Below are positions 1 through 64,000 of a stretch of 64,000 nucleotides of DNA, piece after piece. A model generated the notes under the pieces. The model worked only from the letters and a program-made list of their open reading frames with translations. It did no database searches and was not told the origin of the DNA. Both the position numbers and the translations under genes were made by a program. How positions within the stretch are numbered: the stretch's first letter is position 1; the number at the start of each line of letters is the position of its first letter. Source of the DNA: Candidatus Omnitrophota bacterium (GTDB lineage Bacteria > Omnitrophota > Gorgyraeia > Zapsychrales > Fredricksoniimonadaceae); the NCBI GenBank assembly GCA_028865345.1, contig JAGWKL010000007.1, forward strand, positions 6,089-70,088, read 5' to 3'.

Positions 1-23
1 CTTTTTTATTCCCTGTTCTCATA

Positions 24-2813
24 TCACGACCCTCCGGGGCCGCTTGAGGGCGAAGAGCCGATGCTGTTGCAATCCACAAACTGGATGCAATAATCGCTGT
101 CCCCGGTCCCTGAAGAAGAAGGACAGCTCCTGGATGCCACATACCTGGCGCAGGCACGGCTTTCAACACCCAAAGGAAGCAAAGCCGAGACCGCGGCGGT
201 ACAGTTCGCCTCATTGCCATTGGCGACGGAATCAAGCTGTCCGTCGCCGTTGTCATTAAGCATAAACGCCTGGCCCAGCGCTGTCCGGTCCGTCGACAAA
301 AAGTTTCCATTTTCCCATGCCAGCCCCTGCGCTGTCTGGGGCGTGAGGCCGAATCCTATGGGCGTCGCAACCCCGTACGGCGCGTAGGCCGTAGTGGCGC
401 ACGCGCTGAAAAGATCGGAGTTTTGGTTGGTGTTGGGGTTGTTGCCGACGGCATTGGGATTGCTGAACATGAATTGCCACAAGGAACGCCCGTTGGGAAA
501 TTTAATGGAACTGCCGTGGGGCTGGTCCCAGCGCTGGACTTCAACATACACATACCCGTCACGTTGGGTGAGCTCAAAATTTTGGGTGAACCCCCAGTCA
601 GAGGTGTACGACCGGATCCACGGCAACCTGTCCTGAAATGCGCCATAGCCTTGACTGCGTCCCGGCGCATAGGCCTGGACCTTGACAAGGTGCGCGCAGC
701 CCACAGGCACCGAGTTTCCGTTACTGTCCGTGGTAGTGCACGCCGGCTGGCCGGTGGTTGACGGTTTGTCTCTCCAGCCATAAACGACCCAATTGGGCAA
801 TGCGCCGGGGGAATTTGTACTGCTCGTGCCATTCGCACGTTCGTACATGATCTGAGAGGCAGGTCCGCCATCGGCACATGCATTCCCGCTGCAAGGCTTG
901 AAGAAATTATGAAGGGCATTGTCCGCCTGGGCGGTGATGCGCTCAAGGGCCACGGCCCTGGTATAAGCGTCATTCAAATAAGCATACCTCAAAGCGAATT
1001 TCGGGGCCTCATCGGTAAACAGGGTAATATTGTCCTGCGTCCATTGGGCGAAGCTCCCCGAAGAGTTGGGGTCGCAGGATGCCGGGGCGGTGGTATACGC
1101 GGGCGGAGTGCCGCATGCCGCGTTGCTTTCAGAAGGGCATACGCAATTCCCGTTGCTGTTGCTGGGGGAACCTTTATAACACGCCAGCAGGGAGCGTCCC
1201 AGGACCGACGAAGAACACTCGCTTGGCAATGGCAGGCTCCTGGAACACGTCGAACTGCCGCATGCAACTCCACTGGCGCATTTATTTGACCCGCCGCTGC
1301 CGCAGACACTGCCGTCCGCACATCCCCCGGTCACCACATTCAGGCAGGTTTGATAATTGTAAATGGGACCGTACTTGTATTGGCCGGCCGCCCAGTCAGC
1401 ATAACTCTGCGTACAGGGAGTGCCGTCATTGCATTTATCGGCGCCTCCGCTGCCGCAGGCGCTGCCGTCTGGGCACACATTACATCTGTTGGGATCGCTG
1501 TCAAATGCAGGCGGCGATATAACGGAAGTCCCTAACACGTCAGGCTGGCACTGGTCCGGCAGGTTTGTCACGCAGCTTTTATTGACTGTCAGGGAACTCA
1601 GGCAGGCGGAATAATTGTTGGCAACCCCCGTTGCTGTTGTTATAGCCCCCGGACCCGCATTATATTGCAGGCAGGCCAGGACATGGGGCAGGTCTCCCCA
1701 ATTTCCTGTGGGGGCATTTTGGTTGATATAATATTCTTCCGTAGTGCCTGTTAAATCGGACTCTGCAGGAAGGCACCAGACAGCATTCTCAGAAAACCAG
1801 TTCTGTAAGCTGGAGGAATACTTATGGCTTACTGAACCTGCGGGTGCATAGCTGTTGGAATTAAGCCAATTTGTAATCACCGTGTTCCAGTCCTTGAGTT
1901 TATCCACCGGCGGACTGACGTAGGGATTGTAAATGCTCAACAGGCGTCCCGGGGAATTTAACTTACAGGAGTCTTTATTGCACGTACAGTCGCCTGTGCC
2001 GTTGGGACCGCTGCACACGGTGTCTCCGGCCGGGCAGCCTCCCGTGCATTGGGGGGCGATCCAGTCGGCGATCTGGTCATATTCACTGTCAAAGGTGGAA
2101 TTGGTGACATCCAGGGTTTTGGACAAAAACGCCTGGGCAAATTTATCGAAGTCCGAAAAAGTATGCAGGACACTGTTCAGGCTGGAAACGGTGCTTTGGG
2201 CAGAGGGCGGATTGGGCGGCGCCGGCGGCGGAAATGCACAGCCGGAACCGCTGCATGTGTTGTCAAACCACTCACACTCACCGTCGGGGTAGGACGATGT
2301 GCTTTCATTATACGGCCATGTCGTTGAACACATCTGGTTGTCGCCCGCTACCCAATAGTCGCCCGGACCGCTGCCCAGAGAACCGATCTGTCCATAGTAT
2401 GAAAATGTTCCGTCCAGCGCGGGATTGGAGGCATACGGGGCAGGGGGGGTGTAAAACGCCGGGTCCCCCACTTTATCGATGACGCCGTTGAATGTCGTTG
2501 ACGATGAACCCGCGCCGGCGCCGAGGTCAGCGGTTATGCTATAGGTCCCATTGGGAGCGTTTGTCCAGTCATAGGTGAAGGTATTGGTGGGGGCGCTGCT
2601 GCTGACCGAGGCCAAAACATTCCCATTATCATAGAATGTCACTTCACTGACATTGCTGTAGGTTGCGGCTGTGAGCGTGATTGTGGCCCCTGACGGATAA
2701 TTGATATAATCGCTTGACACGCAGACCGGCGTTGACGACGATGGCGTACAAGCCGCCTGCACCGGTGCCTGGGCTGAGAAAAACAAGGCCATAATCAAAA
2801 ACCAATATCGCAT
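24..2813 (-). CDS. Secreted cysteine-rich repeat protein (~929 aa), putative pilus-associated adhesin
   Basis: Track ORF 24..2984; likely true start at MRYWFLIMALFFSAQAPVQA (signal-peptide-like) 57 codons in, preceded by AAAGGAATGGGAAAT RBS-like sequence. Ser/Thr/Asn/Gly-rich with repeated C-x-DGS-x-CGSGG-x-KC-x-G-x-x-C modules. Last gene of the Tad-like locus. Confidence 0.5.
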   Translation of the reverse strand: MRYWFLIMALFFSAQAPVQAACTPSSSTPVCVSSDYINYPSGATITLTAATYSNVSEVTFYDNGNVLASVSSSAPTNTFTYDWTNAPNGTYSITADLGAGAGSSSTTFNGVIDKVGDPAFYTPPAPYASNPALDGTFSYYGQIGSLGSGPGDYWVAGDNQMCSTTWPYNESTSSYPDGECEWFDNTCSGSGCAFPPPAPPNPPSAQSTVSSLNSVLHTFSDFDKFAQAFLSKTLDVTNSTFDSEYDQIADWIAPQCTGGCPAGDTVCSGPNGTGDCTCNKDSCKLNSPGRLLSIYNPYVSPPVDKLKDWNTVITNWLNSNSYAPAGSVSHKYSSSLQNWFSENAVWCLPAESDLTGTTEEYYINQNAPTGNWGDLPHVLACLQYNAGPGAITTATGVANNYSACLSSLTVNKSCVTNLPDQCQPDVLGTSVISPPAFDSDPNRCNVCPDGSACGSGGADKCNDGTPCTQSYADWAAGQYKYGPIYNYQTCLNVVTGGCADGSVCGSGGSNKCASGVACGSSTCSRSLPLPSECSSSVLGRSLLACYKGSPSNSNGNCVCPSESNAACGTPPAYTTAPASCDPNSSGSFAQWTQDNITLFTDEAPKFALRYAYLNDAYTRAVALERITAQADNALHNFFKPCSGNACADGGPASQIMYERANGTSSTNSPGALPNWVVYGWRDKPSTTGQPACTTTDSNGNSVPVGCAHLVKVQAYAPGRSQGYGAFQDRLPWIRSYTSDWGFTQNFELTQRDGYVYVEVQRWDQPHGSSIKFPNGRSLWQFMFSNPNAVGNNPNTNQNSDLFSACATTAYAPYGVATPIGFGLTPQTAQGLAWENGNFLSTDRTALGQAFMLNDNGDGQLDSVANGNEANCTAAVSALLPLGVESRACARYVASRSCPSSSGTGDSDYCIQFVDCNSIGSSPSSGPGGS

Positions 2814-2833
2814 ATTTCCCATTCCTTTTGCCG

Positions 2834-5575
2834 CTAACTGCAAACTCCTGTGCCGAGGTTGCATGATTGTGTCGAAGTGCAACAATTGGTACTGGCGCCG
2901 CACTGGGTGGTGCCGCTGGGACACCCGCATGAGCCGCTCTGACATATTTCTTGACCCTGGCATACATGTCCGCAAGTGCCGCAATTGTTGTTATCATTCA
3001 ATGTTCCGCTGGCACAGGCACAGGCGTTGCTCTGGCATGTTTCTCCGTTTTGGCACACCTTTCCACAAGTACCGCAATTGTTGTTGTCGCCTAAATTGCC
3101 GCCGGCACATTTACATTCGCCTGTTTGGCTCCCGCTTGCCTGAGTGCCTGTAATCGTCCAGCTGGTGCCGTTAAAGGTTGTCTCGTAGCATGTTTGGCCA
3201 TTCGTGCACGCACCCGTGCCGCAGGTGACTCCGCAGGCGTCTTTGCCGCAATTGTCAATTGCAGCACAATAGGAATAATTGTTAACGATCATGGTGGTGG
3301 CATATGCGGTATATCCGCAACTATGGTCAGTCGGATTGGTGGCGCAATAGTTGGTTACAGCACCGGTTGCGCCGCCGGTATCATAAGATTGTACCTCCGA
3401 AAGAGGGGCATCGGTCGCTACAGCCGTCACGTTATAATTCCCCGCCATCGTCACTGTACAAAGCCCGGTCGTTTTGTTGGTCACACTCGTAGGGATTGCA
3501 AATTGGCCGGGATTGGTGTTGATTTGCACAATCGGAGCCGGAAACGCCGGGTTCGGCGTGAACAGGGTGTCGTCTAATGTGCTGGTGCTTCCCGTTGGAT
3601 CGGTCATATTAATATCAACCCCGGTAATGGTGCCGGGGCTGGGTTCAGAGGCTGTGGCGAGCATGCTGATTGAGGAAGAAGGTCCCGCTGTATAGATGTT
3701 CCCGCTGAAGGGCGAATTGATCACCATGGAAATGTTGGGTCCAACGACAATGGTCAGCGTGTTCGATGAAGAGCCGCTGCCGCCGGCAAGGCTGTCGGTC
3801 AGATAATTGACACAGCAATCCTCTCCCGAGCAGGAATAGGGCAGGGTCAATTGGTTTAAATCCGGAAAATCCGCGGACGAAGGAGAGTTGACTGCGGGGA
3901 CTGTGCCTCCGGAATACGTGCCTGCGACACACCAATGGTACCAGGGCTCCGGCGTCAATGTAAAATTGTTGCTTTGGGTGGTATTGATACTGTCCACCGC
4001 CGGACTGAAAAAATTCGGAGTTTTATACGCGTTTGGACTTGCCAACGGATCCGGGAATGCCGGATTGGTGTCCATCAGCCAGAAGAAGGGATAGACCCCA
4101 TTAGGGAACGCCGGTGAGGTCCCTTCGACCGTCATTCCACCCAGGGGCACTGTGGTCGGCGTTGATTGCATCAATTGCTGGTCGCGGCCGTATTGGTCCA
4201 GGAATGACAGCCCCCTGCTGTATTGTTGAAAGCCCGAATCGTAAATAAAGGGATAGGAAGAACCGTAAGGATTGTTCGATGTGCATTGCGCCGGCGCTGC
4301 CTGACCCGCATTATCCGGGTCCCCGACCAGGGCCGAACAATCCGTATTGATGTACGCGTTGGGGTTGGTGGCGCAAACATCCGGAAGGGTCCCTCCTGCG
4401 CTCACATAGGGAAGGCAGGAAGAGGGCCGCAAAGGCTTGTATGTCGTCTTTCCGTTGTCGGTGACGGCCACAGCCACCGGCTGGCAGCATGGATTGCAGT
4501 AAGGATTGCTTGTGTCCGTGCAGGAATCATTTAACTGAAAACTAAAGTCATTGTTCACCATCACCCTGCAAGAAGGTGCCGACAAGGAAGCTGAATAAGT
4601 GGTATACGCAGCGTTGCAGGAATTGCAAAGCGGATCCAACGCGACAGGCTGACCGGTATTGGGATCGGTGAGGTTACTATGCTCGTATACGTTCTGGGCG
4701 CATGTCACCTGCGCCGGTATAGGCCCTGTACAGGCAGGGTCTGCGGAATCCACGGCACAATAATCGATGCCCGCATTCGGATTGAAGCAGCTCGGGTTAA
4801 GAGGGACCCCTGTCTGGCTTGTTTTGCCATCCACGCTTCCACTGTCCGTATAATTTTGCTGGCAGGTCTGGCCGTTGATGAATTCACTCAATTGATTATA
4901 GAAAAAAACCAACTGTGGAATAAAGCCGACGTTTTTGTTCAGCATTTTCAAACGCTCGGTATAAAAAAACCCGAACCGCGAGATGGTGTCGTTGGCCCTG
5001 CCGCTGGTGACCCCGAATTTTCCATTGGCATTTTCATCGAAATAATCCGTAATATTGACCTGGTCCGTGGTCGCGCCCTGCAAAGCCGGCCCCACGGCCC
5101 CTTCATAAAACTGCTGTGTGATCGGCTGGCTTTTCTGCAACTTGTTCCATAGTTCGCACATCCCGGGCTGGATCACAGTCAACTGAAGCACCAGGGTCAC
5201 AATAGACATGACAAGGGCCAGGGTCAGGCAGGCCCCCAGAAATGTGGTCACCAGCGGAGTCGCCGATCCCCAGGAAACGATCTCTATGACTATGATGATA
5301 ATAATGACTATCACCATGATCAAATCCATCAATAAGCCGCTCATTCCCGATATCTTGTTGGTGTCCTGCAAATTCGTCTGCTTCTGCATTTCACCATAAC
5401 TGGCCACATCCGACGCAAGCAGGGATGCGGCCTGGTCGGCGTCCACGGTCAACAGGCTTTTCATCTGGGCGATGCGCCCCCAGTTGTAGGTGATGGCCAG
5501 GAAAATCAGCGCCATCGCCGATAATAAAACCAGGATGAGCGCTGTCTGTCCTTTTTTATCCGTTGTGTTCATCAT
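2834..5575 (-). CDS. Tad-domain (TadG-like) giant protein, 913 aa, with cysteine-rich C-terminal modules
   Basis: N-terminus KKGQTALILVLLSAMALIFLAITYNWGRI matches the Tad/TadG N-terminal TM-anchor pattern. Long Asn/Thr/Ser/Cys-rich extracellular region. C-terminus has duplicated NNNCGTCGxVCQxGExCQS Cys modules. Confidence 0.5.
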   Translation of the reverse strand: MMNTTDKKGQTALILVLLSAMALIFLAITYNWGRIAQMKSLLTVDADQAASLLASDVASYGEMQKQTNLQDTNKISGMSGLLMDLIMVIVIIIIIVIEIVSWGSATPLVTTFLGACLTLALVMSIVTLVLQLTVIQPGMCELWNKLQKSQPITQQFYEGAVGPALQGATTDQVNITDYFDENANGKFGVTSGRANDTISRFGFFYTERLKMLNKNVGFIPQLVFFYNQLSEFINGQTCQQNYTDSGSVDGKTSQTGVPLNPSCFNPNAGIDYCAVDSADPACTGPIPAQVTCAQNVYEHSNLTDPNTGQPVALDPLCNSCNAAYTTYSASLSAPSCRVMVNNDFSFQLNDSCTDTSNPYCNPCCQPVAVAVTDNGKTTYKPLRPSSCLPYVSAGGTLPDVCATNPNAYINTDCSALVGDPDNAGQAAPAQCTSNNPYGSSYPFIYDSGFQQYSRGLSFLDQYGRDQQLMQSTPTTVPLGGMTVEGTSPAFPNGVYPFFWLMDTNPAFPDPLASPNAYKTPNFFSPAVDSINTTQSNNFTLTPEPWYHWCVAGTYSGGTVPAVNSPSSADFPDLNQLTLPYSCSGEDCCVNYLTDSLAGGSGSSSNTLTIVVGPNISMVINSPFSGNIYTAGPSSSISMLATASEPSPGTITGVDINMTDPTGSTSTLDDTLFTPNPAFPAPIVQINTNPGQFAIPTSVTNKTTGLCTVTMAGNYNVTAVATDAPLSEVQSYDTGGATGAVTNYCATNPTDHSCGYTAYATTMIVNNYSYCAAIDNCGKDACGVTCGTGACTNGQTCYETTFNGTSWTITGTQASGSQTGECKCAGGNLGDNNNCGTCGKVCQNGETCQSNACACASGTLNDNNNCGTCGHVCQGQEICQSGSCGCPSGTTQCGASTNCCTSTQSCNLGTGVCS

Positions 5576-5835
5576 TGGCTCGAGTTCCCGTTAGTAATGC
5601 TTCCGTGATAAACCGCGGACATCGGCAAAAAATAATAATCGTCTTGAGAGTTCAACTCATTCGACGGATCCAGGCTTTTGGTCAGTGATATGTCCTGGGC
5701 CACGCGCCGGTTGGCCAGATCCAGCCCCGCCCAGCGGAAAACCATCACCAGGCCGTAAACTATGAACATGATCACCACCACCGCGAAGGTGAATTCAATG
5801 GTCGACTGAGCTTTGGTGTCCCGTACGTTCATCAA
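5572..5835 (-). CDS. TadE-like pseudopilin (87 aa)
   Basis: N-terminus TKAQSTIEFTFAVVVIMFIVYGLV is a TadE/TadF-like prepilin-like hydrophobic segment with conserved E. 4-nt overlaps with both neighbours. Confidence 0.5.
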   Translation of the reverse strand: MMNVRDTKAQSTIEFTFAVVVIMFIVYGLVMVFRWAGLDLANRRVAQDISLTKSLDPSNELNSQDDYYFLPMSAVYHGSITNGNSSQ

Positions 5836-7817
5836 TTCCCTACCTTGTACCGCCCTGATGTGTTTGTCGCCCAGAAATGCCCGCGCAAGTCTTCGATGCG
5901 GCTGCGGACAAAAATCTTGTTCTGGGAAAGATCATAACATGTCGAGGCAATGTTGGTCTGAGAACTAAAACAGTTGTTGGTTATTCCGTCGACACAAACT
6001 TCCACAGGGTTGGGGGTTTTTCCGTCATTGCCCACCGTGGCAAGCGGCGTCGTTCCGTTGCAAAACCGCCCGGTATTATTGCTCAGCTGGATGACCCGCT
6101 GTATCAGGTCGATCGAGTCCTTTTTGTTTTGGCTGCGCACAAACTGGTCGGTTTCAGGGTTATACATTTTCCCATCCTGGATCAACAAATACGTCCCCCC
6201 GCGGTTATCGGTGGCATTGGAGCTGTTCTTGGTAAAGGTAAACACCTGGGCGTTGGCCTGCAAACCGGGCTGCGGACCGCAGGAATTGGCGTCCCAAGCC
6301 CCGTCAATGTCTCCACCATCCGGATCTTCATAAGAAACCACCGGATAGCCGTTTGAGTCCGTGGAAAGATTATAAATGGTGACTTCCTTCAGCCTTCCGT
6401 CTATATCATAGGTCGGATAAACATGGTTGGAACTGCTTAGCCCGATCTCTGCCGCCGAGGTCCCTGCCGTGGCAGCCCATTGCCAGGCAACGTAGGCGCG
6501 CATGCAACTGCCGGGAGGATTGCATCCCGGATTGGGGAATTGATTTATCACGCCCGCCACCGATGTCGATGTTGCTCCATTGCTCCCATAGACCCCCATG
6601 CGCAAAAGATCATACTGCATGACCCCATTGATATTGGTGGATGCTCCAAGGCCGTCGGTGGTGGGATTGCCCCAATAATCAAGCAAAGGCATGTCCGTGG
6701 ACAGTTCTTTATTCATACAAGCTGAAGTGCCGTGCGCAGTACAAGTGGGGGCCGAAGTGCTGAAGGTCAAATTCGAAGAATTGGCCGACCCTCCCGCCCC
6801 GCCGGGATTGGCCACCAGGGTATAAAACAATTTGTATTGCCTGCTGCCCTGCTCGATAATGCCCTCGATCGCCGCTAAATATCCCACAGCCTGTTGCGCA
6901 GTGAGGTGAAATACATTTTCATAAAGCCCTTCAAACGTCGTCCACGGCGTTTGATTCCATGATGCGTTGACCGTCGCTTGAGAGGTAGCTTCATCGCACT
7001 TGCTGGTTGTCGTAGGTGAAATGACATGGGCATTGGCCAGTTCCGTGAAAATAGTACAGGCATTGTTGGCCTCTTGCAGCTCTCTTCCTGCCGTGGTGGT
7101 CGCGGTTATCGGCGCTACCGGAGGATCGTTGGTAACAAGCGCGCTTTCCTTAAGAATGCTCTGGCCTCCCCACTCCCTTTGATTGCGGCAGGTCTGGTTC
7201 ATTTTGCACTGGGCCTCGGCTTTTTGCTGGCAGTCCTGCGGATTTCCGCCGGCCGTCAGGCAATCTTCCTGCTCCTGAGCGGAAGATATCGGCTGGCTGT
7301 TTTTATCGCACATAGCGGTACCGCCCTGGCCCGGCGGATAAATGGTTTTCCCGGCAACATAAGAAGCCATGGTAAACGGGAAATGCTGCCCGTCGATATA
7401 CACATCCATGATGGGCAAACTATTGTCGATATCGGAGGGACTATTGTTATCGATGGGATAAAGAAGGTTATAGGAAAAGGTTCCCGAACCGGAGACCATG
7501 AATGGTGTGCGGTCCAAAGCCCCGTATTTGCCGAAACCGGGAACAAGTCTGTCTTCTACAAAAAGCACCGAGGCGCTGTTATGCGCGGTGACCTGCGGGC
7601 TCATGCCGGGATTGGCCTTGGAATCGTTCCACGAAGCCAGCATGGCCATGCGCATGGCCTTAAAACTGATGTCCTGCTGATAGCCGTTGCTCACAGCAGT
7701 GCGGATGATCGTCCCCAAAATAAAAATGAGGATGGCCCCGAACACGGCAAGCTCGGTGACGGCCTGTCCCGCCGCGGGTGCGGGGCCAGACGCTTTTTGA
7801 AGGTCTCGCTTGGACAT
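5832..7817 (-). CDS. TadG/TadE-like large pseudopilin (~662 aa)
   Basis: Track ORF 5832..7886. Start taken at MSKRDLQ (ATG at 7815-7817, ATGA overlap with the stop of the upstream pilin gene, AGGTAGGG RBS). N-terminus AGQAVTELAVFGAILIFILG is a TadE-like motif. Confidence 0.5.
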   Translation of the reverse strand: MSKRDLQKASGPAPAAGQAVTELAVFGAILIFILGTIIRTAVSNGYQQDISFKAMRMAMLASWNDSKANPGMSPQVTAHNSASVLFVEDRLVPGFGKYGALDRTPFMVSGSGTFSYNLLYPIDNNSPSDIDNSLPIMDVYIDGQHFPFTMASYVAGKTIYPPGQGGTAMCDKNSQPISSAQEQEDCLTAGGNPQDCQQKAEAQCKMNQTCRNQREWGGQSILKESALVTNDPPVAPITATTTAGRELQEANNACTIFTELANAHVISPTTTSKCDEATSQATVNASWNQTPWTTFEGLYENVFHLTAQQAVGYLAAIEGIIEQGSRQYKLFYTLVANPGGAGGSANSSNLTFSTSAPTCTAHGTSACMNKELSTDMPLLDYWGNPTTDGLGASTNINGVMQYDLLRMGVYGSNGATSTSVAGVINQFPNPGCNPPGSCMRAYVAWQWAATAGTSAAEIGLSSSNHVYPTYDIDGRLKEVTIYNLSTDSNGYPVVSYEDPDGGDIDGAWDANSCGPQPGLQANAQVFTFTKNSSNATDNRGGTYLLIQDGKMYNPETDQFVRSQNKKDSIDLIQRVIQLSNNTGRFCNGTTPLATVGNDGKTPNPVEVCVDGITNNCFSSQTNIASTCYDLSQNKIFVRSRIEDLRGHFWATNTSGRYKVGN

Positions 7818-8134
7818 CAGTTCCCTACCTGTGTAGTGCCCGACTTCGTTTCCAAAGTATTCGACGTATCGATCCGGCTTGTCCATTCGCCGTAGGCGCT
7901 GTTATAGCTGCCCGGAGCGACCTGGACAATGGACGTCGCATTGGACTGTGTCGCGTACAGTATATTGGAATTGACCCATTGAGGGTCATACTGGCCGCCT
8001 ATCTCATCTGACGATGATTTCCAGCGGCCCTGAATGCCCCTTTTGACATAGTCCTTCATGGCCACCAGCACTCCGAGGATGATGATCATGATCACCGTGT
8101 ATTCCAGAATTGTCTGTCCTCGTATGTTTCGCAT
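7817..8134 (-). CDS. flp: Flp-type pilin paralog 8 (105 aa)
   Basis: MRNIRG|QTILEYTVIMIIILGVLVAM: Flp prepilin motif G/XXXXEY followed by a hydrophobic helix. Confidence 0.65.
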   Translation of the reverse strand: MRNIRGQTILEYTVIMIIILGVLVAMKDYVKRGIQGRWKSSSDEIGGQYDPQWVNSNILYATQSNATSIVQVAPGSYNSAYGEWTSRIDTSNTLETKSGTTQVGN

Positions 8135-8149
8135 AGGCCTTGGTCCTTA

Positions 8150-8506
8150 TTATTGTGGTGAAAACCCTCCGTTGGTAATGGTGTTGGTCATTGTCACAGA
8201 AGCCTCACTATAACCCGTCGTCGCCATGAAATGAGTGACGCCGCTGCCATTAATATACCCCGTTTCCGCGTTCCAATCGCCGGTGGTGGCGCCCATCTGC
8301 GTATTCGATGCCAGCATAAATCCTGTCTGGGGATTGGTAAAATCCTGGTCGGCGTTCTGCTGACTGCCCACCTGGTCCGCCGTCACCTTGACCAGGCTCT
8401 GCACCCCGCGCTTGATGCCCGTGCCCATATAATAGAGCGCCACCATCACCAGGCTGACGAGGATGGCGTATTCTACTATTGTCTGTGCATTGCGGGTAAA
8501 AACCAT
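8150..8506 (-). CDS. flp: Flp-type pilin paralog 7 (118 aa), Ala at -1
   Basis: MVFTRNA|QTIVEYAILVSLVMVALYY: Flp motif with Ala instead of Gly at -1. Confidence 0.6.
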   Translation of the reverse strand: MVFTRNAQTIVEYAILVSLVMVALYYMGTGIKRGVQSLVKVTADQVGSQQNADQDFTNPQTGFMLASNTQMGATTGDWNAETGYINGSGVTHFMATTGYSEASVTMTNTITNGGFSPQ

Positions 8507-8515
8507 TCAGTCCTT

Positions 8516-8935
8516 TCATGTCGCACAACCGGTCCCGTCACTGCAACACGGCGGCGGATTGGAACTGCTGCATACCGGAGGTAATTGGTGGCTGATGGAG
8601 GATATGTTGCTTGTGTCATTCACGGAACTGATATAGACCGCTCCCAGTTCCCCTGCGCTGCCGTTTGTTATTCCTTGATGATTGTCTGAATTCCGTTGCA
8701 CATCCGAGAAGGTCTGCATGTAATACGGTTCATATCCCCAGGAAACCCCGTTGGAAGCGGCCTGGCAATTGACATCGCAGGCATTGGCCGCCATCTCGAT
8801 CGCAAAGTTCCTGGCATCATGGATCCGCGCCTCAAAGGCCCTCCTCACCAGCACGGTCATAGCTGTCAGGGCCGCAACCACTATGAAGAAAACCATGACA
8901 TGCTCTGCCAAAATCGCTTGACCTTTGTCATTCAT
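8516..8935 (-). CDS. flp: Flp-type pilin paralog 6 (~139 aa) with Cys-rich C-terminus
   Basis: Track ORF 8516..8962 begins at a TTG. Better start is ATG at 8935 (MNDKG|QAILAEH) with AAGGTGAGG RBS. Motif has H instead of Y. C-terminus PPVCSSSNPPPCCSDGTGCAT. Shares ARIHDA and YEPYYMQ motifs with the pilin at 9613..9981. Confidence 0.55.
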   Translation of the reverse strand: MNDKGQAILAEHVMVFFIVVAALTAMTVLVRRAFEARIHDARNFAIEMAANACDVNCQAASNGVSWGYEPYYMQTFSDVQRNSDNHQGITNGSAGELGAVYISSVNDTSNISSISHQLPPVCSSSNPPPCCSDGTGCAT

Positions 8936-8968
8936 GCCCCGCCTCACCTTCTCCAAAGACAAACGGCC

Positions 8969-9166
8969 TCACATCCCATTCGCCGCATTTTCCTGCAAGT
9001 AGGTGGCTGCGTTGAGCATCCCTTGGGTCGTCTGGTTGAACACGCTGTTCAAGCTGCTTTGAAAAGAACCTGTCCCCTTGCCTGTCGTGAACAGAACGAC
9101 CACCACGATCACGGCCGTGACCAGCAGGATGTATTCCACCAGGCTCTGACCTTTACGTGCGCGCAT
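8969..9166 (-). CDS. flp: Flp-type pilin paralog 5 (65 aa)
   Basis: MRARKG|QSLVEYILLVTAVIVVVVLF, canonical Flp motif; AGAGGA RBS. Confidence 0.7.
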   Translation of the reverse strand: MRARKGQSLVEYILLVTAVIVVVVLFTTGKGTGSFQSSLNSVFNQTTQGMLNAATYLQENAANGM

Positions 9167-9197
9167 GCGTTTGTCCTCTATTGACGGCCTATATCAA

Positions 9198-9223
9198 CGA
9201 GGGGGGAAGAAAATCCCCCCCTC
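9198..9223 (-). promoter_or_regulatory. Intra-operon GC hairpin between flp4 and flp5
   Basis: Perfect inverted repeat CGAGGGGGG-AAGAAAAT-CCCCCCTCG (9-bp G/C stem) in the 70-nt gap between the pilin genes at 9236..9574 and 8969..9166. Confidence 0.4.
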
Positions 9224-9235
9224 GTTTGGACTCTG

Positions 9236-9574
9236 TTAGGCGGCGGTGTTCCCTCCCCAGAATTCCTGCTGGGTGTTAAGGATGACCGAGTTCTCCGTCG
9301 TGTTGGTCGATTCACCCGACCCCAAGATGGAAGTCGAGGAATTTCCTGCGTTGAACACTTCTTCTGTATCGCTGGAAGTGTTGACGATCTTGATCACGTT
9401 GGTATTGCCGTCAGAATACTGGTCGCCGATATCGTCGGCGGCGCTCTTCAGGCGCCCCTGCACGCCGCGTTTGATATAGACCTGAAGGGTCAGCAAAGCG
9501 CCGACCACAACGACGATCATTACCGAGTATTCCAGGAAACTTTGACCGCGTTTTTGGTTAAGATATTGCAACAT
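9236..9574 (-). CDS. flp: Flp-type pilin paralog 4 (112 aa)
   Basis: MLQYLNQKRG|QSFLEYSVMIVVVVGALL; GGAGG RBS upstream. Confidence 0.7.
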   Translation of the reverse strand: MLQYLNQKRGQSFLEYSVMIVVVVGALLTLQVYIKRGVQGRLKSAADDIGDQYSDGNTNVIKIVNTSSDTEEVFNAGNSSTSILGSGESTNTTENSVILNTQQEFWGGNTAA

Positions 9575-9612
9575 AGGATTCCTCCTTAAAGATATATCGT
9601 TGAAGTCTTAGG

Positions 9613-9981
9613 TTATTCAGACTGTTGATTCCCGCTGTCATAATTACTGTACGTTTGATTCTCAGACCCGGTCCTGATCCTGTTGTTGGCGGAATCCTGT
9701 GCGACCAAGTCGTGCCCTAAGCGTTTAGCACTAACGCTGTTGCTGGATACGTCATAATTGCTCTGCATGTAATATGGCTCATACTGCGTGTCATTGCCCA
9801 GACCGATATCCGAGTTGCCGGTGGCATTGGCCATATACGTTGCTGCATCGTGGATACGGGCTTGTATGGCGCGCTGGGCATAGGTCTGCATGGCAATGAT
9901 GCCTGCGACCACCAGGGCGATCAAAAGCGCGTATTCCGCGAAGTGTTGTCCTTTTTTATTCTTAAGGAAATTTCTCAACAT
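9613..9981 (-). CDS. flp: Flp-type pilin paralog 3 (122 aa)
   Basis: MLRNFLKNKKG|QHFAEYALLIALVVAGII; GGAGG RBS. Shares ARIHDA..YEPYYMQ motifs with paralog 6. Confidence 0.7.
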   Translation of the reverse strand: MLRNFLKNKKGQHFAEYALLIALVVAGIIAMQTYAQRAIQARIHDAATYMANATGNSDIGLGNDTQYEPYYMQSNYDVSSNSVSAKRLGHDLVAQDSANNRIRTGSENQTYSNYDSGNQQSE

Positions 9982-10027
9982 AAGTTCCTCCTATATTAGT
10001 TCGTAGAGATTTTGTTTAAGCTCCTCG

Positions 10028-10276
10028 CTATTGAGTCGGATTGACACTATAGCCAGAGGGAGCGCCACTGTCGGTACTGGTGTATGCGCCATGTGAACCG
10101 GCATACTGTGACGTTTCACTGTTCATTTCCGTCACCGCCGCGTTGTAGGTGCTGTTGAGCGTGTTCTGGAACGGACCGTTTTTGCTGGTCACAAAGGCCA
10201 CAATAACGATAAGGACCGCGGTCACAACCAGGATGTATTCCACCGTGATTTGACCTCTTTTGTTCTTTATATGCAT
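10028..10276 (-). CDS. flp: Flp-type pilin paralog 2 (~82 aa)
   Basis: Track ORF 10028..10288 starts MEGIM, but GGAGGGGATTATG shows those codons are the RBS. True start is MHIKNKRG|QITVEY at 10276. Confidence 0.7.
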   Translation of the reverse strand: MHIKNKRGQITVEYILVVTAVLIVIVAFVTSKNGPFQNTLNSTYNAAVTEMNSETSQYAGSHGAYTSTDSGAPSGYSVNPTQ

Positions 10277-10348
10277 AATCCCCTCCAAAATTCCCGTACT
10301 GCATCCTCCACGTAAATTAAACGCCGTGTAAAGGAACAGGGAATATAG

Positions 10349-10504
10349 TTAATTCAACGAATCCTCAGTAATCATCTTCTGTTGGGCTTGCACGGAACGG
10401 AACACGTAGGTGCTCAACAGCGCCAAGGCTGCTGAGATCAAGGCCACGACGATCGCGTATTCGATCAAGTTTTGTGCTTTGATACCGTTTAATTTTCGGA
10501 TCAT
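10349..10504 (-). CDS. flp: Flp-type pilin paralog 1 (51 aa), not in ORF track
   Basis: Manually translated: MIRKLNGIKA|QNLIEYAIVVALISAALALLSTYVFRSVQAQQKMITEDSLN. 156 nt ATG..TAA, below the 60-aa cutoff of the track. Canonical-size Flp with Ala at -1. First gene of the pilin array. Confidence 0.6.
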   Translation of the reverse strand: MIRKLNGIKAQNLIEYAIVVALISAALALLSTYVFRSVQAQQKMITEDSLN

Positions 10505-10548
10505 CGCCCCTTACCTTTACGTGCCAGAAGATCAATTAGACCTTCCCC

Positions 10549-10567
10549 CTGCTTGTTGTTCAAGCAG
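10549..10567 (-). promoter_or_regulatory. Inverted repeat in 5' leader of first flp gene
   Basis: CTGCTTG-TTGTT-CAAGCAG (7-bp arms) about 45 nt upstream of the flp1 ATG. Confidence 0.3.
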
Positions 10568-10606
10568 GAGCGAGGAAAAACTAAAACACTAACTGGTCTT
10601 TCATCT

Positions 10607-10630
10607 ATGTAAAAGCCCCTAAGGGCTGTC
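10607..10630 (-). terminator. Putative rho-independent terminator after the 373-aa HTH gene
   Basis: On the minus strand, AGCCC-TTAG-GGGCT stem followed by TTTTACAT. Short 5-bp stem. Confidence 0.35.
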
Positions 10631-10733
10631 GGTACAATTGATGTTTACTTTGGTAGAAGTATGCCATATATAATAAAGCCTGTCAACCCCGCGGAAACAA
10701 AAATAACCCGCTCCCCGATTCGGCGACTAAAGC

Positions 10734-11855
10734 CTAATCTTTTAAAATTTCGACCTTAACCAGCCTATTTTGGTCATCATGCAGATACATCGCATTTAAT
10801 TTCTCTGCGGCTTCATTGAGCATGGTAATATTCTCATAACTATTTGTCGTTAATATGTTTATTATATTAATTTCACTGTTGACCTTGTCGAATCCTTTCA
10901 ACTTTAATATATTATCCATAACATCATCGTTTACATTATGTTGTGTAAAAAAAATGTCTTTTGCTCTCTCTGAAACATTCTTTTTATAGCTCTCCACAAA
11001 TACAATATCTTTTAACATAAAAACTCTTTTACACTCCACAATTTCATCGAAATATGCTATAACATTGTCTTTGTAATCCACTATCAAAATTTTTGTAATT
11101 TTGAGCCCGGCTTGAGCATCCATGCAAGATTTAAAAAGCATTTCATCCGAAACTCTATGAACTACCAGCGGCCGGATATTATTAATAAGCCCGTCCACTG
11201 CTTCCATGATGCAACGTTCAATGGGGAGCGGCAGATCAATAAAGACCTCCTTGTTGTTTTCCAAAACAACCTTGATCCCTTTACAGTATGTCAGGCAATA
11301 TTCCCAATCCGTTCCCTTGACGTTCTCTTCTGAGAAAATTCCTAAATCCCAAAGTGCCGCCCTTAAAAAAACCCTTCCGGCCCCGTCGTATTCCGCAGAA
11401 ATCTCAAAACTTTCGGGCTTGATTTGCCGTTCTTCTGTAATCGTCGGGGCTTTTTCTTCTTCCGTCGATCCGGGGCCGGAGGACGGAGGCTCTTTATGAA
11501 CGTTTAGATCCTGGCCGCCCGCCTCCATTTCCTGAGAAACGCCTTTTGCCGAATCCGGCAGTACGCTGACTTCAGGAATAATTGTTTCCGGCAGCAATTT
11601 GACTTGGGAAAGGCTGGCCTGAATCTGCCTCTTCTTCTCTTGAGGTATTTCAAACTTATTTTTTGGCTTACGGCCGCGAGGCGTCATGATGCCCGCCTCT
11701 TTGAGCACATCATGGACCGACGATTTGGAAAGTTTAAGTCCGAACTTTTGAGAGGCTGATTCAGCTAATTGGCGGCAGGAAGCAAGAGGGTTGGCTTGTC
11801 GCTGGTTTATGATGAATCCGACAACCTCTTCCTTTAACTTATAGGTAACACCCAT
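10734..11855 (-). CDS. Hypothetical protein with N-terminal HTH-like domain (~373 aa), AT-rich
   Basis: Track ORF 10734..11951. The first 32 codons are AT-junk overlapping the XRE gene, so start taken at MGVTYKLKEEVVGFIINQRQANPLASCRQLAE (HTH-like, ~70 aa). Then an acidic low-complexity linker and an unrecognised ~230-aa C-terminal domain. GC content far below surrounding genes. Confidence 0.4.
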   Translation of the reverse strand: MGVTYKLKEEVVGFIINQRQANPLASCRQLAESASQKFGLKLSKSSVHDVLKEAGIMTPRGRKPKNKFEIPQEKKRQIQASLSQVKLLPETIIPEVSVLPDSAKGVSQEMEAGGQDLNVHKEPPSSGPGSTEEEKAPTITEERQIKPESFEISAEYDGAGRVFLRAALWDLGIFSEENVKGTDWEYCLTYCKGIKVVLENNKEVFIDLPLPIERCIMEAVDGLINNIRPLVVHRVSDEMLFKSCMDAQAGLKITKILIVDYKDNVIAYFDEIVECKRVFMLKDIVFVESYKKNVSERAKDIFFTQHNVNDDVMDNILKLKGFDKVNSEINIINILTTNSYENITMLNEAAEKLNAMYLHDDQNRLVKVEILKD

Positions 11856-11938
11856 AAAATTCCGTTCATAATAATGTCCAGTCTGGACATTATTATAACA
11901 AAAAAATATGGAGAAACAATTTAAAAAAAGGAATGATT

Positions 11939-12217
11939 TTATATTTCCCACATAACAATATTTTCAGAACTACTTTTTGCTTCTTTGTTCTGTTTGTGGT
12001 TTGATTTGGATCGCAGAAGATTTACAGGAGTGGTTTTGAGGGCCTTGGCGAGTTTTTCAATATTCAGCAGGGTAATATTTATTTCCGCCCGCTCTATCAT
12101 TCCGATGTAATTCCGATGAAGGTCCGCAAGTTCGGCAAGTTTTTCCTGAGAAATCCCTTGCCTGCGCCGCTCCATCCGTATCTTCTTGCCGAAGCTTATA
12201 AGTAATCTTTTATTCAT
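11939..12217 (-). CDS. XRE-family helix-turn-helix transcriptional regulator (92 aa)
   Basis: RRRQGISQEKLAELADLHRNYIGMIERAEINITLLNIEKLAKAL is a classic Cro/C1-type HTH. AT-rich, co-located with the 373-aa HTH gene. Confidence 0.6.
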   Translation of the reverse strand: MNKRLLISFGKKIRMERRRQGISQEKLAELADLHRNYIGMIERAEINITLLNIEKLAKALKTTPVNLLRSKSNHKQNKEAKSSSENIVMWEI

Positions 12218-12525
12218 TGATTTCCCTAAATTTGCGTGTAGTATATATATTTACTTTCATTATTTCTACACAGCATCGTGTGGACTATTATATTAGTCAC
12301 AACATTAAGATAAGATGAAAAACAGGGTGAGGAGCAAAAGCGGAGAAAAGCGTGACTCTTCCCAAATCACGGCGTGAAATATTTAAGATCGACCAAATGA
12401 AAATGGTCTGGAAAATCGGGGACAACGAAGTCCGCTGCGACGGCGCGGTCCACTATGTCTGGGTCCCCTCTGCGGACCATGTGCAGCAAATCGGCCCCTG
12501 TGACTGCAAAAGCAAGTCCAAAAAA

Positions 12526-12861
12526 TCATAGCCGGACCTGGTCACCGATCCGTGTTTGAGAAGCAATGATGGTCCCCGCCGGCAATTCGATGGCGTAGGA
12601 TGCCCGGAAGAATACCGGCGACAGGCGGAAAGGTTTGATCCCCTCGCAAAGCCCCACCACCTTGTCCTTCCGGTCGCAAAAGATCACATCAATAGGAAAT
12701 TTCATAAAAAACATATGGATGGATTCGCAATGGGGAATGACCAGGGCGTGATTCAGGGGGAGTTGGGTCCTTCCAAGCAATCCCTTCGAACGCTGCCAGA
12801 AATTCCGGGCGGTTTCGACGGAGGAGGCAATAACGGTGTCGCGGGTTGCGTTACAGATCAT
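12526..12861 (-). CDS. DUF192 (COG1430) family protein (111 aa)
   Basis: Sequence family resemblance only. 4-nt overlap with the upstream CpaE-CpaF gene suggests translational coupling. Confidence 0.45.
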   Translation of the reverse strand: MICNATRDTVIASSVETARNFWQRSKGLLGRTQLPLNHALVIPHCESIHMFFMKFPIDVIFCDRKDKVVGLCEGIKPFRLSPVFFRASYAIELPAGTIIASQTRIGDQVRL

Positions 12862-15023
12862 ACGCCGGCGGGGGCCTCAAAAATGGTCTTGCTGATCGAA
12901 ATCCCGCGGGTGGTCAGGTCTTCAAAACATTTGGGCACATAGCCGGTGGCCGCGTATTCCCCCATGTTCCGGCCTTCTGCGTCGACGCCTTTCTGGACGA
13001 ACACAAAGATGTCCTTGATCTCCGGAAGACCTTCCACCATCTTTCCGGTCAGCTCGGAGATCTGGGTCACCTTGCGCGACCCGTCGGAAAAACGGTTGAT
13101 CTGCACAATGATGTGGATCGCTGAGGCGGCCATCTCATAAATAGCGCGCAGCGGCAGTTCGATGCCCGACAAAAGGACCATGGACGACATACGCGACAGG
13201 GTGTCCCTGGTCGTATTGGCATGCAGGGTCGTCAGGGACCCGTCGTGACCGGTATTCATGGCCTGCAGCATGTCCAGCACTTCGGGCCCGCGGCACTCGC
13301 CGATGATGATCCTGTCCGGACGCATACGCAGCGTATTGACGAAAAGCTCCCTGATCGTCACCTTGCCCCGGCCTTCGATGTTGGCCGGACGGCTTTCCAG
13401 CCTCGCCCAATGTGTTTTGACCAGGCGCAATTCCGCTGCGTCTTCGATGGTGATAATGCGTTCATTGTCCGGGATGAAATGGGAAATGATGTTCAGAAGC
13501 GTCGTTTTACCCGCGCCCGTCCCGCCGGAGACGACGATGTTCCTGCGGCCGATAACGCAGGCGTTCAGAAAATCCGCCATGGGCTGCGAAAGGCTTTTGA
13601 ACCGCGTCAGCAAGTCCTCAATGGTATAGCGGTCCTGTGAAAATTTACGCACGGTGATCATGGGCCCGTTCAGGGACAACGGCGGGATGATCGCGTTGAT
13701 ACGGGACCCGTCGGACAGGCGCGCGTCGACCATCGGGGTCGATTCGTCCACACGACGGCCTAAAGGAGCTATGATACGGTCGATCGTGGCGCGGACCTGA
13801 TCGTTGGAAATAAACCGCTTGTTGGTCAAATAAATCTTGCCGTTTTTTTCTATGAAGACCTCGTCTTTATTATTGACCATGATGTCCGTGACGCTTTCGT
13901 CGGCCAGAAAGTCTTCCAGAGGGCCAAGCCCCAAAGCTTCGTCGACGATTTCCTTGACTATTTTAGCGCGTTCCTCATGGGTGGAAAGGAAGGTCCCCGA
14001 GGCCTCCGCCAAAAGCTCGGTGACGACTTTTTCGGCGGCCCTGCGCAGGTTGGCGACTTGGGCAGGATCATTCAAGACCTCCTGCGACATTTTCTGCAGG
14101 TTCATGCGCTCAACCAAACCGTTATGCACGGCGCGCTTGACTTTAATGACCTCGTCTTCCTCTTTTTTGAAATCGACCCCGGCATCGACGCCCGCAGGCG
14201 TGATGCCGAATTTCTCCCAAAAGGCGTTGCTCTTTTGGCCCGATTCATCCCCGGTGGCACGCACCCTGAGGACATCGCTGGCCTGCACATACAGCTTATC
14301 ATCGTTGAGCGCATGGGCGATCTCAAAAAAACATTCCGACACCTTTGCCTTCGGGCTGTCCATGACACAGGGAACGCCCCGGTTGAGGGCGAGGCCCACC
14401 GTCTTGCCGTCAGAAGGTATCAAAGAGAAAACGTCGCAGGCCAGGGCTTTCTTGACCTCCTGCCAGGCGACACCGCCGCGGCTTTCGGCGCGGTTTAAAA
14501 TCAGGTTTACCATCTTCAACGGATAATGCAAGCCCTGGAGGATGTCCAGGCAGGTCTTCACCTGGTAAACCGCCAGGACATCGGGAGTGCCGACCAAAAA
14601 AATGAGGTTGGAAGAATCCAGGACGCTGATGAAGCTTTCACTGAAGGTGCTTCCTCCGTCGACAATAATGCAGTCGAATTGAGGGGCCGCCTTCTTGAAA
14701 AACAGACGCAGATTATCGGAGGTGATGTGGCCGATCTGCTGGGGGGTTCTTACCGCAGGCAGGAAACACAGGCCGCTCGGGTGGGGGATGCATTTGCCCT
14801 TCAGCGTCTCAGGCGATCTCTCCAGGTCCGCCAAAATATCGACCAGGCAAAGCGACGGTTGCAAATTCAGCATGCGCGACATGTCCTGGGAAGCCTGAAG
14901 ATTCAGGTCAACGATCAGTGTCTTTTTGCCCTTAAGGCTAAGCGCACAGGCTATATTGACGGCAATAAAGGTCTTTCCAACCCCTCCTTTGTTGCCGAAT
15001 ATGGTAATGATTCTGGCCGCCAT
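12858..15023 (-). CDS. cpaF: CpaE/TadZ-like ParA ATPase fused to CpaF/TadA secretion ATPase (721 aa)
   Basis: N-terminal ~260 aa: IITIFGNKGGVGKTFIAVNIACALS is the MinD/ParA deviant Walker A typical of CpaE/TadZ. C-terminal ~460 aa: GGTGAGKTTLLN Walker A, GECRG, TGHDGSLTTLHAN His-box are T2SS-E/CpaF/TadA hallmarks. No receiver-like domain. Confidence 0.75.
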   Translation of the reverse strand: MAARIITIFGNKGGVGKTFIAVNIACALSLKGKKTLIVDLNLQASQDMSRMLNLQPSLCLVDILADLERSPETLKGKCIPHPSGLCFLPAVRTPQQIGHITSDNLRLFFKKAAPQFDCIIVDGGSTFSESFISVLDSSNLIFLVGTPDVLAVYQVKTCLDILQGLHYPLKMVNLILNRAESRGGVAWQEVKKALACDVFSLIPSDGKTVGLALNRGVPCVMDSPKAKVSECFFEIAHALNDDKLYVQASDVLRVRATGDESGQKSNAFWEKFGITPAGVDAGVDFKKEEDEVIKVKRAVHNGLVERMNLQKMSQEVLNDPAQVANLRRAAEKVVTELLAEASGTFLSTHEERAKIVKEIVDEALGLGPLEDFLADESVTDIMVNNKDEVFIEKNGKIYLTNKRFISNDQVRATIDRIIAPLGRRVDESTPMVDARLSDGSRINAIIPPLSLNGPMITVRKFSQDRYTIEDLLTRFKSLSQPMADFLNACVIGRRNIVVSGGTGAGKTTLLNIISHFIPDNERIITIEDAAELRLVKTHWARLESRPANIEGRGKVTIRELFVNTLRMRPDRIIIGECRGPEVLDMLQAMNTGHDGSLTTLHANTTRDTLSRMSSMVLLSGIELPLRAIYEMAASAIHIIVQINRFSDGSRKVTQISELTGKMVEGLPEIKDIFVFVQKGVDAEGRNMGEYAATGYVPKCFEDLTTRGISISKTIFEAPAGV

Positions 15024-15140
15024 AATGAATTTTTATTGTACCATATTTTTTGATTTTGTCGCAGATAAAAAAGAGGTCGCTTTGCCTTCCCCCTAACTCG
15101 GGAGGTAGCGTGTCCCTTTGATGAAATTCTAATGGCAAAA

Positions 15141-15300
15141 TTCTTTCTCGGCGTCGGCTCGCAGGGGGGCAAATTTCTTTTGAACATCAGCTTGCACAGG
15201 GGTAAATTCTTTTTGGACATCAGCCTGCAAAGGGGCGAATTCTTTCTCGGCGTCGGCCCTCAGGGGAATAAATTCTTTCTCAACATCTGCCGCCTGCAGT
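15141..15300. repeat. 33-bp tandem repeat (~4.8 copies) forming 11-aa repeats in ORFs on both strands
   Basis: Units TTCTTTCTCGGCGTCGGC..CAGGGG..AAA alternate between A/B subtypes (A-B-B-A-B). Minus frame gives ADxEKEFxPLx repeats (track ORF 15129..15611). Plus frame gives GKFFLxISLxR repeats (track ORF 15132..15476, ATG start, GC3 ~74% versus ~45% on the minus frame). Confidence 0.6.
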
Positions 15301-15429
15301 TCACGGCATTGGGGCCCTTTGGCCTTATCACAGGGGCTTTGTGCGGAAGCGCCCGAAGAAATCTGTGCCCCGCAAGGGCAAGGGACGCAAAGGATCAACC
15401 AGAAAATTACTGTAGTCAGGTACAGGTAA

Positions 15430-17235
15430 TTACGAAGCAAAGCCCTTCTCCGCCGGAGATTGACCGTCAGGGTTAAAAACAATAGGAACCGTAAATTCAA
15501 GTTCTCGCTGGTCCATCCCCGGGCTAAAGGCGGCAAAAGGAGCGGCTGATTTAGCGGCCTGCATGGCGTCCTGATCCAGGACATTGCTTCCCGAAGACTG
15601 GGCCACGTCAATAGAATCCAGGGAGCCGTCTTTAAGGATATGCAGCTTCAATTTGACCGTGCCTCCCAGCTCGGCGCCGCCCACCGGCCGGGGATAAATG
15701 AGGGTCCTTGAAATCTTTTCCTGGACCATGCGTGCATACGCTGTCGCGGCCGGGAGCCCTTTCAAATTCTCAACGGGTAGGGGTGCCGGCGCTGAATAGG
15801 CCGCGGTGTATTGCGGCGCCAATGGAAAAGAAGGAGAATACGTCTCCGGATTTTCCGAGGGAGCGGTAGGAGCCGGCTTGGCCGGCCAATCGGAAACGAT
15901 GGGCGCGTGTTCATACCTCGAAACTATTTCATTCCAGGAACTGCGCTCCTCGGACGTCGGCATCACCAGTTCTTTTTGCGCGTATTTCGTTTGCGTCAGC
16001 ACCGTCGGCGTCAAAATAATGACCATTTCCGTATTGGCATCCGCGGGCTCGCTTTTGTTTCTGAAAAGCCCCCCTAAAAGCGGAATTTTAGATAAAAACG
16101 GCACATCGGTCTCATTCACGCTGTCTTCATATTTGATCAGCCCCGCCAGGGCAATGGTCTGCTTGTTGTCCATCAGCAGGTCCGTCGAAGCTGTCCGGGT
16201 GACAAAGGCCACGTTGCCCCCATTGCTGGATATGGGAGTGGCTGAATCCACGTCCCGGATGTCCACGTTTAACTGCACATCTATTTTTCCGTCTTGAATG
16301 GTCGGAGTGACCGACAGGTTGACGCCGTATTGGGCATAGGTCGTGTTATTGGTCAGGGTGCTGCCAGTGGTGCTCACTGTTGTGGATTGGATGGGGATCT
16401 CGCCGCCTACCAGGAAACTGGCAGGCTTGCCGCTTTCCACCACCAACCGCGGCTTGGAAATCAGCCTGGCCTTGCCTTCCTTGACCAAGGCATTCACCGT
16501 GGCTTCCAGCGACGTAGTGCGCATGAAGTGCCCTATCTTGAACAAATCCTTGAACTTGTCTCCCGTGGGAAGGGTTTCTCCATAGTTAAGGTTCACCTGC
16601 CCGCTGTTGCTTGTCCCGGTTGAGCCCGTTGTGCCCGAAGAAGAAGTCCCCCACGATATCCCCAATTCTCTTTCCAGGGTCACGTTGATCTCCACGATCT
16701 GCATGTCCACCTGGATCAATTCGTTGTTCTTTTCTTTCTCGACCAGATTCAACAAATTATCGCTATACGGCGTCAGGACGTCCGCCATCCGGTTTTTGTT
16801 GTCTTCAGACAAGGAGCCTGTGAGCACCACCTTGCCTATATCGAGATTTATATCTTCGGAAACCCCTTTGACGCCGGCTTCCTTCAGGAGCTCCTGCACA
16901 AGGGCCTTGAGGGCGTTGAGGTCCTGGGCGGCCACGCGAACCTTGACGCTGTGTTTGCCGCCCGCATCCCAGAAAAACAGGACCGTTGAGCCGGCTTTCT
17001 TGGCTATCAGGGAAACTTTATCGTTCTGAACGTCTGAAATGTCCGCCACCGAGGGGTCGGTCACCGAGACCCGGGTCAACCCGCTGGCAGGGACCGACTG
17101 GATGTCGCCCACCACCATGTCAATAACGTCTGCCGACTGCATATCATCGTCGGCAGATAACGGCGGCATATATGCCACTGATACCGCAAGGCCAAACGCG
17201 ACGATAAAAATTTTCCGTAAAAGGTTGGATTTCAT
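15430..17235 (-). CDS. cpaC: CpaC/RcpA-type secretin with C-terminal Pro-rich linker and TonB_C-like domain (601 aa)
   Basis: N-terminal pilus-formation domain. Secretin C-terminus (DVPFLSKIPLLGGLFRNK..TEMVIILTPTVL) ends near residue 415. Then PAKPAPTAPSENPETYSPSFPLAPQ linker and YARMVQEKISRTLIYPRPVGGAELGGTVKLKLHILKDGSLDSIDVAQSSGSNVLDQDAMQAAKSAAPFAAFSP resembling a TonB C-terminal domain. Confidence 0.7.
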   Translation of the reverse strand: MKSNLLRKIFIVAFGLAVSVAYMPPLSADDDMQSADVIDMVVGDIQSVPASGLTRVSVTDPSVADISDVQNDKVSLIAKKAGSTVLFFWDAGGKHSVKVRVAAQDLNALKALVQELLKEAGVKGVSEDINLDIGKVVLTGSLSEDNKNRMADVLTPYSDNLLNLVEKEKNNELIQVDMQIVEINVTLERELGISWGTSSSGTTGSTGTSNSGQVNLNYGETLPTGDKFKDLFKIGHFMRTTSLEATVNALVKEGKARLISKPRLVVESGKPASFLVGGEIPIQSTTVSTTGSTLTNNTTYAQYGVNLSVTPTIQDGKIDVQLNVDIRDVDSATPISSNGGNVAFVTRTASTDLLMDNKQTIALAGLIKYEDSVNETDVPFLSKIPLLGGLFRNKSEPADANTEMVIILTPTVLTQTKYAQKELVMPTSEERSSWNEIVSRYEHAPIVSDWPAKPAPTAPSENPETYSPSFPLAPQYTAAYSAPAPLPVENLKGLPAATAYARMVQEKISRTLIYPRPVGGAELGGTVKLKLHILKDGSLDSIDVAQSSGSNVLDQDAMQAAKSAAPFAAFSPGMDQRELEFTVPIVFNPDGQSPAEKGFAS

Positions 17236-17240
17236 TGAAA

Positions 17241-18089
17241 TTAAAGTTCCCTGCCGCCTCTAAAAATCTGGATCATGGGCTTGCTTTCTTCCGGCTTGGC
17301 TGTGGGCACTTCATCCGGGTTCTCAAGATCTAGCCCCTGGTTTTTCAGGACATAGTCCGCCAGGGTCTTCCATGTGTCTGCTTTGACCATTCGATGTTCC
17401 ATATCATCAGGTGAACGCAACGCCAGGTCCAGCTTGCCGTTTTTATCCGCAAATTCCAAAAGTCCTGCTTCCTGAGGACTCACCGCAAAAGTGATTTTCA
17501 GGGAATTGGCCGCCTGCTGCTTATCATAGTCGCCCAAGTCTTCCTCATTGGTATTAACGGCCAGGACCTGCAGGTCCTGGAAAACCATCGCCGTCACGGT
17601 TTGCTTATTGGCATATTGCGACGGGACGCTCATCTCGCCGATCACATCCACAAAATCCCCCGGATTGATCATGCCCCCCACGGCGGCGAGCGAATCGATC
17701 TTCACCGTCACGGCGCGCATGCCCACCGGCGTCCTTAAGGCCAGCGACGGCTTGTGGGCTTCTTTTTTGACACTCACCTGCGTCTGCGGCCGCATCTTAG
17801 ATATTTGCTGCTCGGAAATCTTCAGCGCGGCGATTTGTGTCTTTAATTGCTGTTCCTCCTGGCTTTTTTCCCGTTGCATTTCCTGCGCCAGTTGGGCCAT
17901 TTGCTGCTGGTCTTGCTGCTGGATCGCGGAGACCATTTCCTTTTCTTTGGAGGCGTACTGTTCAGCCAGGGCCTGGGTCTTGTTGTTAATCGCAGTTTGG
18001 ACGTAATTGCTGGCCAAAAACACCGCCACCAGCCCTAAGGCCAAAGCGCCGAGGATAATGAAAAGTTGCTTTTTGTTTTCGAAAGGCAA
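17241..18089 (-). CDS. cpaB: Flp pilus assembly protein CpaB/RcpC (282 aa)
   Basis: N-terminal TM (LFIILGALALGLVAVFLA), Gln-rich coiled-coil, SAF-like segment GMRAVTVKIDSLAAVGGMINPGDFVDVIG. Confidence 0.65.
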   Translation of the reverse strand: MPFENKKQLFIILGALALGLVAVFLASNYVQTAINNKTQALAEQYASKEKEMVSAIQQQDQQQMAQLAQEMQREKSQEEQQLKTQIAALKISEQQISKMRPQTQVSVKKEAHKPSLALRTPVGMRAVTVKIDSLAAVGGMINPGDFVDVIGEMSVPSQYANKQTVTAMVFQDLQVLAVNTNEEDLGDYDKQQAANSLKITFAVSPQEAGLLEFADKNGKLDLALRSPDDMEHRMVKADTWKTLADYVLKNQGLDLENPDEVPTAKPEESKPMIQIFRGGREL

Positions 18090-18116
18090 TTTTCCCTCTC
18101 TTTGTTCGGGTCTTAG

Positions 18117-19139
18117 TTACCGGCCCGTCTGGCTTGGCTGACCGACAACCTGGTCAATAAGCGTTTTGTTGTACTCGGGTTTATACTTTTCAGCCAGTTC
18201 GTTAAGGTGCTTTAACATCACCTCTTGTTGTTTTTGCTGGGTCAAGAAATAAATGATCTGGTCTTTATAATCGGTAAAAGGTTTCAGGACGCCTCCCGTC
18301 TTGGAATCGACCTTAACGATGTAATAGCCTTGCGGCCCCTTGAAAACGCCGCTGACATCCCCGGGGCCCAAATTGGCAATGGCTGTTTGCATGGCTTCAA
18401 AGGGCGCTTCTCCCGTGACGAACGGCTTTATTTTTCCCCCGACAGCCGCGTCGGACGCCTTGGATTGGGACCGGGCAAGCTGCGCAAAATCGCCGCCCTG
18501 CAGCACTTGAACCAAAATAGTTTTGGCCGTGGCTTCATCCGGGGCCACGATCTCACTGACATTCCATGTAACGGGCGTGGTCAAGTCAGATTTGTGGGCA
18601 TCATAATATGCCCTGGCATCGGATTCGGTGGCGGCCACATTCCTGGTCAGGCGGCTGACCACTTCCTGGACCATCAGCGTCCTGCGGAAATCCCTGACGG
18701 AATCCTTGATGGACTGGCTGTCACCGGCCCCGGAATCCTGCGCTTCCCGGACCAAAAGTTCCTGACGTACAAGCTGGTCCAAAACATAACTTCTGACCTT
18801 GGCATCGCTTTCCTTAAAACTTTGTTTCATGCCGGCAAGCTGCTGTTTTAAAAGGTCCAAGCGGTCATTGAATTCCTGCTGGGTCAATGTCCAATCGCCG
18901 ATGCGCACCAAAGCGTCGCCGGGTAAAGGTTCTTGGGCAACGGGCGTGCTCTTGGCAACAACTACAGGGGAAACCGGAGTGACGGGAGCGGCGGGAACGA
19001 CAGGAGCCTGTTGTTGGGAAGCTTCCTGCTTTTTACTGCCCAGCCCCAACAAATTCTGTATCTGGTCGCAACCGGTCAAAAAGACCAGCCCGGCTATCAA
19101 ACACAGAGGCCCGTACATTTTAATTGCGGGTCTTTTCAT
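18117..19139 (-). CDS. PpiC/parvulin-type peptidyl-prolyl isomerase lipoprotein (SurA/PrsA-like, 340 aa)
   Basis: Lipobox LVFLTGC. Parvulin-like GPQGYYIVKVDSK and an N-terminal chaperone-like region. First gene of the minus-strand block. Confidence 0.55.
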   Translation of the reverse strand: MKRPAIKMYGPLCLIAGLVFLTGCDQIQNLLGLGSKKQEASQQQAPVVPAAPVTPVSPVVVAKSTPVAQEPLPGDALVRIGDWTLTQQEFNDRLDLLKQQLAGMKQSFKESDAKVRSYVLDQLVRQELLVREAQDSGAGDSQSIKDSVRDFRRTLMVQEVVSRLTRNVAATESDARAYYDAHKSDLTTPVTWNVSEIVAPDEATAKTILVQVLQGGDFAQLARSQSKASDAAVGGKIKPFVTGEAPFEAMQTAIANLGPGDVSGVFKGPQGYYIVKVDSKTGGVLKPFTDYKDQIIYFLTQQKQQEVMLKHLNELAEKYKPEYNKTLIDQVVGQPSQTGR

Positions 19140-19262
19140 TCATTCCTCCTCAAATGTCCTTCAAGTATACCTGCTTTTTTTAAAAAAGCAAGGTCCCGGG
19201 CCTGATTCGCCCGTCGGATTTAAGATTTTTTTGTTGTAACCCATTCTCTCTCAATAAATAAA

Positions 19263-19291
19263 ATCATATATGAAGATTTTATGAGGGTCAA
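19263..19291 (-). promoter_or_regulatory. Candidate sigma70-like promoter for the Tad-like operon
   Basis: On the minus strand TTGACC -17 nt- TATGAT. It is ~115 nt upstream of the PPIase start, in a 227-nt AT-rich gap. Confidence 0.3.
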
Positions 19292-19366
19292 CGAAAAATC
19301 GAAATATTTCGCCTTCCTGGATCCGGAGGCAGATCCACCGGTCCCTCGGCAGGCGGACTATCATCT

Positions 19367-20371
19367 TTACGATAGAATAAGCTCAGATACGGCCCTTTTT
19401 TCCGCCAAAAGCTCCTCCAGGGTTGCTTTGATCTTAGCAAGGGCAAATTCATTATGTTGAATGCCCTGAACTACGGAACATTGGCCGCCGTCTGAACGCA
19501 AAGGAAGCCCGAACATGAGTCCGGGTTCGACGCCATAGCTGCCGTCCGAAGGGACCGCGGCTGAAAAAAACTCTCCTGCCGGTGTCGGGGTGATGATGGA
19601 ACGCACGGTGTCGATGACCGCATTGGCCGCAGATGCCGCAGATGAAAGGCCGCGGGCCTTGATGACGGCGGCCCCCCGTTTCTGCACGCCTTCAATGAAG
19701 GAGCCCTTAAGCCATGCTTCGTCCTTGATTACGTCGACGGACGGACGGCCGTCGACGGTCGCATGATAAAAGTCCGGGTACTGGGTGGCCGAATGGTTGC
19801 CCCAAATGGCCACGTTCCTTACCCGCCCGACGGGAACCCCGGCTTTTTGGGCCAGCTGGGCTGCCGCCCGGTGGGCGTCGAGCATAGTCATGGCAAAAAA
19901 ATTCTTTGCAGGGATGTTCTTACAAACGCTCTTGGCTATATAGGCGTTGGTATTGCAGGGATTGCCGACGACCAGGACTTTGGCGGTGGGCTTGGCGCTT
20001 TCAGACAACGCCTTGCCCTGCACCGTAAAAACGCCCCCGTTGATTTTCAGCAGATCGCCGCGTTCCATCCCCTCTTTGCGCGGCACGCTGCCGACAAGCA
20101 GGGCCCAATCGACATCTTTAAAAGCGGCCTTCGCATCCGCGGACACGGAGACTGAACGCAACAAAGGAAACGCGCAATCCTCCAGTTCCATGATGACGCC
20201 GTTGAGCGCCGGCAAAGCTTTTTCCAGTTCCAATAGTTTCAAGTCGATTTCCGTATCACTGCCGAACATTTCTCCGGCGGCAATACGAAATAAAAGCGCA
20301 TAACCGATCTGCCCCGCCGCTCCTGTCACGGCAACTTTAATGCGTTTAGACATATTCACCCCTTTTTCCAT
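19367..20371 (-). CDS. mdh: Malate dehydrogenase (NAD-dependent)
   Basis: [22 protein letters not shown] Rossmann motif, IWGNHS, MDH-type active-site region. True start may be MSKRIK at 20353. Confidence 0.8.
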
Positions 20372-20403
20372 TTGGCCGGATTGACAGGCACTCGAAAGAC
20401 GGT

Positions 20404-21198
20404 TTATTTTATAATTCCCGGCAAAGACTGCCTTGCTTTTTTGACTTCCCGAAGATCAATCTGCCCAAAAACAATTTCCTGGCCCTTCGGCGAGCCGCAG
20501 GCCGTGACCTCGCCCCACGGCGAGACGATCATGCTGTGGCCATGCGCCTCTATGCCGCGGCCGTCTGTACCGACCTGGGCGGGCGCCAGCACATAGGCCA
20601 AATTTTCAATGGCCCGGGCGCGCAGCAGGGTTTCCCAGTGGGCCTGGCCGGTTTTTTTGGTAAAACACGACGGCACTGTTAAAACCTCGACCCCTCGGCG
20701 GGCATACCGTTGATAGAGACCGGGAAAGCGTACATCGTAACAGATCGAGAGCCCGGCCCTGAATTCCCCTATTTTGACCGTCGTGATTTTGTTCCCCGGA
20801 AGGAAACTGCCCGCCTCCCGGATTATTTTATCACCGAGACGGGCATCGAATAAATGGATTTTGCGGTATTTGGCGGAAATGCTCCCGCCGGAGTCAATAA
20901 CGACTGAAGTGTTGTAGGCGTATCCGGCGCCTGCTTTCTCTATAATAGAACCCAACAAAAGACAGGCTTTATATTTTTGAGCTAAAGGAAAGAAGGCCCT
21001 GACCGAAGGGCCGGGCACCGGCTCGGCGGCTTCTTGAAGGATCTGTTTGTTATCGGCCCCGGCGCGGAAATTAAAAACTTCCGGCAAAAGAACAAACCGG
21101 GCGCCTTGGGCAAGCGCCTCTTGAACCATGCCTGTGGCGCGTTTAAGATTGTCCGCTTTGTCTTGGGCCGAGCAAAACTGTATGAGAGCTACCTTCAA
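20404..21198 (-). CDS. Carbon-nitrogen hydrolase family protein
   Basis: MKVALIQF..EVF, catalytic-triad-like E/K/C context (CYD) of the nitrilase superfamily. Confidence 0.6.
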
Positions 21199-21232
21199 GA
21201 TTCCCTGTTTTTTGGTTATCGCGAGGTTTATT

Positions 21233-21904
21233 TTAATGCGTCGCAGGAGCCTGCGCCCCGGCTTTTAGGGACGCTTTCAGCATTTCACCATATTCTTTAT
21301 AGCAACTTGTATAGAAAGACCGCTTCTTGAGCCCTGCACGCCAGGCCGTTAATTTAGGATAAGCGCTGAGATCAATTCGGGCCATCTCCGCAGGCTCCAG
21401 CAGGGCCATGAGGACAATGTCGGCCAGCGATATCTCATCGGCGACAATATATTCGTGCCGGGCCAATTGGTTCTCAATGACAGGAAAATATTGCTTCAAA
21501 AATTCCAGACCGTCGGTGATGGCTTTGTCATTGACGGGGAGGCCCCTCAAAGGCGCAAACAGGCGGTTAAAAACCACCGGGATGAAATTGGCGCCGATGT
21601 GCAGGGTGGCATAATCGATCCATTGGTCGACGAGAGCGCGCGCCTTTGTGTCTTTGGGATAAAGGGATGAGCCGTGTTTGTCGCAAAGGTACTTGCAGAT
21701 GGCATTGCTTTCAAATAAATAAAAGCCGTCATCGTCCATGGCGGGGACCTTGCCTACGGGATTGATCTTCAAAAACCATTCACTTTTTTGCTCGCGTTCC
21801 CGCAAATTGAGGTGCCGCCACGTATAATCCAATCCCAAAAAGCTTGCCGTTAAACGGGCCTTGATGGCCGGGCCTGACAGGTCTGAGCCGTAGATGGTGA
21901 GCAT
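21233..21904 (-). CDS. Glutathione S-transferase family protein
   Basis: N-terminal thioredoxin-like GST fold (SGPAIKARL..PVGKVPAM..ESNAI) plus C-terminal helical domain. Confidence 0.6.
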   Translation of the reverse strand: MLTIYGSDLSGPAIKARLTASFLGLDYTWRHLNLREREQKSEWFLKINPVGKVPAMDDDGFYLFESNAICKYLCDKHGSSLYPKDTKARALVDQWIDYATLHIGANFIPVVFNRLFAPLRGLPVNDKAITDGLEFLKQYFPVIENQLARHEYIVADEISLADIVLMALLEPAEMARIDLSAYPKLTAWRAGLKKRSFYTSCYKEYGEMLKASLKAGAQAPATH

Positions 21905-21975
21905 ATTCCCTCCTTAGATAGCGGCGCCGCGAAAGCTGCCGGCGGGCAGGCAGACACCGCCTTCCTTGAATTGAG

Positions 21976-22053
21976 TGGCGACCCCAACGGGATTTGAACC
22001 CGTGCTGCGAGCTTGAAAAGCTCGTGTCCTGACCAGGCTAGACGATGGGGTCG
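21976..22053 (-). tRNA. tRNA-Glu: tRNA-Glu (anticodon TTC), CCA encoded
   Basis: Cloverleaf folded by hand: acceptor CGACCCC/GGGGTCG, anticodon loop TTTTCAA, T-loop TTCAAAT. Confidence 0.75.
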
Positions 22054-22121
22054 ATAAAGTTGCCCGACTGGAGTGGTTATTATATTGCCCCGGCTTTTTT
22101 CGTCAAGTGAAAACGAGGGCC

Positions 22122-24578
22122 TCATTCCTCTTCATGGACGACCACATGGGCAATGGAAGAAACCTTGTCCCCCGCATCCAGGGATATCAGGCGCACCCCC
22201 ACCGCGCTGCGGCCGGTCTCGCGGATCTCGGAGGGGGACGATCGCACGACCATTCCCTGCTTTGTAACGGCCATGATCTCGTCGGCATCGGAAACCGCCA
22301 TCACGCCCACAACCGGGCCGTTCTTGTCCGTGAGCTTGACGTTGATGATCCCCTTGCCTGCGCGGGACTGGGTGCGGTACTCCGCAAAGTCCGAACGCTT
22401 GGCATAGCCCAGTTCACAGACAGTCAATAGTTTGGCCCCGGTCTTGTCGATGTCCGGCACAAAGACCAGCATGCCGACGACAAAATCGCCCTTTTCCAGG
22501 CTGATGCCGCGAACGCCCTTGGCCGCCCGGCCCATGTCGCGCAATTGCTTCTCGGGGAACCGCAAAGACCCCCCTTCCCGCGTGGCCAGAAAAACATCTT
22601 CCTTGCCGTTGCTTAACCCGACCCCGATGAGCTCATCGCCTTTTTCCAGGCCGATCCCGACGATGCCGCCTTTGCGCGGATTATTGTACGCCGAGATCTT
22701 GGTTTTCTTGACCAGGCCCTGTCTGGTGGCAAACACCAAAAACTGGTCTTCCCTGAATTCCTTGACCGCCACAATGGCGCTGATCTTCTCCTCCGGCTTG
22801 AAGGAAAGCAGGTTTACGATGGCCTTGCCGCGGGCCGCGCGGGACGCCACCGGAATTTCATAAACTTTGAGCCAGCGCACGGTGCCGGCATTGGAAAAGA
22901 TCAGTAAGAAATCCTTGGAAGAAGCCACGAACATCCGTTCCACAAAATCCTCTTCCGAGGTGGTCATGGCCGTGACCCCTTTGCCTCCGCGCTTCTGGGA
23001 ACGGTAGGCATCGACGGACAGGCGCTTGACATACCCTTTGTTGCTGATGGTGATGGCCATGTCTTCGTCGGCGATCATGTCTTCTATTTCGATGTCCTCC
23101 GCCTTGGCCGCGATCTCCGTGCGCCTCTCGTCGGCATACTTCTTCTTGACCTCGCCTAATTCTTCCTTGATGATGCCGTCCACCCGTTTTTCGGAAGCCA
23201 AAATGGCACGGTAATTGTCAATGTCTTTCAAAAGCTGCTGGTATTCCGCCTCTATCTTGTCGCGCTCCAGGGCGGCCAGGCGCTGCAATTGCATTTCCAA
23301 AATGGCCTGGGCCTGGGGACCGGAGAGATCGAACTTCCTGACCAGGGCTTCCTTGGCGTCGGCGGTCGTCTTGGAGGCGCGGATGGTCTTGATGATCTCA
23401 TCTAGATGCTTGAAGGCGATCCTCAAGCCCTCCAGGATATGCGCCCGACGCAGGGCCTTGTCCAGGTCGAACTGCGTCCGCCGGCGGATAACGGCGCGGC
23501 GATGGGAAATATAGTGGCCCATCAGCTGTTTTAAATTCAATACATGCGGGGACTTGTTGACCAAGGCCAGGTTGATGATGCCGAAAGTGACCTCCATCTG
23601 GGTGTGCTTAAAAAGATAGTTCAGGACGATGTTGGCGTCCGCGTCCCGCCGCAGTTCTATGACGACCCGGATGCCGTCCTTGTCGCTTTCGTCGCGGATG
23701 TCCGTAATGCCGTCGATCTGCTTGTTCTGCACCAAGTCCGCCATGGTCGAGATCAAATTGGCTTTGTTGACCTGGTACGGGACCTCGGTAATGATGATGG
23801 CCTCCCTGTTGCCTTTTTGCTGTTCGATGCTGGCGCGGGCGCGCAGTGTCACCTTGCCGCGGCCGGTATTATAGGCATCGATAAACCCTTCCCTGCCGCA
23901 GATGATCCCTCCCGTGGGAAAATCAGGGCCCTTGACGAATTTTGTCAGCTCTTTGACCGAAGCTTCGGGATTGTCCAGCAAATGCACGATGGCCTCCACA
24001 ACTTCCCCCAGGTTGTGGGGAGCCATATTGGTGGCCATGCCCACGGCGATGCCCGAAGAGCCATTGACCAGCAAATTGGGGATCAAGCCAGGGAGGATGT
24101 CCGGTTCTTCCAGGGAGCCGTCAAAATTGGGACTGAAGTCCACGGTCTGTTTTTCAATGTCATTGAGCATCTCCTCGGCGACGCTGTCCATGCGCGCCTC
24201 GGTGTAGCGCATGGCCGCGGCCGCGTCCCCGTCAATGGACCCGAAATTGCCCTGCCCGTCGATCAAGGGATAGCGCAAAGAGAAATCCTGGACCATGCGC
24301 ACCATGGTGTCGTAAACCGCCGTGTCCCCGTGCGGATGGTATTTGCCCAGCACTTCTCCGACGATACGGGCGCTTTTCTTATAAGGCTTGTTGTGCTCAA
24401 GGCTCAACTCCTTCATCGCATAAAGGATGCGCCGGTGCACGGGCTTGAGACCGTCGCGCACGTCAGGAAGGGCGCGCCCGACGATAACGGACATGGAATA
24501 CGAGAGGTAGGAATTCTTCATCTCCTCTTCTATATAAACCGGGAGGACTCTTTCTTTTTTGTTCAAATCGCGTGACAT
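22122..24578 (-). CDS. gyrA: DNA gyrase subunit A
   Basis: AMRYTEARM active-site region, QRRGGKG, C-terminal beta-pinwheel repeats; 818 aa. Confidence 0.95.
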
Positions 24579-24593
24579 GAAGCGGCCTTTCTA

Positions 24594-27044
<2,451 letters not shown>

Positions 27045-27311
27045 CTATCTGTTTTCCACTTTAAAATTGATCTTCACGATCGACGGAAACTCCTTTTGAA
27101 GCGCCTGTAATAACTTCTCCCTGTTTAAATTAAGCCTGATCAGGCACAGAGAATTTTGGGCGCTCACCGTCAGACATCCGTCCTTGAATCCCGTTGCCTT
27201 GCTGTACTTGTCTCCTGATATTCTTTCCCAACCGCCCGCGATGTCCCCCAAAAGCAAAGGCCTTGACATTTGTTCCATGACACGCCGAACAATATCTTTC
27301 ATCGGATCCAT
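27045..27311 (-). CDS. DUF721 domain protein (DciA-like?)
   Basis: 88-aa protein between gyrB and dnaN, the classic DUF721 position. Weak sequence basis. Confidence 0.4.
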   Translation of the reverse strand: MDPMKDIVRRVMEQMSRPLLLGDIAGGWERISGDKYSKATGFKDGCLTVSAQNSLCLIRLNLNREKLLQALQKEFPSIVKINFKVENR

Positions 27312-27315
27312 GGGT

Positions 27316-28410
27316 TTAGAGTCTCATCGGGAGGGCTAAATACAAATACTCTTTGAGCCGCAGCACGCAGGGCTTGTCGGGTCCCAAAAACTCCATCGGC
27401 ACATATTCATCATTGATATTTTTAAGTACGTCGATAAAAAATTGCGGGTTGAAGCCCACGATCAATTCCTGGTGGCCGTATTCAACGGACACTTCTTCCC
27501 GTGATTCACCCACATCCGGCGTTATTTTGGAAATCACCAGCTTGTCCTTGAAAAGTTCGAATTTAATGGCCTGGAAATCGGGAGTGGAAAGCAGGTTAGC
27601 CCGCCGTATCGCGGCCAAAAGATCCTGGGTCCTGACCTTGGCTTTGGTATTGATCTCCTTGGGGATGACCTGCTTATAATTAGGGAATTCCCCTTCGATA
27701 ACACGGGTGGCGATCAAAACACCGTCGATATCGAACAAAACTTGGGTCGCGCCGTAAGTAATGCTGACCTGACCTTCTTCTTTCAGGTTCCGGTTGATTT
27801 CATTGACGGCTTTGATGGGAACAATAATATGAAAATCTTTGGATGTGGGATGCACCAATTTCTTTTCCATTTTGGCCAGGCGCCTGCCGTCGGTGGCCAC
27901 CATGCGTACCAAGTCCCCCGCCACTTCCAGCAAAAGACCGTTCAACACATACCGCGATTCCTCGTACGAAACCGCAAAATGCGTCAACCCGATCATTTCT
28001 TTAAGATCTTTTTGATTGATCAAAACAGCGTCTTTATCTTTAAATTCCGGAAATTTCGGAAATTCCTCTTTAGGCAGGCCGTTAAGTTTAAACCGGCAAT
28101 TAAGACCCTCGATATCGATTTGATTGTTCTTGCGCGCCGTGATCACCACCTCCCCGTTCGGTAATTCACGAACAATATCGCCCAGGCGCTTGGCAGGAAT
28201 GGTGATGGCGCCTTGTTCATAAACATGCACAGGCAATTCACAGGATATTCCGATATCCAAATCCGTAGTATTTAATTTTAATAAATTCTCTTTTGTTTCT
28301 AAAAGCATATTAGATAATATCGGTAAAGTTGCTTTAGGTGAAACAATATTACTTACCGTTGCAATCGCAGCCTGGAGTTCTTCTTTATTCGTCTTGATTT
28401 TCATATGCAC
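27316..28410 (-). CDS. dnaN: DNA polymerase III beta sliding clamp
   Basis: 364 aa, three-domain clamp pattern, synteny dnaA-dnaN. Confidence 0.9.
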   Translation of the reverse strand: MHMKIKTNKEELQAAIATVSNIVSPKATLPILSNMLLETKENLLKLNTTDLDIGISCELPVHVYEQGAITIPAKRLGDIVRELPNGEVVITARKNNQIDIEGLNCRFKLNGLPKEEFPKFPEFKDKDAVLINQKDLKEMIGLTHFAVSYEESRYVLNGLLLEVAGDLVRMVATDGRRLAKMEKKLVHPTSKDFHIIVPIKAVNEINRNLKEEGQVSITYGATQVLFDIDGVLIATRVIEGEFPNYKQVIPKEINTKAKVRTQDLLAAIRRANLLSTPDFQAIKFELFKDKLVISKITPDVGESREEVSVEYGHQELIVGFNPQFFIDVLKNINDEYVPMEFLGPDKPCVLRLKEYLYLALPMRL

Positions 28411-28576
28411 AACCCTCTATATAGTGCTGTTCGTTTAAAGTTCGCAAACTTAGAAGTAATCATATTAGTTGTTGTGGATAAGTTGGACCAGAAACAAAAT
28501 ATCTAATAATTTCAACAACTTACAATTATTAACACCTGTGGACAACTTTGGGATAATACAAATTATTTATCCACAA
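28411..28576. promoter_or_regulatory. DnaA-box cluster (oriC candidate, dnaA-dnaN spacer)
   Basis: AT-rich. TGTGGATAA (~28473), TGTGGACAA (~28537), TTATCCACA (~28567) are perfect or 1-mismatch DnaA boxes. Confidence 0.45.
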
Positions 28577-29923
28577 TTATGCCGCAAGAATAGCACTTAA
28601 ATGATCAATCCCCTTTTTAACTTCCGGGGCCAAGATTAAACTTTTTTCCATTTTTTTATAAGCATGCAAAACAGTGGTGTGATCTTTGCCGCCAAAAGCA
28701 GCACCGATCTCCGGCAAGGAGTGTGTTGTCAATTTGCGCGTCAGGTACATGGCCACCTGCCGAGGCAAGACTACATTTTTATTGCGTTTTTTATTTTTTA
28801 AATCCGCCAGGGGGATATTGTAGTAAGCGGCCACTTCTTTCTGCACCATGTCCACGCTGATCGTTTTGATCGTTTCTTTGACCATGTCCTTCAACACCTG
28901 TTTGGCCACATTCAAAGAAATCATTTTATCTTCCAGCAACGCGTAAGCGACCACCCTGATCAAGGCCCCTTCCAGCTCGCGGATATTGGTTTTGATTTCC
29001 TGGGCTATAAATAATACCACATCATCAGGGACCGTGACAGACTCAAGCTCCAATTTTTTGCGTAAAATCGCGACCCTGGTTTCATAATCCGGAGGCTGGA
29101 TATCCGTGACCAGGCCCCAGGCAAAACGCGATACCAGGCGTTCTTCCAGGTTGGAAATCTCCTTGGGGGGCCGGTCGGAACAAATGATGATTTGTTTATG
29201 ATGGTCATGCAGGGTGTTGAATGTGTGGAAAAATTCTTCCTGGGTGGACATTTTTCCGGCGATAAAATGAATGTCGTCGATCAAAAGAATGTCGACATTG
29301 CGGTATTTCTGGCGGAAACTTTCAGAAGAATGGTGCCGGATGGAGTTGATCAGTTCGTTGGTGAACTGTTCCGACGACAAATAACAGATCTTAAGGCCGG
29401 GGTTCTTTTTTTGGGCCCCATGGGAGATGGCCTGCAACAGGTGTGTTTTGCCCAGGCCCACGGGGCCGTAAATAAAAAACGGATTGTAGGCCTTGGCCGG
29501 GTTCTCCGCCACGGCCTGGGCCGCCGCAAAGGCAAAACGGTTGCTGTTGCCCACCACGAAATTTTCGAAAAGGAACCGCGGATTTATGTGCAGGTCCGCA
29601 GTCGCAGGCGCGAAAGATTTTTCGATCAGGGTGAGTTTTTGCTGGGTGTTCTTGTTCAGAAGCTGGGAGTTGACGGCAAATTCAATGTTGATCCCCTGCC
29701 CTGCTTCGGTGCGCAGACAGCGTTCAATAATGGCGCGGTAACGCTCGTCGATCCAATTCTTAAAATACTCATCCGGCGCCTGGATTGTCAAGGTGCCGGG
29801 GTTGTTTTCACAAATTTTCAGATGGGAGAACCACGTGTCGTAGGAAGTTTCCCCTATAGCGGCCTTAATGGGATTTTGGGCCTTTTGCCAGACGTCGATC
29901 AGGGTCATTGTGGACGGGGTCAC
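28577..29923 (-). CDS. dnaA: Chromosomal replication initiator DnaA
   Basis: GPVGLGKTHLLQAI Walker A, sensor motifs, C-terminal DNA-binding domain (AFGGKDHTTVLHAYKK). Confidence 0.95.
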   Translation of the reverse strand: MTPSTMTLIDVWQKAQNPIKAAIGETSYDTWFSHLKICENNPGTLTIQAPDEYFKNWIDERYRAIIERCLRTEAGQGINIEFAVNSQLLNKNTQQKLTLIEKSFAPATADLHINPRFLFENFVVGNSNRFAFAAAQAVAENPAKAYNPFFIYGPVGLGKTHLLQAISHGAQKKNPGLKICYLSSEQFTNELINSIRHHSSESFRQKYRNVDILLIDDIHFIAGKMSTQEEFFHTFNTLHDHHKQIIICSDRPPKEISNLEERLVSRFAWGLVTDIQPPDYETRVAILRKKLELESVTVPDDVVLFIAQEIKTNIRELEGALIRVVAYALLEDKMISLNVAKQVLKDMVKETIKTISVDMVQKEVAAYYNIPLADLKNKKRNKNVVLPRQVAMYLTRKLTTHSLPEIGAAFGGKDHTTVLHAYKKMEKSLILAPEVKKGIDHLSAILAA

Positions 29924-30255
29924 AGGTTATTCACAGCTGTGGATTAAAGTTAAAAACAGCCACGCTCGTGGCTGTATTAGACTTTTGTCAAGTTTCGATG
30001 GGCATTATAACAAAGCCGTGTTTGATTGCAACCGTTTTTTCTTAAGCGCAAGTGCCGGAAGGCGTTTTTACCGTCAAAAAACATATTCCCTGTTGTTTTG
30101 TTTGGCGGAGGGTTGACTCTTTTTGTTGACTTGATTCATTCCTGTGTTATAATCTCCGAACTAATATTCCCCTGTCCCTTCGATATCGTAAGGCGGTGTT
30201 GTTGCGAACGGGGTTTTGGCACAGTTCCATCAAATATTTCAGAAAGTAAAGTTTA
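29924..30255. promoter_or_regulatory. dnaA upstream region with DnaA boxes (second oriC/autoregulation candidate)
   Basis: TTATTCACA (29927-35) and TGTGGATTA (29938-46), each one mismatch from consensus. Divergent to rpmH. Confidence 0.35.
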
Positions 30256-30393
30256 ATGAAGAAACATCTAAAAACACCGACCAATATTGTTGGGAAAAAA
30301 AGACACGGATTCCGTAAGCGCATGGCGACTTCCGACGGTAGAAAAGTGCTCAGCCGTCGACGCGCCAAAGGCCGCCGTAAACTTATCCCCTAA
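30256..30393 (+). CDS. rpmH: 50S ribosomal protein L34 (45 aa, not in ORF track)
   Basis: [45 protein letters not shown] hand-translated; hallmark L34 sequence. Confidence 0.85.
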
Positions 30394-30401
30394 AGATCTC
30401 T

Positions 30402-30623
30402 TTGGCTATCATGGTTAAAAATTTTCTGATTTCAGGCATCAAAGCCTATCAGTGTATAAGCCGTGCTTTTCCATTTAGGAATTGCCGGTTTTACCCCTCA
30501 TGTTCCCAATACGCCATCGAGGCCATCGAGAGCTTCGGCGTCTGGCAGGGAATGAAAAAAGCAGTCCTTCGCCTTTTGCGTTGCTCTCCTGCGACAGACG
30601 GCGGATATGACCCTGTAAGGTAA
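30402..30623 (+). CDS. yidD: Membrane protein insertion efficiency factor YidD
   Basis: YQCISRAFPFRNCRFYPSCSQYAIEAIESFG is the YidD signature. Directly follows rpmH with no rnpA in between. Confidence 0.8.
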   Translation: MAIMVKNFLISGIKAYQCISRAFPFRNCRFYPSCSQYAIEAIESFGVWQGMKKAVLRLLRCSPATDGGYDPVR

Positions 30624-30626
30624 ATC

Positions 30627-32207
30627 ATGGAACGCAATACCCTCTTAGCCATTATTTTATCCGCGGTAATTTTATTTGCTTATCAGGCTTTTTTTGTTCC
30701 ACCCAAGCCAACGACAGTGGTAAACGCACAACTTAGGCAAACAGCCGTTGTCAAAAACACCCCGGAATCACCTTCCCATGTAAAATATTCAGAACCCACA
30801 AAAGCAGTAAAAAAGTCAATAAACTATAAGATAGAAGCCATAAACTCCATATTTTCATACTCAGATGTGGGCGGACTGCTCCACAAAATAGATTTTTTAG
30901 GAAACGTTCCGTTTCCAATTGAAGACGTTGTAACAATTAATGGATTCAACAACGTTTCTTATGATGGGAAAAAGCTGAATGACAAAACGATTTATTTTTC
31001 ATACAAAGGCAGAGAATGGCAGATCGCAAAAACATATTCCATGAAGGACGGTAATTTAATAAATATTAGAATGGAAATTAAAAATGTATCTAAAATTTCC
31101 ATTCTGACAGATTTTGTTATTAAAACTTTTGAAATTAATCAAAGCGACGTATCCCCTAAAGACGGCAGACAAAATGGTTTGAATGAATATTCAATATATG
31201 GGGACAATAAAATCTTATTGCGTAGGGATAACGCGGTTAAATTTAATGATAAAAATGATAATAATGGAACGGCAAAAATTGGTTGGGTTGGATTTAGAGA
31301 TCACTATCAAGCGCTGATCGTTAAGCCTAAGTTTGCTGCAAGTTTTTATAAAATTAAAGCCGTAAATGATAAGCAATTAAACATTTACATAAAACCTAAG
31401 GGTATAAATTTGGCACCTGGGCAAAGCGTGGCCTATGATTTCGATGTTTATGCAGGTCCTCAAAATCCATGGCTCATGAAGAAATACGGGGATGATTTCG
31501 AGAAAATAATAGTCTTTAGCAAATTTTGGTTTTATGAATGGCCGGCTCAATTGATTTACCATTTAATTTATGTTTTTCACGGCATATTTAAAAGCTGGGG
31601 GATAGCCATTATTTTGATGGGAATAACATTTTATGCGGCGGCATACCCATTAACTATGAAAAGCATGGTATCCATGCGAAAAATGCAGGAAATCCAACCC
31701 AAGGTCAAAGCGTTGCAGGAAAAATATAAAAATGATCCCCAAAAGGCACAAGCAGAGATGATGGAGCTTTATCGTCGAGAAAAAATAAACCCAATGAGCG
31801 GATGCCTGCCATTTTTAATTCAAATGCCGTTTTTTTATGCATTGCTTCAAATTATGTGGAGAGCGCAATATTTTCAAGGACAGCATTTTTTATGGATCAA
31901 AGACTTGACCGAACCGGACCGGCTAATAATTTTACCTTTTTCTTTGCCTTTTTTTGGCAACGAAGTTAATATATTACCAATAATAACGGGGATATTATTT
32001 TACGTGCAGCAGGTGATATCCAGTAAGAATACAGTAGCAACCGATGAACAGCAGGTTATGCAGCAGAAGATGATGAGATATTTTTTACCGATCATGATGA
32101 CGGTCATGTTTTATAAATTTGCCAGCGCATGGGCATTATATTTTCTGGTCTACTACACATTTGCAACGATCACGCAATGGAAAATTTCTAAACTGCCCAA
32201 AAAATGA
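30627..32207 (+). CDS. yidC: Membrane protein insertase YidC
   Basis: N-terminal TM, large periplasmic domain, conserved C-terminal 5-TM core (PLTMKSMVSMRKMQEIQPKVKALQEKYKNDPQK..GCLPFLIQMPFFYAL). Confidence 0.9.
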   Translation: MERNTLLAIILSAVILFAYQAFFVPPKPTTVVNAQLRQTAVVKNTPESPSHVKYSEPTKAVKKSINYKIEAINSIFSYSDVGGLLHKIDFLGNVPFPIEDVVTINGFNNVSYDGKKLNDKTIYFSYKGREWQIAKTYSMKDGNLINIRMEIKNVSKISILTDFVIKTFEINQSDVSPKDGRQNGLNEYSIYGDNKILLRRDNAVKFNDKNDNNGTAKIGWVGFRDHYQALIVKPKFAASFYKIKAVNDKQLNIYIKPKGINLAPGQSVAYDFDVYAGPQNPWLMKKYGDDFEKIIVFSKFWFYEWPAQLIYHLIYVFHGIFKSWGIAIILMGITFYAAAYPLTMKSMVSMRKMQEIQPKVKALQEKYKNDPQKAQAEMMELYRREKINPMSGCLPFLIQMPFFYALLQIMWRAQYFQGQHFLWIKDLTEPDRLIILPFSLPFFGNEVNILPIITGILFYVQQVISSKNTVATDEQQVMQQKMMRYFLPIMMTVMFYKFASAWALYFLVYYTFATITQWKISKLPKK

Positions 32208-32395
32208 ATATGAGCAGTAAACCAAAAATAAAAGAATTTGAGGGAAATACCATTGACGAAGCCATTAATAAAGCCGTATTAAAATTAGGAATTCCAAAAG
32301 ACAGGCTGAATATTAAAATAGTTTGTGAAGAAAAACGCGGACTTTTTGGGATGCAGGGGGCTAAAACAGCTAAAATAAAGGTGTCTGTAAAATAA
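32204..32395 (+). CDS. Jag/KhpB N-terminal-domain-only protein (63 aa)
   Basis: Position after yidC and Jag_N-like sequence (EFEGNTIDEAINKAVLKLGIPKDRLNIKIV). Lacks KH/R3H domains. Confidence 0.45.
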   Translation: MNMSSKPKIKEFEGNTIDEAINKAVLKLGIPKDRLNIKIVCEEKRGLFGMQGAKTAKIKVSVK

Positions 32396-32435
32396 TGCCA
32401 GTTTCACGTGGAACTTATTTGGAAGGACAGGCTGT

Positions 32436-33224
32436 ATGGCAAAAACGATAGCTGTTTGTAATCAGAAAGGAGGGACTGGAAAAACCACAACAACGATCAA
32501 TCTTGCGTCAGCGTTGGCCGTTTTAGGAAAGAATGTACTTATCGTTGACATGGATCCTCAGGGAAATGCCGGAAGCGGAGTAGGGGTTAATAAAAACGAG
32601 ATCAAAGATTCCCTATATGATGTGCTCATACACCGCATTTTGATCACGCAGGCTCTTGTAAAAACAAATTTTAGTAAACTCGAAATCATTCCTTGCAATA
32701 TCAATTTGACAGGGGCAGAGATAGAGCTCGTCGGTGTTTTGTCCAGAGAAACCAGGCTAAAAAAAGCATTGGAACCAATTAAAAAGAATTACGATTTTAT
32801 TTTTATAGATTCCCCGCCATCTCTAGGGCTTTTAACATTAAACACTTTAGTCGCTGCTGATTCCATATTAATTCCAATTCAATGTGAATTTTATGCCTTG
32901 GAAGGGGTGTCCCAACTATTAAATACTATTACGCTTGTGAAAGATGGCCTTAATCCTGATCTGCATATTGAAGGGGTATTAATGACCATGGCAGACTTTA
33001 GGACAAATTTAACTAATGAGGTTATAGGTGAAATCAAGAATTATTTTAAAGAAAAAGTTTATAACTCTATTATTCCCAGGAACATAAGATTAAGTGAGGC
33101 CCCAAGCTTCGGTAAGCCTATTAATTTTTATGACAGCGTATCAGCTGGTGCTGTAAAGTACAGAGAATTGGCAGAAGAATTTTTAATAGCCAACGGAAAA
33201 GCACAGCAGCCTACTAGCATTTAA
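32436..33224 (+). CDS. parA: Chromosome partitioning ATPase ParA/Soj
   Basis: IAVCNQKGGTGKTTTTINLA deviant Walker A; synteny with parB. Confidence 0.9.
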   Translation: MAKTIAVCNQKGGTGKTTTTINLASALAVLGKNVLIVDMDPQGNAGSGVGVNKNEIKDSLYDVLIHRILITQALVKTNFSKLEIIPCNINLTGAEIELVGVLSRETRLKKALEPIKKNYDFIFIDSPPSLGLLTLNTLVAADSILIPIQCEFYALEGVSQLLNTITLVKDGLNPDLHIEGVLMTMADFRTNLTNEVIGEIKNYFKEKVYNSIIPRNIRLSEAPSFGKPINFYDSVSAGAVKYRELAEEFLIANGKAQQPTSI

Positions 33225-33286
33225 AAATGTGACAATTGGCCACCATGTTTTTGGCAGTCAAATGGTAACGTTTTTGGAGATTCAGA

Positions 33287-34150
33287 ATGGAAAATAAAGC
33301 CTTAGGAAAGGGATTATCAGCTCTTATATCAAAAAAGCCGTCAATAGACAAGGAAGTTTCCAGTTTGGAAATTAAATCGCAAGACATTGCATATATAGAA
33401 ACAATTTCCATTCTGGATAACAGGTTCCAACCAAGACAAAAATATGACAACGCAAAACAAGAAGAGCTAAAAGCTTCCATAAAAGAAAAAGGCATATTGC
33501 AGCCAATCCTGGTTCGTTCTTATAAAGAAGGATATGAAGTCGTTGCCGGAGAAAGGCGTTTAAAAGCGGCAAAAGCCATTGGTCTTAAACAAGTTCCGGT
33601 AATTATCAAAAACGTTACGGATAGAGAGGCTCTGGTATTGGCTCTGGTAGAAAATATACAGCGAGAAGAATTAAATGCCATAGAGGAAGCGCAGGGGTTT
33701 AAGCGCCTGTTAGAAGAATTTCAATTCACTCAAGAAGCAGTTGCCGAGGCTGTCGGAAAAGACCGTACGACAGTGACAAATTTATTGCGTCTTTTGCGGC
33801 TACCCGAAGAGATCCAAAAACACGTGGCTGATGCCAGACTTTCCATGGGCCATGCCAGGGCCTTGTTGGGCATAGAAGATGCCTCTACGCAGAGAAAAAT
33901 GGCTCAAGTTATTATAAATAAGGGCCTTTCCGTTAGACAGGTTGAAGATCTGGTTAAGAACACCAGACCACAGGGTAAAAAACCGACAGTTAAAATAAAA
34001 AACCGGGACATCGAAATTCTGGAAGAAGAACTTAGAAAGATTTTGGGTACGAAGGTTTTCGTTGAAGACAGGAAGGGCAAGGGGAAGATGGTCATCGAAT
34101 ATTATACATTGGATGATCTGGACCGTATTTTAGGGGTATTACGTAAATGA
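33287..34150 (+). CDS. parB: Chromosome partitioning protein ParB/Spo0J
   Basis: ParB box GERRLKAAK, HTH, C-terminal dimerisation. Confidence 0.9.
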   Translation: MENKALGKGLSALISKKPSIDKEVSSLEIKSQDIAYIETISILDNRFQPRQKYDNAKQEELKASIKEKGILQPILVRSYKEGYEVVAGERRLKAAKAIGLKQVPVIIKNVTDREALVLALVENIQREELNAIEEAQGFKRLLEEFQFTQEAVAEAVGKDRTTVTNLLRLLRLPEEIQKHVADARLSMGHARALLGIEDASTQRKMAQVIINKGLSVRQVEDLVKNTRPQGKKPTVKIKNRDIEILEEELRKILGTKVFVEDRKGKGKMVIEYYTLDDLDRILGVLRK

Positions 34151-34629
34151 GTTTGACGGTCCTCAAGCCGGACACTCGCAGTTGCTCGGAGTCGGCGCTG
34201 GTTTTGATCAAGCCCGACGGCATGCACAAAGGCATTGTTGGAGAGGTGATCGGGGCCTTTTCAGCCGGCGGTTTAAAGTTGATCGGCTTGAAATTGGTGA
34301 AGGTTTCCGGTGCGCTCGCCCGGGCCCATTATAGGCATTTGGCGACGAAGAAATTTTTTAAAGAAATTGTCAGTTACTTAATGGGGGATTTGCACGGCAA
34401 GAATCCCGTCGTGGCAATGGTATATACAGGCAAAGACGCAGTGGCTGCCTGCCGCAGGATCGCCGGAAGCACCAATCCGGAAGAGGCCGATCCGAAATCC
34501 GTGCGGGGGAAATTCGGGCGCGTCACCACCAAGGGAGTTTTTGAAAACCTGGTGCATGTTTCGTCTGACACCAAGGAGGCCCGCCGGGAAATTACGTTGT
34601 GGTTTAAAAAAAGCGAGCTTTTGGCTTAA
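34147..34629 (+). CDS. ndk: Nucleoside diphosphate kinase
   Basis: LVLIKPDG..NxxHxSD-like HVSSD; 160 aa. Confidence 0.8.
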   Translation: MSLTVLKPDTRSCSESALVLIKPDGMHKGIVGEVIGAFSAGGLKLIGLKLVKVSGALARAHYRHLATKKFFKEIVSYLMGDLHGKNPVVAMVYTGKDAVAACRRIAGSTNPEEADPKSVRGKFGRVTTKGVFENLVHVSSDTKEARREITLWFKKSELLA

Positions 34630-34640
34630 GGAAAAAAACT

Positions 34641-35462
34641 ATGATCACAGGCATGACAGGGTTTGGAGCGGGGGAGATCTCTTTCGGTAAAGTCAGGGGG
34701 ATCATCGAGGTCAAAACGGTCAATCACCGTTACCTGGACGTGGCGTTCTATCTTCCGGCCGGGTTCTCGTCGCTGGAAGACAAGATCCAGAAGAACATCG
34801 TCAAAAGCATCAAGCGCGGCAGGGTCACGGTTTCCGTCAAGATCACGGAAAAGCCGCATACGGAAATCACCCTGAACCAACAGGCGGTCAAACGCTATCT
34901 GGACTTTGCGGGTGCCTTAAGCCAAAAGCACCGCTTAAGGAACGATATCGCCGTAGCGGACATCATGAGGCTGCCGGGGGTGGTGGAGGCCAGGGAGGTT
35001 TTTGTCCAGCCGGCGGAGATATGGCCTGTTCTGGAGAGGGCTTTGCAGAAAGCCGTGGCTGAAGTGGCGGCCATGCGTCGGCGGGAAGGCCGGGCCCTGG
35101 GAACCGACATCAGCGGGCTGCTCAAGCGTATGACATTGCAAATAGGGCTCATCAAAAAACGCATTAATGACCTTCTGAAAGAAAGCAAAGATAAAATGAC
35201 GCCGGAAGAATTTTCTTCTTATCAAAAAGGCAATGATATTCACGAAGAGCTTGCCCGGCTGGACCATTATATCGATGAGGCCAAAACGCTTTTAAGGCAG
35301 ACCGAAGGCGCAGGCAAGAAGCTTGATTTCATCGCCCAGGAAATGCAGCGGGAGGCCAACACCGTCGGCTCCAAGGTCCAGGACAAGATCGTGGGGGCTT
35401 CCGTCATTGCCATTAAGGCTAAGGTCGAGAAAATTCGCGAACAGTCCAACAATGTCGAATAG
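34641..35462 (+). CDS. yicC: YicC family stress-induced protein
   Basis: MTGFG start, YicC-like N and C-terminal (DUF1732) pattern; 273 aa. Confidence 0.7.
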   Translation: MITGMTGFGAGEISFGKVRGIIEVKTVNHRYLDVAFYLPAGFSSLEDKIQKNIVKSIKRGRVTVSVKITEKPHTEITLNQQAVKRYLDFAGALSQKHRLRNDIAVADIMRLPGVVEAREVFVQPAEIWPVLERALQKAVAEVAAMRRREGRALGTDISGLLKRMTLQIGLIKKRINDLLKESKDKMTPEEFSSYQKGNDIHEELARLDHYIDEAKTLLRQTEGAGKKLDFIAQEMQREANTVGSKVQDKIVGASVIAIKAKVEKIREQSNNVE

Positions 35463-36093
35463 AATGCCCGCCCTTCCCAAGGCCAAGATCGTCATTATTT
35501 CCGGGCCGTCGGGGTGCGGGAAAACGACCCTGCACAAAGCCCTGCTGGCAAGCCCTGCATTAAAGGGGAAGTTGGTAAAGACCATCTCCGCTACGACCAG
35601 GCAAAAGAGGCCCGGAGAGCGCCATGGCCGGGAATACTTGTTTTTAAGCCCGCAGTCCTTTGAGGAAAAGATCAAGAAGGGATATTTTCTCGAGTGGCAA
35701 AAGGTTTTTGACCATTATTACGGGACACCAAAAAAACGGGCACAGGCGCTGATCAACAAAGGGACCAATGTTCTTTTGTGCATCGATGTCAATGGGGCCA
35801 AGGCCGTGGCTGGGGAGTTTCCGGGACGCGCCTTGAGGATTTTTATCAAACCCCCTTCGATGAAGGTCTTGGCCCACCGGCTTAAGGCCAGAGGGTCTGA
35901 GAGCAGGGAAACCTTGAAGAAACGTTTAAACGTGGCCCGCAGGGAGATGCGGGAAGCCGTGAATTACGACCATGTGATTGTCAACGGTGACTTAAAGAAA
36001 GCTTTGGGGCAATTGAAGAAGATCGTCTGCAGCGAAGTATTGGGTGTCTCAGGGTCCGGGGGCAGGTCTTTGAGTCGGGGGACAGCCACCTGA
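35452..36093 (+). CDS. gmk: Guanylate kinase
   Basis: ISGPSGCGKTTL P-loop and GMP-binding motifs. Start at MSNRMP (35452) or MPALPK (35464). The track ORF from 35323 is an over-extension. Confidence 0.85.
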   Translation: MSNRMPALPKAKIVIISGPSGCGKTTLHKALLASPALKGKLVKTISATTRQKRPGERHGREYLFLSPQSFEEKIKKGYFLEWQKVFDHYYGTPKKRAQALINKGTNVLLCIDVNGAKAVAGEFPGRALRIFIKPPSMKVLAHRLKARGSESRETLKKRLNVARREMREAVNYDHVIVNGDLKKALGQLKKIVCSEVLGVSGSGGRSLSRGTAT

Positions 36094-36219
36094 ATTCCAT
36101 GGACAACATCCGGCGGATATGTTATAAAAATAATTTTCCCGTATCTAAGGGAAAGGCGGGCCTGTCCGCAGACCAGGCGATGTTTTATAAACTTATGAAG
36201 GCATCATTGAGGAGGGGGC

Positions 36220-36471
36220 ATGTATATGTCTTATCAGCCGCTTGAAGAATTATTGCCTAAAGCGGGCAACAGCGTTTACCGCTTGGTACGATTGGCTTCC
36301 GTTCGGGCCACGGAACTGGCGGGCACGGGCGTCAAGTTAGTGAGCGTTCCCGCCGAACAAAAGTTAGCGACGACGGCTCTGGATGAAATCCGCGCCGGTA
36401 AAGTCATAGGAAAAGCGGCCGGCGACCACAAGGAAGGAAAATCCAAAAAGCATGACAAGTCTCAAAACTAA
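36220..36471 (+). CDS. rpoZ: DNA-directed RNA polymerase omega subunit
   Basis: YRLVRLASVRATEL motif; gmk-rpoZ synteny. Confidence 0.8.
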   Translation: MYMSYQPLEELLPKAGNSVYRLVRLASVRATELAGTGVKLVSVPAEQKLATTALDEIRAGKVIGKAAGDHKEGKSKKHDKSQN

Positions 36472-36997
36472 ACATGTTGTGCTGGGGGTTTGCGGCAGCA
36501 TCGCGGCATACAAAGCAGGGGATATCATCCGACGTCTGCAGGAGAGGAATTGCGAAGTAACAGTGATCATGACCTGCGAAGCTTTGCAATTCATAACGCC
36601 CTTGACCCTGGCCACCTTGTCCGGCAAAAATGTTTACAGCGATATGTTTGATAAATATTTCTGGCGCATGGCGCATATCGAACTTTCCCGCGCCGCAGAC
36701 GCGGTGCTTATAGCCCCGGCGACGGCCAACATCATCGGAAAGTTGGCCAACGGACTGGCCGACGACCTTTTGACCACCTTTGTGGTCACCTGCCGTGCTC
36801 CGGTCTTCATTGCTCCGGCGATGAATGATGATATGTACGCCAACGGTATGGTCAGGGACAATTGCGCCAGGCTTAAGAAACACGGCTTTAAATTCATTGA
36901 ACCTGTGAGGGGCAAGCTGGCCTGCGGCGACGTTGGTGTCGGACACCTGGCGGAAGTCGAAACAATCGTCAAAACCATCCTTAAAGAATTCAAATGA
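36452..36997 (+). CDS. coaC: Phosphopantothenoylcysteine decarboxylase (standalone CoaC flavoprotein, 181 aa)
   Basis: HVVLGVCGSIAAYKAGDIIRRLQE..FITPLTLATLSG matches the CoaBC N-terminal flavoprotein domain. No CoaB domain; ORF ends 16 nt before tRNA-Cys. Confidence 0.65.
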   Translation: MTSLKTKHVVLGVCGSIAAYKAGDIIRRLQERNCEVTVIMTCEALQFITPLTLATLSGKNVYSDMFDKYFWRMAHIELSRAADAVLIAPATANIIGKLANGLADDLLTTFVVTCRAPVFIAPAMNDDMYANGMVRDNCARLKKHGFKFIEPVRGKLACGDVGVGHLAEVETIVKTILKEFK

Positions 36998-37013
36998 AAG
37001 CCGGCGCGACACT

Positions 37014-37088
37014 GGCGTGGTAGCCAAGTGGTAAGGCAGTGGTCTGCAAAACCACTATTCAGCGGTTCGATTCCGCTCCACGCCTCCA
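37014..37088 (+). tRNA. tRNA-Cys: tRNA-Cys (GCA), CCA encoded
   Basis: Hand-folded: acceptor GGCGTGG/CCACGCC, anticodon loop CTGCAAA. Confidence 0.75.
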
Positions 37089-37116
37089 GATTTTTAGGAA
37101 AGTGATTTTATGGCAG

Positions 37117-37199
37117 GGGCGGGTGGCGGAACTGGTATACGCGCAGGACTTAAAATCCTGTGGCCGTAAGGTCATGAGGGTTCAATTCCCTCCCCGCCC
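37117..37199 (+). tRNA. tRNA-Leu: tRNA-Leu (TAA), long variable arm
   Basis: Acceptor GGGCGGG/CCCGCCC, anticodon loop CTTAAAA, long variable arm. Confidence 0.7.
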
Positions 37200-37217
37200 A
37201 TAAAAGTGAGATTTTAA

Positions 37218-37294
37218 GGACTCATAGCTCAGCTGGTTAGAGCGCATCCTTGACATGGATGAGGTCAGAGGTTCGATCCCTCTTGAGTCCACCA
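37218..37294 (+). tRNA. tRNA-Val: tRNA-Val (GAC), CCA encoded
   Basis: GGACTCATAGCTCAGCTGGTTAGAGC D-arm, anticodon loop TTGACAT, GGTTCGATCC T-arm. Confidence 0.8.
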
Positions 37295-37299
37295 GAATT

Positions 37300-39030
37300 A
37301 TGGATTACAGCCGGGACATAGACAAGTTAAGGCACACCTGCGCACATGTGATGGCGCAGGCGGTGGTGGAGCTTTGGCCCCAGGCCAAGGTCACCATCGG
37401 GCCCGCCATCGATACGGGCTTTTATTATGATTTTGACAAGAAAGAGCCGTTCACCGACGAGGACTTACGCAAGATCGAGAAGGGCATGGAGAAGATCGTG
37501 CGCAGAGACCTGCCGATGAAGCAGTCCTTCATGAAACGCGAGGAGGCCCGGGATTTTTTTACCTCACGCCACGAGCCCTACAAGGTGGAATTGATCGATG
37601 GTATTCCTGACCAGGAAGTTTCCATTTACAAAACCGGCGATGAATTCATAGACCTTTGCAAAGGCCCGCATGTGGCCTCGACGGGGAAGATCAAGGCTTT
37701 TAAGCTGCTTTCGGTGGCAGGCGCATATTGGCGCGGAGACGAAACCAAGCCCATGCTGCAGCGTATCTACGGCACGGCCTTTTTTTCCCAACAAGAGCTC
37801 GATGCGTATTTAAAGATGCTCGAGGAGGCCAATAAGCGCGACCACCGCAAAATTGCCGCCCAGCTCGATCTTTTTCACATCTATCACGAAACCGCCGGCG
37901 CAGGTCTTGTTTTTTATCATCCCAACGGGGCGATGCTGCGCAAGACCATCGAAGATTATTTGCGCGCGCAGCATTTAAAACACGGCTATCAGCTCGTCAT
38001 GACCCCGAATATCCTCAAAGGAAAGCTGTGGGACATTTCAGGCCATGCCGAGAATTACCGCGCCAACATGTATTATTTTAAGGTCGACGACGAGGAATAT
38101 GCGGTCAAGCCCATGAATTGCCCGGCGCACATTCTTATTTATAAATCCCAAACGCGTTCATACCGCGATCTGCCGGTAAAGTATTTTGAACTGGGCACGG
38201 TTTACCGTCAGGAAAAGGCCGGGGTCCTGCACGGGCTTTTGCGCGTGCGCGGGTTCACCCAGGACGATGCGCACATCTTCCTAAGGCCTGAACAGATCAA
38301 GCAGGAAGTCGTGGGGGTCATTGATTTCGTTTTTGAGGTGATGAATGATTTCGGTTTTCACGATTTGCATATCGAGCTTTCCACCAGACCGGAGAAATTT
38401 ATGGGCTCCATTGCCAATTGGGACAAGGCGACGGACGCATTAAAAGAGGCGCTGGAGGCCAAGGATTTAAAGTACGATATCAACGAAGGCGACGGTGCTT
38501 TTTATGGCCCGAAGATAGACATTAAATTAAATGACGCCATCGGCCGCCAATGGCAGTGCGGGACGATCCAGTGCGATTTTCTTTTGCCTGAGCGGTTTGG
38601 CTTGAGCTTTGTGGATGAAACGGGTTCCCCGTCGCCCCTGGTCATGCTTCATAGGGCGATCTTGGGCAGCCTGGAGAGGTTCATCGGCACCTTGATCGAG
38701 CATTATGCGGGGAATTTGCCTTTATGGCTGGCCCCTAACCAGGCGGTGATCATTCCAATCAAGAATGAACACCGGGATTTTGCCGGGAAGGTCAGGACGG
38801 TCTTACAGCAGGCGGAGGTGCGCGTCGTCGTCGATGATCGCAATGAATCGTTGTCCAAACGCATCCGGGAGGCGTCGGTCAAAAAAATACCATATCACCT
38901 GATCATCGGGGATAAAGAAGTGCAGTCCTCTCAGGTGGCGGTGCGCCTGCAAAACGGCAGCGACTTGGGGCCCATGGGCCTCGAGGGCCTTCTGGACAGG
39001 CTGAAGCAGCAGATTATTGACAAGAAATAG
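37300..39030 (+). CDS. thrS: Threonyl-tRNA synthetase (577 aa, lacks N-terminal TGS domain)
   Basis: Track ORF starts inside tRNA-Val; first ATG after the tRNA is 37300 (MDYSRDI). Editing-domain HxxxH (RHTCAHV), class II motifs. No N1/TGS domain. Confidence 0.85.
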   Translation: MDYSRDIDKLRHTCAHVMAQAVVELWPQAKVTIGPAIDTGFYYDFDKKEPFTDEDLRKIEKGMEKIVRRDLPMKQSFMKREEARDFFTSRHEPYKVELIDGIPDQEVSIYKTGDEFIDLCKGPHVASTGKIKAFKLLSVAGAYWRGDETKPMLQRIYGTAFFSQQELDAYLKMLEEANKRDHRKIAAQLDLFHIYHETAGAGLVFYHPNGAMLRKTIEDYLRAQHLKHGYQLVMTPNILKGKLWDISGHAENYRANMYYFKVDDEEYAVKPMNCPAHILIYKSQTRSYRDLPVKYFELGTVYRQEKAGVLHGLLRVRGFTQDDAHIFLRPEQIKQEVVGVIDFVFEVMNDFGFHDLHIELSTRPEKFMGSIANWDKATDALKEALEAKDLKYDINEGDGAFYGPKIDIKLNDAIGRQWQCGTIQCDFLLPERFGLSFVDETGSPSPLVMLHRAILGSLERFIGTLIEHYAGNLPLWLAPNQAVIIPIKNEHRDFAGKVRTVLQQAEVRVVVDDRNESLSKRIREASVKKIPYHLIIGDKEVQSSQVAVRLQNGSDLGPMGLEGLLDRLKQQIIDKK

Positions 39031-39103
39031 AATTTAGAGATAATAGAGCGCTCTTAAAGCGGGCTAAGTCCAGGGTCAGGGACAAGAAATCTTTCAAGGA
39101 GGG

Positions 39104-39616
39104 GTGACTATTTTAAAGAACATCCGGATCAACAATCAAATTCGTGCTAAGGAAGTCAGGGTGATCGGGCCCAATTCCGAGCAGTTGGGGGTCGTGAATA
39201 TCAACAGGGCATTTGAACTGGCCGGCGAATACGGGCTTGATCTGATCGAAGTGGCCCCTACAGCCAATCCTCCGGTGTGCCGGATCATAGATTTCAGTAA
39301 ATACAAATATGACCAGCAGAAAAAAGAACGCAAAGTCAAAAAGCACCAGCATATAACCCATTTAAAACAGATCAGGATCAAGCCTCATATCGACGATCAT
39401 GACCTGGAGATCAAGATGCGCCAGGCCATTGCCTTTTTGAGCAAGAAGGACAAGGTCAAGATCAACATGATGTTCCAGGGCAGGGAAATGAGCTTCAGGG
39501 ACCGCTGGAAAGCGGTTCTGGAAAAAGTGGTGGCGGCGACCGCCGAGCACGCCACTGTCGAGAAAGCGCCGGTGGCTGAGGGACGCATTGTTTCGATGGT
39601 CTTGTCACCTAAATAG
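39104..39616 (+). CDS. infC: Translation initiation factor IF-3
   Basis: INxxIRAKEVRVIGPNSEQLGV N-domain and C-domain. Start codon probably non-ATG, as usual for infC. Confidence 0.85.
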   Translation: MTILKNIRINNQIRAKEVRVIGPNSEQLGVVNINRAFELAGEYGLDLIEVAPTANPPVCRIIDFSKYKYDQQKKERKVKKHQHITHLKQIRIKPHIDDHDLEIKMRQAIAFLSKKDKVKINMMFQGREMSFRDRWKAVLEKVVAATAEHATVEKAPVAEGRIVSMVLSPK

Positions 39617-39638
39617 GACGAAGGAAGGTAAAAAAATT

Positions 39639-39851
39639 ATGGCAAAAAAGAGAAAATTAAAAACTAAGAAAGCCGCGGTCAAGCGGTTGCGTCAGACCCG
39701 CAAAGGTCTTTTAAAAAAACGCAATGCCGGGCGCCAGCATATTTTGGGCAAGAAAACCCGTAAACATAAACGCCAGTTGCGCCACAGCGGATACGTATCA
39801 GCGACGGACGCCAAGCGTATAAGAAAGGTGTTGCCGTATGGTACGCATTAA
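39639..39851 (+). CDS. rpmI: 50S ribosomal protein L35
   Basis: MAKKRKLKTKKAAVKRLRQT; AAGGAAGG RBS. Track ORF 39588 is over-extended. Confidence 0.8.
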   Translation: MAKKRKLKTKKAAVKRLRQTRKGLLKKRNAGRQHILGKKTRKHKRQLRHSGYVSATDAKRIRKVLPYGTH

Positions 39852-40227
39852 AAGCAATGTGTATGCGCATAAGCGCAAGAAACGCGTCCTTAAAGAGGCC
39901 AAGGGCCAGTTCGGTAACCGCAGCAAGCGGTACAAAGAAGCGATCAAGTCCCTGATCGCTTCCCGCCAGTATGCCTATTTTGACCGCAAAAAGAAGAAGG
40001 GCGACTACAGGAGCCTGTGGATCGTCCGCTTGAATGCCGCATGCCGGGAAGCAGGGATTTCCTACAGCCGTTTTATCAGCGGTCTGAAAAAGGCAAATAT
40101 CGCCCTTGACCGCAAAGTGCTGGCTGACCTGGCGGTGACCCAGCCGGAAGTTTTTAATCAGCTCATTGAGCAAACCAAAACAGAGAGCCCGAAGGCGGCG
40201 GCGAAGAAAGCAGCGAAAAAAGCTTAG
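39838..40227 (+). CDS. rplT: 50S ribosomal protein L20
   Basis: infC-rpmI-rplT operon; RSKRYKEAIKSLIASRQYAYFDRKKKKGDYRSLWIVRLNAA. Confidence 0.85.
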   Translation: MVRIKSNVYAHKRKKRVLKEAKGQFGNRSKRYKEAIKSLIASRQYAYFDRKKKKGDYRSLWIVRLNAACREAGISYSRFISGLKKANIALDRKVLADLAVTQPEVFNQLIEQTKTESPKAAAKKAAKKA

Positions 40228-40250
40228 CAGCAGCGTTCTTTCGAAATTAA

Positions 40251-40289
40251 GGGGACACAATGCTTAAACCGTTTAAGTATTGTGTCCCC
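40251..40289 (+). terminator. Long hairpin (terminator/attenuator) between rplT and pheS; member of GGGGACAC palindrome family
   Basis: GGGGACACAATGCTTAAAC-C-GTTTAAGTATTGTGTCCCC, 19-bp arms with one mismatch. Confidence 0.5.
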
Positions 40290-40305
40290 TTAATTCTTAT
40301 CTTAG

Positions 40306-41328
40306 GTGCATGTAATGCCTTGGAATTTTCAAGAGATCGAAGCCCGGATCAAAACCGAGGTTCAAACTGTGGGGACGCCGCAGGAACTGGAGGCTTTCCG
40401 CCTGAAGTATTTAGGCAAAAAAGGCCTTGTCCATGCCGTGTTTGCGTCGTTGGGCCAGGCGGCAGGGCAGGAGAAGGCGGCCATCGGCAAAGGCGCCAAT
40501 GATTTAAAAAAGCTCGTCGAGGAATTGATCGAAGCTAAAGCCGGCTGGGTCAAAGCAGCCGAGAAATTTGAAGAACGGGCGGATATTTCTCTTCCAGGCG
40601 CCGGCCAGGCCCTGGGGCACACGCATCTTTTGACACAGACCATGCAGGAGATCACCTTGATCTTTGAGCGCATGGGATTTATCACCGTCGAGACCCCTGA
40701 AATAGAGACGGAATTCCACAATTTTACCGGATTAAACATTCCCGTCGACCATCCTTCCAGAGACGCTTTTGATACTTTTTATTTGGATGCCGAAGACCCT
40801 TCGGCGAAAGGCCGCCGCCTTTTGTTGCGCAGCCATACTTCGCCGGGACAGGTGAGGATCATGAAGGAACATAAGCCGCCTTTGGCGGTCATTGTCCCCG
40901 GCCGCGTATACCGTCCTGATGCGGTGGATGCCAGCCATTCGTTCATGTTCCATCAGGTGGAGGGGCTATTGGTCGATGAAAAAGTGTCGTTCTGTGAGCT
41001 CAAAGGCCTGCTGCAGGAATTCTGCCGCCGGTTCTTCGGCCCCAAGGTCGTTATGCGCTTCCGTCCGCACTTTTTCCCATTTACCGAGCCTTCGGCGGAA
41101 GTGGACATCGATGCCGGAATTTTAGGAATTGAACGTAAAAAATGGCTGGAAATCCTGGGCTGCGGCATGGTCAATCCCAGGGTGTTTGAAGCGGTGGGAT
41201 ATTCCAAGGGCAAATACAAAGGCCTGGCCTTTGGCATGGGTGTTGAGCGTATGGCCATGCTCAAATACGGTATCAATGATATCCGTTTGTTTTATGAAAA
41301 CGATGTGCGGTTCCTGAGGCAGTTTTAA
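40306..41328 (+). CDS. pheS: Phenylalanyl-tRNA synthetase alpha subunit
   Basis: Class II core motifs (FRPHFFPFTEPSAEVD, GCGMV). Confidence 0.9.
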   Translation: MHVMPWNFQEIEARIKTEVQTVGTPQELEAFRLKYLGKKGLVHAVFASLGQAAGQEKAAIGKGANDLKKLVEELIEAKAGWVKAAEKFEERADISLPGAGQALGHTHLLTQTMQEITLIFERMGFITVETPEIETEFHNFTGLNIPVDHPSRDAFDTFYLDAEDPSAKGRRLLLRSHTSPGQVRIMKEHKPPLAVIVPGRVYRPDAVDASHSFMFHQVEGLLVDEKVSFCELKGLLQEFCRRFFGPKVVMRFRPHFFPFTEPSAEVDIDAGILGIERKKWLEILGCGMVNPRVFEAVGYSKGKYKGLAFGMGVERMAMLKYGINDIRLFYENDVRFLRQF

Positions 41329-41331
41329 CTT

Positions 41332-43356
41332 ATGAAACTATCTCTCAACTGGTTAAAAGATTATATCGACCCTAAATTGTCGACGGATGAACTGGCCGAG
41401 CGCCTGACCATGGCCGGCCTGGAAGTGGAAGCGGTGGAAGCCCGCGGCAGGGACATGGTTTTGGAGATGGAGATCACGCCCAATCGCCCGGACTGTTTGA
41501 GTGTTTTAGGGCTGGGCCGGGAGATCAGCGCTATTACAGGCCGGGCCCTCAAATGCCCCAAGATCAGGGAGCACAAGACCGTAACGCTAAAGGACCTCGT
41601 CCGGATCGAAAATAAAAAAGACTGCTGCCGGTATATCGCGACCCTGATGAGGGGCGCCCGGATCAAGGATGCCCCCACAGAGATGAAGGCGCGCCTCGAG
41701 GCCATGGGTATCAACGTGATCAATAATGCCGTGGACATCACCAATTTCGTCCTGATGGAAACGGGCCAGCCCCTGCATGTTTTTGATTATGATAAATTGT
41801 CGGGCGGCAAGATCATCGTGCGCCGGGCCAGGGCAGGGGAAAGCATCATAACCCTCGACGGCGTTGAACGCAAACTGGACCCCGAAATTTTAGTGGTCGC
41901 AGATGCCGAAAAGCCGGTGGCCATCGCCGGGATCATGGGCGGACAGGATGCGCAGATCACCGCGCAGACAAAAAACATTTTACTCGAAAGCGCTCATTTC
42001 GAGATGGGGATCGTGCGCAGGGCCTGCCGCAGACTGGGGCTTAGGAGCGAATCCTCATACCGTTTTGAACGCAACGTGGATCTCGACGGAGTTTTGACCG
42101 GTGCCGGTCGGGCCGTTGATCTGCTTTTGCAGACGACAGGCGGACATTTGGGCGGACGCGCGGAAATCTTTTCTAAAACAAGAATTTCCAGGCCTAAGAT
42201 AAAGGTCAGGATTTCCGGCGTTAAGGAGCTTCTTGGCATCGAAGTTGCTCCCGCAAAAGTTAAGGGCTGGCTCGTCCAATTGGGATTTAAAGCGGCGATC
42301 AAGGCGGGTATTTTGACGGTCGTCCCTCCGTCCAACCGCGCGGACGTGGCTCAGGAAGCGGATGTGATCGAAGAGGTCGCCCGCATGGTGGGTTTTGACC
42401 GGTTGCCTGCTCAAATACCGGTCATCAAATCAGCCAATATCACCGTCGACGCAAGGCCCCGGGAAATTAAAACGGATATTCGCCGGGCCCTGACAGCGGC
42501 CGGGATGGATGAGATTATTACCCTGTCCATGATCAATGCCGCGACCCTTGTCAAAACAAACATCACACAAATGCCGGGCATCAAGATCTTCAACCCGCTT
42601 TCCCAGGACCAGGAACTGATGCGTCCGGTGTTGCTGCCGTCGTTCCTGCAGGTGGCGGCCACCAACATGAACCGCGGCCAAAAGAATTTGCGGTTTTTCG
42701 AAATCGGCAAAACGTATTTCCAGGGCAAAGAAAGGGACGCTTTGGGAGTTTTCTTGACGGGCCGGCGGACGCATGATTGGCGGGCATCGGAGAAAGAGCA
42801 AGTCGATATCTTTGATTTAAAAGGCGCCCTGGAGCGCGTTTTTCAAATAACAGGGACCGGCGCGGGGTATGAAGACGTTGCGATACCTGCCTTTGACCCC
42901 GGTTGCGCCGCATACATCGCAGTCAACGGAAAGCAGATAGGGATTATGGGCAGGGTGAACAGAAGCGTGTTAAATAATTGGGACATCAAACATCAGGACA
43001 TTTATTTTGCCGCGCTTTTTCTGGATGAGATTTTGTCCGCGTCCCATAAGGCGGTGCGCTACGAGCCCATTTCGGAATTCCCGGCCATCGTCAGGGACGT
43101 GTCCCTGGCGGTTGACAAAAGCGTTCCTTACAAAAAGATCGAAGACATTTGCAGGCAACAGGGAGGGGAGATTTTAAAATCCGTTCAATTTATAGAGCAG
43201 TATTCAGGAGACAAGATCCAGCCGGGCTGCAAGGGAATTGTGTTTTCCTGCCGCTACCAATCTTCCAGCCGGACCCTGCGGGAAGACGAGGTCACACAGG
43301 CCCATGAACGCCTTGTACAGGCGTTGTCCCGCGATTTAAATGCCGTCCGCCGGTAA
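41332..43356 (+). CDS. pheT: Phenylalanyl-tRNA synthetase beta subunit (674 aa, short form)
   Basis: MKLSLNWLKDYID N-terminus, B3/4 and B5 domains, C-terminal FDX-ACB-like region. Confidence 0.9.
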   Translation: MKLSLNWLKDYIDPKLSTDELAERLTMAGLEVEAVEARGRDMVLEMEITPNRPDCLSVLGLGREISAITGRALKCPKIREHKTVTLKDLVRIENKKDCCRYIATLMRGARIKDAPTEMKARLEAMGINVINNAVDITNFVLMETGQPLHVFDYDKLSGGKIIVRRARAGESIITLDGVERKLDPEILVVADAEKPVAIAGIMGGQDAQITAQTKNILLESAHFEMGIVRRACRRLGLRSESSYRFERNVDLDGVLTGAGRAVDLLLQTTGGHLGGRAEIFSKTRISRPKIKVRISGVKELLGIEVAPAKVKGWLVQLGFKAAIKAGILTVVPPSNRADVAQEADVIEEVARMVGFDRLPAQIPVIKSANITVDARPREIKTDIRRALTAAGMDEIITLSMINAATLVKTNITQMPGIKIFNPLSQDQELMRPVLLPSFLQVAATNMNRGQKNLRFFEIGKTYFQGKERDALGVFLTGRRTHDWRASEKEQVDIFDLKGALERVFQITGTGAGYEDVAIPAFDPGCAAYIAVNGKQIGIMGRVNRSVLNNWDIKHQDIYFAALFLDEILSASHKAVRYEPISEFPAIVRDVSLAVDKSVPYKKIEDICRQQGGEILKSVQFIEQYSGDKIQPGCKGIVFSCRYQSSSRTLREDEVTQAHERLVQALSRDLNAVRR

Positions 43357-43358
43357 GT

Positions 43359-43829
43359 TCAATTTTGTTTAAATTGTCTTTTTACCCCGGGCCGGGTAAA
43401 AAAGTAGATCAGTAAAAGCCCAAAGATGACATCGATGGACCTTTGGATGATCAGGGCTGGCCATACAAAATCGGAGAAGCTGAATGGAAAAATGCTGCCC
43501 AGGGTTTGGTCCAGGTATTGGGCATGAAGGGCGTAGGCGGCATAAGGGTGTTTCAAGTTGACAAGCAAGACCACAAAAAGGCTGTTGAAGACCGCCAGCT
43601 TTCTGCACCATTCATTCAATTTCAGTATGCCGATCCCGGCGACAAGCCCCAAAAGTTTAATGATCCAGGAAACCCCATAGCGCAGGTCAATGATGCCGGG
43701 AGGGTATTGCCCGAAAAGATAGGCATAATGTTTATAGCCCCCCAAGGCCAGGGCGGTCATTTGATATAAGGAACCCAGTATCAGCAGCCAGCCCCAGACA
43801 GTGACCCCGTTAGATCTGGTGTTTACCAT
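43359..43829 (-). CDS. Hypothetical integral membrane protein (156 aa)
   Basis: Four predicted hydrophobic helices; no recognisable family. Confidence 0.35.
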   Translation of the reverse strand: MVNTRSNGVTVWGWLLILGSLYQMTALALGGYKHYAYLFGQYPPGIIDLRYGVSWIIKLLGLVAGIGILKLNEWCRKLAVFNSLFVVLLVNLKHPYAAYALHAQYLDQTLGSIFPFSFSDFVWPALIIQRSIDVIFGLLLIYFFTRPGVKRQFKQN

Positions 43830-43888
43830 TGCTTTAAAGAATATCTTGTTTTCCGGTTCTTATCTATGATAAACTTTTTTTAAAATAC

Positions 43889-44674
43889 ATGGATAAAAAA
43901 TTCAAGCGCGTCCTTATCACCGGAGCAACGGGCCAATTGGGAAGCCGTCTTGTTTCCAGCGGATTGTTCCCCGGCCCCCTGACACCCTCCCGACGTCAAC
44001 TGGACCTTTGCGAGGACGAAAGCGTCAGGGAATATTTCCAGGCGCATTCTTTTGATGCGGTGATCCACACGGCGGCCCTGGCCAGGATGCGCGATTGCCA
44101 CCGCAACCCCGCCCTGGCCCTGGAGACGAACATGACGGGCACCTTGCGGCTGGTCAGGGCGACGCTGGACAAAGAAAAGAAAATAAAAAAAACACTGAGG
44201 TTCGTTTATATTTCCACCGACGGGGTGTATGCCGGCGTTCGCGGACGCTACAAAGAGACGGATGCAGCCATTCCATATAATCATTACGGCTGGACAAAGC
44301 TGGGAGGCGAATGCGCGGTCCATTTATTGAGGGACCATTGCATTGTCCGCACCCGGTATTTTGACCCGGGCGACCTGCCGTTCACGAAGTACACCGCGGA
44401 TGCGTATAATTCAGGCATCCCCTTGGACGAACTGGTCAAAGCCATTTACGGACTTTTATATTCGGAATTTTCAGGCACGGTGAATGTGGGCGGCAGGCGC
44501 GGCTCGGACTACGGGCGGTACAGAAAATATAAAACAGCCGTTAAGCCCTGCCTTTTAAAAGAAATCCAGAAAAAGACCCCATTTATCCTCTCCCGCGATG
44601 CTTCTTTAAATTGCGGTCTTTGGAGAAAAATAAATCCCTATGGTGCTTACCGTTATCGTTCCTTTCCATCATGA
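43889..44674 (+). CDS. NAD(P)-dependent sugar epimerase/reductase (RmlD-like)
   Basis: VLITGATGQLGSRL Rossmann motif, YxxxK-type region. Short SDR sugar reductase. Confidence 0.55.
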   Translation: MDKKFKRVLITGATGQLGSRLVSSGLFPGPLTPSRRQLDLCEDESVREYFQAHSFDAVIHTAALARMRDCHRNPALALETNMTGTLRLVRATLDKEKKIKKTLRFVYISTDGVYAGVRGRYKETDAAIPYNHYGWTKLGGECAVHLLRDHCIVRTRYFDPGDLPFTKYTADAYNSGIPLDELVKAIYGLLYSEFSGTVNVGGRRGSDYGRYRKYKTAVKPCLLKEIQKKTPFILSRDASLNCGLWRKINPYGAYRYRSFPS

Positions 44675-45356
44675 AGGGCAAAACATGGCCTCAACCCTCC
44701 GGGGCCTTCAAGGGGTTTTGAATGTTCCCCATGAAATTCTGCTTATCCATGACGATAAAGAAGAACCTGCCCTGCCCTTTGTTAAACCTATTCAGGCAAA
44801 GGACGCCTCCATGCAGATCCTGTTGAATGCCTGCTTGCCCGGCGTTGCCGGCGCCATCAGGACCGGACTGGAAAGGGCAAGAGGACAATATGTTCTTTTT
44901 CTCGTCGCAGATGATCAAGGACCGCTGGCCATCATTAACCCGATGCTTGATTTAATGCGCAGGGGCTATGACGTGGTCTCCGGGACACGTTATGCCGGCA
45001 GCGGGGGCGTTTCAGGGGGAGGATTTTGGGCCAACGCGGCCTCGGCCTGGGGCAACCGGACCTTTGGGTTGTTGGCCTCCAGCCAATTCTCCGACGCGAC
45101 ATGCGGCATCAAAATGTTCCGTAAAGAAATTCTCCAGGGAGCCCCATTCAACGCCGGGGCAGGCTGGGCTGTTGTATTTGAGCTTGCCGTCAGGGCCGAG
45201 CGGCAGGGGCTTAAGGTCGCGGAAATACCGTATGTCTCTTACAATCGCGTTGAGGGCGGGATGTCTCATTTTAAAATAGGGCCGCGGATGCTTGGCTATG
45301 GGAAAATATTCTTAAGGGAAGCGGTCAATCTCAGGTTTAGGAAAACACATGCCTGA
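44640..45356 (+). CDS. Family 2 glycosyltransferase (Dpm1/polyprenyl-phosphate sugar synthase-like)
   Basis: LTVIVPFHHEGQN..LIHDDKEE (DxD region) typical of GT2 Dpm1-like enzymes. Confidence 0.55.
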   Translation: MVLTVIVPFHHEGQNMASTLRGLQGVLNVPHEILLIHDDKEEPALPFVKPIQAKDASMQILLNACLPGVAGAIRTGLERARGQYVLFLVADDQGPLAIINPMLDLMRRGYDVVSGTRYAGSGGVSGGGFWANAASAWGNRTFGLLASSQFSDATCGIKMFRKEILQGAPFNAGAGWAVVFELAVRAERQGLKVAEIPYVSYNRVEGGMSHFKIGPRMLGYGKIFLREAVNLRFRKTHA

Positions 45357-46593
45357 ACATGTTTTAATAAAGCACTGTCAAATCTGTCAGGGGCCGACGC
45401 AGGAGGCTCTGTCCTTGGGTGATCTCCCCCTTGTGGACTGCTTAATGGAGCCGTCGGATGTCCATGCCCCTGTTGCGCGGTATCCGGCCAACCTGCAGCA
45501 CTGTCCTTCCTGCCGGCTCGCCCAACTGGGTTGCATTGTTGATAATCGATTGCGTTTTCCCCCGGAGTATCCGTATACCAGCGCCACGACGAAAATATTA
45601 CGGGACAATTTTTCTCAATTGGCCCTGGAGACGGGGGAGTTTACCGCATTAAATACGGACGATTTGGTCCTGGACATCGGATGCAATGACGGTACATTGC
45701 TGAAGAATTTCAAAGACCGGACGAAGGTGTTGGGTGTGACCCCTGAGGACATGGGACAAGCGGCCCTTCAGCAGGGGATCGACGTGATCCAGGCCTATTT
45801 TACGCCCGCCGCAAGGCAGGAAATCCTGCGGCGCCATGGACAGGCGACGGTCGTCCTTGCCGCCAACGTGCTGGCCCATTTCGACGATATCAACAGGGCC
45901 GTCGATGACATCAAACAGCTGTTGAAGCCTCACGGCCTTTTTATTTCGGAATCGGGGTATCTTTTTGACATGCTCGAAGGGCTGCAGTATGATTCCATCC
46001 ACCACGAACATCTGCGTTATTATTCATTGGCGAGCCTGAAGGTCCTTTTTGACAGGCATGGCCTTCAGATCATCCACGCCGCAAAAATAAACACGCATGG
46101 AGGATCCTTGCGTGTTTATGCCGCCTTTCAGGGGAAATACCCCGTGCGTTCAAGCGTGGCGGCGATTTTGAAGGAAGAAGCGGACAAAAATCTCATTTTC
46201 CTGCTCGATGATTTCCATCGGAGGGCCGGAGAACATAAAAGCTGTTTATCCCGGCTGTTGCGCGGGCTTAAAAGCAGACATAAGACCATTCAAGGCATCG
46301 GAGCGCCGGGACGCGCGACTGTGCTTATGAATTATGCGGGGATCGACAATGCCATCCTCGATGGGGTGGCCGAAATCGAAGGTTCGCACAAGATCGGCAA
46401 GATCATTCCGGGCACGGGGGTCAGGATCGTCTTGCAACAGGAATTTTTTAAAAATCAACCTGATTATGCTCTGATGCTTTCCTGGCATATCGCCGGAGAA
46501 CTTATGCCGAAACTTAAAATGCAGGGGTTCCGGGGGGACTTCATATTGCCGTTGCCTAAACCAGTTCTTATCAGCAGCCAGGATGCCGGATGA
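45349..46593 (+). CDS. SAM-dependent C-methyltransferase with N-terminal zinc-ribbon (NDP-hexose C-methyltransferase-like)
   Basis: CQICQG..CPSCRL zinc ribbon, VLDIGCNDGTLL SAM motif I, C-terminal C-methyltransferase-like domain. Confidence 0.5.
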   Translation: MPEHVLIKHCQICQGPTQEALSLGDLPLVDCLMEPSDVHAPVARYPANLQHCPSCRLAQLGCIVDNRLRFPPEYPYTSATTKILRDNFSQLALETGEFTALNTDDLVLDIGCNDGTLLKNFKDRTKVLGVTPEDMGQAALQQGIDVIQAYFTPAARQEILRRHGQATVVLAANVLAHFDDINRAVDDIKQLLKPHGLFISESGYLFDMLEGLQYDSIHHEHLRYYSLASLKVLFDRHGLQIIHAAKINTHGGSLRVYAAFQGKYPVRSSVAAILKEEADKNLIFLLDDFHRRAGEHKSCLSRLLRGLKSRHKTIQGIGAPGRATVLMNYAGIDNAILDGVAEIEGSHKIGKIIPGTGVRIVLQQEFFKNQPDYALMLSWHIAGELMPKLKMQGFRGDFILPLPKPVLISSQDAG

Positions 46594-47327
46594 GCGGACA
46601 GGACAGCCTGCAGGAGATTGCTTTTTTTGACGAGTTTACCCGCAGCAGGGATTACGACAGCCTGATGCCCCGTGGCTACCGGGCCATTATCAAAGCCTTC
46701 TGTGAGTGTTTGGGGCCGAGGCGTTCACAGGTGCGCACGGCCGTGGACCTAGGCTGCGGGACAGGCTCTTTTACCCGGCGGTTTTTTCAGCAGGACGGCT
46801 TGGTGGGTGTGGGGGTCGATATTTCTTTTCAAGCCGTTCGAAGGGCCGCATCCAATAACGACGGGATCCATTATTTCGTTTCCGACATCAGCCGCACGGC
46901 CATCAAAGACGGGTCCGTGGATCTGGTGGTTTTTTCCGGCGTGCTGCACCATTTTCCGGATATGACAGCCTGTCTCAATGAGGCCCGCAGGATCTTAAGA
47001 AAAGGAGGGATGTTCCTATCCTATGACCCGCATATCCACAATCCCTGCATGTGGCTTTACCGGCATCCCCGGTCGCCTTTTTATTCAAAAGCGGGAAAAA
47101 CAGCCAATGAGAGACTCCTTTCCAAACAGGAAATGCAGGAAGCTTTGCATAAATCCGGATTCATCAACATCAAAACCTTGGCCATCAGCGGAGTGGCCAT
47201 CTCTTATTTGGAATCGCCGGCGGCCCGGAGGTTTCTGGCTTTTTACAATGCCTTTGAATACCTGCTGGGGTTGCTGCCTGTTTCCAGAAGCATAGGGTCT
47301 TTCTTGATTTGCTATGCGGAAAAATAA
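46590..47327 (+). CDS. Class I SAM-dependent methyltransferase
   Basis: AVDLGCGTGSFT motif I, VDLVVFSGVLHH motif. Confidence 0.55.
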   Translation: MSGQDSLQEIAFFDEFTRSRDYDSLMPRGYRAIIKAFCECLGPRRSQVRTAVDLGCGTGSFTRRFFQQDGLVGVGVDISFQAVRRAASNNDGIHYFVSDISRTAIKDGSVDLVVFSGVLHHFPDMTACLNEARRILRKGGMFLSYDPHIHNPCMWLYRHPRSPFYSKAGKTANERLLSKQEMQEALHKSGFINIKTLAISGVAISYLESPAARRFLAFYNAFEYLLGLLPVSRSIGSFLICYAEK

Positions 47328-47512
47328 GCGTATAATATATCCAGCCCTGCGCTGTGCGATAGGATCCAGGATGTATTGAACCACAAAACAATACACAGGG
47401 AGCCGGTCACCTGTCGGCGTGGCCTTCGAGCCAGCCTCACACTGGCGCCCACTTGAGAATGATGGTTCTCATTTACACCAGGTCCAACGGCAGAGGCGGG
47501 GTTTTTTTAAAA

Positions 47513-47534
47513 GGGGACACAGTACTGTGTCCCC
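47513..47534. terminator. Perfect 22-nt palindrome GGGGACACAGTACTGTGTCCCC flanked by T/A runs (bidirectional terminator-like)
   Basis: Preceded by GGGGTTTTTTTAAAA and followed by TTTTCC. Same arm sequence as the elements at 40251, 54123 and 56437. Confidence 0.5.
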
Positions 47535-47547
47535 TTTTCCTACTTAA

Positions 47548-48858
47548 ATGTCTACTTTGTTTTCTTCAGATGAAACAATCATTCCCTCGGATGCGCCCTT
47601 AAGCGCCCGTATGCGGCCGCGCTCCATAGAAGAGTATGTAGGCCAGCGGCATATTTTAGGGGAAGGCAAACTGCTCAAGCGCGCCATCGAAGCGGACAGG
47701 ATCTCTTCGCTCATTCTTTACGGCCCTCCGGGAGCCGGAAAAACAAGCCTGGCCCTGTGCATTGCCCACAGGACTAATGCGCATTTTGAACGGATCAACG
47801 CGGTGTCCTCCAATGTTGAAGAGATGCGCAAGATCATTGCTGCGGCCCAACACCGCCGGGGCACGGCAGGCCGCAAGACCATTGTTTTTATCGATGAGAT
47901 CCACCGGTTTAACAAGGCCCAACAGGATGTGCTGATGCCGGACATCGAAGAGGGCAATATCATCCTGATCGGCGCGACCGTTTTTAACCCTTTCTTTGCC
48001 TTGGTGGCCCCGCTGCTGTCGCGCTCATTGATTTTTGAACTTGATCCCCTGGCCCCGGAAGACCTGATGACCTTGATGCGGCGCGCCATTGCCGACAAAG
48101 AAAAGGGTTTAGGGGCCTTGCCTGTTGACATCGATGATGATGCTCTTGCCTTCTTGTCGTCCATCAGCGACGGTGATGCCAGAAAGGCGCTTAACGCCCT
48201 GGAAGTGGCGGTCCTGACAAGCGTTAAATCCGCCGACGGGCGTATTCACATCACCATGGCCACGGCCCAGGAGTCCATCCAGAAAAAACAAGTGAATTAT
48301 GACCGGGACGGCGACGCCCACTATGATACGATCTCCGCTTTTATCAAATCCATGCGTGGCTCAGATCCGGATGCTGCACTTTATTGGATGGCCAAGATGA
48401 TCTATGCCGGGGAAGACCCGCGGTTTATCGCCCGGCGTGTTGTGATCTGCGCTTCGGAAGATGTGGGTAATGCGGACCCGCAGGCGCTGGTCGTGGCCAA
48501 TGCCGCCCTCCAGGCCGCGGAATTTGTCGGCCTTCCGGAAGCGCGCATCATTCTGGCGCAGGCAGCCGTTTATGTGGCGTGCGCTCCTAAATCCAATGCC
48601 GTTTATGTTGGGATCGACCGGGCCTTGGACGATGTGAAAAACAGACGCACGCAGGAAGTCCCGGCGCACCTGAAAGACGCCCATTATAAAGGGGCGGACA
48701 AGCTGGAGCATGGAAAAGGATATAAATACGCCCACAACTACCCGCAACACCACGTGCAACAGGAGTATATGCCGGACAAAGCCGTTTATTATGAGCCCAC
48801 CCTGCAAGGGTATGAGGCCAGGATCAAAGAGAGAATGGACAAATTAAAGAAAAAATGA
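47548..48858 (+). CDS. rarA: Replication-associated recombination protein A (RarA/MgsA AAA+ ATPase)
   Basis: LYGPPGAGKTSLA Walker A, IVFIDEIHRFNK, sensor motifs, MgsA C-terminal domain. Confidence 0.85.
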   Translation: MSTLFSSDETIIPSDAPLSARMRPRSIEEYVGQRHILGEGKLLKRAIEADRISSLILYGPPGAGKTSLALCIAHRTNAHFERINAVSSNVEEMRKIIAAAQHRRGTAGRKTIVFIDEIHRFNKAQQDVLMPDIEEGNIILIGATVFNPFFALVAPLLSRSLIFELDPLAPEDLMTLMRRAIADKEKGLGALPVDIDDDALAFLSSISDGDARKALNALEVAVLTSVKSADGRIHITMATAQESIQKKQVNYDRDGDAHYDTISAFIKSMRGSDPDAALYWMAKMIYAGEDPRFIARRVVICASEDVGNADPQALVVANAALQAAEFVGLPEARIILAQAAVYVACAPKSNAVYVGIDRALDDVKNRRTQEVPAHLKDAHYKGADKLEHGKGYKYAHNYPQHHVQQEYMPDKAVYYEPTLQGYEARIKERMDKLKKK

Positions 48859-48874
48859 TAGTATAGCCGCACAC

Positions 48875-49426
48875 ATGAAGGACAAAAGCTCTTTAAGAGC
48901 GTATTATTTAAAGCTTCTTGGAGAGCAGGACAAAGAGCAATGTGCGCGTAAAAGCCATTTGGTTGCGGAGCAATTTTGGCAATTGCCGTCCGTCCAAAAG
49001 GCCCGCCACATTCTTTTTTATGTATCCATGCCGGGAGAGGTGGATACTTCAGCGATGATTCACAAGGCTTTTTATCTCGGTAAAAGGGTGGCATTACCCA
49101 TTGTTGAACAAAATCAAAGGAAGCTAATTCCTACATTCATCTCATCCATGGAAGATGTCCATAAGGGCGCATACGGTATTCCGGAACCTTATTTTGATCC
49201 CCAAAAGACAGCTGCCGCTAAGGACCTCGATGCGGCGGTCGTGCCGGGCCTGGCGTTTGACAGGCTCCATCACCGTTTGGGGCGCGGGGCCGGGTATTAC
49301 GACCGCTTTTTGAGCACGCTTCCGGACAGGGTGACGACGATCGGCCTTGCCTTTGATTTTCAACTCACCGAAAGCCTTCCTACTGAGGCGCATGATATGC
49401 CCCTCAGCCAAGTCATCGCAGCCTAA
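48875..49426 (+). CDS. 5-formyltetrahydrofolate cyclo-ligase
   Basis: MTHFS pattern (VVPGLAFDRLHHRLGRGAGYYDRFL); 183 aa. Confidence 0.7.
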   Translation: MKDKSSLRAYYLKLLGEQDKEQCARKSHLVAEQFWQLPSVQKARHILFYVSMPGEVDTSAMIHKAFYLGKRVALPIVEQNQRKLIPTFISSMEDVHKGAYGIPEPYFDPQKTAAAKDLDAAVVPGLAFDRLHHRLGRGAGYYDRFLSTLPDRVTTIGLAFDFQLTESLPTEAHDMPLSQVIAA

Positions 49427-49453
49427 TAATCTCATTTTCAAGGAAGGATCGCC

Positions 49454-51025
49454 ATGGAAGTCAATACACTCGGGCAGGCATTTATTTTTGTTTTTGCCGC
49501 CATCGTCTGCGTTATTGTCGGGTTTTTCCTCAACCGTCTCCTCGGCCGCCAGCGCCTGGATCAGGCGCATAAAGACGCCGGGGGCATCAGAGAATTGGCC
49601 CAGCGCGAGGCGCAGGCCATCCGCAAGGAGGCCGAACTGCAGGCCAAGGACCTGTTGCTTAAAATGCGACAGGATTTTGAGAAGGAGACCAAGGAACGGC
49701 GTGAAGAACTCAGCGGCATGGAAAAGCGTGTTTTGCAACGCGAGGAAAATCTTGACAAACGCGTTGACCTGCTGGAGAAAAAGGAAAAGGACATGTCCAT
49801 GCGTCTGGAGGCGCTGGCGCGCAACGAGGCCGGCTTTAAACAAAGAGATGAGGAGTTGACCAAGGTCCTGGCCCAGGAGAAGGAAAGGCTTTATACCATT
49901 GCCAACCTTTCCCCCCAGGATGCCAGGCAGATCCTTTTGGCCCGTCTTGAAGAGGAATTGTTGAACGAAAAAGCCGTACGCCTGCGCCATATCAATGAGG
50001 AGATCAAGGAAACTTCGGAGAAGAAAGCGCGCGAGATCATCAGCACCGCCATTCAGCGCTGCGCTTCCGATCACACGGCGGAGACCACGATTTCGGTCGT
50101 CCCGCTGCCTTCGGATGAAATGAAGGGACGCATCATCGGACGCGAGGGCAGGAACATCCGCACCCTGGAACAAGCCACGGGCGTTGATATCATCATTGAT
50201 GACACGCCTGAAGCGGTGACGATCTCGGGTTTTGACATGATGCGCCGCGAGATCGCGCGCATAGCCCTGGAGCAGCTCATCGCGGATGGGCGCATCCATC
50301 CCGGACGCATCGAAGAGGTCGTGGAAAAGGCCAAGGCCGAGATCGAAAAGAAGATCAAAGAGGAAGGTGAGCGCGCGGCCCTTGAGCTTGGGATCCACGG
50401 CATGCATCCGGAGCTCATTAAACTGGTGGGGCGCCTGCGTTACCGTACGTCTTTCGGGCAGAACGGCCTCAACCATTCCATTGAGGTGGCCAAGCTGATG
50501 GGCATCATGGCGCACCAGATCGGCGTCGATGTCAAGACCGCCAAGCGCGCCGGATTATTGCATGATATCGGCAAGGTGGTTTCTTCCGATGTGGAAGAAG
50601 GCACGCACGCCATCGTGGGTGCCCGCTTGGCGCGCAAATACGGCGAATCGGAAGATGTGGCCTATGCCGTGGAAAGCCACCACGGCGAAGTGGAAATGAA
50701 CACGGTCTATGGGATCCTGGTTTCCGCGGCGGATGCCATCAGCGCCTCGCGTCCCGGCGCCCGCGCCGAGAGCATGGAGACATACGTCAAGCGCCTGGAG
50801 AACCTGGAAAAAATTTCCAATTCGTTTAAAGGGGTGGAAAAGTCCTACGCCCTGCAGGCCGGCCGCGAAATAAGGGTCGTGGTGATGCCGGAGAAGGTCA
50901 ATGACGATGAGGCCGTGGTGATGGCCCGGGACATCCGCAAGAAGATCGAAGAAGAGATGGAATATCCAGGCCACATCAAGGTCATGGTGGTACGGGAGAT
51001 CCGGGCTGTGGAATATGCCAAATAG
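49454..51025 (+). CDS. rny: Ribonuclease Y
   Basis: N-terminal TM, coiled-coil, KH domain ([15 protein letters not shown]), HD domain (LLHDIGK). Confidence 0.85.
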
Positions 51026-51082
51026 AATCAAGCGCAGCGAACGAGCCCAAGGGCTGTTTGATGCACTGCGAGGGTATGCGCT

Positions 51083-51937
51083 ATGAATATATTATGCATA
51101 GGTGATATCGTCGGACGTCCCGGAAGGGAAGCGGTGGCCGCGCTATTGCCGAAAATGAAAAAAGAACATGCCATCGATCTGGTGGTCGCCAACGCCGAGA
51201 ACGCCTCCGGCGGCGCCGGGCTTATCCCCAAAAATGCCGATGAGATTCTGGGCATGGGTGTTGATGTGATGACGATGGGAGACCATGTTTGGGACAAGCC
51301 GGAAATATTTGGTTATTTACAGGAGCGCAGGGAAAACATCATCCGTCCGGCTAATTTTCCGGAAGGAGTGCCGGGTTTCGGATGGACCGTGGTGACGGCC
51401 TCCAACGGCGTCCGGGTCGGCATAATAAATCTTTTAGGCCGTACCTTTATGCGGTATAATGTTTTTTGTCCTTTTTTGACGTTGGAATCCATAGTGTCTA
51501 AGATCAGGGACCAGGCGTCTGTGATCATTGTCGATATGCATGCGGAAGCCACCAGTGAAAAGGTGGCGCTGGGCCATTTTGCAGACGGGAAAGCTTCCCT
51601 GGTATTCGGCACGCACACGCATATACAGACAGCCGATGAAAAAATTTTGCCCCAAAAGACGGCGTATATCACGGATGTGGGCATGAGCGGTCCTTATGAT
51701 TCAGTCATCGGTCAGGACAAGGTGAAAATCATCAACCGTTTTCTGACCAGCATGCCGCATAAATTTGAAGTGGCCCAGTCCTCCGGGACTGTCCACGGGG
51801 TGATCGTCAAGGTGGACGCCCGGACCGGAAGGGCGGAAGCGGTGAGGCGGGTTTCGCAAGAATCACCGATGGCACAACCGGCTGCTAAAGCCCCGTCTAC
51901 GGCGGGACGAAAGGCCGCTTCCGACAATGGAAATTAA
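51083..51937 (+). CDS. ymdB: YmdB-like metallophosphoesterase (TIGR00282 family)
   Basis: MNILCIGDIVGRPGR..VVANAENASGG motif; conserved rny-ymdB pairing. Confidence 0.8.
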   Translation: MNILCIGDIVGRPGREAVAALLPKMKKEHAIDLVVANAENASGGAGLIPKNADEILGMGVDVMTMGDHVWDKPEIFGYLQERRENIIRPANFPEGVPGFGWTVVTASNGVRVGIINLLGRTFMRYNVFCPFLTLESIVSKIRDQASVIIVDMHAEATSEKVALGHFADGKASLVFGTHTHIQTADEKILPQKTAYITDVGMSGPYDSVIGQDKVKIINRFLTSMPHKFEVAQSSGTVHGVIVKVDARTGRAEAVRRVSQESPMAQPAAKAPSTAGRKAASDNGN

Positions 51938-51995
51938 GGAAAGCGGCACTTCGAATCAATGGAAAAGCATAATGGAATTATAAGGAAGGAGTGAT

Positions 51996-52388
51996 ATGTC
52001 TTGGGAAGGGATTGACCGCAGAAAATTTCCCAGAGTGTTGTATCCGTGCCTGGTCAAGGTCATCTCCGCCGACCGCCGCCAGGAAGCCCTGCTGACCCAT
52101 ACGGAAAATATCGGGATGGGGGGCTTGAGCGTCACCGTCAAGCATGAGATCAAGCTGTTCACGCCCATGGAGATGGAAGTTGACCTTTTGGACCTCGAAG
52201 AGCACATTACTCCCAAAGGCAAGGTGGTTTGGAATGTGAGGCGTAAATCCATCGAAGAAATAAAACCCATGTTTTATGATATCGGCATCGAATTCACGGA
52301 AATCTCCAAGAAAGACCATGAGCGCTTGAGGGAAAACCTTCAGAGGCTCATTGAAAAAGGGGTCAAGGTCTCAAAGCCGTTTATCTAA
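51996..52388 (+). CDS. PilZ domain protein (c-di-GMP binding)
   Basis: RRKFPR (RxxxR) and ENIGMGG (D/NxSxxG-like) PilZ motifs. Confidence 0.55.
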   Translation: MSWEGIDRRKFPRVLYPCLVKVISADRRQEALLTHTENIGMGGLSVTVKHEIKLFTPMEMEVDLLDLEEHITPKGKVVWNVRRKSIEEIKPMFYDIGIEFTEISKKDHERLRENLQRLIEKGVKVSKPFI

Positions 52389-52404
52389 AAATAAAAGCTG
52401 TTTT

Positions 52405-52764
52405 ATGTTTGACGCCAACCGCAGAAAATACCCCAGGGCCAATTTTCCGTGCCAGTTGACAATGTGGCTCGCCGACGGGGCGAGTGACACAATATTGGTT
52501 GAAACAACCAATATTGGGGCCGGAGGCGTGTGCGTGCAGATCAACCGGGGGATCGATCTGGGGGCGCAGGTGGATATTCAGGTCCATTTTAAGAATCCGA
52601 CAACCCCCTTCAAATGCCGTGGAATCGTGGTGCGTTCACGGAAGGTCTCGGAGACGCAATATGATATCGGCATTCAGTTTGAACCTTTGGGTGAATTGAA
52701 AAGCGCGTTTCTGGATGGAAAAGTGTCCGAGCTCATAGAGTTGGAGAACAAGAGAAAAAGCTGA
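52405..52764 (+). CDS. PilZ domain protein (second tandem copy)
   Basis: NRRKYPR and TNIGAGG motifs. Start adjusted to MFDANRR, since the track ORF 52351 overlaps the previous gene. Confidence 0.55.
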   Translation: MFDANRRKYPRANFPCQLTMWLADGASDTILVETTNIGAGGVCVQINRGIDLGAQVDIQVHFKNPTTPFKCRGIVVRSRKVSETQYDIGIQFEPLGELKSAFLDGKVSELIELENKRKS

Positions 52765-54035
52765 TGGTCCGCGTACGGTTTGCCCCTTCTCCAACAGGAT
52801 TCTTACATATCGGTTCCGCCCGTACCGCGCTTTTTAACTGGATGGTGGCCCGTGCCCAAGGCGGAAAATTCATCCTGCGCATCGAGGACACAGACCAAGT
52901 CCGCTCCAAGACGGAATTTCTCGAAGAGATCCTTGAGAGCATGAAGTGGCTGGGCCTGACCTGGGACGAGTATTACAAGCAAAGCGACCGTTTTGACATC
53001 TACCGCCAATATGCCGGCAAGCTGCTCTCCGAAGGCAAGGCTTATCAGGACGGGGCCGCCGTTGTCCTGAAGGTCCCTCAAAAATCCATCAAGCTCTATG
53101 ATCTGATCCGCGGCGAGATCGTCGTCGACACCAAGGAGATCAAGGACCAGGTGCTGATGAAGTCCGACGGGTCGCCGACCTACAGTTTTGCCTGCGTGGT
53201 GGATGATGCCCTTATGGAGATGACCTGTATTATCCGCGGGGAAGACCATATCTCCAACACGCCCAAACAAATGTTGATCTATGAAGCGCTGGACTTCAAG
53301 ATCCCCAAATTTGCGCATCTGCCGTTGATCCTGGATCCCGAGGGCGGGCGCATGTCCAAAAGGGCCGGGGCCACGGCGGTTTCGGAATACCGCACCCAGG
53401 GGTTTTTGCCGCAAGCCATTGTCAATTATCTTATGCTCCTGGGCTGGTCACCCGGAAACAACCAGGAGAAGGTGTCCATGGCCTCGGCGCTCAAGACATT
53501 TTCTATAAAGAAGGTCAATAAAGCCGGGGCGGCATTTTCATTTGAAAAACTTCAATGGCTCAACAGCCAATATATCCGGGAAATGGATACAGCCAGGCTT
53601 GCAGAAGCGTTAAGGCCATTGGTTGCGGCAAGGTATCCGCAAGCAGATCTTCAAGGGGCTGATTTTGAGCGTATGGTACAATTATATAAAGGACGCATGA
53701 ATACGCTGGCGGATTTTCTGGATTGGACGGATTATATATTCACTGACCTTGTCCCTTTTGATCCTGAGGCAAAGGCCGCGCATTTGACCCGGGACATGGG
53801 CAAAGAATTTGATGTGCTGGCACAACAGCTGGGCGCCGTCGATGATTTTAACGCCAAGACTGCGGAAGAAACCTTTCGTTCGGTGGTCGCAGGACTTGGC
53901 ATTGAGGCCGGTACCCTGGTCCATCCTGTAAGGGTGGCCCTGACGGGCCGTGCCGTGGGGCCGGGCCTGTTTGACACCATGGCGGTTTTGGGCAAAGAAA
54001 GGACCATCCGCCGACTGAAAGAAGGGTTTCATTGA
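52764..54035 (+). CDS. gltX: Glutamyl-tRNA synthetase (short, 423 aa)
   Basis: HIGSARTALFNW (HIGH) and KMSKR motifs. Shorter than typical GluRS. Confidence 0.85.
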   Translation: MVRVRFAPSPTGFLHIGSARTALFNWMVARAQGGKFILRIEDTDQVRSKTEFLEEILESMKWLGLTWDEYYKQSDRFDIYRQYAGKLLSEGKAYQDGAAVVLKVPQKSIKLYDLIRGEIVVDTKEIKDQVLMKSDGSPTYSFACVVDDALMEMTCIIRGEDHISNTPKQMLIYEALDFKIPKFAHLPLILDPEGGRMSKRAGATAVSEYRTQGFLPQAIVNYLMLLGWSPGNNQEKVSMASALKTFSIKKVNKAGAAFSFEKLQWLNSQYIREMDTARLAEALRPLVAARYPQADLQGADFERMVQLYKGRMNTLADFLDWTDYIFTDLVPFDPEAKAAHLTRDMGKEFDVLAQQLGAVDDFNAKTAEETFRSVVAGLGIEAGTLVHPVRVALTGRAVGPGLFDTMAVLGKERTIRRLKEGFH

Positions 54036-54039
54036 TTAT

Positions 54040-54113
54040 TGCCTTGTCGTCTAATGGTAGGACATGAGATTCTGGATCTCAGTATCTTGGTTCGAGTCCA
54101 AGCGAGGCAACCA
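54040..54113 (+). tRNA. tRNA-Gln: tRNA-Gln (CTG), CCA encoded
   Basis: Hand-folded: acceptor TGCCTTG/CGAGGCA (one GU), anticodon stem TGAGA/TCTCA, loop TTCTGGA, T-loop TTCGAGT. Confidence 0.7.
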
Positions 54114-54122
54114 GTTTTTAAA

Positions 54123-54150
54123 AGGGGACACTTTAAAGTGTCCCCCTTTT
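54123..54150 (+). terminator. Rho-independent terminator, GGGGACAC palindrome family
   Basis: GGGGACACTTTAAAGTGTCCCC followed by CTTTTTTT; upstream TTTTTAAAA (bidirectional). Confidence 0.6.
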
Positions 54151-54275
54151 TTTAGCCAGGCGGCACTTCAAAGAAAACACCGGCGGAGGTGTAAATTGAG
54201 GGACAAAATCCGGATTTTGTATTAGAATAAGGAACTTTTTATAATGATTTTTTGTCTAAATAATGGGATGAACGG

Positions 54276-54836
54276 ATGGACATCGCCCAAGATATTTTGA
54301 TCAGGGCTTCCCGGGGTGAAGCCCAGGCCTTTGAAGAGGTTTATAAAGCAACCAGCGGCTTTGTCTATAACGTGGCTTTGCGGATCGTTAACAATAGAGA
54401 AGACGCCCTGGAAGTGGCCCAGGAGGTTTTTTTGATCGTCCATGACAAGCTTAAAACGTTCCGGTTTGAGTCTTCCTTTAAGACCTGGGTCTACAGGATC
54501 ACGGCCAATACGGCCATCAATTTTGCCAAAAAGAATTCCAGGCTTAAGTCTGTGCCTTTTGAAGAGTCTTTGATGGAGCCTCCGGCGGAAAATGAAGCTC
54601 TTACACAGATGGACCAGGAATACCACAACCGGCTTGTTGAAAAGCTGTTGGGTGAACTTAATTGTGAACAAAGGGCGTGTGTGGTGCTGAGGGACATTCA
54701 GGGGTTAAGTTATGAGGAGATGGCGCAGGCGCTGAACATCAATATCAATACGGTGCGTTCCCGGCTCAAAAGGGCGCGGGAGAAATTGTTGAGCTTAAAG
54801 CAATCGGTGGATTATGAAAAAGTGCGGACATTTTAA
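54276..54836 (+). CDS. ECF-type RNA polymerase sigma-70 factor
   Basis: Region 2 (YRIT-like WVYRITANTAINF) and region 4 HTH (LSYEEMAQALNININTVRSRL). Confidence 0.8.
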   Translation: MDIAQDILIRASRGEAQAFEEVYKATSGFVYNVALRIVNNREDALEVAQEVFLIVHDKLKTFRFESSFKTWVYRITANTAINFAKKNSRLKSVPFEESLMEPPAENEALTQMDQEYHNRLVEKLLGELNCEQRACVVLRDIQGLSYEEMAQALNININTVRSRLKRAREKLLSLKQSVDYEKVRTF

Positions 54837-55296
54837 AGATTTGATCCTCACGGATTATATAGACGGCCGGCTGGATAAAAATGCCGTTGCGGCCTTAGAA
54901 AGCCATTTGCTTGAATGCAGTGATTGCAGCGCTTTTTTTAAAGAAGTCAAGAATACGGCGGTATCTCCTTTCCATCGGGCCTTGCAGCAGCCCCCTCCTG
55001 CCGGGCTATGGGAGGCGGTGAAGCAGGCAGTAGAACAGGAAGAACAGCCGGGGTTTGGGGAGAATTTCATTAACGGATTAAAGGGTTGGATGGTTTTTCC
55101 AAGACTGGTACCGGTTGCGGCGACACTTGTGCTGATGCTTTTGGCGGGAGGGGTTTCTTTGACGACCCTGCAGGCCGACCGGGCCCAGGAGAAGGCGGAT
55201 GCCGCGTACTTGGTTTCGCTGTTCAATGCAGGCGGAGGCGCATCGTCGTCGGACAATACCAGCCTGGGAACGCCCATTGAGAAATATTTTCTTTAG
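54814..55296 (+). CDS. Anti-sigma factor (zinc-finger type), membrane-spanning
   Basis: HLLECSDCSAFF zinc-finger anti-sigma motif, central TM (VAATLVLMLLAGGV). Overlaps the sigma gene. Confidence 0.55.
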   Translation: MKKCGHFKDLILTDYIDGRLDKNAVAALESHLLECSDCSAFFKEVKNTAVSPFHRALQQPPPAGLWEAVKQAVEQEEQPGFGENFINGLKGWMVFPRLVPVAATLVLMLLAGGVSLTTLQADRAQEKADAAYLVSLFNAGGGASSSDNTSLGTPIEKYFL

Positions 55297-55308
55297 AGGA
55301 GGGAATAT

Positions 55309-55764
55309 ATGCCAAGCGTTAAAAAAATTTTATTTTGTTTTTTAAGTTCATCCCTGTTGATGGCCGTGCCGTTGGCGCTGGCCCAGGACGCCCCCGGTCA
55401 CGAAGGGCACTTCCCCAATGCCCGCATGGAAAAGCGCATCCATGAAGTTTTTAACCAGCTTGGCCTGACAGAAGAACAAAAGAAGGAACTGCAAGCCAAT
55501 AAAGAAAAATATCGCCCAAGAATAATCAGCGAACACCGGCAGATGAGGGCGGTCATGGAAGCTCTCAGGAAGGAATTGATGAAGCCCCGGTTAAATATGG
55601 CCAGGATCCATCAGCTCCACAACCGGACCAAGGACCTGATGTCTCAAATGGAAGACGACAGGCTTACCTCGATCCTCGCGGTCAGGGTGATCCTGACCCA
55701 GGGGCAGTTTACAAAATTCGTCAACCTGATGGAGCAATTTAAGCATGAGCGCCATGAGAAGTGA
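55309..55764 (+). CDS. Periplasmic Spy/CpxP-family (LTxxQ-motif) protein
   Basis: Signal peptide, LGLTEEQKKELQ LTxxQ motif, helical; 151 aa. Confidence 0.5.
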   Translation: MPSVKKILFCFLSSSLLMAVPLALAQDAPGHEGHFPNARMEKRIHEVFNQLGLTEEQKKELQANKEKYRPRIISEHRQMRAVMEALRKELMKPRLNMARIHQLHNRTKDLMSQMEDDRLTSILAVRVILTQGQFTKFVNLMEQFKHERHEK

Positions 55765-55765
55765 A

Positions 55766-56419
55766 TTAGAGCGGAGCCCTTTTATGTTTGAAAAATTCCA
55801 GGAAGGCCGGTATCAGAGAAATGCCGACGATCACTAAAATGACCCAGGAAAAGTTATGCCGCACAAAAGGCAGGTTACCGAAGAAAAACCCGCTTAAGAC
55901 CCCTACCAAAACCCAGGCCGTTCCCCCGATAATGTTATAGATTGTGAATTTGGCATACGGCATGCCGCCTACCCCCGCCAGGAAAGGAGCAAAGGTCCGG
56001 ATGATGGGCATAAACCGCGTGATGATGATGGTCTTGGCCCCGTATTTTTCGAAAAAGGCATGCGTACGCTTGATGTAGTTCTGGTTGACAAAAGGCCCGG
56101 CGCGGTGACTCGTAACTTCGTCGGCCAGGAATACGCCGATCGCATAATTGAGCATGTTGCCGCCGACGGCGGCAAGCGTGAGGCCTACGACCAGCAGCCC
56201 TAATTGCAGGGTGCCGGAGGCGGCCATGGCCCCCAGGACAAAAAGCAGGGAATCCCCAGGCAGAAAAGGCGTCACCACCAGGCCGGTTTCACAAAAAATG
56301 ATGACAAACATGATGAGGTAGGTCCATACCCCGTAATGGATGACGATGGCCCCCAGGTGGCGGTCCAGATGGAGCAGAAAATCGGCGTACTGGTGCAGTA
56401 AGGGCATGGGGGACATCAT
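55766..56419 (-). CDS. DedA/SNARE-associated family membrane protein
   Basis: DedA signature G(x)2F(x)3R-like region (ITRFMPIIRTFAPFLAGVGGMPYAKF), multiple TMs; 217 aa. Confidence 0.7.
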   Translation of the reverse strand: MMSPMPLLHQYADFLLHLDRHLGAIVIHYGVWTYLIMFVIIFCETGLVVTPFLPGDSLLFVLGAMAASGTLQLGLLVVGLTLAAVGGNMLNYAIGVFLADEVTSHRAGPFVNQNYIKRTHAFFEKYGAKTIIITRFMPIIRTFAPFLAGVGGMPYAKFTIYNIIGGTAWVLVGVLSGFFFGNLPFVRHNFSWVILVIVGISLIPAFLEFFKHKRAPL

Positions 56420-56436
56420 AACAGAAAAAGGAAAAA

Positions 56437-56458
56437 GGAGACACTTTAAAGTGTCTCC
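56437..56458. promoter_or_regulatory. Palindrome GGAGACACTTTAAAGTGTCTCC in divergent promoter region (variant of GGGGACAC family)
   Basis: Between the dedA start (56419, minus) and the hypothetical gene (56479, plus). Compensatory G>A/C>T changes keep the palindrome. Confidence 0.4.
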
Positions 56459-56478
56459 TTTTCGCGTATAATGAAAGA

Positions 56479-57141
56479 ATGCGTACGGTCCGCTTTCTTT
56501 TTATTGTTTTGTGTTTGGTCGCGGCGGGTTTCTGGTTGTTTCGGCAGATGGACCGGCAGCATGTCTATCAAGAGATGCTGGAGAGGCTCCAGGCGGAATC
56601 ACGGGCGGCTGAGGTGCTGGTGACCGCGGTCCATGTCGATCCCCGGACCCATCGCCGCATGACCACCATCAAGTTCGTCGAAGTAGACAGCGAAGGCCGC
56701 CCCATGCCGCCAAAATATTTTACCTTCAGCGGCGATTTGATCCAGTTTGAGTCCCTCGTGGTGCGCTTTGAAGACAAATTTGTGGCCGCCGGCGACCGGT
56801 TCAGGGGCAGGAGCGTTTATTTGTTCTGGAAGGCATTCTGGCTCGACGGGCCACATACGGAAGAATACCCCATCACCCAAGTCAATCAGATTCCCGGCGG
56901 GTATAAAATTCCGGGAAGGACGAGCGGGTTCGAAAACAGGTTTTGGAAGGATTTTTGGCAATACGCCTTTGATGAAATCAAGGCCGGGAAGGCGGGCGTC
57001 AAAAGCGTGCAGGTCGAAGCGCCGGGGGTCATTTTTATTCCCGGGTATTTGTATACGATTCATATCGAGCACGACGGCGGATTGCGGATCGACGCCAAAC
57101 CTTTGGACCCGATTTTGCGCGGGGAGAGGATTCCGGCGTAA
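56479..57141 (+). CDS. Hypothetical membrane-anchored protein (220 aa)
   Basis: N-terminal TM, Trp/Phe-rich soluble domain; no family recognised. Confidence 0.35.
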   Translation: MRTVRFLFIVLCLVAAGFWLFRQMDRQHVYQEMLERLQAESRAAEVLVTAVHVDPRTHRRMTTIKFVEVDSEGRPMPPKYFTFSGDLIQFESLVVRFEDKFVAAGDRFRGRSVYLFWKAFWLDGPHTEEYPITQVNQIPGGYKIPGRTSGFENRFWKDFWQYAFDEIKAGKAGVKSVQVEAPGVIFIPGYLYTIHIEHDGGLRIDAKPLDPILRGERIPA

Positions 57142-57159
57142 GGATCATGGGAGGATTCT

Positions 57160-57879
57160 ATGAAGGCACAAACAATTGAATATAAACAGGCAGGCACCCT
57201 TTGCGAAGGATATTTGGCCTATGACGACAGCCGCAATGATAAACGACCGGGCATATTGGTTGTGCATGAATGGAAAGGCCTGGATGGTTATGCCCGCCGG
57301 CGCACGGAAATGCTCTCCCGGCTGGGATACGTTGCCTTTGCCGCGGATATTTACGGCAAGGGCATACGTCCTCAAACGGTCCCTGAGGCCGCAGCCATGG
57401 CCGGGAAATTCAGAGGAGAAGACAGGTCCCTTTTAAGGGGCCGCGTCAATGCGGGACTGGATGTTTTAAGGTCCCAGCCCCAGGTGGATCCGTTGCGGTT
57501 GGCCGCCATCGGTTATTGTTTCGGAGGGACCGCTGTCCTGGAATTGGACCGAAGCGGTACGGATGTCAAAGGCATTGTCAGTTTTCACGGCGGGCTGAAC
57601 ACGCCCAAGCCGCAAGATGCGGAAAATATCAAGGCCAGGATCCTTGTTTTGCACGGGGAGGCGGACCCCTTTGTCAAACCGGAAGAAGTGGCGGCCTTTG
57701 AGAAAGAAATGAAGGCGGCACGCCTCGAGTACCGCCTGGTCAAATACCCGGGCGCCCAGCACGGGTTCAGCAACCCGGAAAATAAGGGGGACAACCCGCC
57801 GGGCGCTTGTTATCAGGAAGCCGCGGACAAGGGTTCATGGGACCAGATGCAGAAATTTTTTAAGGAGATTTTTATATAG
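57160..57879 (+). CDS. Dienelactone hydrolase family protein
   Basis: GYCFGG nucleophile elbow, HGFSN C-terminal His; 239 aa. Confidence 0.7.
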   Translation: MKAQTIEYKQAGTLCEGYLAYDDSRNDKRPGILVVHEWKGLDGYARRRTEMLSRLGYVAFAADIYGKGIRPQTVPEAAAMAGKFRGEDRSLLRGRVNAGLDVLRSQPQVDPLRLAAIGYCFGGTAVLELDRSGTDVKGIVSFHGGLNTPKPQDAENIKARILVLHGEADPFVKPEEVAAFEKEMKAARLEYRLVKYPGAQHGFSNPENKGDNPPGACYQEAADKGSWDQMQKFFKEIFI

Positions 57880-57914
57880 CAATTGGGACAAATTGTGCTA
57901 CTATTCAATACATT

Positions 57915-59045
57915 ATGAAAATCCATGAATACCAGGCAAGAAATTTGTTTGCCCAATACGGCATTCCCGTGGCGGCCGGGGACGTGGCCCAAACACCCGA
58001 GGAAGCGTTGAGCATAGCCCGCAAGGCCGGGTTGCCAGTGGTTGTCAAGGCCCAGGTGCTGGTCGGCGGCCGCGGCAAGGCCGGCGGTGTCAAGGTTGTC
58101 GACAATGAAGCTGACCTTGTTTCTGAGTTTAACCGCATCAAGCAGCTGAATATCAAGGGTTATACGGTGGAACGCCTGTTAATTGCCAAGGCGGTGGACA
58201 TCAGGAAGGAATATTATCTGGCTGTGACCATCGACAATATCAAGGGCGATGTGGTTGTCATCGCTTGCGCTGACGGCGGGGTAGAGATCGAAGAGACCGC
58301 CAAGACCCATCCGGAGAGGATCATTAAATTTTATATGCAGGGGGCCAAGGAGCTTGATGAGGCCCGCTGGGCCCCGGTGGCGGCACAATTATTCGATGAT
58401 CTGCGCCTGCGCAAGAGTGTTACCGCCATCCTGCAAAAATTGCTTAAACTGTTCTTCGAGAAAGACTGTTCCCTGGCGGAGATCAATCCTTTTGTCATCA
58501 ACGGCGAGGGCAATTTAATGGCCGTGGACGCCAAGGTCATCATTGACGACAATGCCCTGGACCGCCAACCGGAAGCGGCGGCCTTGAGGGACATGAAATA
58601 TGAAGACCCTGATGAACTGGAAGCCAAGACCAAGGGATTAAGTTTTGTGAAGCTGGAAGGCAATGTCGGCTGCATTGTCAATGGGGCTGGCCTGGCAATG
58701 GGCACCATGGACGGGGTCAACCTGCTGGGCGGCCGACCGGCCAATTTTTTGGACGTGGGGGGATCTTCCAATCCGGAAAAAGTCCTCAATGCCCTCAAGA
58801 TCATCTTGCGCAATAAAGACGTCAAGGTCATTCTGATCAATATTTTCGGCGGCATCACCCGTTGCGATGATATCGCCAACGGCATATTGACCGCGCTCAA
58901 GCAGATACAGATCCATGTGCCCATGGTCATCCGTTTGACTGGGACCAATGAAAAAGAAGCCAAGGAGCTCCTGACATCGGCAGGTTTGAGGACGTTTAGC
59001 TCCATGAGACAGGCTGTTACAGAGGCGGTGAAGGCGACCAAATAA
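57915..59045 (+). CDS. sucC: Succinyl-CoA synthetase beta subunit
   Basis: [15 protein letters not shown]-grasp, GGRGKAGGV; 376 aa. Confidence 0.9.
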
Positions 59046-59046
59046 T

Positions 59047-59916
59047 ATGTCCATCCTTATTGATCAAAATACCAAGGTCATTGTTCAGGGCATCACCGGC
59101 CGCGACGGGTCTTTCCATGCCAGGCAGATGCTGGAATACGGCACCAAGGTCGTCGGCGGCGTGACGCCGGGCAAGGGCGGCCAGGAGATCAGCGGCATCC
59201 CTGTTTTTAATTCCGTCGAAGAAGCGAGGCGACAGACCGGATGCAATGCGGCAGTCATTTATGTGCCTGCCAAATTCGCCAAAAGCGCAGTTCTGGAAGA
59301 TATTGCCGCCGGTATTCCGCTCATTGTTTGCATCACCGAAGGGATCCCGGTGTTGGACATGGTGGAAGTCAAAAAAGCGTTGAGGAACACCCAGATCCGT
59401 TTGATCGGCCCCAATTGCCCGGGCTTGATCTCGCCGGGAAAGTCCAAGATCGGCATCATGCCCGGCCATATCCATAAGCCCGGGGATGTCGGCGTTATTT
59501 CACGTTCGGGGACCCTGACCTATGAAGTGGTTTTTAATTTGACGGCCAACGGCTTGGGTCAATCGACCTGTGTGGGCTTGGGCGGGGACCCTATTATCGG
59601 CACCAGGTTCGTGGATGTGCTTAAGATGTTCCAGGAAGATCCGGGCACCCGTGCCATTGTGATGGTGGGTGAGATCGGCGGCGGGGATGAACAACTGGCT
59701 GCGGACTACATCAAGAGATTTATCACCAAACCCGTTGTGTCTTTTATCGCCGGACGCACGGCGCCCGCGGGCAAGCGCATGGGGCACGCGGGAGCCATCA
59801 TTTCGTCAGGCGATTCCACCGCAGAAGCCAAAATACAGATCTTGCGCGATGCCGGCGTTGTCGTCGTTGATTTTCCCGATGAGATTCCCCAGGCCTTAGC
59901 GGCCAGTTTGAAATAA
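59047..59916 (+). CDS. sucD: Succinyl-CoA synthetase alpha subunit
   Basis: [10 protein letters not shown], active-site His region [10 protein letters not shown]; 289 aa. Confidence 0.9.
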
Positions 59917-59925
59917 GTTTATTCC

Positions 59926-60957
59926 ATGAGCCATCCTTTTTCCTTGTCTAATGTCAAAAACATTATCGCCATTTCTTCCTGCAAAGGCGGGGTGGGCAAG
60001 TCGACCATTGCCTCTGCCCTGGCCCTGGAGCTGGCTTCCCGCGGCTTGAAAACGGGCCTTTTGGACGCGGACATCTATGGCCCGTCCCTGCCTTCCTTTT
60101 TCCAATTGCACGAGGCCAAGGTGCAGGCCAATGAATTCAAGCTGCTGGTGCCCGTGGAACACCAGGGGCTCAAACTTATGTCCTTCGGGTTTCTGTTGGG
60201 AGATGCGCCGGCCGTGATGCGCGGGCCCATTGTCACGCGCTATATCCAGCAGCTGCTTTTTCAGACGGATTGGGGCCGGCTGGATTTTTTGGTGCTGGAC
60301 ATGCCGCCCGGCACCGGGGACGTCCAGTTGACGATCACCCAGTCTGTCAAATTGACCGGTGCGGTCATCGTGACCACCCATCACAACCTTTCCCTGGTGG
60401 ACACGGCCCGAGGCATTCTGATGTTTGAAAAGGTCCAGGTGCCGATCTTGGGGGTCGTCGAGAACATGGCGTATTTTACTTGCCCCGACACTGGGAAAAA
60501 ATACTATATTTTCGGAGAGCAAAAAGCCGGGGCCTTGTCCAAGCGTTTTGGGGTCAAGACCCTCGTGGAGATCCCCATCCTGGAGGCCATGTCAGGCGAC
60601 ATGGCTGCCTTCAAGCCCAATGAATATATCAGAAAGGCGGCAGACGGATTGCTGCAGGCTGTCGATAATATGCAGTCGTTCCAGACAGAGTTAAAGGACG
60701 CCGGTTTTCGCGACGGCCGGGTGGTGCTGGTATTCAGCGACGGCAGGGAACTGTCGGCCGACGCCTTCGACCTGCGCGCCAACTGCCAGTGCGCGGTGTG
60801 CGTCTCGGAAACCACCGGCCAAAGGCTGACGGACGTCCAAAAGATCCCCCCGGACGTCAACCCTGCCGAGATCCTGCCCCTGGGCAATTACGCAGTCGGC
60901 ATCACCTGGAGCGACGGCCATTCCTCAGGGATTTATCCGTACCATCTTTTTAAGTAG
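59926..60957 (+). CDS. mrp: Mrp/ApbC/NBP35 Fe-S cluster carrier ATPase with C-terminal DUF971-like extension
   Basis: SCKGGVGKST Walker A, CPDTGKKYY CxxC motif; ~90-aa C-terminal CQCAVC-containing domain. Confidence 0.75.
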   Translation: MSHPFSLSNVKNIIAISSCKGGVGKSTIASALALELASRGLKTGLLDADIYGPSLPSFFQLHEAKVQANEFKLLVPVEHQGLKLMSFGFLLGDAPAVMRGPIVTRYIQQLLFQTDWGRLDFLVLDMPPGTGDVQLTITQSVKLTGAVIVTTHHNLSLVDTARGILMFEKVQVPILGVVENMAYFTCPDTGKKYYIFGEQKAGALSKRFGVKTLVEIPILEAMSGDMAAFKPNEYIRKAADGLLQAVDNMQSFQTELKDAGFRDGRVVLVFSDGRELSADAFDLRANCQCAVCVSETTGQRLTDVQKIPPDVNPAEILPLGNYAVGITWSDGHSSGIYPYHLFK

Positions 60958-61013
60958 TTTTTGCCGCTCGTAAATGGTAAAATCCAAACAAACTTAGAAA
61001 GGGAGGCGCAGCC

Positions 61014-61775
61014 ATGTTTTTTTCAATCCCCATCATTCTTGTCATCCTTTTTTTGTCCATCCGCATCGTCCAGCAGTATCAGACCGGAGTGGTGTTCCAA
61101 TTGGGCAGGTATTCCCGGACCCTGCAGCCGGGGTTGAATTTTATCATCCCGCTGATTGAGGATGCCAGGATCGTGGACATGAGGGTTTTGACCACGGACG
61201 TCCCCAAGCAGCAGGCGATCACCAAGGACAATGTGCCGGTATCCATCAACGGAGTCGTTTATTTTCAAGTGACCGACGCGATGTCGGCGGTCATCAAGGT
61301 TCAGAATTATCTTTACGCGGTCTCCCAGTATGCCCAGGCGGCCCTGCGTGACGTAGTGGGCGGCATGAGTTTTGACGACCTTTTGGCTGAGCGCCAGAAG
61401 ATCGGCGACGAGATCGAGAACATCATCCAAAAACAGGCCCAAAGCTGGGGGTTGTTGGTGTCGGCGATCAAGATTTTAGACATTGACGTGCCGCAGGAGT
61501 TGAAGGAAATGATGTCCAGGCAGGCTTCGGCGGAACGGGAGAAACGCGCCACGATCACCAAGGCCGAAGGCGACAAGATGGCCGCCATCAACCTGGCTGC
61601 CGCGGCCAAGACCATGGCCGAGTCTCCGGGCGCCATGCAGTTAAGAACCCTTCAGACCTTGGACAGTCTCGGGCCATCCCCCTCCAACACGGTTGTGGTT
61701 GCCGTTCCCGTGGATATTTTGACGTCCATCAAGGTGCTGGCGACCAAAATCAACAATGGCGAGCCCCTGTTATAG
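61014..61775 (+). CDS. SPFH/band-7 (stomatin/prohibitin-like) membrane protein
   Basis: N-terminal TM, IVQQYQTGVVFQLGRY, SPFH core, coiled-coil EREKRATITKAEGDK. Confidence 0.75.
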   Translation: MFFSIPIILVILFLSIRIVQQYQTGVVFQLGRYSRTLQPGLNFIIPLIEDARIVDMRVLTTDVPKQQAITKDNVPVSINGVVYFQVTDAMSAVIKVQNYLYAVSQYAQAALRDVVGGMSFDDLLAERQKIGDEIENIIQKQAQSWGLLVSAIKILDIDVPQELKEMMSRQASAEREKRATITKAEGDKMAAINLAAAAKTMAESPGAMQLRTLQTLDSLGPSPSNTVVVAVPVDILTSIKVLATKINNGEPLL

Positions 61776-61777
61776 AG

Positions 61778-62884
61778 ATGAAAAGGCCCAAGCACCTTAA
61801 AAATATTTTCATCTCGGCGATCCACCAAAACGCCGGCAAGACGACCGTGGCCCTGGGGCTTTTCAAGAATTTCCAGGAACGCAAGATCAAGACCGCTTTT
61901 ATGAAGCCGGTGGGCCAGGAGACCGTCACCTTTGAAGAAAAGCCCATCGACAAAGACACCTACCTGATCGGCGAGGTCTATCACTGCAAGAAGCATATCA
62001 AGGACATGAGTCCGATCACCGTCGGCCGTGGATATACGGAAAAATATATCCTCGAGCCTGAAAAACAACAATTGCAGGAAAAGATACTAAAGTCTTTTCA
62101 GACCATCACCCGCGGCAAGGATGCCATCATCGTGGAGGGTACCGGGCATGCGGGGGTGGGATCGGTCATCGATTGCTCGAACGCGGACGTGGCAGCCCTG
62201 CTGGGTGCTCGCGCGATCATTATCTCCGGCGGCGGCATCGGCCGCGCCATCGACGAAATTATGCTCAACAAAGCGCTGTTCGATCTGTGCAAGGTGCCTT
62301 TGGTGGGGGTCATCATCAACAAGGTGAGGCCCGAAAAACTGGAAAAGGTCAAGGCGATTGTGGGTAAGGGCTTGAGTCAAAAAGGCATCCGTCTCCTGGG
62401 TGTTATCCCGGAAAAAGAGCTGCTCAGCGCCCCGACTGTCGCGCAGGTCAAGGAAAGGCTTGACCTGAAAGTGTTTTCCGGTGAAGAGAATCTCAACAGC
62501 CGGGTCCATGACGCCATCGTCGCGGCCATGGAGCCGTACAACATGATCGGGCATTTGCGCGACGGCGCCTTGGTCATCACTTCAGGCGACCGCGTGGACA
62601 ACATGCTGGTGGCGGTTTCTTCCTATTTGCTGCAGGAGGGCCGGGCCGTCAAGGTGGCCGGCCTTATCCTGACCGGAGGACTGACCCCGGACCATAAAAT
62701 TGCAGGACTGCTCAAAGACAGCCGTATCCCGGTTTTGTATTGCGACCAGGATACCTACACCATTGCCGCAGCCATCGAGAACATGACGCCCAAGATCCAA
62801 AAAACCGACCGCGACAAGATCCTGGAGGCCAGGCGGGTGGTCAAGGACCATGTGAATGTGGATATGATCCTGGAGAATTCATAA
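61778..62884 (+). CDS. DRTGG / CobQ-like AAA-domain protein (phosphotransacetylase N-terminal-region-like, 368 aa)
   Basis: IFISAIHQNAGKTTVALGL P-loop and DRTGG-like C-terminal half (LVITSGDRVDNML). No catalytic Pta domain. Confidence 0.45.
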   Translation: MKRPKHLKNIFISAIHQNAGKTTVALGLFKNFQERKIKTAFMKPVGQETVTFEEKPIDKDTYLIGEVYHCKKHIKDMSPITVGRGYTEKYILEPEKQQLQEKILKSFQTITRGKDAIIVEGTGHAGVGSVIDCSNADVAALLGARAIIISGGGIGRAIDEIMLNKALFDLCKVPLVGVIINKVRPEKLEKVKAIVGKGLSQKGIRLLGVIPEKELLSAPTVAQVKERLDLKVFSGEENLNSRVHDAIVAAMEPYNMIGHLRDGALVITSGDRVDNMLVAVSSYLLQEGRAVKVAGLILTGGLTPDHKIAGLLKDSRIPVLYCDQDTYTIAAAIENMTPKIQKTDRDKILEARRVVKDHVNVDMILENS

Positions 62885-62973
62885 AGAGAGTTGACTATTT
62901 TTTGATCCTCGTTTAAAGTAATTGAGCTTGGGGACCTGTCTCCAGGCTCGGGGACTGATGAAAAGATACGGCT

Positions 62974-63327
62974 ATGTTAGAATATATCGCTGTCATATTT
63001 GCTTTTTTATTCGCCTTAGGTCTATCGGCCCTGCTGTTGACCCTGCCGAAATTTTTGGCCCCTAATCTTCCCAGCGACATCAAATCCAGGCCTTTTGAAT
63101 GCGGCAAGGAACCGTTTGCCCTGCCGGGCGGCAACATGCCGGTGCATTTTTATATTGTGGCCATGCTCTTTATTATTTTCGATGTCGAGATGGTTTTTCT
63201 TTTTCCCTGGGCTGTGCTGTTTAGGAAACTGGGTATCTTCGGCCTTGCGGAAATGGCGGTTTTTCTGGGATTTGTGGTTTTGGGTTTTCTTTACGTGTTG
63301 AAGAAGCGGGCCCTGGCATGGGAGTAA
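62974..63327 (+). CDS. nuoA: NADH-quinone oxidoreductase subunit A
   Basis: 3-TM, PFECG motif; 117 aa; nuoABC order. Confidence 0.8.
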   Translation: MLEYIAVIFAFLFALGLSALLLTLPKFLAPNLPSDIKSRPFECGKEPFALPGGNMPVHFYIVAMLFIIFDVEMVFLFPWAVLFRKLGIFGLAEMAVFLGFVVLGFLYVLKKRALAWE

Positions 63328-63331
63328 GCAT

Positions 63332-63898
63332 ATGTCTGCCTTAAATTCACCGACAGGTTTCATCACTTCAAGCTTCAAGCACGCCTTGGGCTGGGCGCGG
63401 AAATTTTCCATATTTCAATATCCGTTCGTGACGGCCTGTTGCGGCATGGAGTATATGGCCACCAACTGTGCCCATTATGACCAGGACCGGTTTGGCGCGG
63501 GTTTTCCCCGTTTTTCGCCCCGACAGTCGGACGTGCTTTTTGTGGTGGGCACCATCAGCCAAAAAATGGCGCCGGTCCTAAAAACGGTTTATGATCAGAT
63601 GTGCGAACCCAAATGGGTGGTGGCCTTCGGGGTGTGCACCTGCACCGGCGGTTTTTATGACAATTATGCAACGGTGATGGGGATCGATACCATCATTCCG
63701 GTCGATATTTATATCCCCGGCTGTCCGCCGCGTCCGGAAAATGTGCTGGACGGATTGATCAAGCTCCAGGAGAAGATCCAACGCGGCGAGCAATCGAGGA
63801 CATTGTATGACCCTCACACCAAAACCGGCCGGCCTGTGGAATTGCAGGGCGGCTATACCATCGAGGGGCATATCAAACATATAGAAGCCAAATCATGA
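63332..63898 (+). CDS. nuoB: NADH-quinone oxidoreductase subunit B
   Basis: CCGMEY, GxCTxxGG, CPP Fe-S ligands. Confidence 0.9.
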   Translation: MSALNSPTGFITSSFKHALGWARKFSIFQYPFVTACCGMEYMATNCAHYDQDRFGAGFPRFSPRQSDVLFVVGTISQKMAPVLKTVYDQMCEPKWVVAFGVCTCTGGFYDNYATVMGIDTIIPVDIYIPGCPPRPENVLDGLIKLQEKIQRGEQSRTLYDPHTKTGRPVELQGGYTIEGHIKHIEAKS

Positions 63899-64000
63899 CG
63901 CCTTTAGCAAGAGTCCAGGAACGATTTTCCACGCAGATCATAGAGACGCACAGCTTTCGGGGGGATGAGACGGCGGTCATCCGTCCAGAGGCTCTGCGGC
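63898..64000 (+). CDS. nuoC: NADH-quinone oxidoreductase subunit C (5' fragment, runs off window)
   Basis: ATGA overlap with nuoB; MTPLARVQERF; truncated by window end. Confidence 0.45.

Follow-up and report, generated by a model that had tools for sequence, protein, structure and literature searches.

Low-GC stretches inside otherwise uniform gene clusters raise the question of whether they were acquired from elsewhere or belong where they stand. The question arises in a 64,000-nt stretch of a Candidatus Omnitrophota genome (GCA_028865345.1, contig JAGWKL010000007.1; hereafter the window), where a gene for a 373-aa protein and a small XRE-family regulator gene separate Tad-like pilus machinery from an array of Flp-like pilins. 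A first-pass annotation had taken the two genes for a horizontally acquired island. We arrive at a different account, which as a whole we hold at a probability of roughly 0.6: the 373-aa gene is an old part of the Omnitrophota Tad-like pilus locus, passed on vertically and standing between machinery operon and pilin array; its product is, on the sequence evidence, best read as a negatively autoregulated, locus-specific regulator; and the XRE gene is part of a recent insertion beside it.

Composition and conservation of the locus

Both open reading frames lie on the minus strand at the positions first given for them (Table 1), and both are AT-rich as claimed: GC is 51.7% (0.517) in the whole window, 41.5% (0.415) in the 373-aa gene and 40.5% (0.405) in the XRE gene. 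The 3′ half of the larger gene had also been singled out correctly, with GC of 0.34 falling to 0.29 over the last third (codons 261-373), whereas the flanks, put at ~58% GC, measure 52-56%. The deficit is visible in the 500-nt intervals 10601-11100 (GC 0.328, z = -3.6) and 11801-12300 (GC 0.36, z = -2.95). The AT bias extends to synonymous sites in both genes, with GC3 values of 0.444 (373-aa gene) and 0.441 (XRE) versus 0.60-0.76 in flanking genes. A quantitative profile, proposed earlier as a check, confirmed the deficit but not its uniqueness. YidC, ParA and ParB, at 30.6-34.1 kb of the window, have GC of 0.36-0.41 and GC3 of 0.35-0.38, and because they deviate as much, the deviation is not specific to an island.

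Relatives carry the same signature. The 373-aa gene lies 7-13 GC points under its flanks in nearly all close relatives, and its GC3 is 0.21 below that of the CpaE/F fusion gene at 8/8 close loci and 0.07 below it in a clade encoding a longer form of the protein (6/8). Across genomes, GC3 of the gene is 0.28-0.45 versus 0.48-0.73 for CpaE/F, low whatever GC3 the genome has. Residues 261-373 of the window protein are encoded with a GC3 of 0.33, and F/Y/M/I/N/K make up 45% of them; the lowest GC of all falls in the ~340 nt immediately upstream of the pilin promoter. The long-form clade does not show the 3′ gradient. Low GC is best read as a long-standing trait of the 373-aa gene, common to relatives and most pronounced where constraint on the protein is weakest, and not as a mark of recent transfer: a deep-rooted gene would have kept its AT-richness as the rest of the genome moved to higher GC.

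Gene order points the same way. All retrieved loci share the order PpiC, CpaB, secretin, CpaE/F fusion, DUF192, 373-aa gene, Flp-like pilins and giant proteins, and the 373-aa gene keeps its place between DUF192 and the first pilin gene even where CpaE/F is only 52-61% identical. The sample comprises 28 loci retrieved via the 373-aa protein (~24 distinct Omnitrophota contigs) and 2 via DUF192, so that its constant presence is biased by the loci having been found through the protein itself; a DUF192-seeded metagenome scan added only those 2 informative loci. The spacer between DUF192 and the HTH gene varies among relatives from -1 to 5,545 bp. The idea of an inserted island fails for the 373-aa gene, which stands at this spot in all related loci retrieved and therefore displaced nothing recently, contrary to the suggestion that ancestral genes had made way for it. 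Comparison with relatives accordingly speaks for conserved synteny against a strain-specific island, although the 373-aa gene is not at native GC there, its low GC being conserved too. Convincing flanking direct repeats, another proposed check, were not found, nor were convincing terminal inverted repeats; no recombinase, integrase or transposase gene lies beside the stretch (ORF list and Pfam), and no tRNA adjoins it, the nearest being at 21976.

The canonical Tad/Flp order is flp-tadV-rcpCAB-tadZABCDEFG in Aggregatibacter, with Cpa counterparts in Caulobacter. Like it, the Omnitrophota locus has CpaB/RcpC, a secretin, TadZ-like and TadA/CpaF ATPase modules and Flp-like pilins. Unlike it, the Omnitrophota locus has its TadZ-like module fused to the CpaF module and a TonB_C domain on its secretin, and DUF192 and the HTH gene stand where tadB/C follow tadA. 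The remark that the AT-rich genes sit where tadB/tadC would be expected is therefore right with respect to the canonical order, but no relative examined has tadB/C there: TadB/C are absent from the window and from 10 kb around the locus in relatives, and no recognizable TadV, T2SSF-type platform or prepilin peptidase gene occurs within 10 kb either side. The 373-aa protein was itself considered as TadB/TadC (T2SSF) and rejected, there being no T2SSF match and an AF2 model with a soluble alpha/beta domain. Omnitrophota Tad complexes have been described by Seymour et al. 2023 (PMC10066038), where no mention is made of a helix-turn-helix protein, a transposase or DUF192.

Table 1. Features of the AT-rich stretch and its surroundings, in coordinates of the window.
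Feature	Position	Strand	Basis or remark
First Flp-like pilin gene, 51 aa	10349..10504	-	Pfam Flp_Fap 0.0016, under curated cut-off
Structured 5′ leader of first pilin gene, conserved	10505..10650	-	Alignment; RNAalifold, 14 sequences
Leader hairpin AGCCC-UUA-GGGGCU + UUUU	10611-10627	-	Alignment, RNAalifold
Sigma-70 promoter of pilin array, TTGACA-N17-CATACT + TG extension	10657..10686	-	10/12 matches (promoter scan)
373-aa gene	10734..11855	-	ORF; conserved Omnitrophota family
C-terminal domain of 373-aa protein	about residues 151-373, nt 10737-11405	-	No database matches
Disordered Pro/Glu/Ser linker of 373-aa protein	about residues 86-150	-	AF2
Paired/transposase-type HTH of 373-aa protein	residues 1-85, nt 11601-11855	-	Pfam below cut-off, Foldseek
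Perfect 14+14 palindrome	11868..11896	.	Repeat search
Conserved palindrome core	11874-11890	.	Putative operator of 373-aa gene; overlaps likely transcription start
Extended -10 TGT-TATAAT of the 373-aa gene's own promoter	11892..11900	-	Read from sequence
XRE-family HTH gene, 92 aa	11939..12217	-	Pfam HTH_3 (PF01381) 1.5e-13, above curated cut-off
AT-rich divergent promoter region, XRE/orf59	12218..12351	.	GC 0.336; promoter scan; conserved with L009
TAGAAA-17-TATACT promoter	12268-12240	-	Bracketed by inverted repeat TGTGTAG...CTACACG
orf59	12352..12531	+	ORF; overlaps DUF192 end by 6 nt; divergent from XRE
DUF192 gene	12526..12861	-	Pfam DUF192 3.7e-20; marks end of machinery operon; precedes HTH gene in all loci

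Build and family of the 373-aa protein

The three-part build first read from the sequence (HTH, acidic linker, C-terminal domain) is reproduced by an AF2 model with a mean pLDDT of 85, in which the HTH spans residues 1-85, residues 87-127 score <50 and the C-terminal domain (~150-373) reaches ~97. The HTH matches HTH_Tnp_Tc3_2 (1.4e-5; 25.7 bits against a cut-off of 31.5), HTH_32 and HTH_33, all under the curated Pfam cut-off, as well as NCBIfam transposase HTH models, again below threshold. By fold it is similar to the paired domain of Pax6 (Foldseek: probability 1.0 over 52 columns, rmsd 1.2-1.4 Å). Similarly, 35/49 long-form members match an IS630 HTH model below threshold. The N-terminus of the family is a highly conserved basic module, and the HTH is adjoined by an invariant, AT-hook-like PRGRKP arm (alignment A1). 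The N-termini of IS630/Tc1-mariner transposases and the Pax paired domain have the same layout, three HTH helices and then a basic GR(K)P arm for the minor groove, and they provide the best sequence matches and, with Pax6, the best fold match, the sequence matches all falling under curated cut-offs.

The C-terminal domain has no match in Pfam, NCBIfam, PDB or BFVD, and a profile of alignment A1 returned 0 matches among PDB sequences at E up to 10. PADLOC gave no match for the protein, and PHROG only weak ones to families of unknown function (E 0.024, 0.054); no toxin, defence or transposase-catalytic family in Pfam, NCBIfam, PADLOC or PHROG matches it. By reading of the sequence, no transmembrane segment or signal peptide is evident. 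We collected 92 full-length homologs at 46-61% identity, and an exhaustive search with a C-terminal profile put the family at >=831 clusters at 50% identity, the 150 best of the 831 all being family members; a word-indexed search with an HTH-trimmed profile gave 5 matches, all in the same family. By hhalign, the short (~350 aa) and long (~600 aa) forms are homologs over their whole length (probability 100%, E = 1.3e-45), the short form of this window having no counterpart of the long form's Y..RW segment. Most members appear on one contig apiece in the hit tables, as expected of a single-copy gene. Identity to the window protein declines from 82% over residues 1-85 to 66% over 151-260 and 42% over 261-373, and the C-terminal domain is 56% identical to that of the closest relative, compared with 86% for CpaE/F and 51-60% for the giant proteins. 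Overall, this is a so far undescribed family, predicted to bind DNA, with a fast-evolving C-terminal domain.

Promoters, palindrome and the XRE insertion

Between the conserved extended -10 element of the 373-aa gene's own promoter and its ATG lies a perfect palindrome, ATAATAATGTCCAG-A-CTGGACATTATTAT, with the conserved core ATGTCCAG-N-CTGGACAT. It is unique in the window, and relatives keep it immediately before the ATG. Across 325 kb of related loci, TGTCCA-N3-TGGACA occurs at 11 loci and at this position only, and the palindrome hexamer is present in 21/24 upstream regions against a background of 0.078 per 100 nt. None of the other promoters in the window has the palindrome, the half-site does not exceed chance there, and the pilin promoter lacks the full palindrome. 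Two loci, L012 and L014, are without it; there the 373-aa gene abuts DUF192. Relatives show TTGACGC-N17-TATAAT followed by the palindrome, and in this window the ancestral -35 TTGACGC has degraded to TTGTTT. Most relatives have no Shine-Dalgarno sequence at the 373-aa gene. As RNA, the palindrome could act as a 5′ hairpin instead of an operator (-16.5 kcal/mol, z = -4.7); its few variants (L008, L010, L017) break the pairing without compensation.

Autoregulated HTH repressors of the lambda cI/Cro type have an operator that overlaps their own promoter. Like such repressors, the 373-aa gene has a palindrome with ~8-nt half-sites between -10 and ATG, conserved together with the HTH, to which binding is putative. 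Unlike in cI/Cro, the HTH is of the paired/transposase type and the effector domain is without known relatives.

Some 50 nt past the stop codon of the 373-aa gene begin the promoter and leader of the pilin array. The promoter is conserved in 14 aligned loci, with the spacer TATTATATATGG invariant within the close clade, and is kept in distant loci as TTGACA-N17/18-TGnTATACTT. It is unique in the window, with one copy per locus unless the pilin cassette is duplicated, and upstream of about -50 no conserved nucleotide motif was seen. A sigma-54 promoter, suggested by a TGGCAT within the element, was dropped because the -12 TTGC element is absent. The leader has an MFE of -46.9 kcal/mol (z = -2.26) and, besides the hairpin of Table 1, a second helix UUCCUC...GGGGGAAGGGUC upstream of an AAGGUGA Shine-Dalgarno sequence; Rfam has no match in 10000-12800. 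The terminator that had been described downstream of the 373-aa gene was not called. Its stem and T-run sit inside the pilin leader, downstream of the sigma-70 promoter, and the leader hairpin at 10611-10627 is probably what was meant. The first pilin is 76-84% identical in close relatives, among the matches listed.

On the other side of the 373-aa gene, the XRE protein matches PF01381 with 51 bits (cut-off 23) and the PADLOC Control_protein profile at 6.6e-21, with residues 4-70 aligned to profile positions 4-71 of 77. Among the retrieved loci the XRE gene occurs only at L001/L009 (86% identity), as does a counterpart of orf59 (77% identical), and the two genes together are confined to this genome and the closest one, GCA_028870995. 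The orf59 gene has a native-like GC3 of 0.65 and no match in Pfam, PADLOC or PHROG. As first reported, an AT-rich leader with small palindromes lies upstream of XRE, where GC is 0.336 and inverted repeats are present (12218-12351). Like restriction-modification C proteins, XRE is small, has a near full-length PADLOC match and an AT-rich upstream region with inverted repeats around the promoter; unlike theirs, its neighbors (orf59, DUF192 and the 373-aa gene) are without restriction enzyme or methyltransferase matches in Pfam and PADLOC. The notion of a recent insertion thus holds for XRE and orf59, found in two genomes and in a spacer of variable length, but not for the 373-aa gene. Together, XRE, the AT-rich operator region and orf59 look like a lineage-specific insertion into the DUF192-to-HTH spacer, the only recent addition to the locus. 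An XRE/toxin pair is excluded because every other genome except one has the 373-aa gene with no XRE beside it; with no toxin or defence family match either, the toxin-antitoxin-like or defence-like label falls away. XRE would probably be an autoregulated, C-protein-like repressor, and its transcript may continue into the 373-aa gene, which in this genome has a decayed -35 of its own.

Competing explanations and a model of regulation

The original proposal, in which both genes form a recent horizontal island of regulatory, toxin-antitoxin-like or defence-like character that perhaps displaced tadB/tadC, draws on the real GC and GC3 deficit, on the likeness of XRE to restriction-modification controller proteins and antitoxin-type HTH proteins, and on the confinement of XRE and orf59 to two genomes. 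Conserved synteny refutes it for the 373-aa gene, found in the same position across deep divergence in every related locus retrieved. Its low GC is common to relatives and matched by the core genes YidC, ParA and ParB; direct repeats, inverted ends, an adjoining tRNA and an integrase were not found; the protein has no PADLOC match and only the weak PHROG ones; all other genomes, bar one, have the gene without XRE; and no relative has tadB/C at this position. For the pair of genes we consider the proposal very improbable. The AT-richness might instead be functional in itself, the gene body and especially its 3′ third being kept AT-rich as a platform, bent or bound by nucleoid proteins, that tunes pilin promoter activity. 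Persistently low GC3 whatever the genome's own, and the minimum of GC just upstream of that promoter, would suit such a role, but the long-form clade lacks the 3′ gradient, motif conservation at the pilin promoter ends at about -50, and the AT-rich part is the least conserved and rich in AT-codon amino acids, which fits relaxed constraint and AT-biased mutation pressure. We give this little credence. Improbable too is a cytoplasmic accessory of pilus assembly, binding for example the CpaE/F ATPase or pilin precursors, with an HTH used for protein contacts or nucleoid anchoring. A fixed position in a machinery locus without recognizable TadB/C or TadV within 10 kb each side is compatible with it, as is a C-terminal domain that evolves as fast as the giant surface proteins (56% versus 51-60%, with CpaE/F at 86%). 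Against it stand an own promoter with a palindrome at the likely transcription start, an arrangement typical of repressors, the highly conserved basic DNA-binding module with its PRGRKP arm, and the lack of an evident transmembrane segment or signal peptide in the sequence.

A further possibility, doubtful but with more to recommend it, is that the protein is a domesticated, catalytically dead transposase, with an IS630/Tc1-type HTH, a degenerate IS4-like DDE/RNase H-like core and a palindrome that is the relic of a transposase-binding end. The HTH matches transposase-type models only (IS630 in 35/49 long members; HTH_32, HTH_33, HTH_Tnp_Tc3_2). In Pfam and NCBIfam searches on 10 and then 49 long-form members, sub-threshold matches appeared to IS4_1 (3/49 members, E about 0.009), IS701, IS1380 and ISLre2, those to IS4_1 and IS701 mapping, where positions were listed, to the long-form segment ILTN...Y..RWPNLEE. 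For the long form, AF2 models strands and helices in the order beta-beta-beta-alpha-beta-alpha-beta, then a beta-rich insert and a helix, which by eye appears RNase H-compatible, with no computed match. However, no Pfam DDE model was matched and no Pfam or NCBIfam DDE match reached its cut-off. Foldseek searches with both models found nothing below E = 0.09 except the HTH in the PDB, which is expected to include solved DDE transposases such as Tn5, and BFVD gave no match. IS4-type transposases are very numerous, and spill into that much larger family would be expected of a detectable relative, yet the exhaustive profile search returned 831 proteins only. A single acidic residue is near-invariant (D266 of P0096), so there is no catalytic triad, and the short form of the window lacks the Y..RW segment. 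In contrast to IS630/Tc1 transposases, the family has no detectable DDE domain, a fixed chromosomal position, a single contig in most entries and no terminal inverted repeats. This explanation concerns origin, and is compatible with a present role as regulator.

In the preferred account, the 373-aa protein would bind ATGTCCAG-N-CTGGACAT, probably as a dimer, and repress its own transcription, as proposed because the palindrome sits between the extended -10 and its own start codon. Expression would be held low by this repression, by AT-rich codons and, in most relatives, by the lack of a Shine-Dalgarno sequence. The C-terminal domain may sense a signal and couple it to output from the strong, conserved promoter and leader of the pilin array; the first pilin gene, directly downstream, is the likely regulatory target. 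The earlier suggestion of control over the pilin array is plausible in view of the predicted DNA-binding module, the operator-like palindrome and the adjacent pilin promoter. Since the full palindrome occurs only at the gene's own promoter and is missing at that of the pilins, control of the latter is supported by adjacency alone.

Once explained, the foreign island first described is mostly ordinary, and it cautions that low GC need not mean horizontal transfer. The Omnitrophota, a group of uncultivated and ultra-small bacteria that probably live as predators or parasites, are thought to contact their hosts by means of Tad-like pili (PMC10066038). A conserved, locus-embedded, putative DNA-binding protein with a candidate operator offers a testable handle on the switching of pilus expression, as do the sharply conserved pilin promoter and leader. 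More tentatively, and with the odds against it, the phylum-wide family may serve the Omnitrophota Tad-like pilus as its dedicated master switch, the C-terminal domain being a new sensor fold and the gene being held AT-rich and poorly translated by selection for low copy number. If so, a protein with a C-terminal domain for which Foldseek finds no relative in the PDB would control the presumed host-attachment organelle of these nanobacteria.

Inherited low GC at the pilus locus

Base composition across the window averages 51.7% GC, with a standard deviation of 5.3 points among 500-nt windows, and positions 10601-11100 (32.8%, z = -3.6) and 11801-12300 (36%, z = -2.95) are among its lowest troughs. 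ORF calling reproduced the coordinates that the first-pass annotation had assigned to the 373-aa helix-turn-helix (HTH) gene and the XRE gene, and their AT-richness is real at 41.5% and 40.5% GC against the window value, with flanks at 52-56% rather than the ~58% first estimated. Within the HTH gene, GC is 49% in the 5′ half, 34% in the 3′ half and 29% over codons 261-373. GC3 values of 0.444 (HTH gene) and 0.441 (XRE gene) fall short of the 0.60-0.76 seen in the pilins, DUF192, CpaE/F, secretin, CpaB, PpiC, MDH, GyrA and GyrB, so amino-acid composition alone is not the source of the low GC. Equally deep troughs occur elsewhere in the window, at 28.0-28.9 kb and 30.6-33.8 kb, over the core genes (Pfam) dnaN, yidC, parA and parB. 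The Pfam-confirmed yidC, parA and parB have GC of 0.36-0.41 and GC3 of 0.35-0.38, with dnaN at GC 0.45, yet the adjoining dnaA, gyrB and gyrA are normal in GC. The window appears to span a replication-origin region, and we noted there a second, larger AT-rich block (28000-28900 and 30600-34150).

The HTH gene had been proposed to belong to an inserted island. Proteins of the window locus were mapped by tblastn onto a context sample of 4 contigs read directly and 24 loci from a one-genome-per-species scan, and all loci share a single gene order: (GST, CN-hydrolase, MDH), PpiC, CpaB, secretin-TonB_C, CpaE/F fusion, DUF192 (always next after the ATPase gene) and HTH gene, followed 3′ by the 51-aa Flp-like pilin, more pilins and then giant proteins. 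This order is kept even where CpaE/F identity drops to 52-61%; the HTH gene at those loci encodes 440-620 aa with the same N-terminal MGV[TI]YKLK. A DUF192-seeded metagenome scan added 2 loci of the same type, both with the HTH gene. The same position in every retrieved locus and a low GC common to relatives argue against insertion of this gene: its strain specificity is contradicted by conserved synteny, while its low GC stands as an anomaly that relatives also display. Furthermore, neither the flanking direct repeats contemplated under the island proposal nor terminal inverted repeats or an adjacent tRNA were found at the AT-rich stretch. At two related loci, L015:6001-7073 and L016:6001-7090, the HTH gene is broken (ORFs of 92 and 182 aa) with tblastn similarity running across the break; indel errors at homopolymers of the AT-rich sequence, rather than pseudogene formation, probably explain the breaks in these nanopore-derived MAGs.

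In nearly all close relatives the HTH gene likewise lies 7-13 GC points under its flanks. Its GC3 is 0.21 lower than that of CpaE/F in 8/8 close loci and 0.07 lower in the long-form clade (6/8 loci). Across loci, CpaE/F GC3 ranges from 0.48 to 0.73 with HTH gene GC3 at 0.28-0.45; the composition of the HTH gene did not rise with that of the host genome. GC and conservation drop in parallel along the protein, with identity to the window protein of 82% over residues 1-85, 66% over 151-260 and 42% over 261-373, a segment composed of 45% F/Y/M/I/N/K at GC3 0.33. In its simplest reading, this pattern would reflect weak constraint together with expression that is probably low and the usual mutational bias towards AT. 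That the AT-rich 3′ end, which lies ahead of the pilin promoter, has a role of its own at the DNA level strikes us as unlikely.

The HTH protein family and its pilus setting

We retrieved 92 full-length homologues of the 373-aa protein (46-61% identity), and all those with a named source are attributed to Omnitrophota. Profile-profile comparison (probability 100%, E = 1.3e-45) shows short (~350 aa) and long (~600 aa) forms to be homologous along their entire length, save for a helical insert of ~95 residues and a segment of ~190 residues that are missing from the former. Searching exhaustively with a profile of the HTH-trimmed long form returned 831 clusters at 50% identity (704 with E up to 1e-10); judged by profile similarity, the family is thus large yet bounded.

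The accompanying machinery includes a 721-aa ParA/MinD-type (TadZ/CpaE-like) domain fused to a CpaF/TadA secretion ATPase (CpaE/F) and a 601-aa secretin with a C-terminal TonB_C domain, both fusions being conserved across Omnitrophota loci. No T2SSF-type platform gene (TadB/C) or prepilin peptidase (TadV) was detected in the pilus locus (window 1-19200) or within 10 kb around it in relatives L001-L004. Tad complexes in Omnitrophota have been described from TadB/C, RcpA and TadZ phylogenies (Seymour et al. 2023, PMC10066038); that study mentions neither the HTH gene, DUF192 nor any helix-turn-helix protein, nor is any such protein mentioned in a 2026 preprint that deals with complete genomes of Omnitrophota.

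An AlphaFold2 model built on a 50-sequence alignment predicts, with confidence, an HTH at residues 1-85, then a disordered stretch (87-127, pLDDT <50) and, very confidently, an alpha/beta domain (~150-373, pLDDT ~97). The HTH resembles the Pax6 paired domain (Foldseek probability 1.0, 52 columns, rmsd 1.4 Å); this paired-type HTH is highly conserved in the family and its PRGRKP arm is invariant. The C-terminal 220 residues match no family model, and the modelled C-terminal domain has no PDB match by Foldseek; the effector domain is without detectable relatives.

Descent from a domesticated transposase is an attractive lead, though we consider it rather unlikely. The HTH of the family resembles the transposase type, and the N-terminus of the 373-aa protein matches HTH_Tnp_Tc3_2 (1.4e-5), HTH_32 and HTH_33 as well as IS630 and IS481 models over their N-terminal part, all sub-threshold. 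A few long members give sub-threshold matches to IS4, IS701 and IS1380 models, which, where positions are given, sit around an ILTN...Y..RWPNLEE segment, and by our reading the strands and helices of the modelled long form follow an order compatible with an RNase H-like core. However, no DDE model reached its cut-off, no acidic triad is conserved, Foldseek against PDB and BFVD gave no match bearing on such an origin, and the exhaustive search reached no further than the 831 clusters, the 150 listed all being family members, so that no significant result backs it.

XRE, orf59 and the spacer upstream of the HTH gene

The XRE protein is a standard HTH_3 (Pfam, 51 bits versus a cut-off of 23). Models of restriction-modification controller proteins match it best (PADLOC, E = 6.6e-21), yet no restriction or methylase gene was found nearby. 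Among the retrieved loci, counterparts of XRE (86% identity) and the divergent orf59 (77%) occur only in GCA_028870995, the closest genome, consistent with recent insertion of this pair; the initial interpretation was right for XRE and orf59 and mostly wrong for the large gene. Upstream of XRE, both genomes keep TAGAAA-17-TATACT flanked by TGTGTAG...CTACACG, a bracketed promoter that would suit autoregulation.

The DUF192-to-HTH spacer, where orf59 is situated in the window, varies from -1 to 5,545 bp. Locus L005 carries a 5.5-kb insert there (L005:457-6000) with four large ORFs, which indicates that insertions are tolerated; one of these ORFs resembles an outer-membrane receptor by N-terminal sequence. 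The spacer of 3 distant loci holds a 77-aa double zinc-ribbon gene on the opposite strand, and reading both sequences revealed no apparent similarity to orf59.

Features of the pilus locus, its relatives (L-numbered loci) and the origin region
Feature	Position	Strand	Remarks
Pilin promoter	10657-10686	minus	GGGTTGACA-N5-TATTATATATGGCATACTT; downstream of 373-aa stop codon; identical in 14 loci
Structured 5′ leader of 51-aa pilin gene	10505-10650	minus	~150 nt; conserved; also L002, L005-L016
Palindrome	11868-11896		perfect 14+14; inverted-repeat search
86-aa pilin-like protein	10028-10288		
CpaE/F fusion	12858-15023		
Secretin-TonB_C	15430-17235		
dnaA	28577-29923	minus	
yidC	starts 30627	plus	diverges from dnaA across ~700 bp gap
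Zinc-ribbon genes	L020:318-548, L024:5559-5792, L025:5411-5650	minus	76-79 aa; CPYC...CxHC...CxxCG...CxxC

Promoters, palindrome and a candidate regulator

In nearly all relatives, TTGACGC-N17-TATAAT lies upstream of the HTH gene and leads directly into AATGTCCAG-N-CTGGACATT, with the ATG 3-6 nt past this palindrome and no Shine-Dalgarno sequence. In the window, the ancestral -35 TTGACGC has decayed to TTGTTT and the extended -10 TGT-TATAAT is kept; given this decay, read-through from XRE may matter for the HTH gene in this genome. Approximately 14 extra nt (11853-11870, minus), an insertion that relatives lack, separate the palindrome from the conserved start codon, and an out-of-frame ATG within them begins a short upstream ORF of 11 codons that runs over the true start.

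The palindrome occurs once in the 64-kb window, and TGTCCA-N3-TGGACA occurs in 325 kb of related loci at this position only (11 loci). The hexamer is found in 21/24 upstream 100-nt regions versus a background of 0.078 per 100 nt, and TGGACA/TGTCCA half-sites persist at distant loci, differently arranged. The few palindrome variants disrupt pairing instead of preserving it and so speak more for a site bound by protein than for an RNA hairpin, although the RNA would fold well (-16.5 kcal/mol, z = -4.7).

The pilin promoter has 10/12 consensus matches and a TG extension. In the leader, a hairpin with a U-run (10611-10627) comes soon past the promoter and a second helix precedes the Shine-Dalgarno sequence. 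A terminator scan called nothing past the HTH gene, and the stem and T-run annotated there as a terminator are most likely this hairpin. Distant loci keep the promoter as TTGACA-N17/18-TGnTATACTT, a covarying hairpin, then GGGGCAAAGGTCATCT...GGCGATG, and have a related element immediately ahead of the ATG. Nothing in Rfam matches the leader, a possible cis-regulatory RNA not yet described. Promoter and first pilin genes are tandemly duplicated in L006 (L006:7075-9100) and L016, and the 86-aa pilin-like protein scores above cut-off for the archaeal Class III signal peptide model PF04021.

The conserved paired-type HTH and PRGRKP arm, the palindrome across the region where the gene's transcription would begin and the strong, conserved pilin promoter next to the gene together suggest a regulator. 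Acting at the palindrome, the HTH protein would repress its own promoter, and its C-terminal domain would sense some signal in response to which the protein would control the pilin array. The pilin promoter has no copy of the palindrome, and the putative link to the pilin genes is drawn solely from adjacency. Overall, these sequence features point to the HTH protein as an undescribed, phylum-wide and probably autoregulated DNA-binding protein of the Omnitrophota pilus locus.

Follow-up and report, generated by a model that had tools for sequence, protein, structure and literature searches.

The locus examined here raises the question of whether one open reading frame of an Omnitrophota bacterium truly joins a ParA/MinD-type ATPase to the secretion ATPase TadA/CpaF and, if it does, what the joined protein does and where it came from. 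The window, a 64,000-nucleotide stretch of contig JAGWKL010000007.1, had received a preliminary description from its letters alone, which reported such a fusion at 12858–15023. These coordinates coincide exactly with a single ORF of 721 aa, which begins with the ATG at 15023 and ends with the stop codon at 12858–12860. It lies on the minus strand; no strand had been given. The fusion gene is genuine: the ORF test, Pfam, NCBIfam and the relatives agree on a single polypeptide. With a probability of roughly 0.8, its product is a fusion ATPase of the TadZA type that serves as cytoplasmic motor (TadA/CpaF) in a Tad/Flp-type pilus machine of Omnitrophota, with a receiver-less TadZ-like ParA/MinD domain tethered to its N-terminus by a flexible linker of ~45 residues.

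Architecture of the fusion protein

Every motif quoted in the preliminary description is present in the ORF. On the ParA side it contains the deviant Walker A GNKGGVGKT (aa 10–18; 14970–14996, minus strand), with the signature Lys12, the P-loop Lys17 and Thr18, and on the TadA side GGTGAGKTT (aa 500–508), GECRG (aa 575–579) and TGHDGSLTTLHAN (aa 591–603). The domain HMM scan and the structure prediction proposed in that description were both run. The scan matched CbiA/AAA_31 as well as T2SSE in the 721-aa ORF, and AF2 returned a ParA fold, a disordered linker, a three-helix bundle and then the TadA domains. A promoter-like site, GCGACA-16-TACAAT with a TG-extended -10 (15035–15062, minus strand), is recognised by consensus match only and ends 12 nt upstream of the ATG. 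No credible candidate was found within the fusion ORF for an internal translation start that would yield a separate TadA.

The ParA/MinD-type, TadZ-like domain occupies aa 1–245 (14289–15023, minus strand) according to Pfam, AF2 and Foldseek. CbiA covers aa 6–204 (E 8.9e-14), AAA_31 and ParA/NUBPL cover aa 4–236, and NCBIfam MinD models cover aa 3–246; AF2 predicts a confident alpha/beta ParA fold for aa 1–245. A receiver-like N-terminal domain is absent, as had been stated at the outset: the P-loop begins at residue 10 and therefore leaves a receiver domain no room. In stand-alone TadZ controls the ATPase domain begins at ~135–560, and their N-termini match receiver/CpaE structures. Nearly all separate TadZ sampled have a receiver domain, the receiver-less exceptions being L080 and L083; in this comparison the TadZ of L021 and L054 are cut at the contig end.

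The inter-domain linker (aa 246–289, ~45 aa; 14157–14288, minus strand) takes the position of CpaF NTD0. AF2 assigns pLDDT <50 to aa 258–289, which are predicted to be disordered, and the linker is the least conserved stretch in an alignment of 54 family members, with almost no indels. It contains the motif FWEKFG (aa 268–273; 14205–14222, minus strand), overlapping a predicted short helix (aa 265–271, AF2), in which F268 and W269 are invariant and K271, F272 and G273 are conserved in at least 90%. FWEKFG is limited to Omnitrophota-type proteins; the Bdellovibrionota linker motif is [RK]L[KAS]xLx[KR]P.

The TadA half starts with an NTD1-like three-helix bundle (aa 290–364; 13932–14156, minus strand), placed by AF2 (helices 291–307, 320–341 and 349–364) and by alignment with CpaF, and continues with NTD2 and the C-terminal ATPase domain (aa 365–721; 12861–13931, minus strand), supported by Pfam, PDB and Foldseek. 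Pfam T2SSE covers aa 364–640 (E 5.8e-57) and the NCBIfam TadA-family model aa 325–656. The best NCBIfam TadA match, TIGR03819 (TadA family, conjugal transfer-associated), scores 320 bits, below its cutoff of 373; the model targets one TadA subfamily, and the score is therefore no evidence against TadA identity in general. A phmmer search of the PDB recovers CpaF (9E24/8RJF) at E 9e-110 to ~1e-109 with 42–43% identity, and the CpaF structures 8RJF/9E24/8RKD are also the top Foldseek matches of the fusion. The CpaF alignment begins at aa ~294, corresponding to CpaF residue 84, i.e. in NTD1 (NTD0/NTD1 as defined in PMC11300603). The fusion shares with CpaF of Caulobacter crescentus (PDB 8RJF, 8RKD, 9E24; PMC11300603) the NTD1 bundle, NTD2 and CTD, as well as Walker A (13500–13526, minus strand), the Asp box (IEDAAEL, aa 526–532), the Walker B Glu in GECRG and the His box (aa 591–603). 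Unlike C. crescentus CpaF, which begins with a disordered NTD0 (aa 1–79), the fusion has the linker and a ParA-type domain at this end.

Among the 54 aligned sequences the Walker A, Asp box, GECRG and His box (TGHDGS...HAN) of the TadA half are invariant at all but three positions: A504 of Walker A (47/54) and the flanking I526 (51/54) and L600 (50/54). In the ParA-type domain all 54 sequences agree at K12, D39 and D122, and 53 of them have K17. Judged by this conservation, both nucleotide-binding sites of the fusion are under purifying selection. At residue 41 the window protein has Asn in place of the second switch-I Asp found in MinD and in two thirds of the family. Because of this replacement, hydrolysis by the window protein's own ParA domain may be slow.

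Integrity of the junction and spread of the fusion

In most genomes tadZ and tadA are only 4–40 nt apart, and because the genes adjoin, a single indel could merge them in a MAG. The probability that an assembly, frameshift or gene-calling error produced the fusion in this way is nevertheless negligible. The junction check against related genomes found the same uninterrupted ORF, so the junction is not a frameshift artefact. The ORF is intact in two independent assemblies of the source organism; the exact sequence of the window protein occurs on three contigs, of which two come from two different NCBI assemblies. More than 100 distinct 90%-identity clusters (62–100% identity), on contigs of up to 1.3 Mb, have the same domain set and length (~715–727 aa). 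Of the 149 best representatives at 50% identity, at least 62 have both domains, always ParA before TadA, without a receiver and with at most 25 leading residues before the ParA domain. A fused ORF is also present in a complete Bdellovibrio chromosome (L023), and the full-length fusion protein has been detected experimentally in B. bacteriovorus (bioRxiv 10.64898/2026.07.08.737194). Moreover, all fused forms lack the ~130–280-aa receiver region of stand-alone TadZ, which simple read-through would not remove.

The distribution of the fusion was surveyed in 80 labelled genome loci by an explicit ORF test. A single fused ORF was found in two unclassified MAGs and in genomes of Omnitrophota, Bdellovibrionota/Oligoflexia, Elusimicrobiales and WOR-3. 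Among the remaining 67 genomes, 53 have separate adjacent genes, and in 14 TadA has either another N-terminal extension or none that was detected. Additions known at the N-terminus of TadA include FHA and a second TadA in tandem, and one ORF may join TadZ, TadA and TadB. The view that TadZ and TadA are separate proteins in most lineages is thus borne out by 53 of the 80 loci. In these 53, tadZ lies 4–40 nt upstream of tadA, and the matching ATPase domain lies in the C-terminal half of a TadZ of ~390–800 aa. A near-universal fusion, suggested by tblastn matches to query residues 3–715 in ~60 diverse genomes, was rejected, as the ORF test resolved most of these into adjacent separate genes.

The novelty implied by the preliminary description does not hold for the architecture itself, which is widespread in metagenomes and was reported for Bdellovibrio bacteriovorus in July 2026 under the name "atypical TadZA fusion ATPase" (bioRxiv 10.64898/2026.07.08.737194). 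No description of the fusion in Omnitrophota was found in the searchable literature, and its occurrence there is apparently unreported before. The homologue compared here, from Bdellovibrio sp. HCB288 (L023), is collinear with the window protein end to end (39% identity over 720 aa, E 2e-169). Each is one polypeptide of a receiver-less (ARD-less) TadZ region, a flexible linker and TadA, with matching Pfam layouts (CbiA ~10–213, T2SSE ~352–631), a complete KGGVGK[ST] loop and the upstream order RcpC/CpaB-secretin-fusion. The two differ in host phylum, Omnitrophota here, and their linker sequences, with the motifs given above, are not conserved. The Bdellovibrio locus reads rcpC-rcpA-tadZA-tadB, whereas DUF192 and a pilin array lie downstream here. 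The Bdellovibrio secretin has a BON domain, and the one here a TonB_C tail. The N-domains are only ~27% identical, and that of the window protein matches the CpaE-homologue model weakly. No RomR-like gene was found within the window. In this survey the fusions are a large family of at least 62 clusters at 50% identity, spanning Omnitrophota, Bdellovibrionota, Elusimicrobiales and WOR-3, and not a Bdellovibrio oddity.

Origin of the N-terminal domain and of the fusion

The closest solved relative of the N-domain, by sequence as well as fold, is 3EA0, which we take to be a TadZ-type domain, presumably that of Xu et al. 2012; its loop, KGGDGGS, and its rank as top match of TadZ controls speak for this reading. 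Foldseek places 3EA0 (target TM-score 0.91, rmsd 2.0 A) above MinD, FlhG, FleN and Soj. The same structure is the top ParA-type PDB match for stand-alone TadZ controls and for the Bdellovibrio TadZA N-domain. In the PDB sequence search, 3EA0 scores 63 bits and Aquifex MinD 59 bits, a margin of ~4 bits. The 3EA0 match supports an affinity of the N-domain with TadZ, both in predicted fold and in sequence, where the margin over MinD is small. The stand-alone TadZ/CpaE of the A. actinomycetemcomitans, C. crescentus and E. rectale type likewise have 3EA0 as closest structure and a ParA/MinD-superfamily domain directly before tadA; the fusion differs from them in lacking the N-terminal atypical receiver domain and in being covalently joined to TadA. 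The TadZ Walker A consensus K/RGGxGxS/T (bioRxiv 10.64898/2026.07.08.737194) fits KGGVGKT at aa 12–18.

It is unlikely that the N-domain instead descends from a MinD/FlhG-like ATPase, recruited independently onto TadA as a convergent look-alike with a possibly different role, e.g. membrane or division-site coupling. Such an origin would agree with the full MinD-type KGGVGKT loop, with the narrow lead of 3EA0 over Aquifex MinD, with the bootstrap of 4/100 for the fused N-domain clade and with the model scores: the N-domain reaches 75–80 bits against NCBIfam MinD models and only 28 bits against the CpaE-homologue model TIGR03815, on which the TadZ controls and the Bdellovibrio N-domain score 66–80. 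These MinD scores lie far under the family cutoffs of ~200 (202–213), however, and KGGxGKT is found in the stand-alone TadZ of Bacillota and Actinomycetota too, which score equally on the MinD models. The domain shares with MinD, FlhG and FleN the fold (target TM-score 0.72–0.85), the deviant Walker A with signature lysine, the switch I Asp and the Walker B Asp, but it lacks their C-terminal amphipathic membrane-targeting helix; its C-terminus leads on to the linker and then to TadA. The gene is flanked by Tad genes, with no Min or flagellar context and no minC or minE. Its position relative to tadA is exactly that of the ATPase domain of tadZ in the 53 separate-gene loci, immediately upstream but fused, and an NJ tree with Soj as outgroup sets all fused N-domains among TadZ domains. 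A complete KGGxGK[ST] loop was rejected as a hallmark of fused forms: stand-alone Bacillota/Actinomycetota TadZ have one and the WOR-3 fusion does not. TadZ of Pseudomonadota and Acidobacteriota have lost the P-loop Lys that the fusion keeps.

A TadZ-like N-domain may have been joined to TadA more than once. We rate slightly below even the possibility that fusion arose independently in Omnitrophota and Bdellovibrionota (and WOR-3/Elusimicrobiota), as a recurrent convergent solution and not as one inherited TadZA-type Tad subtype. Repeated fusion would be easy because tadZ and tadA adjoin, and the other N-terminal additions to TadA point the same way. The linker sequences and motifs differ by lineage, and the downstream gene is DUF192 in Omnitrophota and TadB in Bdellovibrio. 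In the TadA-domain tree (both domains were analysed by NJ only) the fused proteins form at least 3–4 separate groups, and a split of fused from all others has 0/100 bootstrap support. All fused TadA domains nevertheless fall outside the large assemblage of separate genes in this tree, and the N-domain tree groups all 15 fused sequences exclusively, with support of 4/100. Receiver loss and the CpaB-secretin-fusion order are common to all fused forms, the spacing from the ParA end to the GLGPLE motif is similar (82–128 aa), and in the work of Seymour et al. the TadB/C of Omnitrophota fall together with Bdellovibrionales, all of which argue for a single origin.

Proposed function and the surrounding Tad locus

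In Caulobacter, where cryo-ET could not assign the outer cytoplasmic ring of the Tad machine, CpaE is only a candidate for it (PMC12637624). By analogy with CpaF, the TadA half of the TadZA-type motor would be expected to assemble into a hexamer and, through TadB/C, to drive extension of the pilus and possibly its retraction. A TadA hexamer would therefore carry six ParA-like domains in a fixed 1:1 stoichiometry. Because these domains keep the MinD-type signature lysine, they may pair into sandwich dimers in an ATP-dependent way, at most three to a hexamer, and such dimerisation would couple recruitment or positioning of the motor to the nucleotide state of the ParA-like domains. The missing receiver domain suggests that the targeting cue is supplied in trans. 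In B. bacteriovorus the polarity hub RomR binds TadZ and the linker (bioRxiv 10.64898/2026.07.08.737194); by analogy, the TadZ domain together with the lineage-specific FWEKFG would be the likely docking surface here. This analogy may not transfer, since conservation of the linker sequence does not extend from Omnitrophota to Bdellovibrionota.

It is plausible that the fusion hard-wires the TadZ-TadA interaction, as the preliminary description supposed and as the authors of the Bdellovibrio preprint also propose (bioRxiv 10.64898/2026.07.08.737194). An altered targeting mechanism in the fusion-bearing lineage is plausible as well, given the lack of a receiver domain and the lineage-specific linker motifs. 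The further suggestion that the fusion compensates for an altered platform finds no support: in a 71%-identical relative (L003) the syntenic cluster ends with a T2SSF (TadB/C-type) gene, TadB/TadC are reported for Velamenicoccia Omnitrophota (PMC10066038), and in Bdellovibrio TadB comes directly after the fusion. A more far-reaching model is quite improbable at present. In it, TadZA fusions would be one ancient, distinct Tad subtype of host-dependent or predatory lineages (Omnitrophota, Bdellovibrionota, perhaps Elusimicrobiota and WOR-3), whose tethered ParA-like domains dimerise across adjacent TadA-hexamer subunits and gate motor activity or direction via the conserved linker helix FWEKFG, located at the site of the CpaF NTD0 "Helix 0" near the nucleotide pocket. 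If the tethered domains did act as gates, the fusion would be a built-in switch, more than a tether.

The Tad-type neighbours behind the motor assignment are CpaB, a secretin and many Flp-like pilins. The CpaB/RcpC pilus assembly protein (17241–18089, minus strand) matches Pfam RcpC and TIGR03177 (113 bits, cutoff 71). The RcpA/CpaC-type secretin with its C-terminal TonB_C domain (15430–17235, minus strand) lies upstream of the fusion; the call on the parent contig is 579 aa, at 15430–17169. A DUF192 gene (12526–12861, minus strand) overlaps the fusion stop by 4 nt; it was rejected as a fusion-specific partner, because Tad loci of many phyla commonly have one beside them. Further along the minus strand are nine small pilin paralogues in an array (7817–10504), of Flp-like/class-III-signal type and with N-terminal motifs of the form G/A-Q-x-x-x-E-Y/H, and four distal ORFs with no informative Pfam match (24–7886; 684/661 aa, 87 aa, 913 aa and 986 aa). 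The 684/661-aa, 87-aa and 913-aa ORFs have pilin-like hydrophobic N-termini, and the last of these is rich in Cys. In the 986-aa ORF a probable signal peptide and a single Big_7 Ig domain were recognised. TadB/TadC (T2SSF), a prepilin peptidase and a RomR-like receiver gene were searched for within the window and not found. By synteny with L003, a T2SSF gene is expected after the distal ORFs, off the left edge of the window. Exact look-ups of the 913-aa and 932-aa products gave no sequence past this edge, and the window probably comes from a slightly different copy of the assembly.

Omnitrophota are ultra-small and suspected to be predators or parasites. The Tad cluster that contains the fusion is strongly conserved and origin-proximal, with many pilin paralogues and large Cys-rich proteins. 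It is the leading candidate for the host-attachment apparatus of Omnitrophota. A motor architecture common to Omnitrophota and Bdellovibrio adds to earlier hints of related Tad systems (PMC10066038). As natural 1:1 TadZ-TadA fusions, these proteins are possible reagents for structural work on the contact between TadZ and the motor. Database labels of the fused proteins vary between "TadA", "CpaF" and "MinD", and in annotation they should be recognised as two-domain TadZA proteins.

A genuine single-gene fusion and its family

The window protein is encoded by exactly one ORF on the minus strand (12858-15023; 721 codons plus stop). Every motif named in the preliminary description is present: GNKGGVGKT at aa 10-18, GGTGAGKTT at aa 500-508, GECRG at aa 575-579 and TGHDGSLTTLHAN at aa 591-603. 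Its assignment of a ParA-type half and a secretion-ATPase half agrees with the domain models. Pfam places CbiA, AAA_31 and ParA-type models at aa 4-236 and T2SSE at aa 364-640; in NCBIfam, MinD models cover aa 3-246 and a TadA-family model covers aa 325-656. The protein lacks a receiver domain, as had been proposed, because the Walker A loop starts ten residues from the N-terminus. No credible candidate was found for an internal start able to give a separate TadA from the fusion gene.

Comparison with related genomes did not bear out a frameshift or assembly artefact at the junction, since the intact fusion recurs across the family. The identical protein is found on three contigs, and the two shown are from separate NCBI assemblies, both labelled Candidatus Omnitrophica. 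Homologues at 62-100% identity to the window protein fall into more than 100 distinct 90%-identity clusters; nearly all measure 715-727 aa and share its Pfam set. Some homologues come from contigs as long as 1.3 Mb, and the few shorter ones are on short contigs. When 50%-identity representatives were searched exhaustively with HMMER, many matched end to end in a single stretch, and local classification found both domains in at least 62 of the best 149 representatives. The order in fused representatives is always ParA-like followed by TadA, with at most 25 residues preceding the ParA-like domain. The fusion gene is genuine and was correctly observed in the preliminary description, whose interpretation of it was right in part.

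Residue conservation among 54 family members indicates purifying selection on both nucleotide sites, which are intact in the window protein. In the N-domain, no member departs from K12 (the signature lysine), D39 (switch I) or D122 (Walker B), and 53 keep K17; at the second switch-I position 36 members have Asp and 18 have Asn, among them the window protein (Asn41). Variation in the TadA motifs (Walker A, Asp box, GECRG and His box) is limited to A504 in the Walker A (47/54) and to the flanking residues I526 (51/54) and L600 (50/54). The linker is the least conserved segment, yet it is almost without indels in the 54-sequence alignment, and F268 and W269, inside an FWEKFG motif, are invariant. 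FWEKFG was found only in Omnitrophota-type proteins, whereas the motif common to Bdellovibrionota-type linkers is [RK]L[KAS]xLx[KR]P, directly behind the ParA domain. Across 42 fused proteins, 82-128 residues separate the end of the ParA domain from the GLGPLE motif. The linker is flexible but length-constrained.

Structure, precedent and proposed mechanism

An AF2 model based on the 54-sequence alignment contains two folds and has a mean pLDDT of 72 and a pTM of 0.41, as expected of two tethered modules. Residues 1-245 form a confident ParA-type alpha/beta domain, aa 258-289 are a low-confidence stretch with one short helix (aa 265-271), and aa 291-364 form three helices that are followed by the two TadA lobes. 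The top Foldseek matches in the PDB are the CpaF structures 8RJF, 9E24 and 8RKD (42-43% identity). The sequence alignment to CpaF (E 9e-110) begins at query residue ~294, corresponding to CpaF residue 84. CpaF residues 1-79 constitute the disordered NTD0 and residues 80-149 the NTD1 three-helix bundle; retraction is reduced in CpaF without NTD0, and a short "Helix 0" has been modelled close to the nucleotide pocket (PMC11300603). From this layout, the fusion corresponds to a ParA-type domain placed on the N-terminal end of an NTD0-like linker.

The TadZA architecture is widespread and was previously described in another phylum; it is not new with the window protein. In TadZA of Bdellovibrio bacteriovorus, a ParA/MinD-like TadZ region that lacks the atypical receiver domain is joined to TadA through a flexible linker; the protein is dynamic and biased towards the invasive pole, its TadZ-plus-linker region binds the polarity hub RomR, and tadB comes after tadZA (bioRxiv 10.64898/2026.07.08.737194). 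The Bdellovibrio sp. HCB288 locus (L023) has the order RcpC/CpaB, secretin (BON), a 740-aa CbiA+T2SSE protein, T2SSF and RHS. The HCB288 TadZA is homologous to the window protein and collinear with it, with 39% identity over 720 residues (E 2e-169). Velamenicoccia Omnitrophota are reported to have Tad clusters, with that of V. archaeovorus located at the start of its genome, and Omnitrophota TadB/C cluster with those of Bdellovibrionales (Seymour et al. 2023, PMC10066038). Neither that study nor a 2026 Omnitrophota genome preprint mentions a TadZ-TadA fusion in Omnitrophota, and no other paper reporting one was found in the searchable literature.

By analogy with CpaF, the TadA part would hexamerise and drive TadB/C. 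Such a hexamer would keep six ParA-type domains at the motor in 1:1 stoichiometry, and these domains, which carry the MinD-type signature lysine, could form ATP-dependent dimers. Since the receiver domain is missing, localisation or assembly cues would have to be supplied in trans, and the TadZ domain together with the lineage-specific linker motif is a plausible route, as with RomR in Bdellovibrio. In cryo-ET of the Caulobacter machinery an outer cytoplasmic ring is unassigned, with CpaE as a candidate (PMC12637624), and the natural fusion is consistent with TadZ sitting beside TadA. The fusion is of interest chiefly for comparative and structural work on how TadZ connects with TadA.

Taxonomic spread and identity of the N-domain

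A genome scan with one genome per GTDB species yielded 80 loci; four further Omnitrophota loci (L001-L004) were fetched separately. In most of the 80, tblastn with the window protein spans query residues ~3-715. This footprint is a misleading sign of fusion: an explicit ORF test revealed mostly separate adjacent genes, which mimic it because the ATPase domain of TadZ is C-terminal and tadA begins 4-40 nt later. The expectation that TadZ and TadA are normally separate holds, with separate tadZ and tadA in 53 of the 80 loci; another 14 have a TadA with some other N-terminal extension, or none detected. A single fused ORF was present only in Omnitrophota (L005-L007), Bdellovibrionota/Oligoflexia (L008, L009, L012, L013, L015, L023), Elusimicrobiales (L033), WOR-3 (L067) and two unclassified MAGs (L010, L042). 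The ATPase domain of stand-alone TadZ starts at residue ~135-560, behind a receiver-type region, and that of all fused forms among the loci starts within ~55 residues of the N-terminus. The L006 contig (CAYZPQ010000129.1) is labelled "uncultured Planctomycetales" and encodes a fusion 73% identical to that of the window, with shared PPIase-CpaB-secretin/TonB_C synteny; mis-binning of an Omnitrophota contig is the probable explanation.

The favored reading of the N-domain is a TadZ-type domain that is divergent and has no receiver. Independent recruitment of a MinD-like ATPase is improbable, given that the domain occupies the position of tadZ relative to TadA and that its best PDB relative by both sequence (63 bits) and fold is 3EA0 (target TM-score 0.91, rmsd 2.0 A; 0.72-0.85 for MinD, FlhG, FleN and Soj). 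The same structure is the top ParA-type PDB match of the N-domain of Bdellovibrio TadZA (63.6 bits) and of the TadZ proteins of Rugamonas (110.9 bits) and Thermovenabulum (67.3 bits); the N-terminus of the Rugamonas control matches solved CpaE receiver domains. However, 3EA0 leads Aquifex MinD by only ~4 bits, and the CpaE-homologue model TIGR03815 scores 28 bits in the window protein compared to 66-80 in controls; NCBIfam has no dedicated TadZ model. With the window's own Soj as the root, a neighbor-joining tree places every fused N-domain among TadZ domains, again favoring a TadZ-type domain. A complete KGGxGK[ST] loop was rejected as a diagnostic, because TadZ proteins of Bacillota and Actinomycetota carry it too.

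The trees bear on whether the fusion had one origin or several. In the N-domain tree, 15 fused sequences form one exclusive group, but with a support of 4/100. In the TadA-domain tree, also neighbor-joining, the fused proteins fall into at least 3-4 groups (Omnitrophota; Bdellovibrionota; WOR-3, Elusimicrobiales and L042; L010), every one outside the large assemblage with separate genes, and no bootstrap replicate recovered the split of fused proteins from the rest.

Other N-terminal additions to TadA were encountered. Myxococcota TadA (L065, L044) carries an FHA domain in place of TadZ, an alternative way of giving the Tad motor a module for regulation or targeting. The best matches also include candidate tandem TadA-TadA(-TadA) proteins with two to four T2SSE modules per polypeptide (representatives P0121, 1156 aa; P0122, 1605 aa; P0123; P0126; P0148), which may be true tandem motors or the product of merged gene calls. 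An Eremiobacterota MAG (CAWCIZ010000003.1, L061) encodes an apparent TadZ-TadA-TadB triple fusion in a 1282-aa stop-to-stop ORF (8684-12529 of that locus, plus strand), with a ~300-aa N-terminal region, CbiA at aa 316-503, T2SSE at aa 648-923 and T2SSF at aa 1114-1239.

The Tad locus and its neighborhood

The fusion lies in a Tad context. The minus-strand order is gyrB, gyrA, GST, nitrilase, MDH, PPIase, CpaB, a secretin with a TonB_C tail, the fusion, DUF192 (4-nt overlap), an HTH gene, a 405-aa ORF, nine small pilins and last ORFs of 684/661, 87, 913 and 986 aa. Gene order, including gyrB-gyrA-GST-nitrilase-MDH-PPIase-Tad, is kept in the 71%-identical relative (L003) on a 1.34-Mb contig. The T2SSF gene of that relative is at ~+12 kb, a position that falls beyond the left edge of the window. 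A phmmer comparison of 152 candidate TadB/C ORFs from other loci with the six-frame translation found no T2SSF homologue in the window, and Pfam scans found no T2SSF, prepilin peptidase or receiver protein in the window ORFs examined.

The secretin (15430-17235, minus strand) contains Secretin and T2SS-T3SS_pil_N domains and a C-terminal TonB_C domain, as in L003, L005, L006 and L007. Among 84 loci, this TonB_C tail was detected only in Omnitrophota, whereas the Bdellovibrio Tad secretin has a BON domain instead. A terminator-like hairpin lies behind the secretin gene, and a consensus match alone marks a promoter-like site with an extended -10, 12 nt ahead of the fusion ATG. Between the two genes is a putative 103-aa ORF (15129-15440, minus strand) of tandem ~10-aa repeats, A-D-x-x-K-E-F-x-P-L, derived from ~30-nt DNA repeats; it may be a real gene or an intergenic repeat, and in L003 it is missing, the secretin and fusion genes lying directly side by side.

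DUF192 (COG1430) recurs within a few kb downstream of tadA, for example in L011, L014, L025, L027, L037, L059 and L066. This companionship spans Bacillota, Acidobacteriota, Chloroflexota, Pseudomonadota and Omnitrophota, which points to an accessory function in Tad systems that has gone unrecognised. Between DUF192 and the pilin array is a low-GC stretch (10400-12300; 37-49% versus ~54% in the flanks) containing the HTH_3 regulator gene (11939-12217, minus strand) and the 405-aa ORF (10734-11951, minus strand), which has only faint transposase-HTH similarity. The corresponding position in L003 is taken by an unannotated 493-aa gene, and the HTH gene is absent; the stretch could represent an insertion or a regulator specific to the lineage.

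The nine tandem Flp-like pilin paralogues with class-III signals (7817-10504, minus strand) are followed by the distal ORFs (24-7886, minus strand), of which the 684-, 87- and 913-aa products have pilin-like N-termini and the 986-aa product a probable signal peptide. Pfam gives no informative match for any of these proteins; Cys-rich CGTCGxVC-type repeats make up the C-terminal end of the 913-aa protein. The paralogues and distal ORFs are candidate tip or adhesin components. At its other end, the Tad cluster adjoins the chromosomal origin region (19367-34150), with dnaA (28577-29923), dnaN, gyrB and gyrA on the minus strand and parA (Soj; 32436-33224), parB and yidC on the plus strand.

Follow-up and report, generated by a model that had tools for sequence, protein, structure and literature searches.

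Introduction

Accessory proteins encoded at the RcpB/CpaD slot of Tad pilus loci are poorly understood and vary between lineages. Pilotins of the TadD/PilF type are lipoproteins with a TPR fold and a mass of about 25 kDa. For attachment or interaction with a host, members of Omnitrophota are presumed to rely on pili.

In Tad loci with the gene order cpaB-cpaC-cpaD-cpaE-cpaF, the protein known as RcpB, CpaD or CtpE is encoded between the secretin and TadZ/CpaE and is thought to form a complex with the secretin (PMC10934763). The pilotin of P. aeruginosa recognizes RcpA by its final four residues, at the C-terminus of the secretin (PMC10499894), and a small protein of the BfpG type joins the secretin of a type IVb pilus into a channel complex (PMC12531336).

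Here, we report an analysis of a 33-bp tandem-repeat array that lies in the Tad locus of a 64,000-nucleotide stretch of DNA from an uncultured Omnitrophota MAG (hereafter, the window) and that appeared to encode 11-residue repeats on both strands. The apparent coding on both strands is settled as ordinary single-strand coding, and the attraction of the antisense frame is explained by sense GC1 masquerading as antisense GC3. The gene containing the array represents a small family of proteins, so far without annotation, that is associated with the Tad pilus secretin of Omnitrophota. The product of the gene, a repeat protein whose translation appears to be linked to that of the secretin, lends itself to co-expression and cryo-EM work.

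Results and discussion

The small gene and its place in the Tad locus

The small gene (Table 1) is found in the slot of RcpB/CpaD/CtpE, cpaB-cpaC-[X]-cpaE-cpaF, in the window and at seven orthologous loci. Like those proteins, its product is small, exported and lineage-variable, as well as dispensable in some Tad systems; in contrast to them, it has no detectable sequence similarity, is not a lipoprotein, contains five 11-residue repeats and has a start that overlaps the secretin stop. Its length is roughly half that of CpaD. Searches of Pfam and NCBIfam revealed no profile homology to CpaD/RcpB, either at E <= 0.01 with the window protein or at E <= 10 or E <= 1 with any of the eight family members. 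The first-pass annotation had placed the array between the secretin and CpaE-CpaF genes, which is correct, and had called this the TadD/pilotin position, whereas the slot between secretin and TadZ/CpaE belongs to RcpB/CpaD/CtpE (PMC10934763).

Table 1. Features of the small gene and its Tad locus (positions in the window)
Feature	Position	Strand	Details and basis
Small gene, 103 codons + stop	15129..15440	minus	TTG start 15440-15438, TAG stop 15131-15129; ORF and sequence
Shine-Dalgarno GGAGA	15447..15451	minus	inside last secretin codons; GGAG-to-TTG gap 7 nt
Dual-coding overlap, 11 nt	15430..15440	minus	secretin C-terminal tail and stop vs first small-gene codons
Signal peptide, ~aa 1-25, MLRNYLYLTTVIFWLILCVPCPCGA	15366..15440	minus	basic n-region, hydrophobic core; family alignment
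Polar low-complexity linker, aa 26-48, C37 and C45	15297..15365	minus	pLDDT <50 for residues 28-49
Five 11-residue repeats (five 33-bp tandem units)	15132..15296	minus (protein register 15296..15132)	QAADVEKEFIP / LRADAEKEFAP / LQADVQKEFTP / VQADVQKKFAP / LRADAEKEFCH
Antisense ORF, 114 aa, ATG	15132..15476	plus	overlaps secretin 3' end by 47 nt
Tad secretin (RcpA/CpaC type), Pro/Ala-rich linker and C-terminal TonB_C	15430..17235	minus	Pfam, NCBIfam
Secretin TonB_C domain, aa 514-588	15472-15696	minus	AlphaFold pLDDT about 90
CpaE/TadZ-CpaF/TadA fusion ATPase, downstream neighbour	12858..15023	minus	Pfam CbiA/ParA and T2SSE; NCBIfam TadA-family
Promoter-like site GCGACA-16-TG-TACAAT	15035..15062	minus	in 105-nt spacer, just upstream of cpaEF ATG (15023)
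Eight pilin-like genes with class-III signals	7817-10504

The array forms the 3' half of this minus-strand protein-coding gene. Tandem Repeats Finder (TRF) reported a period of 33 with 2.4 copies and 82% matches at 15166-15245, and a repeat search recovered a 53-nt block four times at 33-nt spacing (15139-15290). Lag-33 identity reaches 0.67 within the array, compared with a maximum of 0.47 across 2000 shuffles at any lag from 10 to 80, and is the strongest such signal of the window, whose background level is 0.28 +/- 0.045. Five full units are present, rather than the approximately 4.8 copies counted initially, and the two subtypes described at that stage do exist; they do not alternate, the order on the minus strand being mixed-A-B-B-A, with 27/33 matching positions between units 2 and 5 and 26/33 between units 3 and 4. 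The copy number does not change across three near-identical MAGs.

The predicted product is identical to MDE2009525.1 and MDE2231646.1, which result from the same gene call and are annotated in GenBank as "hypothetical protein" (Candidatus Omnitrophica/Omnitrophota MAG). As had been noticed on first reading, the minus strand contains no ATG past the secretin stop; the start is nevertheless not downstream of that stop, as had been assumed, but is the TTG at 15440, 8 nt upstream of it. The GCGGAGAAAGTCA-TTG motif is conserved upstream of all eight orthologous genes, and an overlap between the secretin and small genes, 14 nt long in the orthologues, is present at every locus according to the gene tables. 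The conserved secretin tail AEKVIASY, part of a longer motif NKLxSGGKxPAEKVIASY, is dual-coded with the start codon of the small gene. A TTG start served by a ribosome-binding site inside the last secretin codons, together with the 11-nt overlap, implies that translation of the two genes would be coupled and that the small protein would be produced along with the secretin, its upstream partner, which is identified by matches to Secretin (7e-39), T2SS-T3SS_pil_N (2e-11) and TonB_C (5e-13) in Pfam.

On the downstream side, the motif of the promoter-like site is retained in the majority of spacers at orthologous loci, and this predicted site would make the small gene the last one transcribed together with the secretin. 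An intrinsic terminator past the small gene is unsupported (fold z-score -0.44; the sole terminator-like match falls inside the gene), and an Rfam search yielded no match.

The locus opens with a PpiC/SurA-like lipoprotein gene (lipobox VFLTGC). Type IV or Flp pilin identity was considered for the small protein and rejected: it lacks a class III pilin signal (G/xxxE[YF]) with a hydrophobic helix after it, and such signals sit in the eight other genes listed in Table 1.

The coding strand

The coding strand is the minus, operon-oriented one. Between orthologues, nucleotide identity at sense codon positions 1, 2 and 3 is 0.63, 0.75 and 0.45, respectively, a comparison preferred to classical dN/dS because synonymous sites are saturated between orthologues at 31-49% identity. 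The three near-identical MAGs differ by 1-2 substitutions, and both strain-level changes are non-synonymous, too few to interpret. The first-pass annotation had left two options standing, a minus-strand protein and an antisense one, and had proposed frame-specific conservation across homologous loci as a check. That conservation fits the minus frame only; the identical GenBank call, the seven syntenic orthologues, the conserved start and ribosome-binding site, and the order of identities (position 2 above position 1 above position 3) all bear out the first option.

The plus-strand ORF, with its GKFFLxISLxR repeats, might still be a real or additional gene: it is open for 114 codons from an ATG, and its GC3 lies closer to that of the long ORFs in the window (0.63 +/- 0.085) than does the GC3 of the sense frame, which is about 1.5 SD below that average. 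The values are 0.71 for the plus and 0.47 for the minus frame in the repeat part, and 0.614 and 0.505, respectively, over the whole ORFs. The earlier description of the plus frame thus holds with respect to its ATG and its overlap with the secretin gene, whereas the GC3 of about 74% has to be lowered; similarly, the approximately 45% given for the minus frame comes close to the value for the repeat part but not to that for the whole ORF. However, the plus frame, which is free of stops in the window species and the near-identical strains, is interrupted by 1-6 stops in 7/7 orthologues. If the plus strand were coding, its own third position, equivalent to sense position 1, should be the least conserved; instead, identity at sense position 1 exceeds that at sense position 3. 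The high GC3 of the plus frame is explained by its equality to sense GC1, which derives from GAx/GCx/CAx codons, and the frame is open because it is in register with the sense codons and the sense strand contains no TTA, CTA or TCA codons. Furthermore, no plus-strand gene was called at this place in the retrieved loci, and the putative product has no family match in Pfam or NCBIfam. The antisense ORF is a non-functional by-product of sense codon usage, and an additional gene on the plus strand is hardly credible.

Even less credence can be given to the notion that the segment is a non-coding tandem-repeat spacer between the secretin gene and cpaEF. The segment is lineage-specific, and the nearest gene-free loci (L001-L003) carry only short spacers, as this explanation would have it. 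Against it, the ORF, its start, ribosome-binding site, signal peptide and five-unit layout are all retained across orthologues whose proteins have diverged to 31-49% identity, the wobble pattern at third positions speaks against non-coding DNA, and there is no Rfam match at the segment.

A narrowly distributed protein family

A word-indexed search with the 103-aa protein returned only its own cluster, and the family became apparent through exhaustive phmmer against a library of 1.84 billion proteins, which detected seven divergent small homologues with the same architecture. As judged by reading the sequences, most of the 73 phmmer hits are unrelated repeat proteins, either eukaryote-like or RADxxKRFxEL proteins with a C-terminal transmembrane segment, and were set aside. 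All seven orthologues are encoded in the slot between the secretin-TonB_C gene and cpaE/F, and the TTG start, the GGAGA, the signal peptide, the polar linker and five LQVDA[EQ]KEFPN units are common to 8/8 members. The units are phase-locked in every orthologue. The family, previously undescribed, is small and restricted to Tad loci of one Omnitrophota subclade, where its gene invariably occupies the same slot; it is narrow in scope, comprising about eight sequence clusters in a set of 1.84 billion representative proteins. A degenerate two-repeat DNA pattern matched two metagenome contigs, both from the sample series of one member (P0007), and no viral contigs. The window protein itself has no match in Pfam or NCBIfam at E <= 0.01.

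The gene is absent from the related Omnitrophota loci L001-L003, which carry the same secretin-TonB_C fusion and have spacers of 32, 116 and -1 nt at this place, so it is dispensable for such secretins in general. Where present, it diverges extensively: orthologues of the small protein are 31-49% identical, compared with 54-72% among the secretins and 80-86% among the CpaEF proteins; constraint on the repeats holds despite this low overall identity. Phe is invariant at 47/47 positions tallied, and Asp and Lys occupy 35/47 and 32/47, respectively, 9 of the 47 in each tally being non-repeat N-terminal matches that result from the anchoring rule.

Architecture of the protein

The pre-protein begins with a predicted Sec signal peptide, which is followed by about 23 residues of polar linker and by exactly five 11-residue units of the consensus LQVDA[EQ]KEFPN. 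A unit can be described as a short amphipathic element that ends in the invariant Phe, with a Pro/Gly/Asn turn following, and the spacing of Phe is exactly 11 over five consecutive units. A peptide of this product is exemplified by ADAEKEFAPLQADVQK. The signal peptide is recognizable in the family alignment from the basic residue of an N-terminal MLR, a core of 12-17 hydrophobic residues and small residues at -3/-1, and the AlphaFold model has a helix across residues 3-18 of this stretch. The alignment of the CGA|Q region of the window protein with AFA|Q, LAQA|Q and VKA|Q in orthologues suggests the position of the cleavage site and probable processing by signal peptidase I. The linker varies in both length and sequence between orthologues.

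The first reading preferred a small outer-membrane lipoprotein that would act as a secretin pilotin in place of TadD. The adjacency to, and coupling with, the secretin gene are in keeping with such a role, as are the cysteines near the end of the signal peptide in the window protein and in one orthologue (P0033), and no TadD-like TPR protein was recognized among the neighbouring ORFs scanned. In general terms, the protein resembles TadD/PilF pilotins as a secretin-linked envelope protein, a kind that secretin assembly needs or is presumed to need, and the target of a pilotin, the secretin C-terminus, is encoded next to the start of the small gene. However, the canonical lipobox (L-[AS]-[GA]-C) is absent from all eight members of the alignment, and the WLILC segment that had been taken for a lipobox-like one is the hydrophobic core of the signal peptide. 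Five of the eight members have no Cys past the signal peptide, and these end their signal peptides in signal peptidase I sites of the AxA|Q type, which speaks against the lipoprotein assignment. Unlike TadD/PilF pilotins, the protein, with a mature mass of about 8 kDa, has no TPR match in Pfam among the eight members and no TPR fold in the AlphaFold model, and AlphaFold did not dock it onto the C-terminal part of the secretin, whereas the P. aeruginosa pilotin binds there. The PpiC/SurA-like lipoprotein would be a better chaperone candidate. Altogether, the pilotin interpretation appears highly unlikely.

Predicted fold

The AlphaFold monomer, modelled from the eight-sequence alignment, contains one-turn helices only and no tertiary fold (pLDDT 57, pTM 0.19). 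When the secretin TonB_C domain and the mature small protein were modelled as a single chain with an unpaired alignment, TonB_C folded well, and the repeats remained at pLDDT 45-57 with no confident docking.

An amphipathic 11/3 helix has a maximum of the hydrophobic moment near 98-100 degrees. The moment of the small protein peaks at 162-164 degrees in 7/7 sequences (0.27-0.36, compared to 0.21-0.25 at 98 degrees), and there are no Pfam matches to the apolipoprotein or LEA families; the initial description of the repeats as apolipoprotein/LEA-like is therefore not supported. The repeats do share with the 11-mers of apolipoproteins, LEA proteins and synucleins the tandem, charged-rich units, some of them punctuated by proline, but differ in the beta-like periodicity and in the length of the array, only 55 residues.

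Another helical alternative is an uninterrupted alpha-helical coiled coil or tube resembling that of the phiX174 H pilot protein, which would provide a periplasmic conduit or collar. Similarity to H-protein hendecads recurs below threshold: the match to PDB 4jpn has E = 0.006, four of the eight members match Pfam Microvir_H at E <= 10, the best being P0007 (21.0 bits against a cut-off of 22.7), and the window protein scores 11.4 bits against PF04687 in the repeat region only. The 11-residue periodicity is shared with H (PF04687, PDB 4JPN/4JPP), and so is the pattern QKE[LIF]xx[ML]QxDx, the motif having the form QKE-hydrophobic-xx-M/L-Q-x-D-x. Nevertheless, Pro and/or Gly/Asn follow the Phe in every unit, no long helix is predicted, the moment peaks far from 98 degrees, the family motif has no match in viral contigs, and repeat-to-repeat matches inflate the H-protein scores. 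The small protein is also cellular, Sec-exported and encoded in a Tad locus. A continuous coiled coil is accordingly very improbable, and the resemblance to H is most likely convergent or compositional.

A probable accessory subunit of the Tad secretin

Given its slot, export and overlap with the secretin gene, the five-repeat protein is probably a lineage-specific periplasmic accessory subunit of the Tad secretin module, at the position of RcpB/CpaD/CtpE. The link to the secretin is supported by the overlapping start and by the conserved promoter-like site of cpaEF, which comes after the small gene; the absence of homology to RcpB/CpaD or other Pfam and NCBIfam families, the AlphaFold models without fold or docking, and the absence of the gene from L001-L003 count against it. 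If the accessory-subunit interpretation is correct, the protein would be made in step with the secretin through coupled translation and, although probably flexible on its own, would probably become ordered on a repeated surface, be it that of adjacent secretin protomers, of the periplasmic domains of these or of an oligomer of the small protein itself; once ordered, it could aid assembly, stability or gating of the secretin. BfpG-type proteins, which are likewise small secretin partners but belong to another pilus class, so that no relation in sequence is to be expected, offer an analogy only.

In a more specific and unlikely version of this scheme, the protein with its five hendecads would be a new type of secretin partner: a flexible periplasmic "staple" that is not a lipoprotein and whose equivalent units each contact one protomer, or one periplasmic domain, of the 13-14-mer secretin, or a protein that forms a collar beneath it. 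It would thereby replace RcpB/CpaD or the pilotin function in this clade.

The strongest competitor of the accessory-subunit reading, one that we consider somewhat unlikely, is a Sec-exported periplasmic or released protein that is unrelated to secretin assembly and merely co-transcribed, with a role in envelope stress, peptidoglycan association, the surface or matrix, or as cargo or an adhesion aid of the pilus. In favour of this, the small protein evolves much faster than its neighbours (31-49% compared to 54-86% identity), has no counterpart at the sister loci that share the secretin type, appears disordered in isolation and shows no predicted docking to TonB_C. This explanation is at odds, however, with the confinement of the family, no member of which was found outside the slot either in the 1.84-billion-protein library or in DNA pattern scans, and with the strictly fixed position and the dual-coding overlap with the secretin stop in 8/8 loci.

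The repeat array and its coding strand

The 33-bp tandem array noted in the first-pass annotation between the secretin gene and the CpaE-CpaF (CpaEF) fusion gene, a placement that holds, was recovered by Tandem Repeats Finder as 2.4 copies of period 33 (15166-15245, 82% matches), and a repeat search extended this span to a 53-nt block that occurs four times, in register and at 33-nt spacing (15139-15290). Lag-33 identity is 0.67; in 2000 shuffles the highest value at lags between 10 and 80 was 0.47. The top five 165-nt windows by this measure across the 64 kb all lie in the array. Read on the minus strand, the array contains five complete units. Two unit subtypes can indeed be told apart (27/33 for units 2 and 5, 26/33 for units 3 and 4), but they do not strictly alternate, the order being mixed-A-B-B-A.

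Two readings had been left side by side, a minus-strand protein and a protein encoded antisense to the operon in an ATG-initiated plus-strand frame. The minus strand is the coding strand. We reject the plus ORF as a gene: its in-register frame has no stops in the window species and is interrupted in all seven orthologues (1, 3, 4, 4, 4, 4 and 6 stops), and its codon-position pattern is reversed. In a gap-free alignment of the repeat region of the seven orthologues, mean pairwise nucleotide identity is 0.63 at the first sense codon position, 0.75 at the second and 0.45 at the third, which fits the sense frame. An antisense gene, whose third position coincides with sense position 1, would require the opposite. 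The plus-frame GC3 had been described as typical of this genome. GC1/2/3 of the repeat part is 0.71/0.33/0.47 in the sense frame, so that the antisense "GC3" of 0.71 is sense GC1, set by GAx, GCx, GTx and CAx codons. The sense GC3 of the whole gene (0.505) is low relative to long ORFs in the window (0.63 +/- 0.085), yet not aberrant. The answer to the strand puzzle is thus ordinary, namely, one minus-strand gene, already annotated as hypothetical, plus an accidental antisense ORF.

The gene starts at an in-frame TTG (15440-15438), with GGAG at 15451-15448 and 7 nt between, and its 103-aa product is identical to GenBank MDE2009525.1/MDE2231646.1 ("hypothetical protein", Candidatus Omnitrophica/Omnitrophota (MAG)). 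All eight family genes start with TTG, with GCGGAGAAAGTCA or a near variant ahead. With the secretin stop at 15432-15430, the two genes share a dual-coding overlap, which is 11-14 nt long across the window (15430-15440, minus strand) and the orthologous loci. Two conserved peptides, AEKVIASY* at the end of the secretin and MLR[IT][NK] at the beginning of the small protein, are read from the same bases, so that each constrains the other. With its ribosome-binding site and start codon both placed within the last secretin codons, the small gene would be translationally coupled to the secretin gene.

Features of the secretin-CpaEF locus
Feature	Position	Strand	Remarks
PpiC/SurA-like gene	18117-19139	-	First gene of the locus, upstream end; canonical lipobox VFLTGC
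CpaB/RcpC	17241-18089	-	Between PpiC/SurA-like gene and secretin
Secretin with C-terminal TonB_C	15430-17235; TonB_C part 15472-15696	-	Pfam TonB_C 5e-13; Pro/Ala-rich linker
Small gene	15440..15129	-	
Repeat units, in minus-strand order	15296..15132	-	QAADVEKEFIP, LRADAEKEFAP, LQADVQKEFTP, VQADVQKKFAP, LRADAEKEFCH
Plus ORF	15132-15476	+	
Promoter-like motif	15035-15062	-	
CpaE-CpaF fusion (CpaE/TadZ + CpaF/TadA), 721 aa	12858-15023	-	Downstream of small ORF
DUF192 gene	12526-12861	-	4-nt overlap with cpaEF stop

A narrow family of five-hendecad proteins

A word-indexed protein search with the small protein yielded no match outside its own cluster. The database search suggested in the first-pass annotation was productive when run exhaustively: phmmer against 1.84 billion representative proteins retrieved seven homologues of 87-114 aa and the same build. 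In each, an N-terminus of MLR type opens a hydrophobic signal sequence that ends in AFA|Q, AQA|Q or VKA|Q, and a polar linker leads on to 11-residue repeats of QVDAQKEFPxL type. The small gene thus represents an undescribed, narrow family of five-hendecad exported proteins, fixed to the 3' terminus of an unusual Tad secretin gene. The library holds about eight 50%-identity clusters of the family and no more; a degenerate two-repeat DNA pattern, run against the JGI metagenome collection, matched two contigs, and it matched no viral contig.

Retrieval of the contig for each homologue showed that all seven genes directly follow a secretin-TonB_C gene, with a 14-nt stop overlap, and directly precede cpaE-cpaF (separate genes in locus L090), with PpiC, RcpC and DUF192 as common neighbours. 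Measured against the window, these loci are a closely knit group (CpaEF identity 70-86%, mostly 80-86%; secretin 54-72%), within which the small protein evolves faster than its neighbours (31-49% versus 54-86% identity). Three sister loci (L001-L003) of the same secretin-TonB_C architecture, with CpaEF at most 73% and secretin at most 38% identical to those of the window, have no gene in this slot, which argues against an essential role.

Five phase-locked units are present in every orthologue, with a one-residue insertion in L091. Two near-identical MAGs, differing by one or two substitutions (A33V, K89E), also keep five units, so that the suggested check for copy-number variation between strains shows none among these. 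In the F-anchored family alignment (consensus L-Q-V-D-A-[EQ]-K-E-F-P-N), Phe is found in 47/47 segments, Asp in 35/47, Lys in 32/47 and Ala in 28/47, a tally that slightly understates conservation in the true units because the anchoring rule also took in 9 non-repeat N-terminal segments. The two residues that follow Phe are the turn formers Pro, Gly, Asn or Ser. Hydrophobic periodicity peaks near 163 degrees (beta-type, L-Q-V-D-A-Q) and is weaker at 98 degrees (11/3 helix). From the 8-sequence alignment, AlphaFold predicts one helix for the signal sequence and five more, each of a single turn, over xEKE, with no tertiary fold (pLDDT 57, pTM 0.19). The mature protein (about 78 aa) can best be seen as a row of five short amphipathic elements parted by turns, and is probably flexible until bound to something.

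The WLILC segment, described at first pass as lipobox-like in a possible small lipoprotein, aligns within the signal peptide's hydrophobic core. No member of the family has an L-[AS]-[GA]-C lipobox, and in five of the eight no cysteine follows the predicted cleavage site. The protein would accordingly be a substrate of Sec and signal peptidase I and not a lipoprotein. The window protein and its homologue P0033 both carry linker cysteines and a C-terminal Cys (EFCH, LFCNK), making disulfide stapling possible in these proteins, although not as a family trait.

Relationship to known families and proposed function

No Pfam or NCBIfam family matched the small protein. At relaxed thresholds, the sole recurring match was the hendecad region of the phiX174 H pilot protein (PDB 4jpn, E = 0.006); Pfam PF04687 scored at best 21.0 bits against the family (cut-off 22.7), with 4/8 members matching at E <= 10. 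The motifs are alike (QKE-hydrophobic-xx-M/L-Q-x-D), and we take this as repeat-to-repeat resemblance. A continuous coiled coil is unlikely: each unit contains turn residues, no long helices are predicted and the periodicity is beta-like.

The slot had been called the TadD/pilotin position. TadD, however, is a different protein, encoded elsewhere: a TPR lipoprotein that acts as pilotin and binds the four C-terminal residues of RcpA (PMC10499894). The position between secretin and TadZ/CpaE belongs to RcpB/CpaD/CtpE, probable complex partners of the secretin that are missing from some functional Tad systems (PMC10934763). The small protein fills the RcpB/CpaD slot without homology to those proteins. 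We infer that it is made with the secretin, exported to the periplasm and acts on the secretin module; a constant count of five equivalent units points to self-assembly or to multivalent contacts with a repeated surface. Strand addition to TonB_C was modeled by single-chain AlphaFold, with the mature protein joined to TonB_C through its own linker (unpaired alignment, 20 rows); in this weak test, docking of the repeats received no support, TonB_C reaching pLDDT ~90 and the repeats 45-57, unstructured.

Proposed transcription unit and neighboring genes

The 105-nt spacer 3' of the small gene contains a promoter-like GCGACA-16-TG-TACAAT, its end ~11 nt short of the cpaEF ATG; the motif recurs as GCGACA-16-TGGTAnAAT in most orthologous spacers (L083, L087, L088, L090, L091, L093). 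From its placement, the small gene would close the ppiC-cpaB-secretin unit and not open the ATPase unit. No Shine-Dalgarno sequence lies between this motif and the ATG, suggesting a leaderless or near-leaderless cpaEF mRNA.

The PpiC/SurA-like gene is syntenic in the orthologous loci that reach far enough upstream (L081-L085, L087, L088, L091); its predicted lipoprotein product is a candidate chaperone for the secretin and a possible pilotin substitute. The secretin-TonB_C fusion is shared by every orthologous locus and also by L001-L003, which are more distant; its TonB_C domain (AlphaFold pLDDT ~90) looks like a peptidoglycan- or partner-binding module replacing the usual S-domain. Full-length matches to the CpaE-CpaF fusion are found in dozens of loci from many phyla, and DUF192 synteny is kept in orthologous loci extending that far. 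No T2SSF (TadB/TadC) platform gene was recognized near the ATPase. Eight consecutive small genes with class-III (Flp/TadE-like) signal sequences (7817-10504, minus strand) are followed by a 684-aa TadG-like protein (5832-7886, minus strand) and by two further proteins, 913 and 986 aa long, that carry no annotation.

GC content is ~0.53 except at 10001-12000 (0.42) and 28001-34000 (0.385-0.45), which may be acquired DNA; in the former, a 405-aa gene with weak HTH matches of transposase type adjoins a small HTH_3 regulator. The window also encodes a 6S RNA (52 bits) and five tRNAs, three of them clustered (47341-47506, +; 21979-22052, -; 37014-37291, +; 54040-54110, +).
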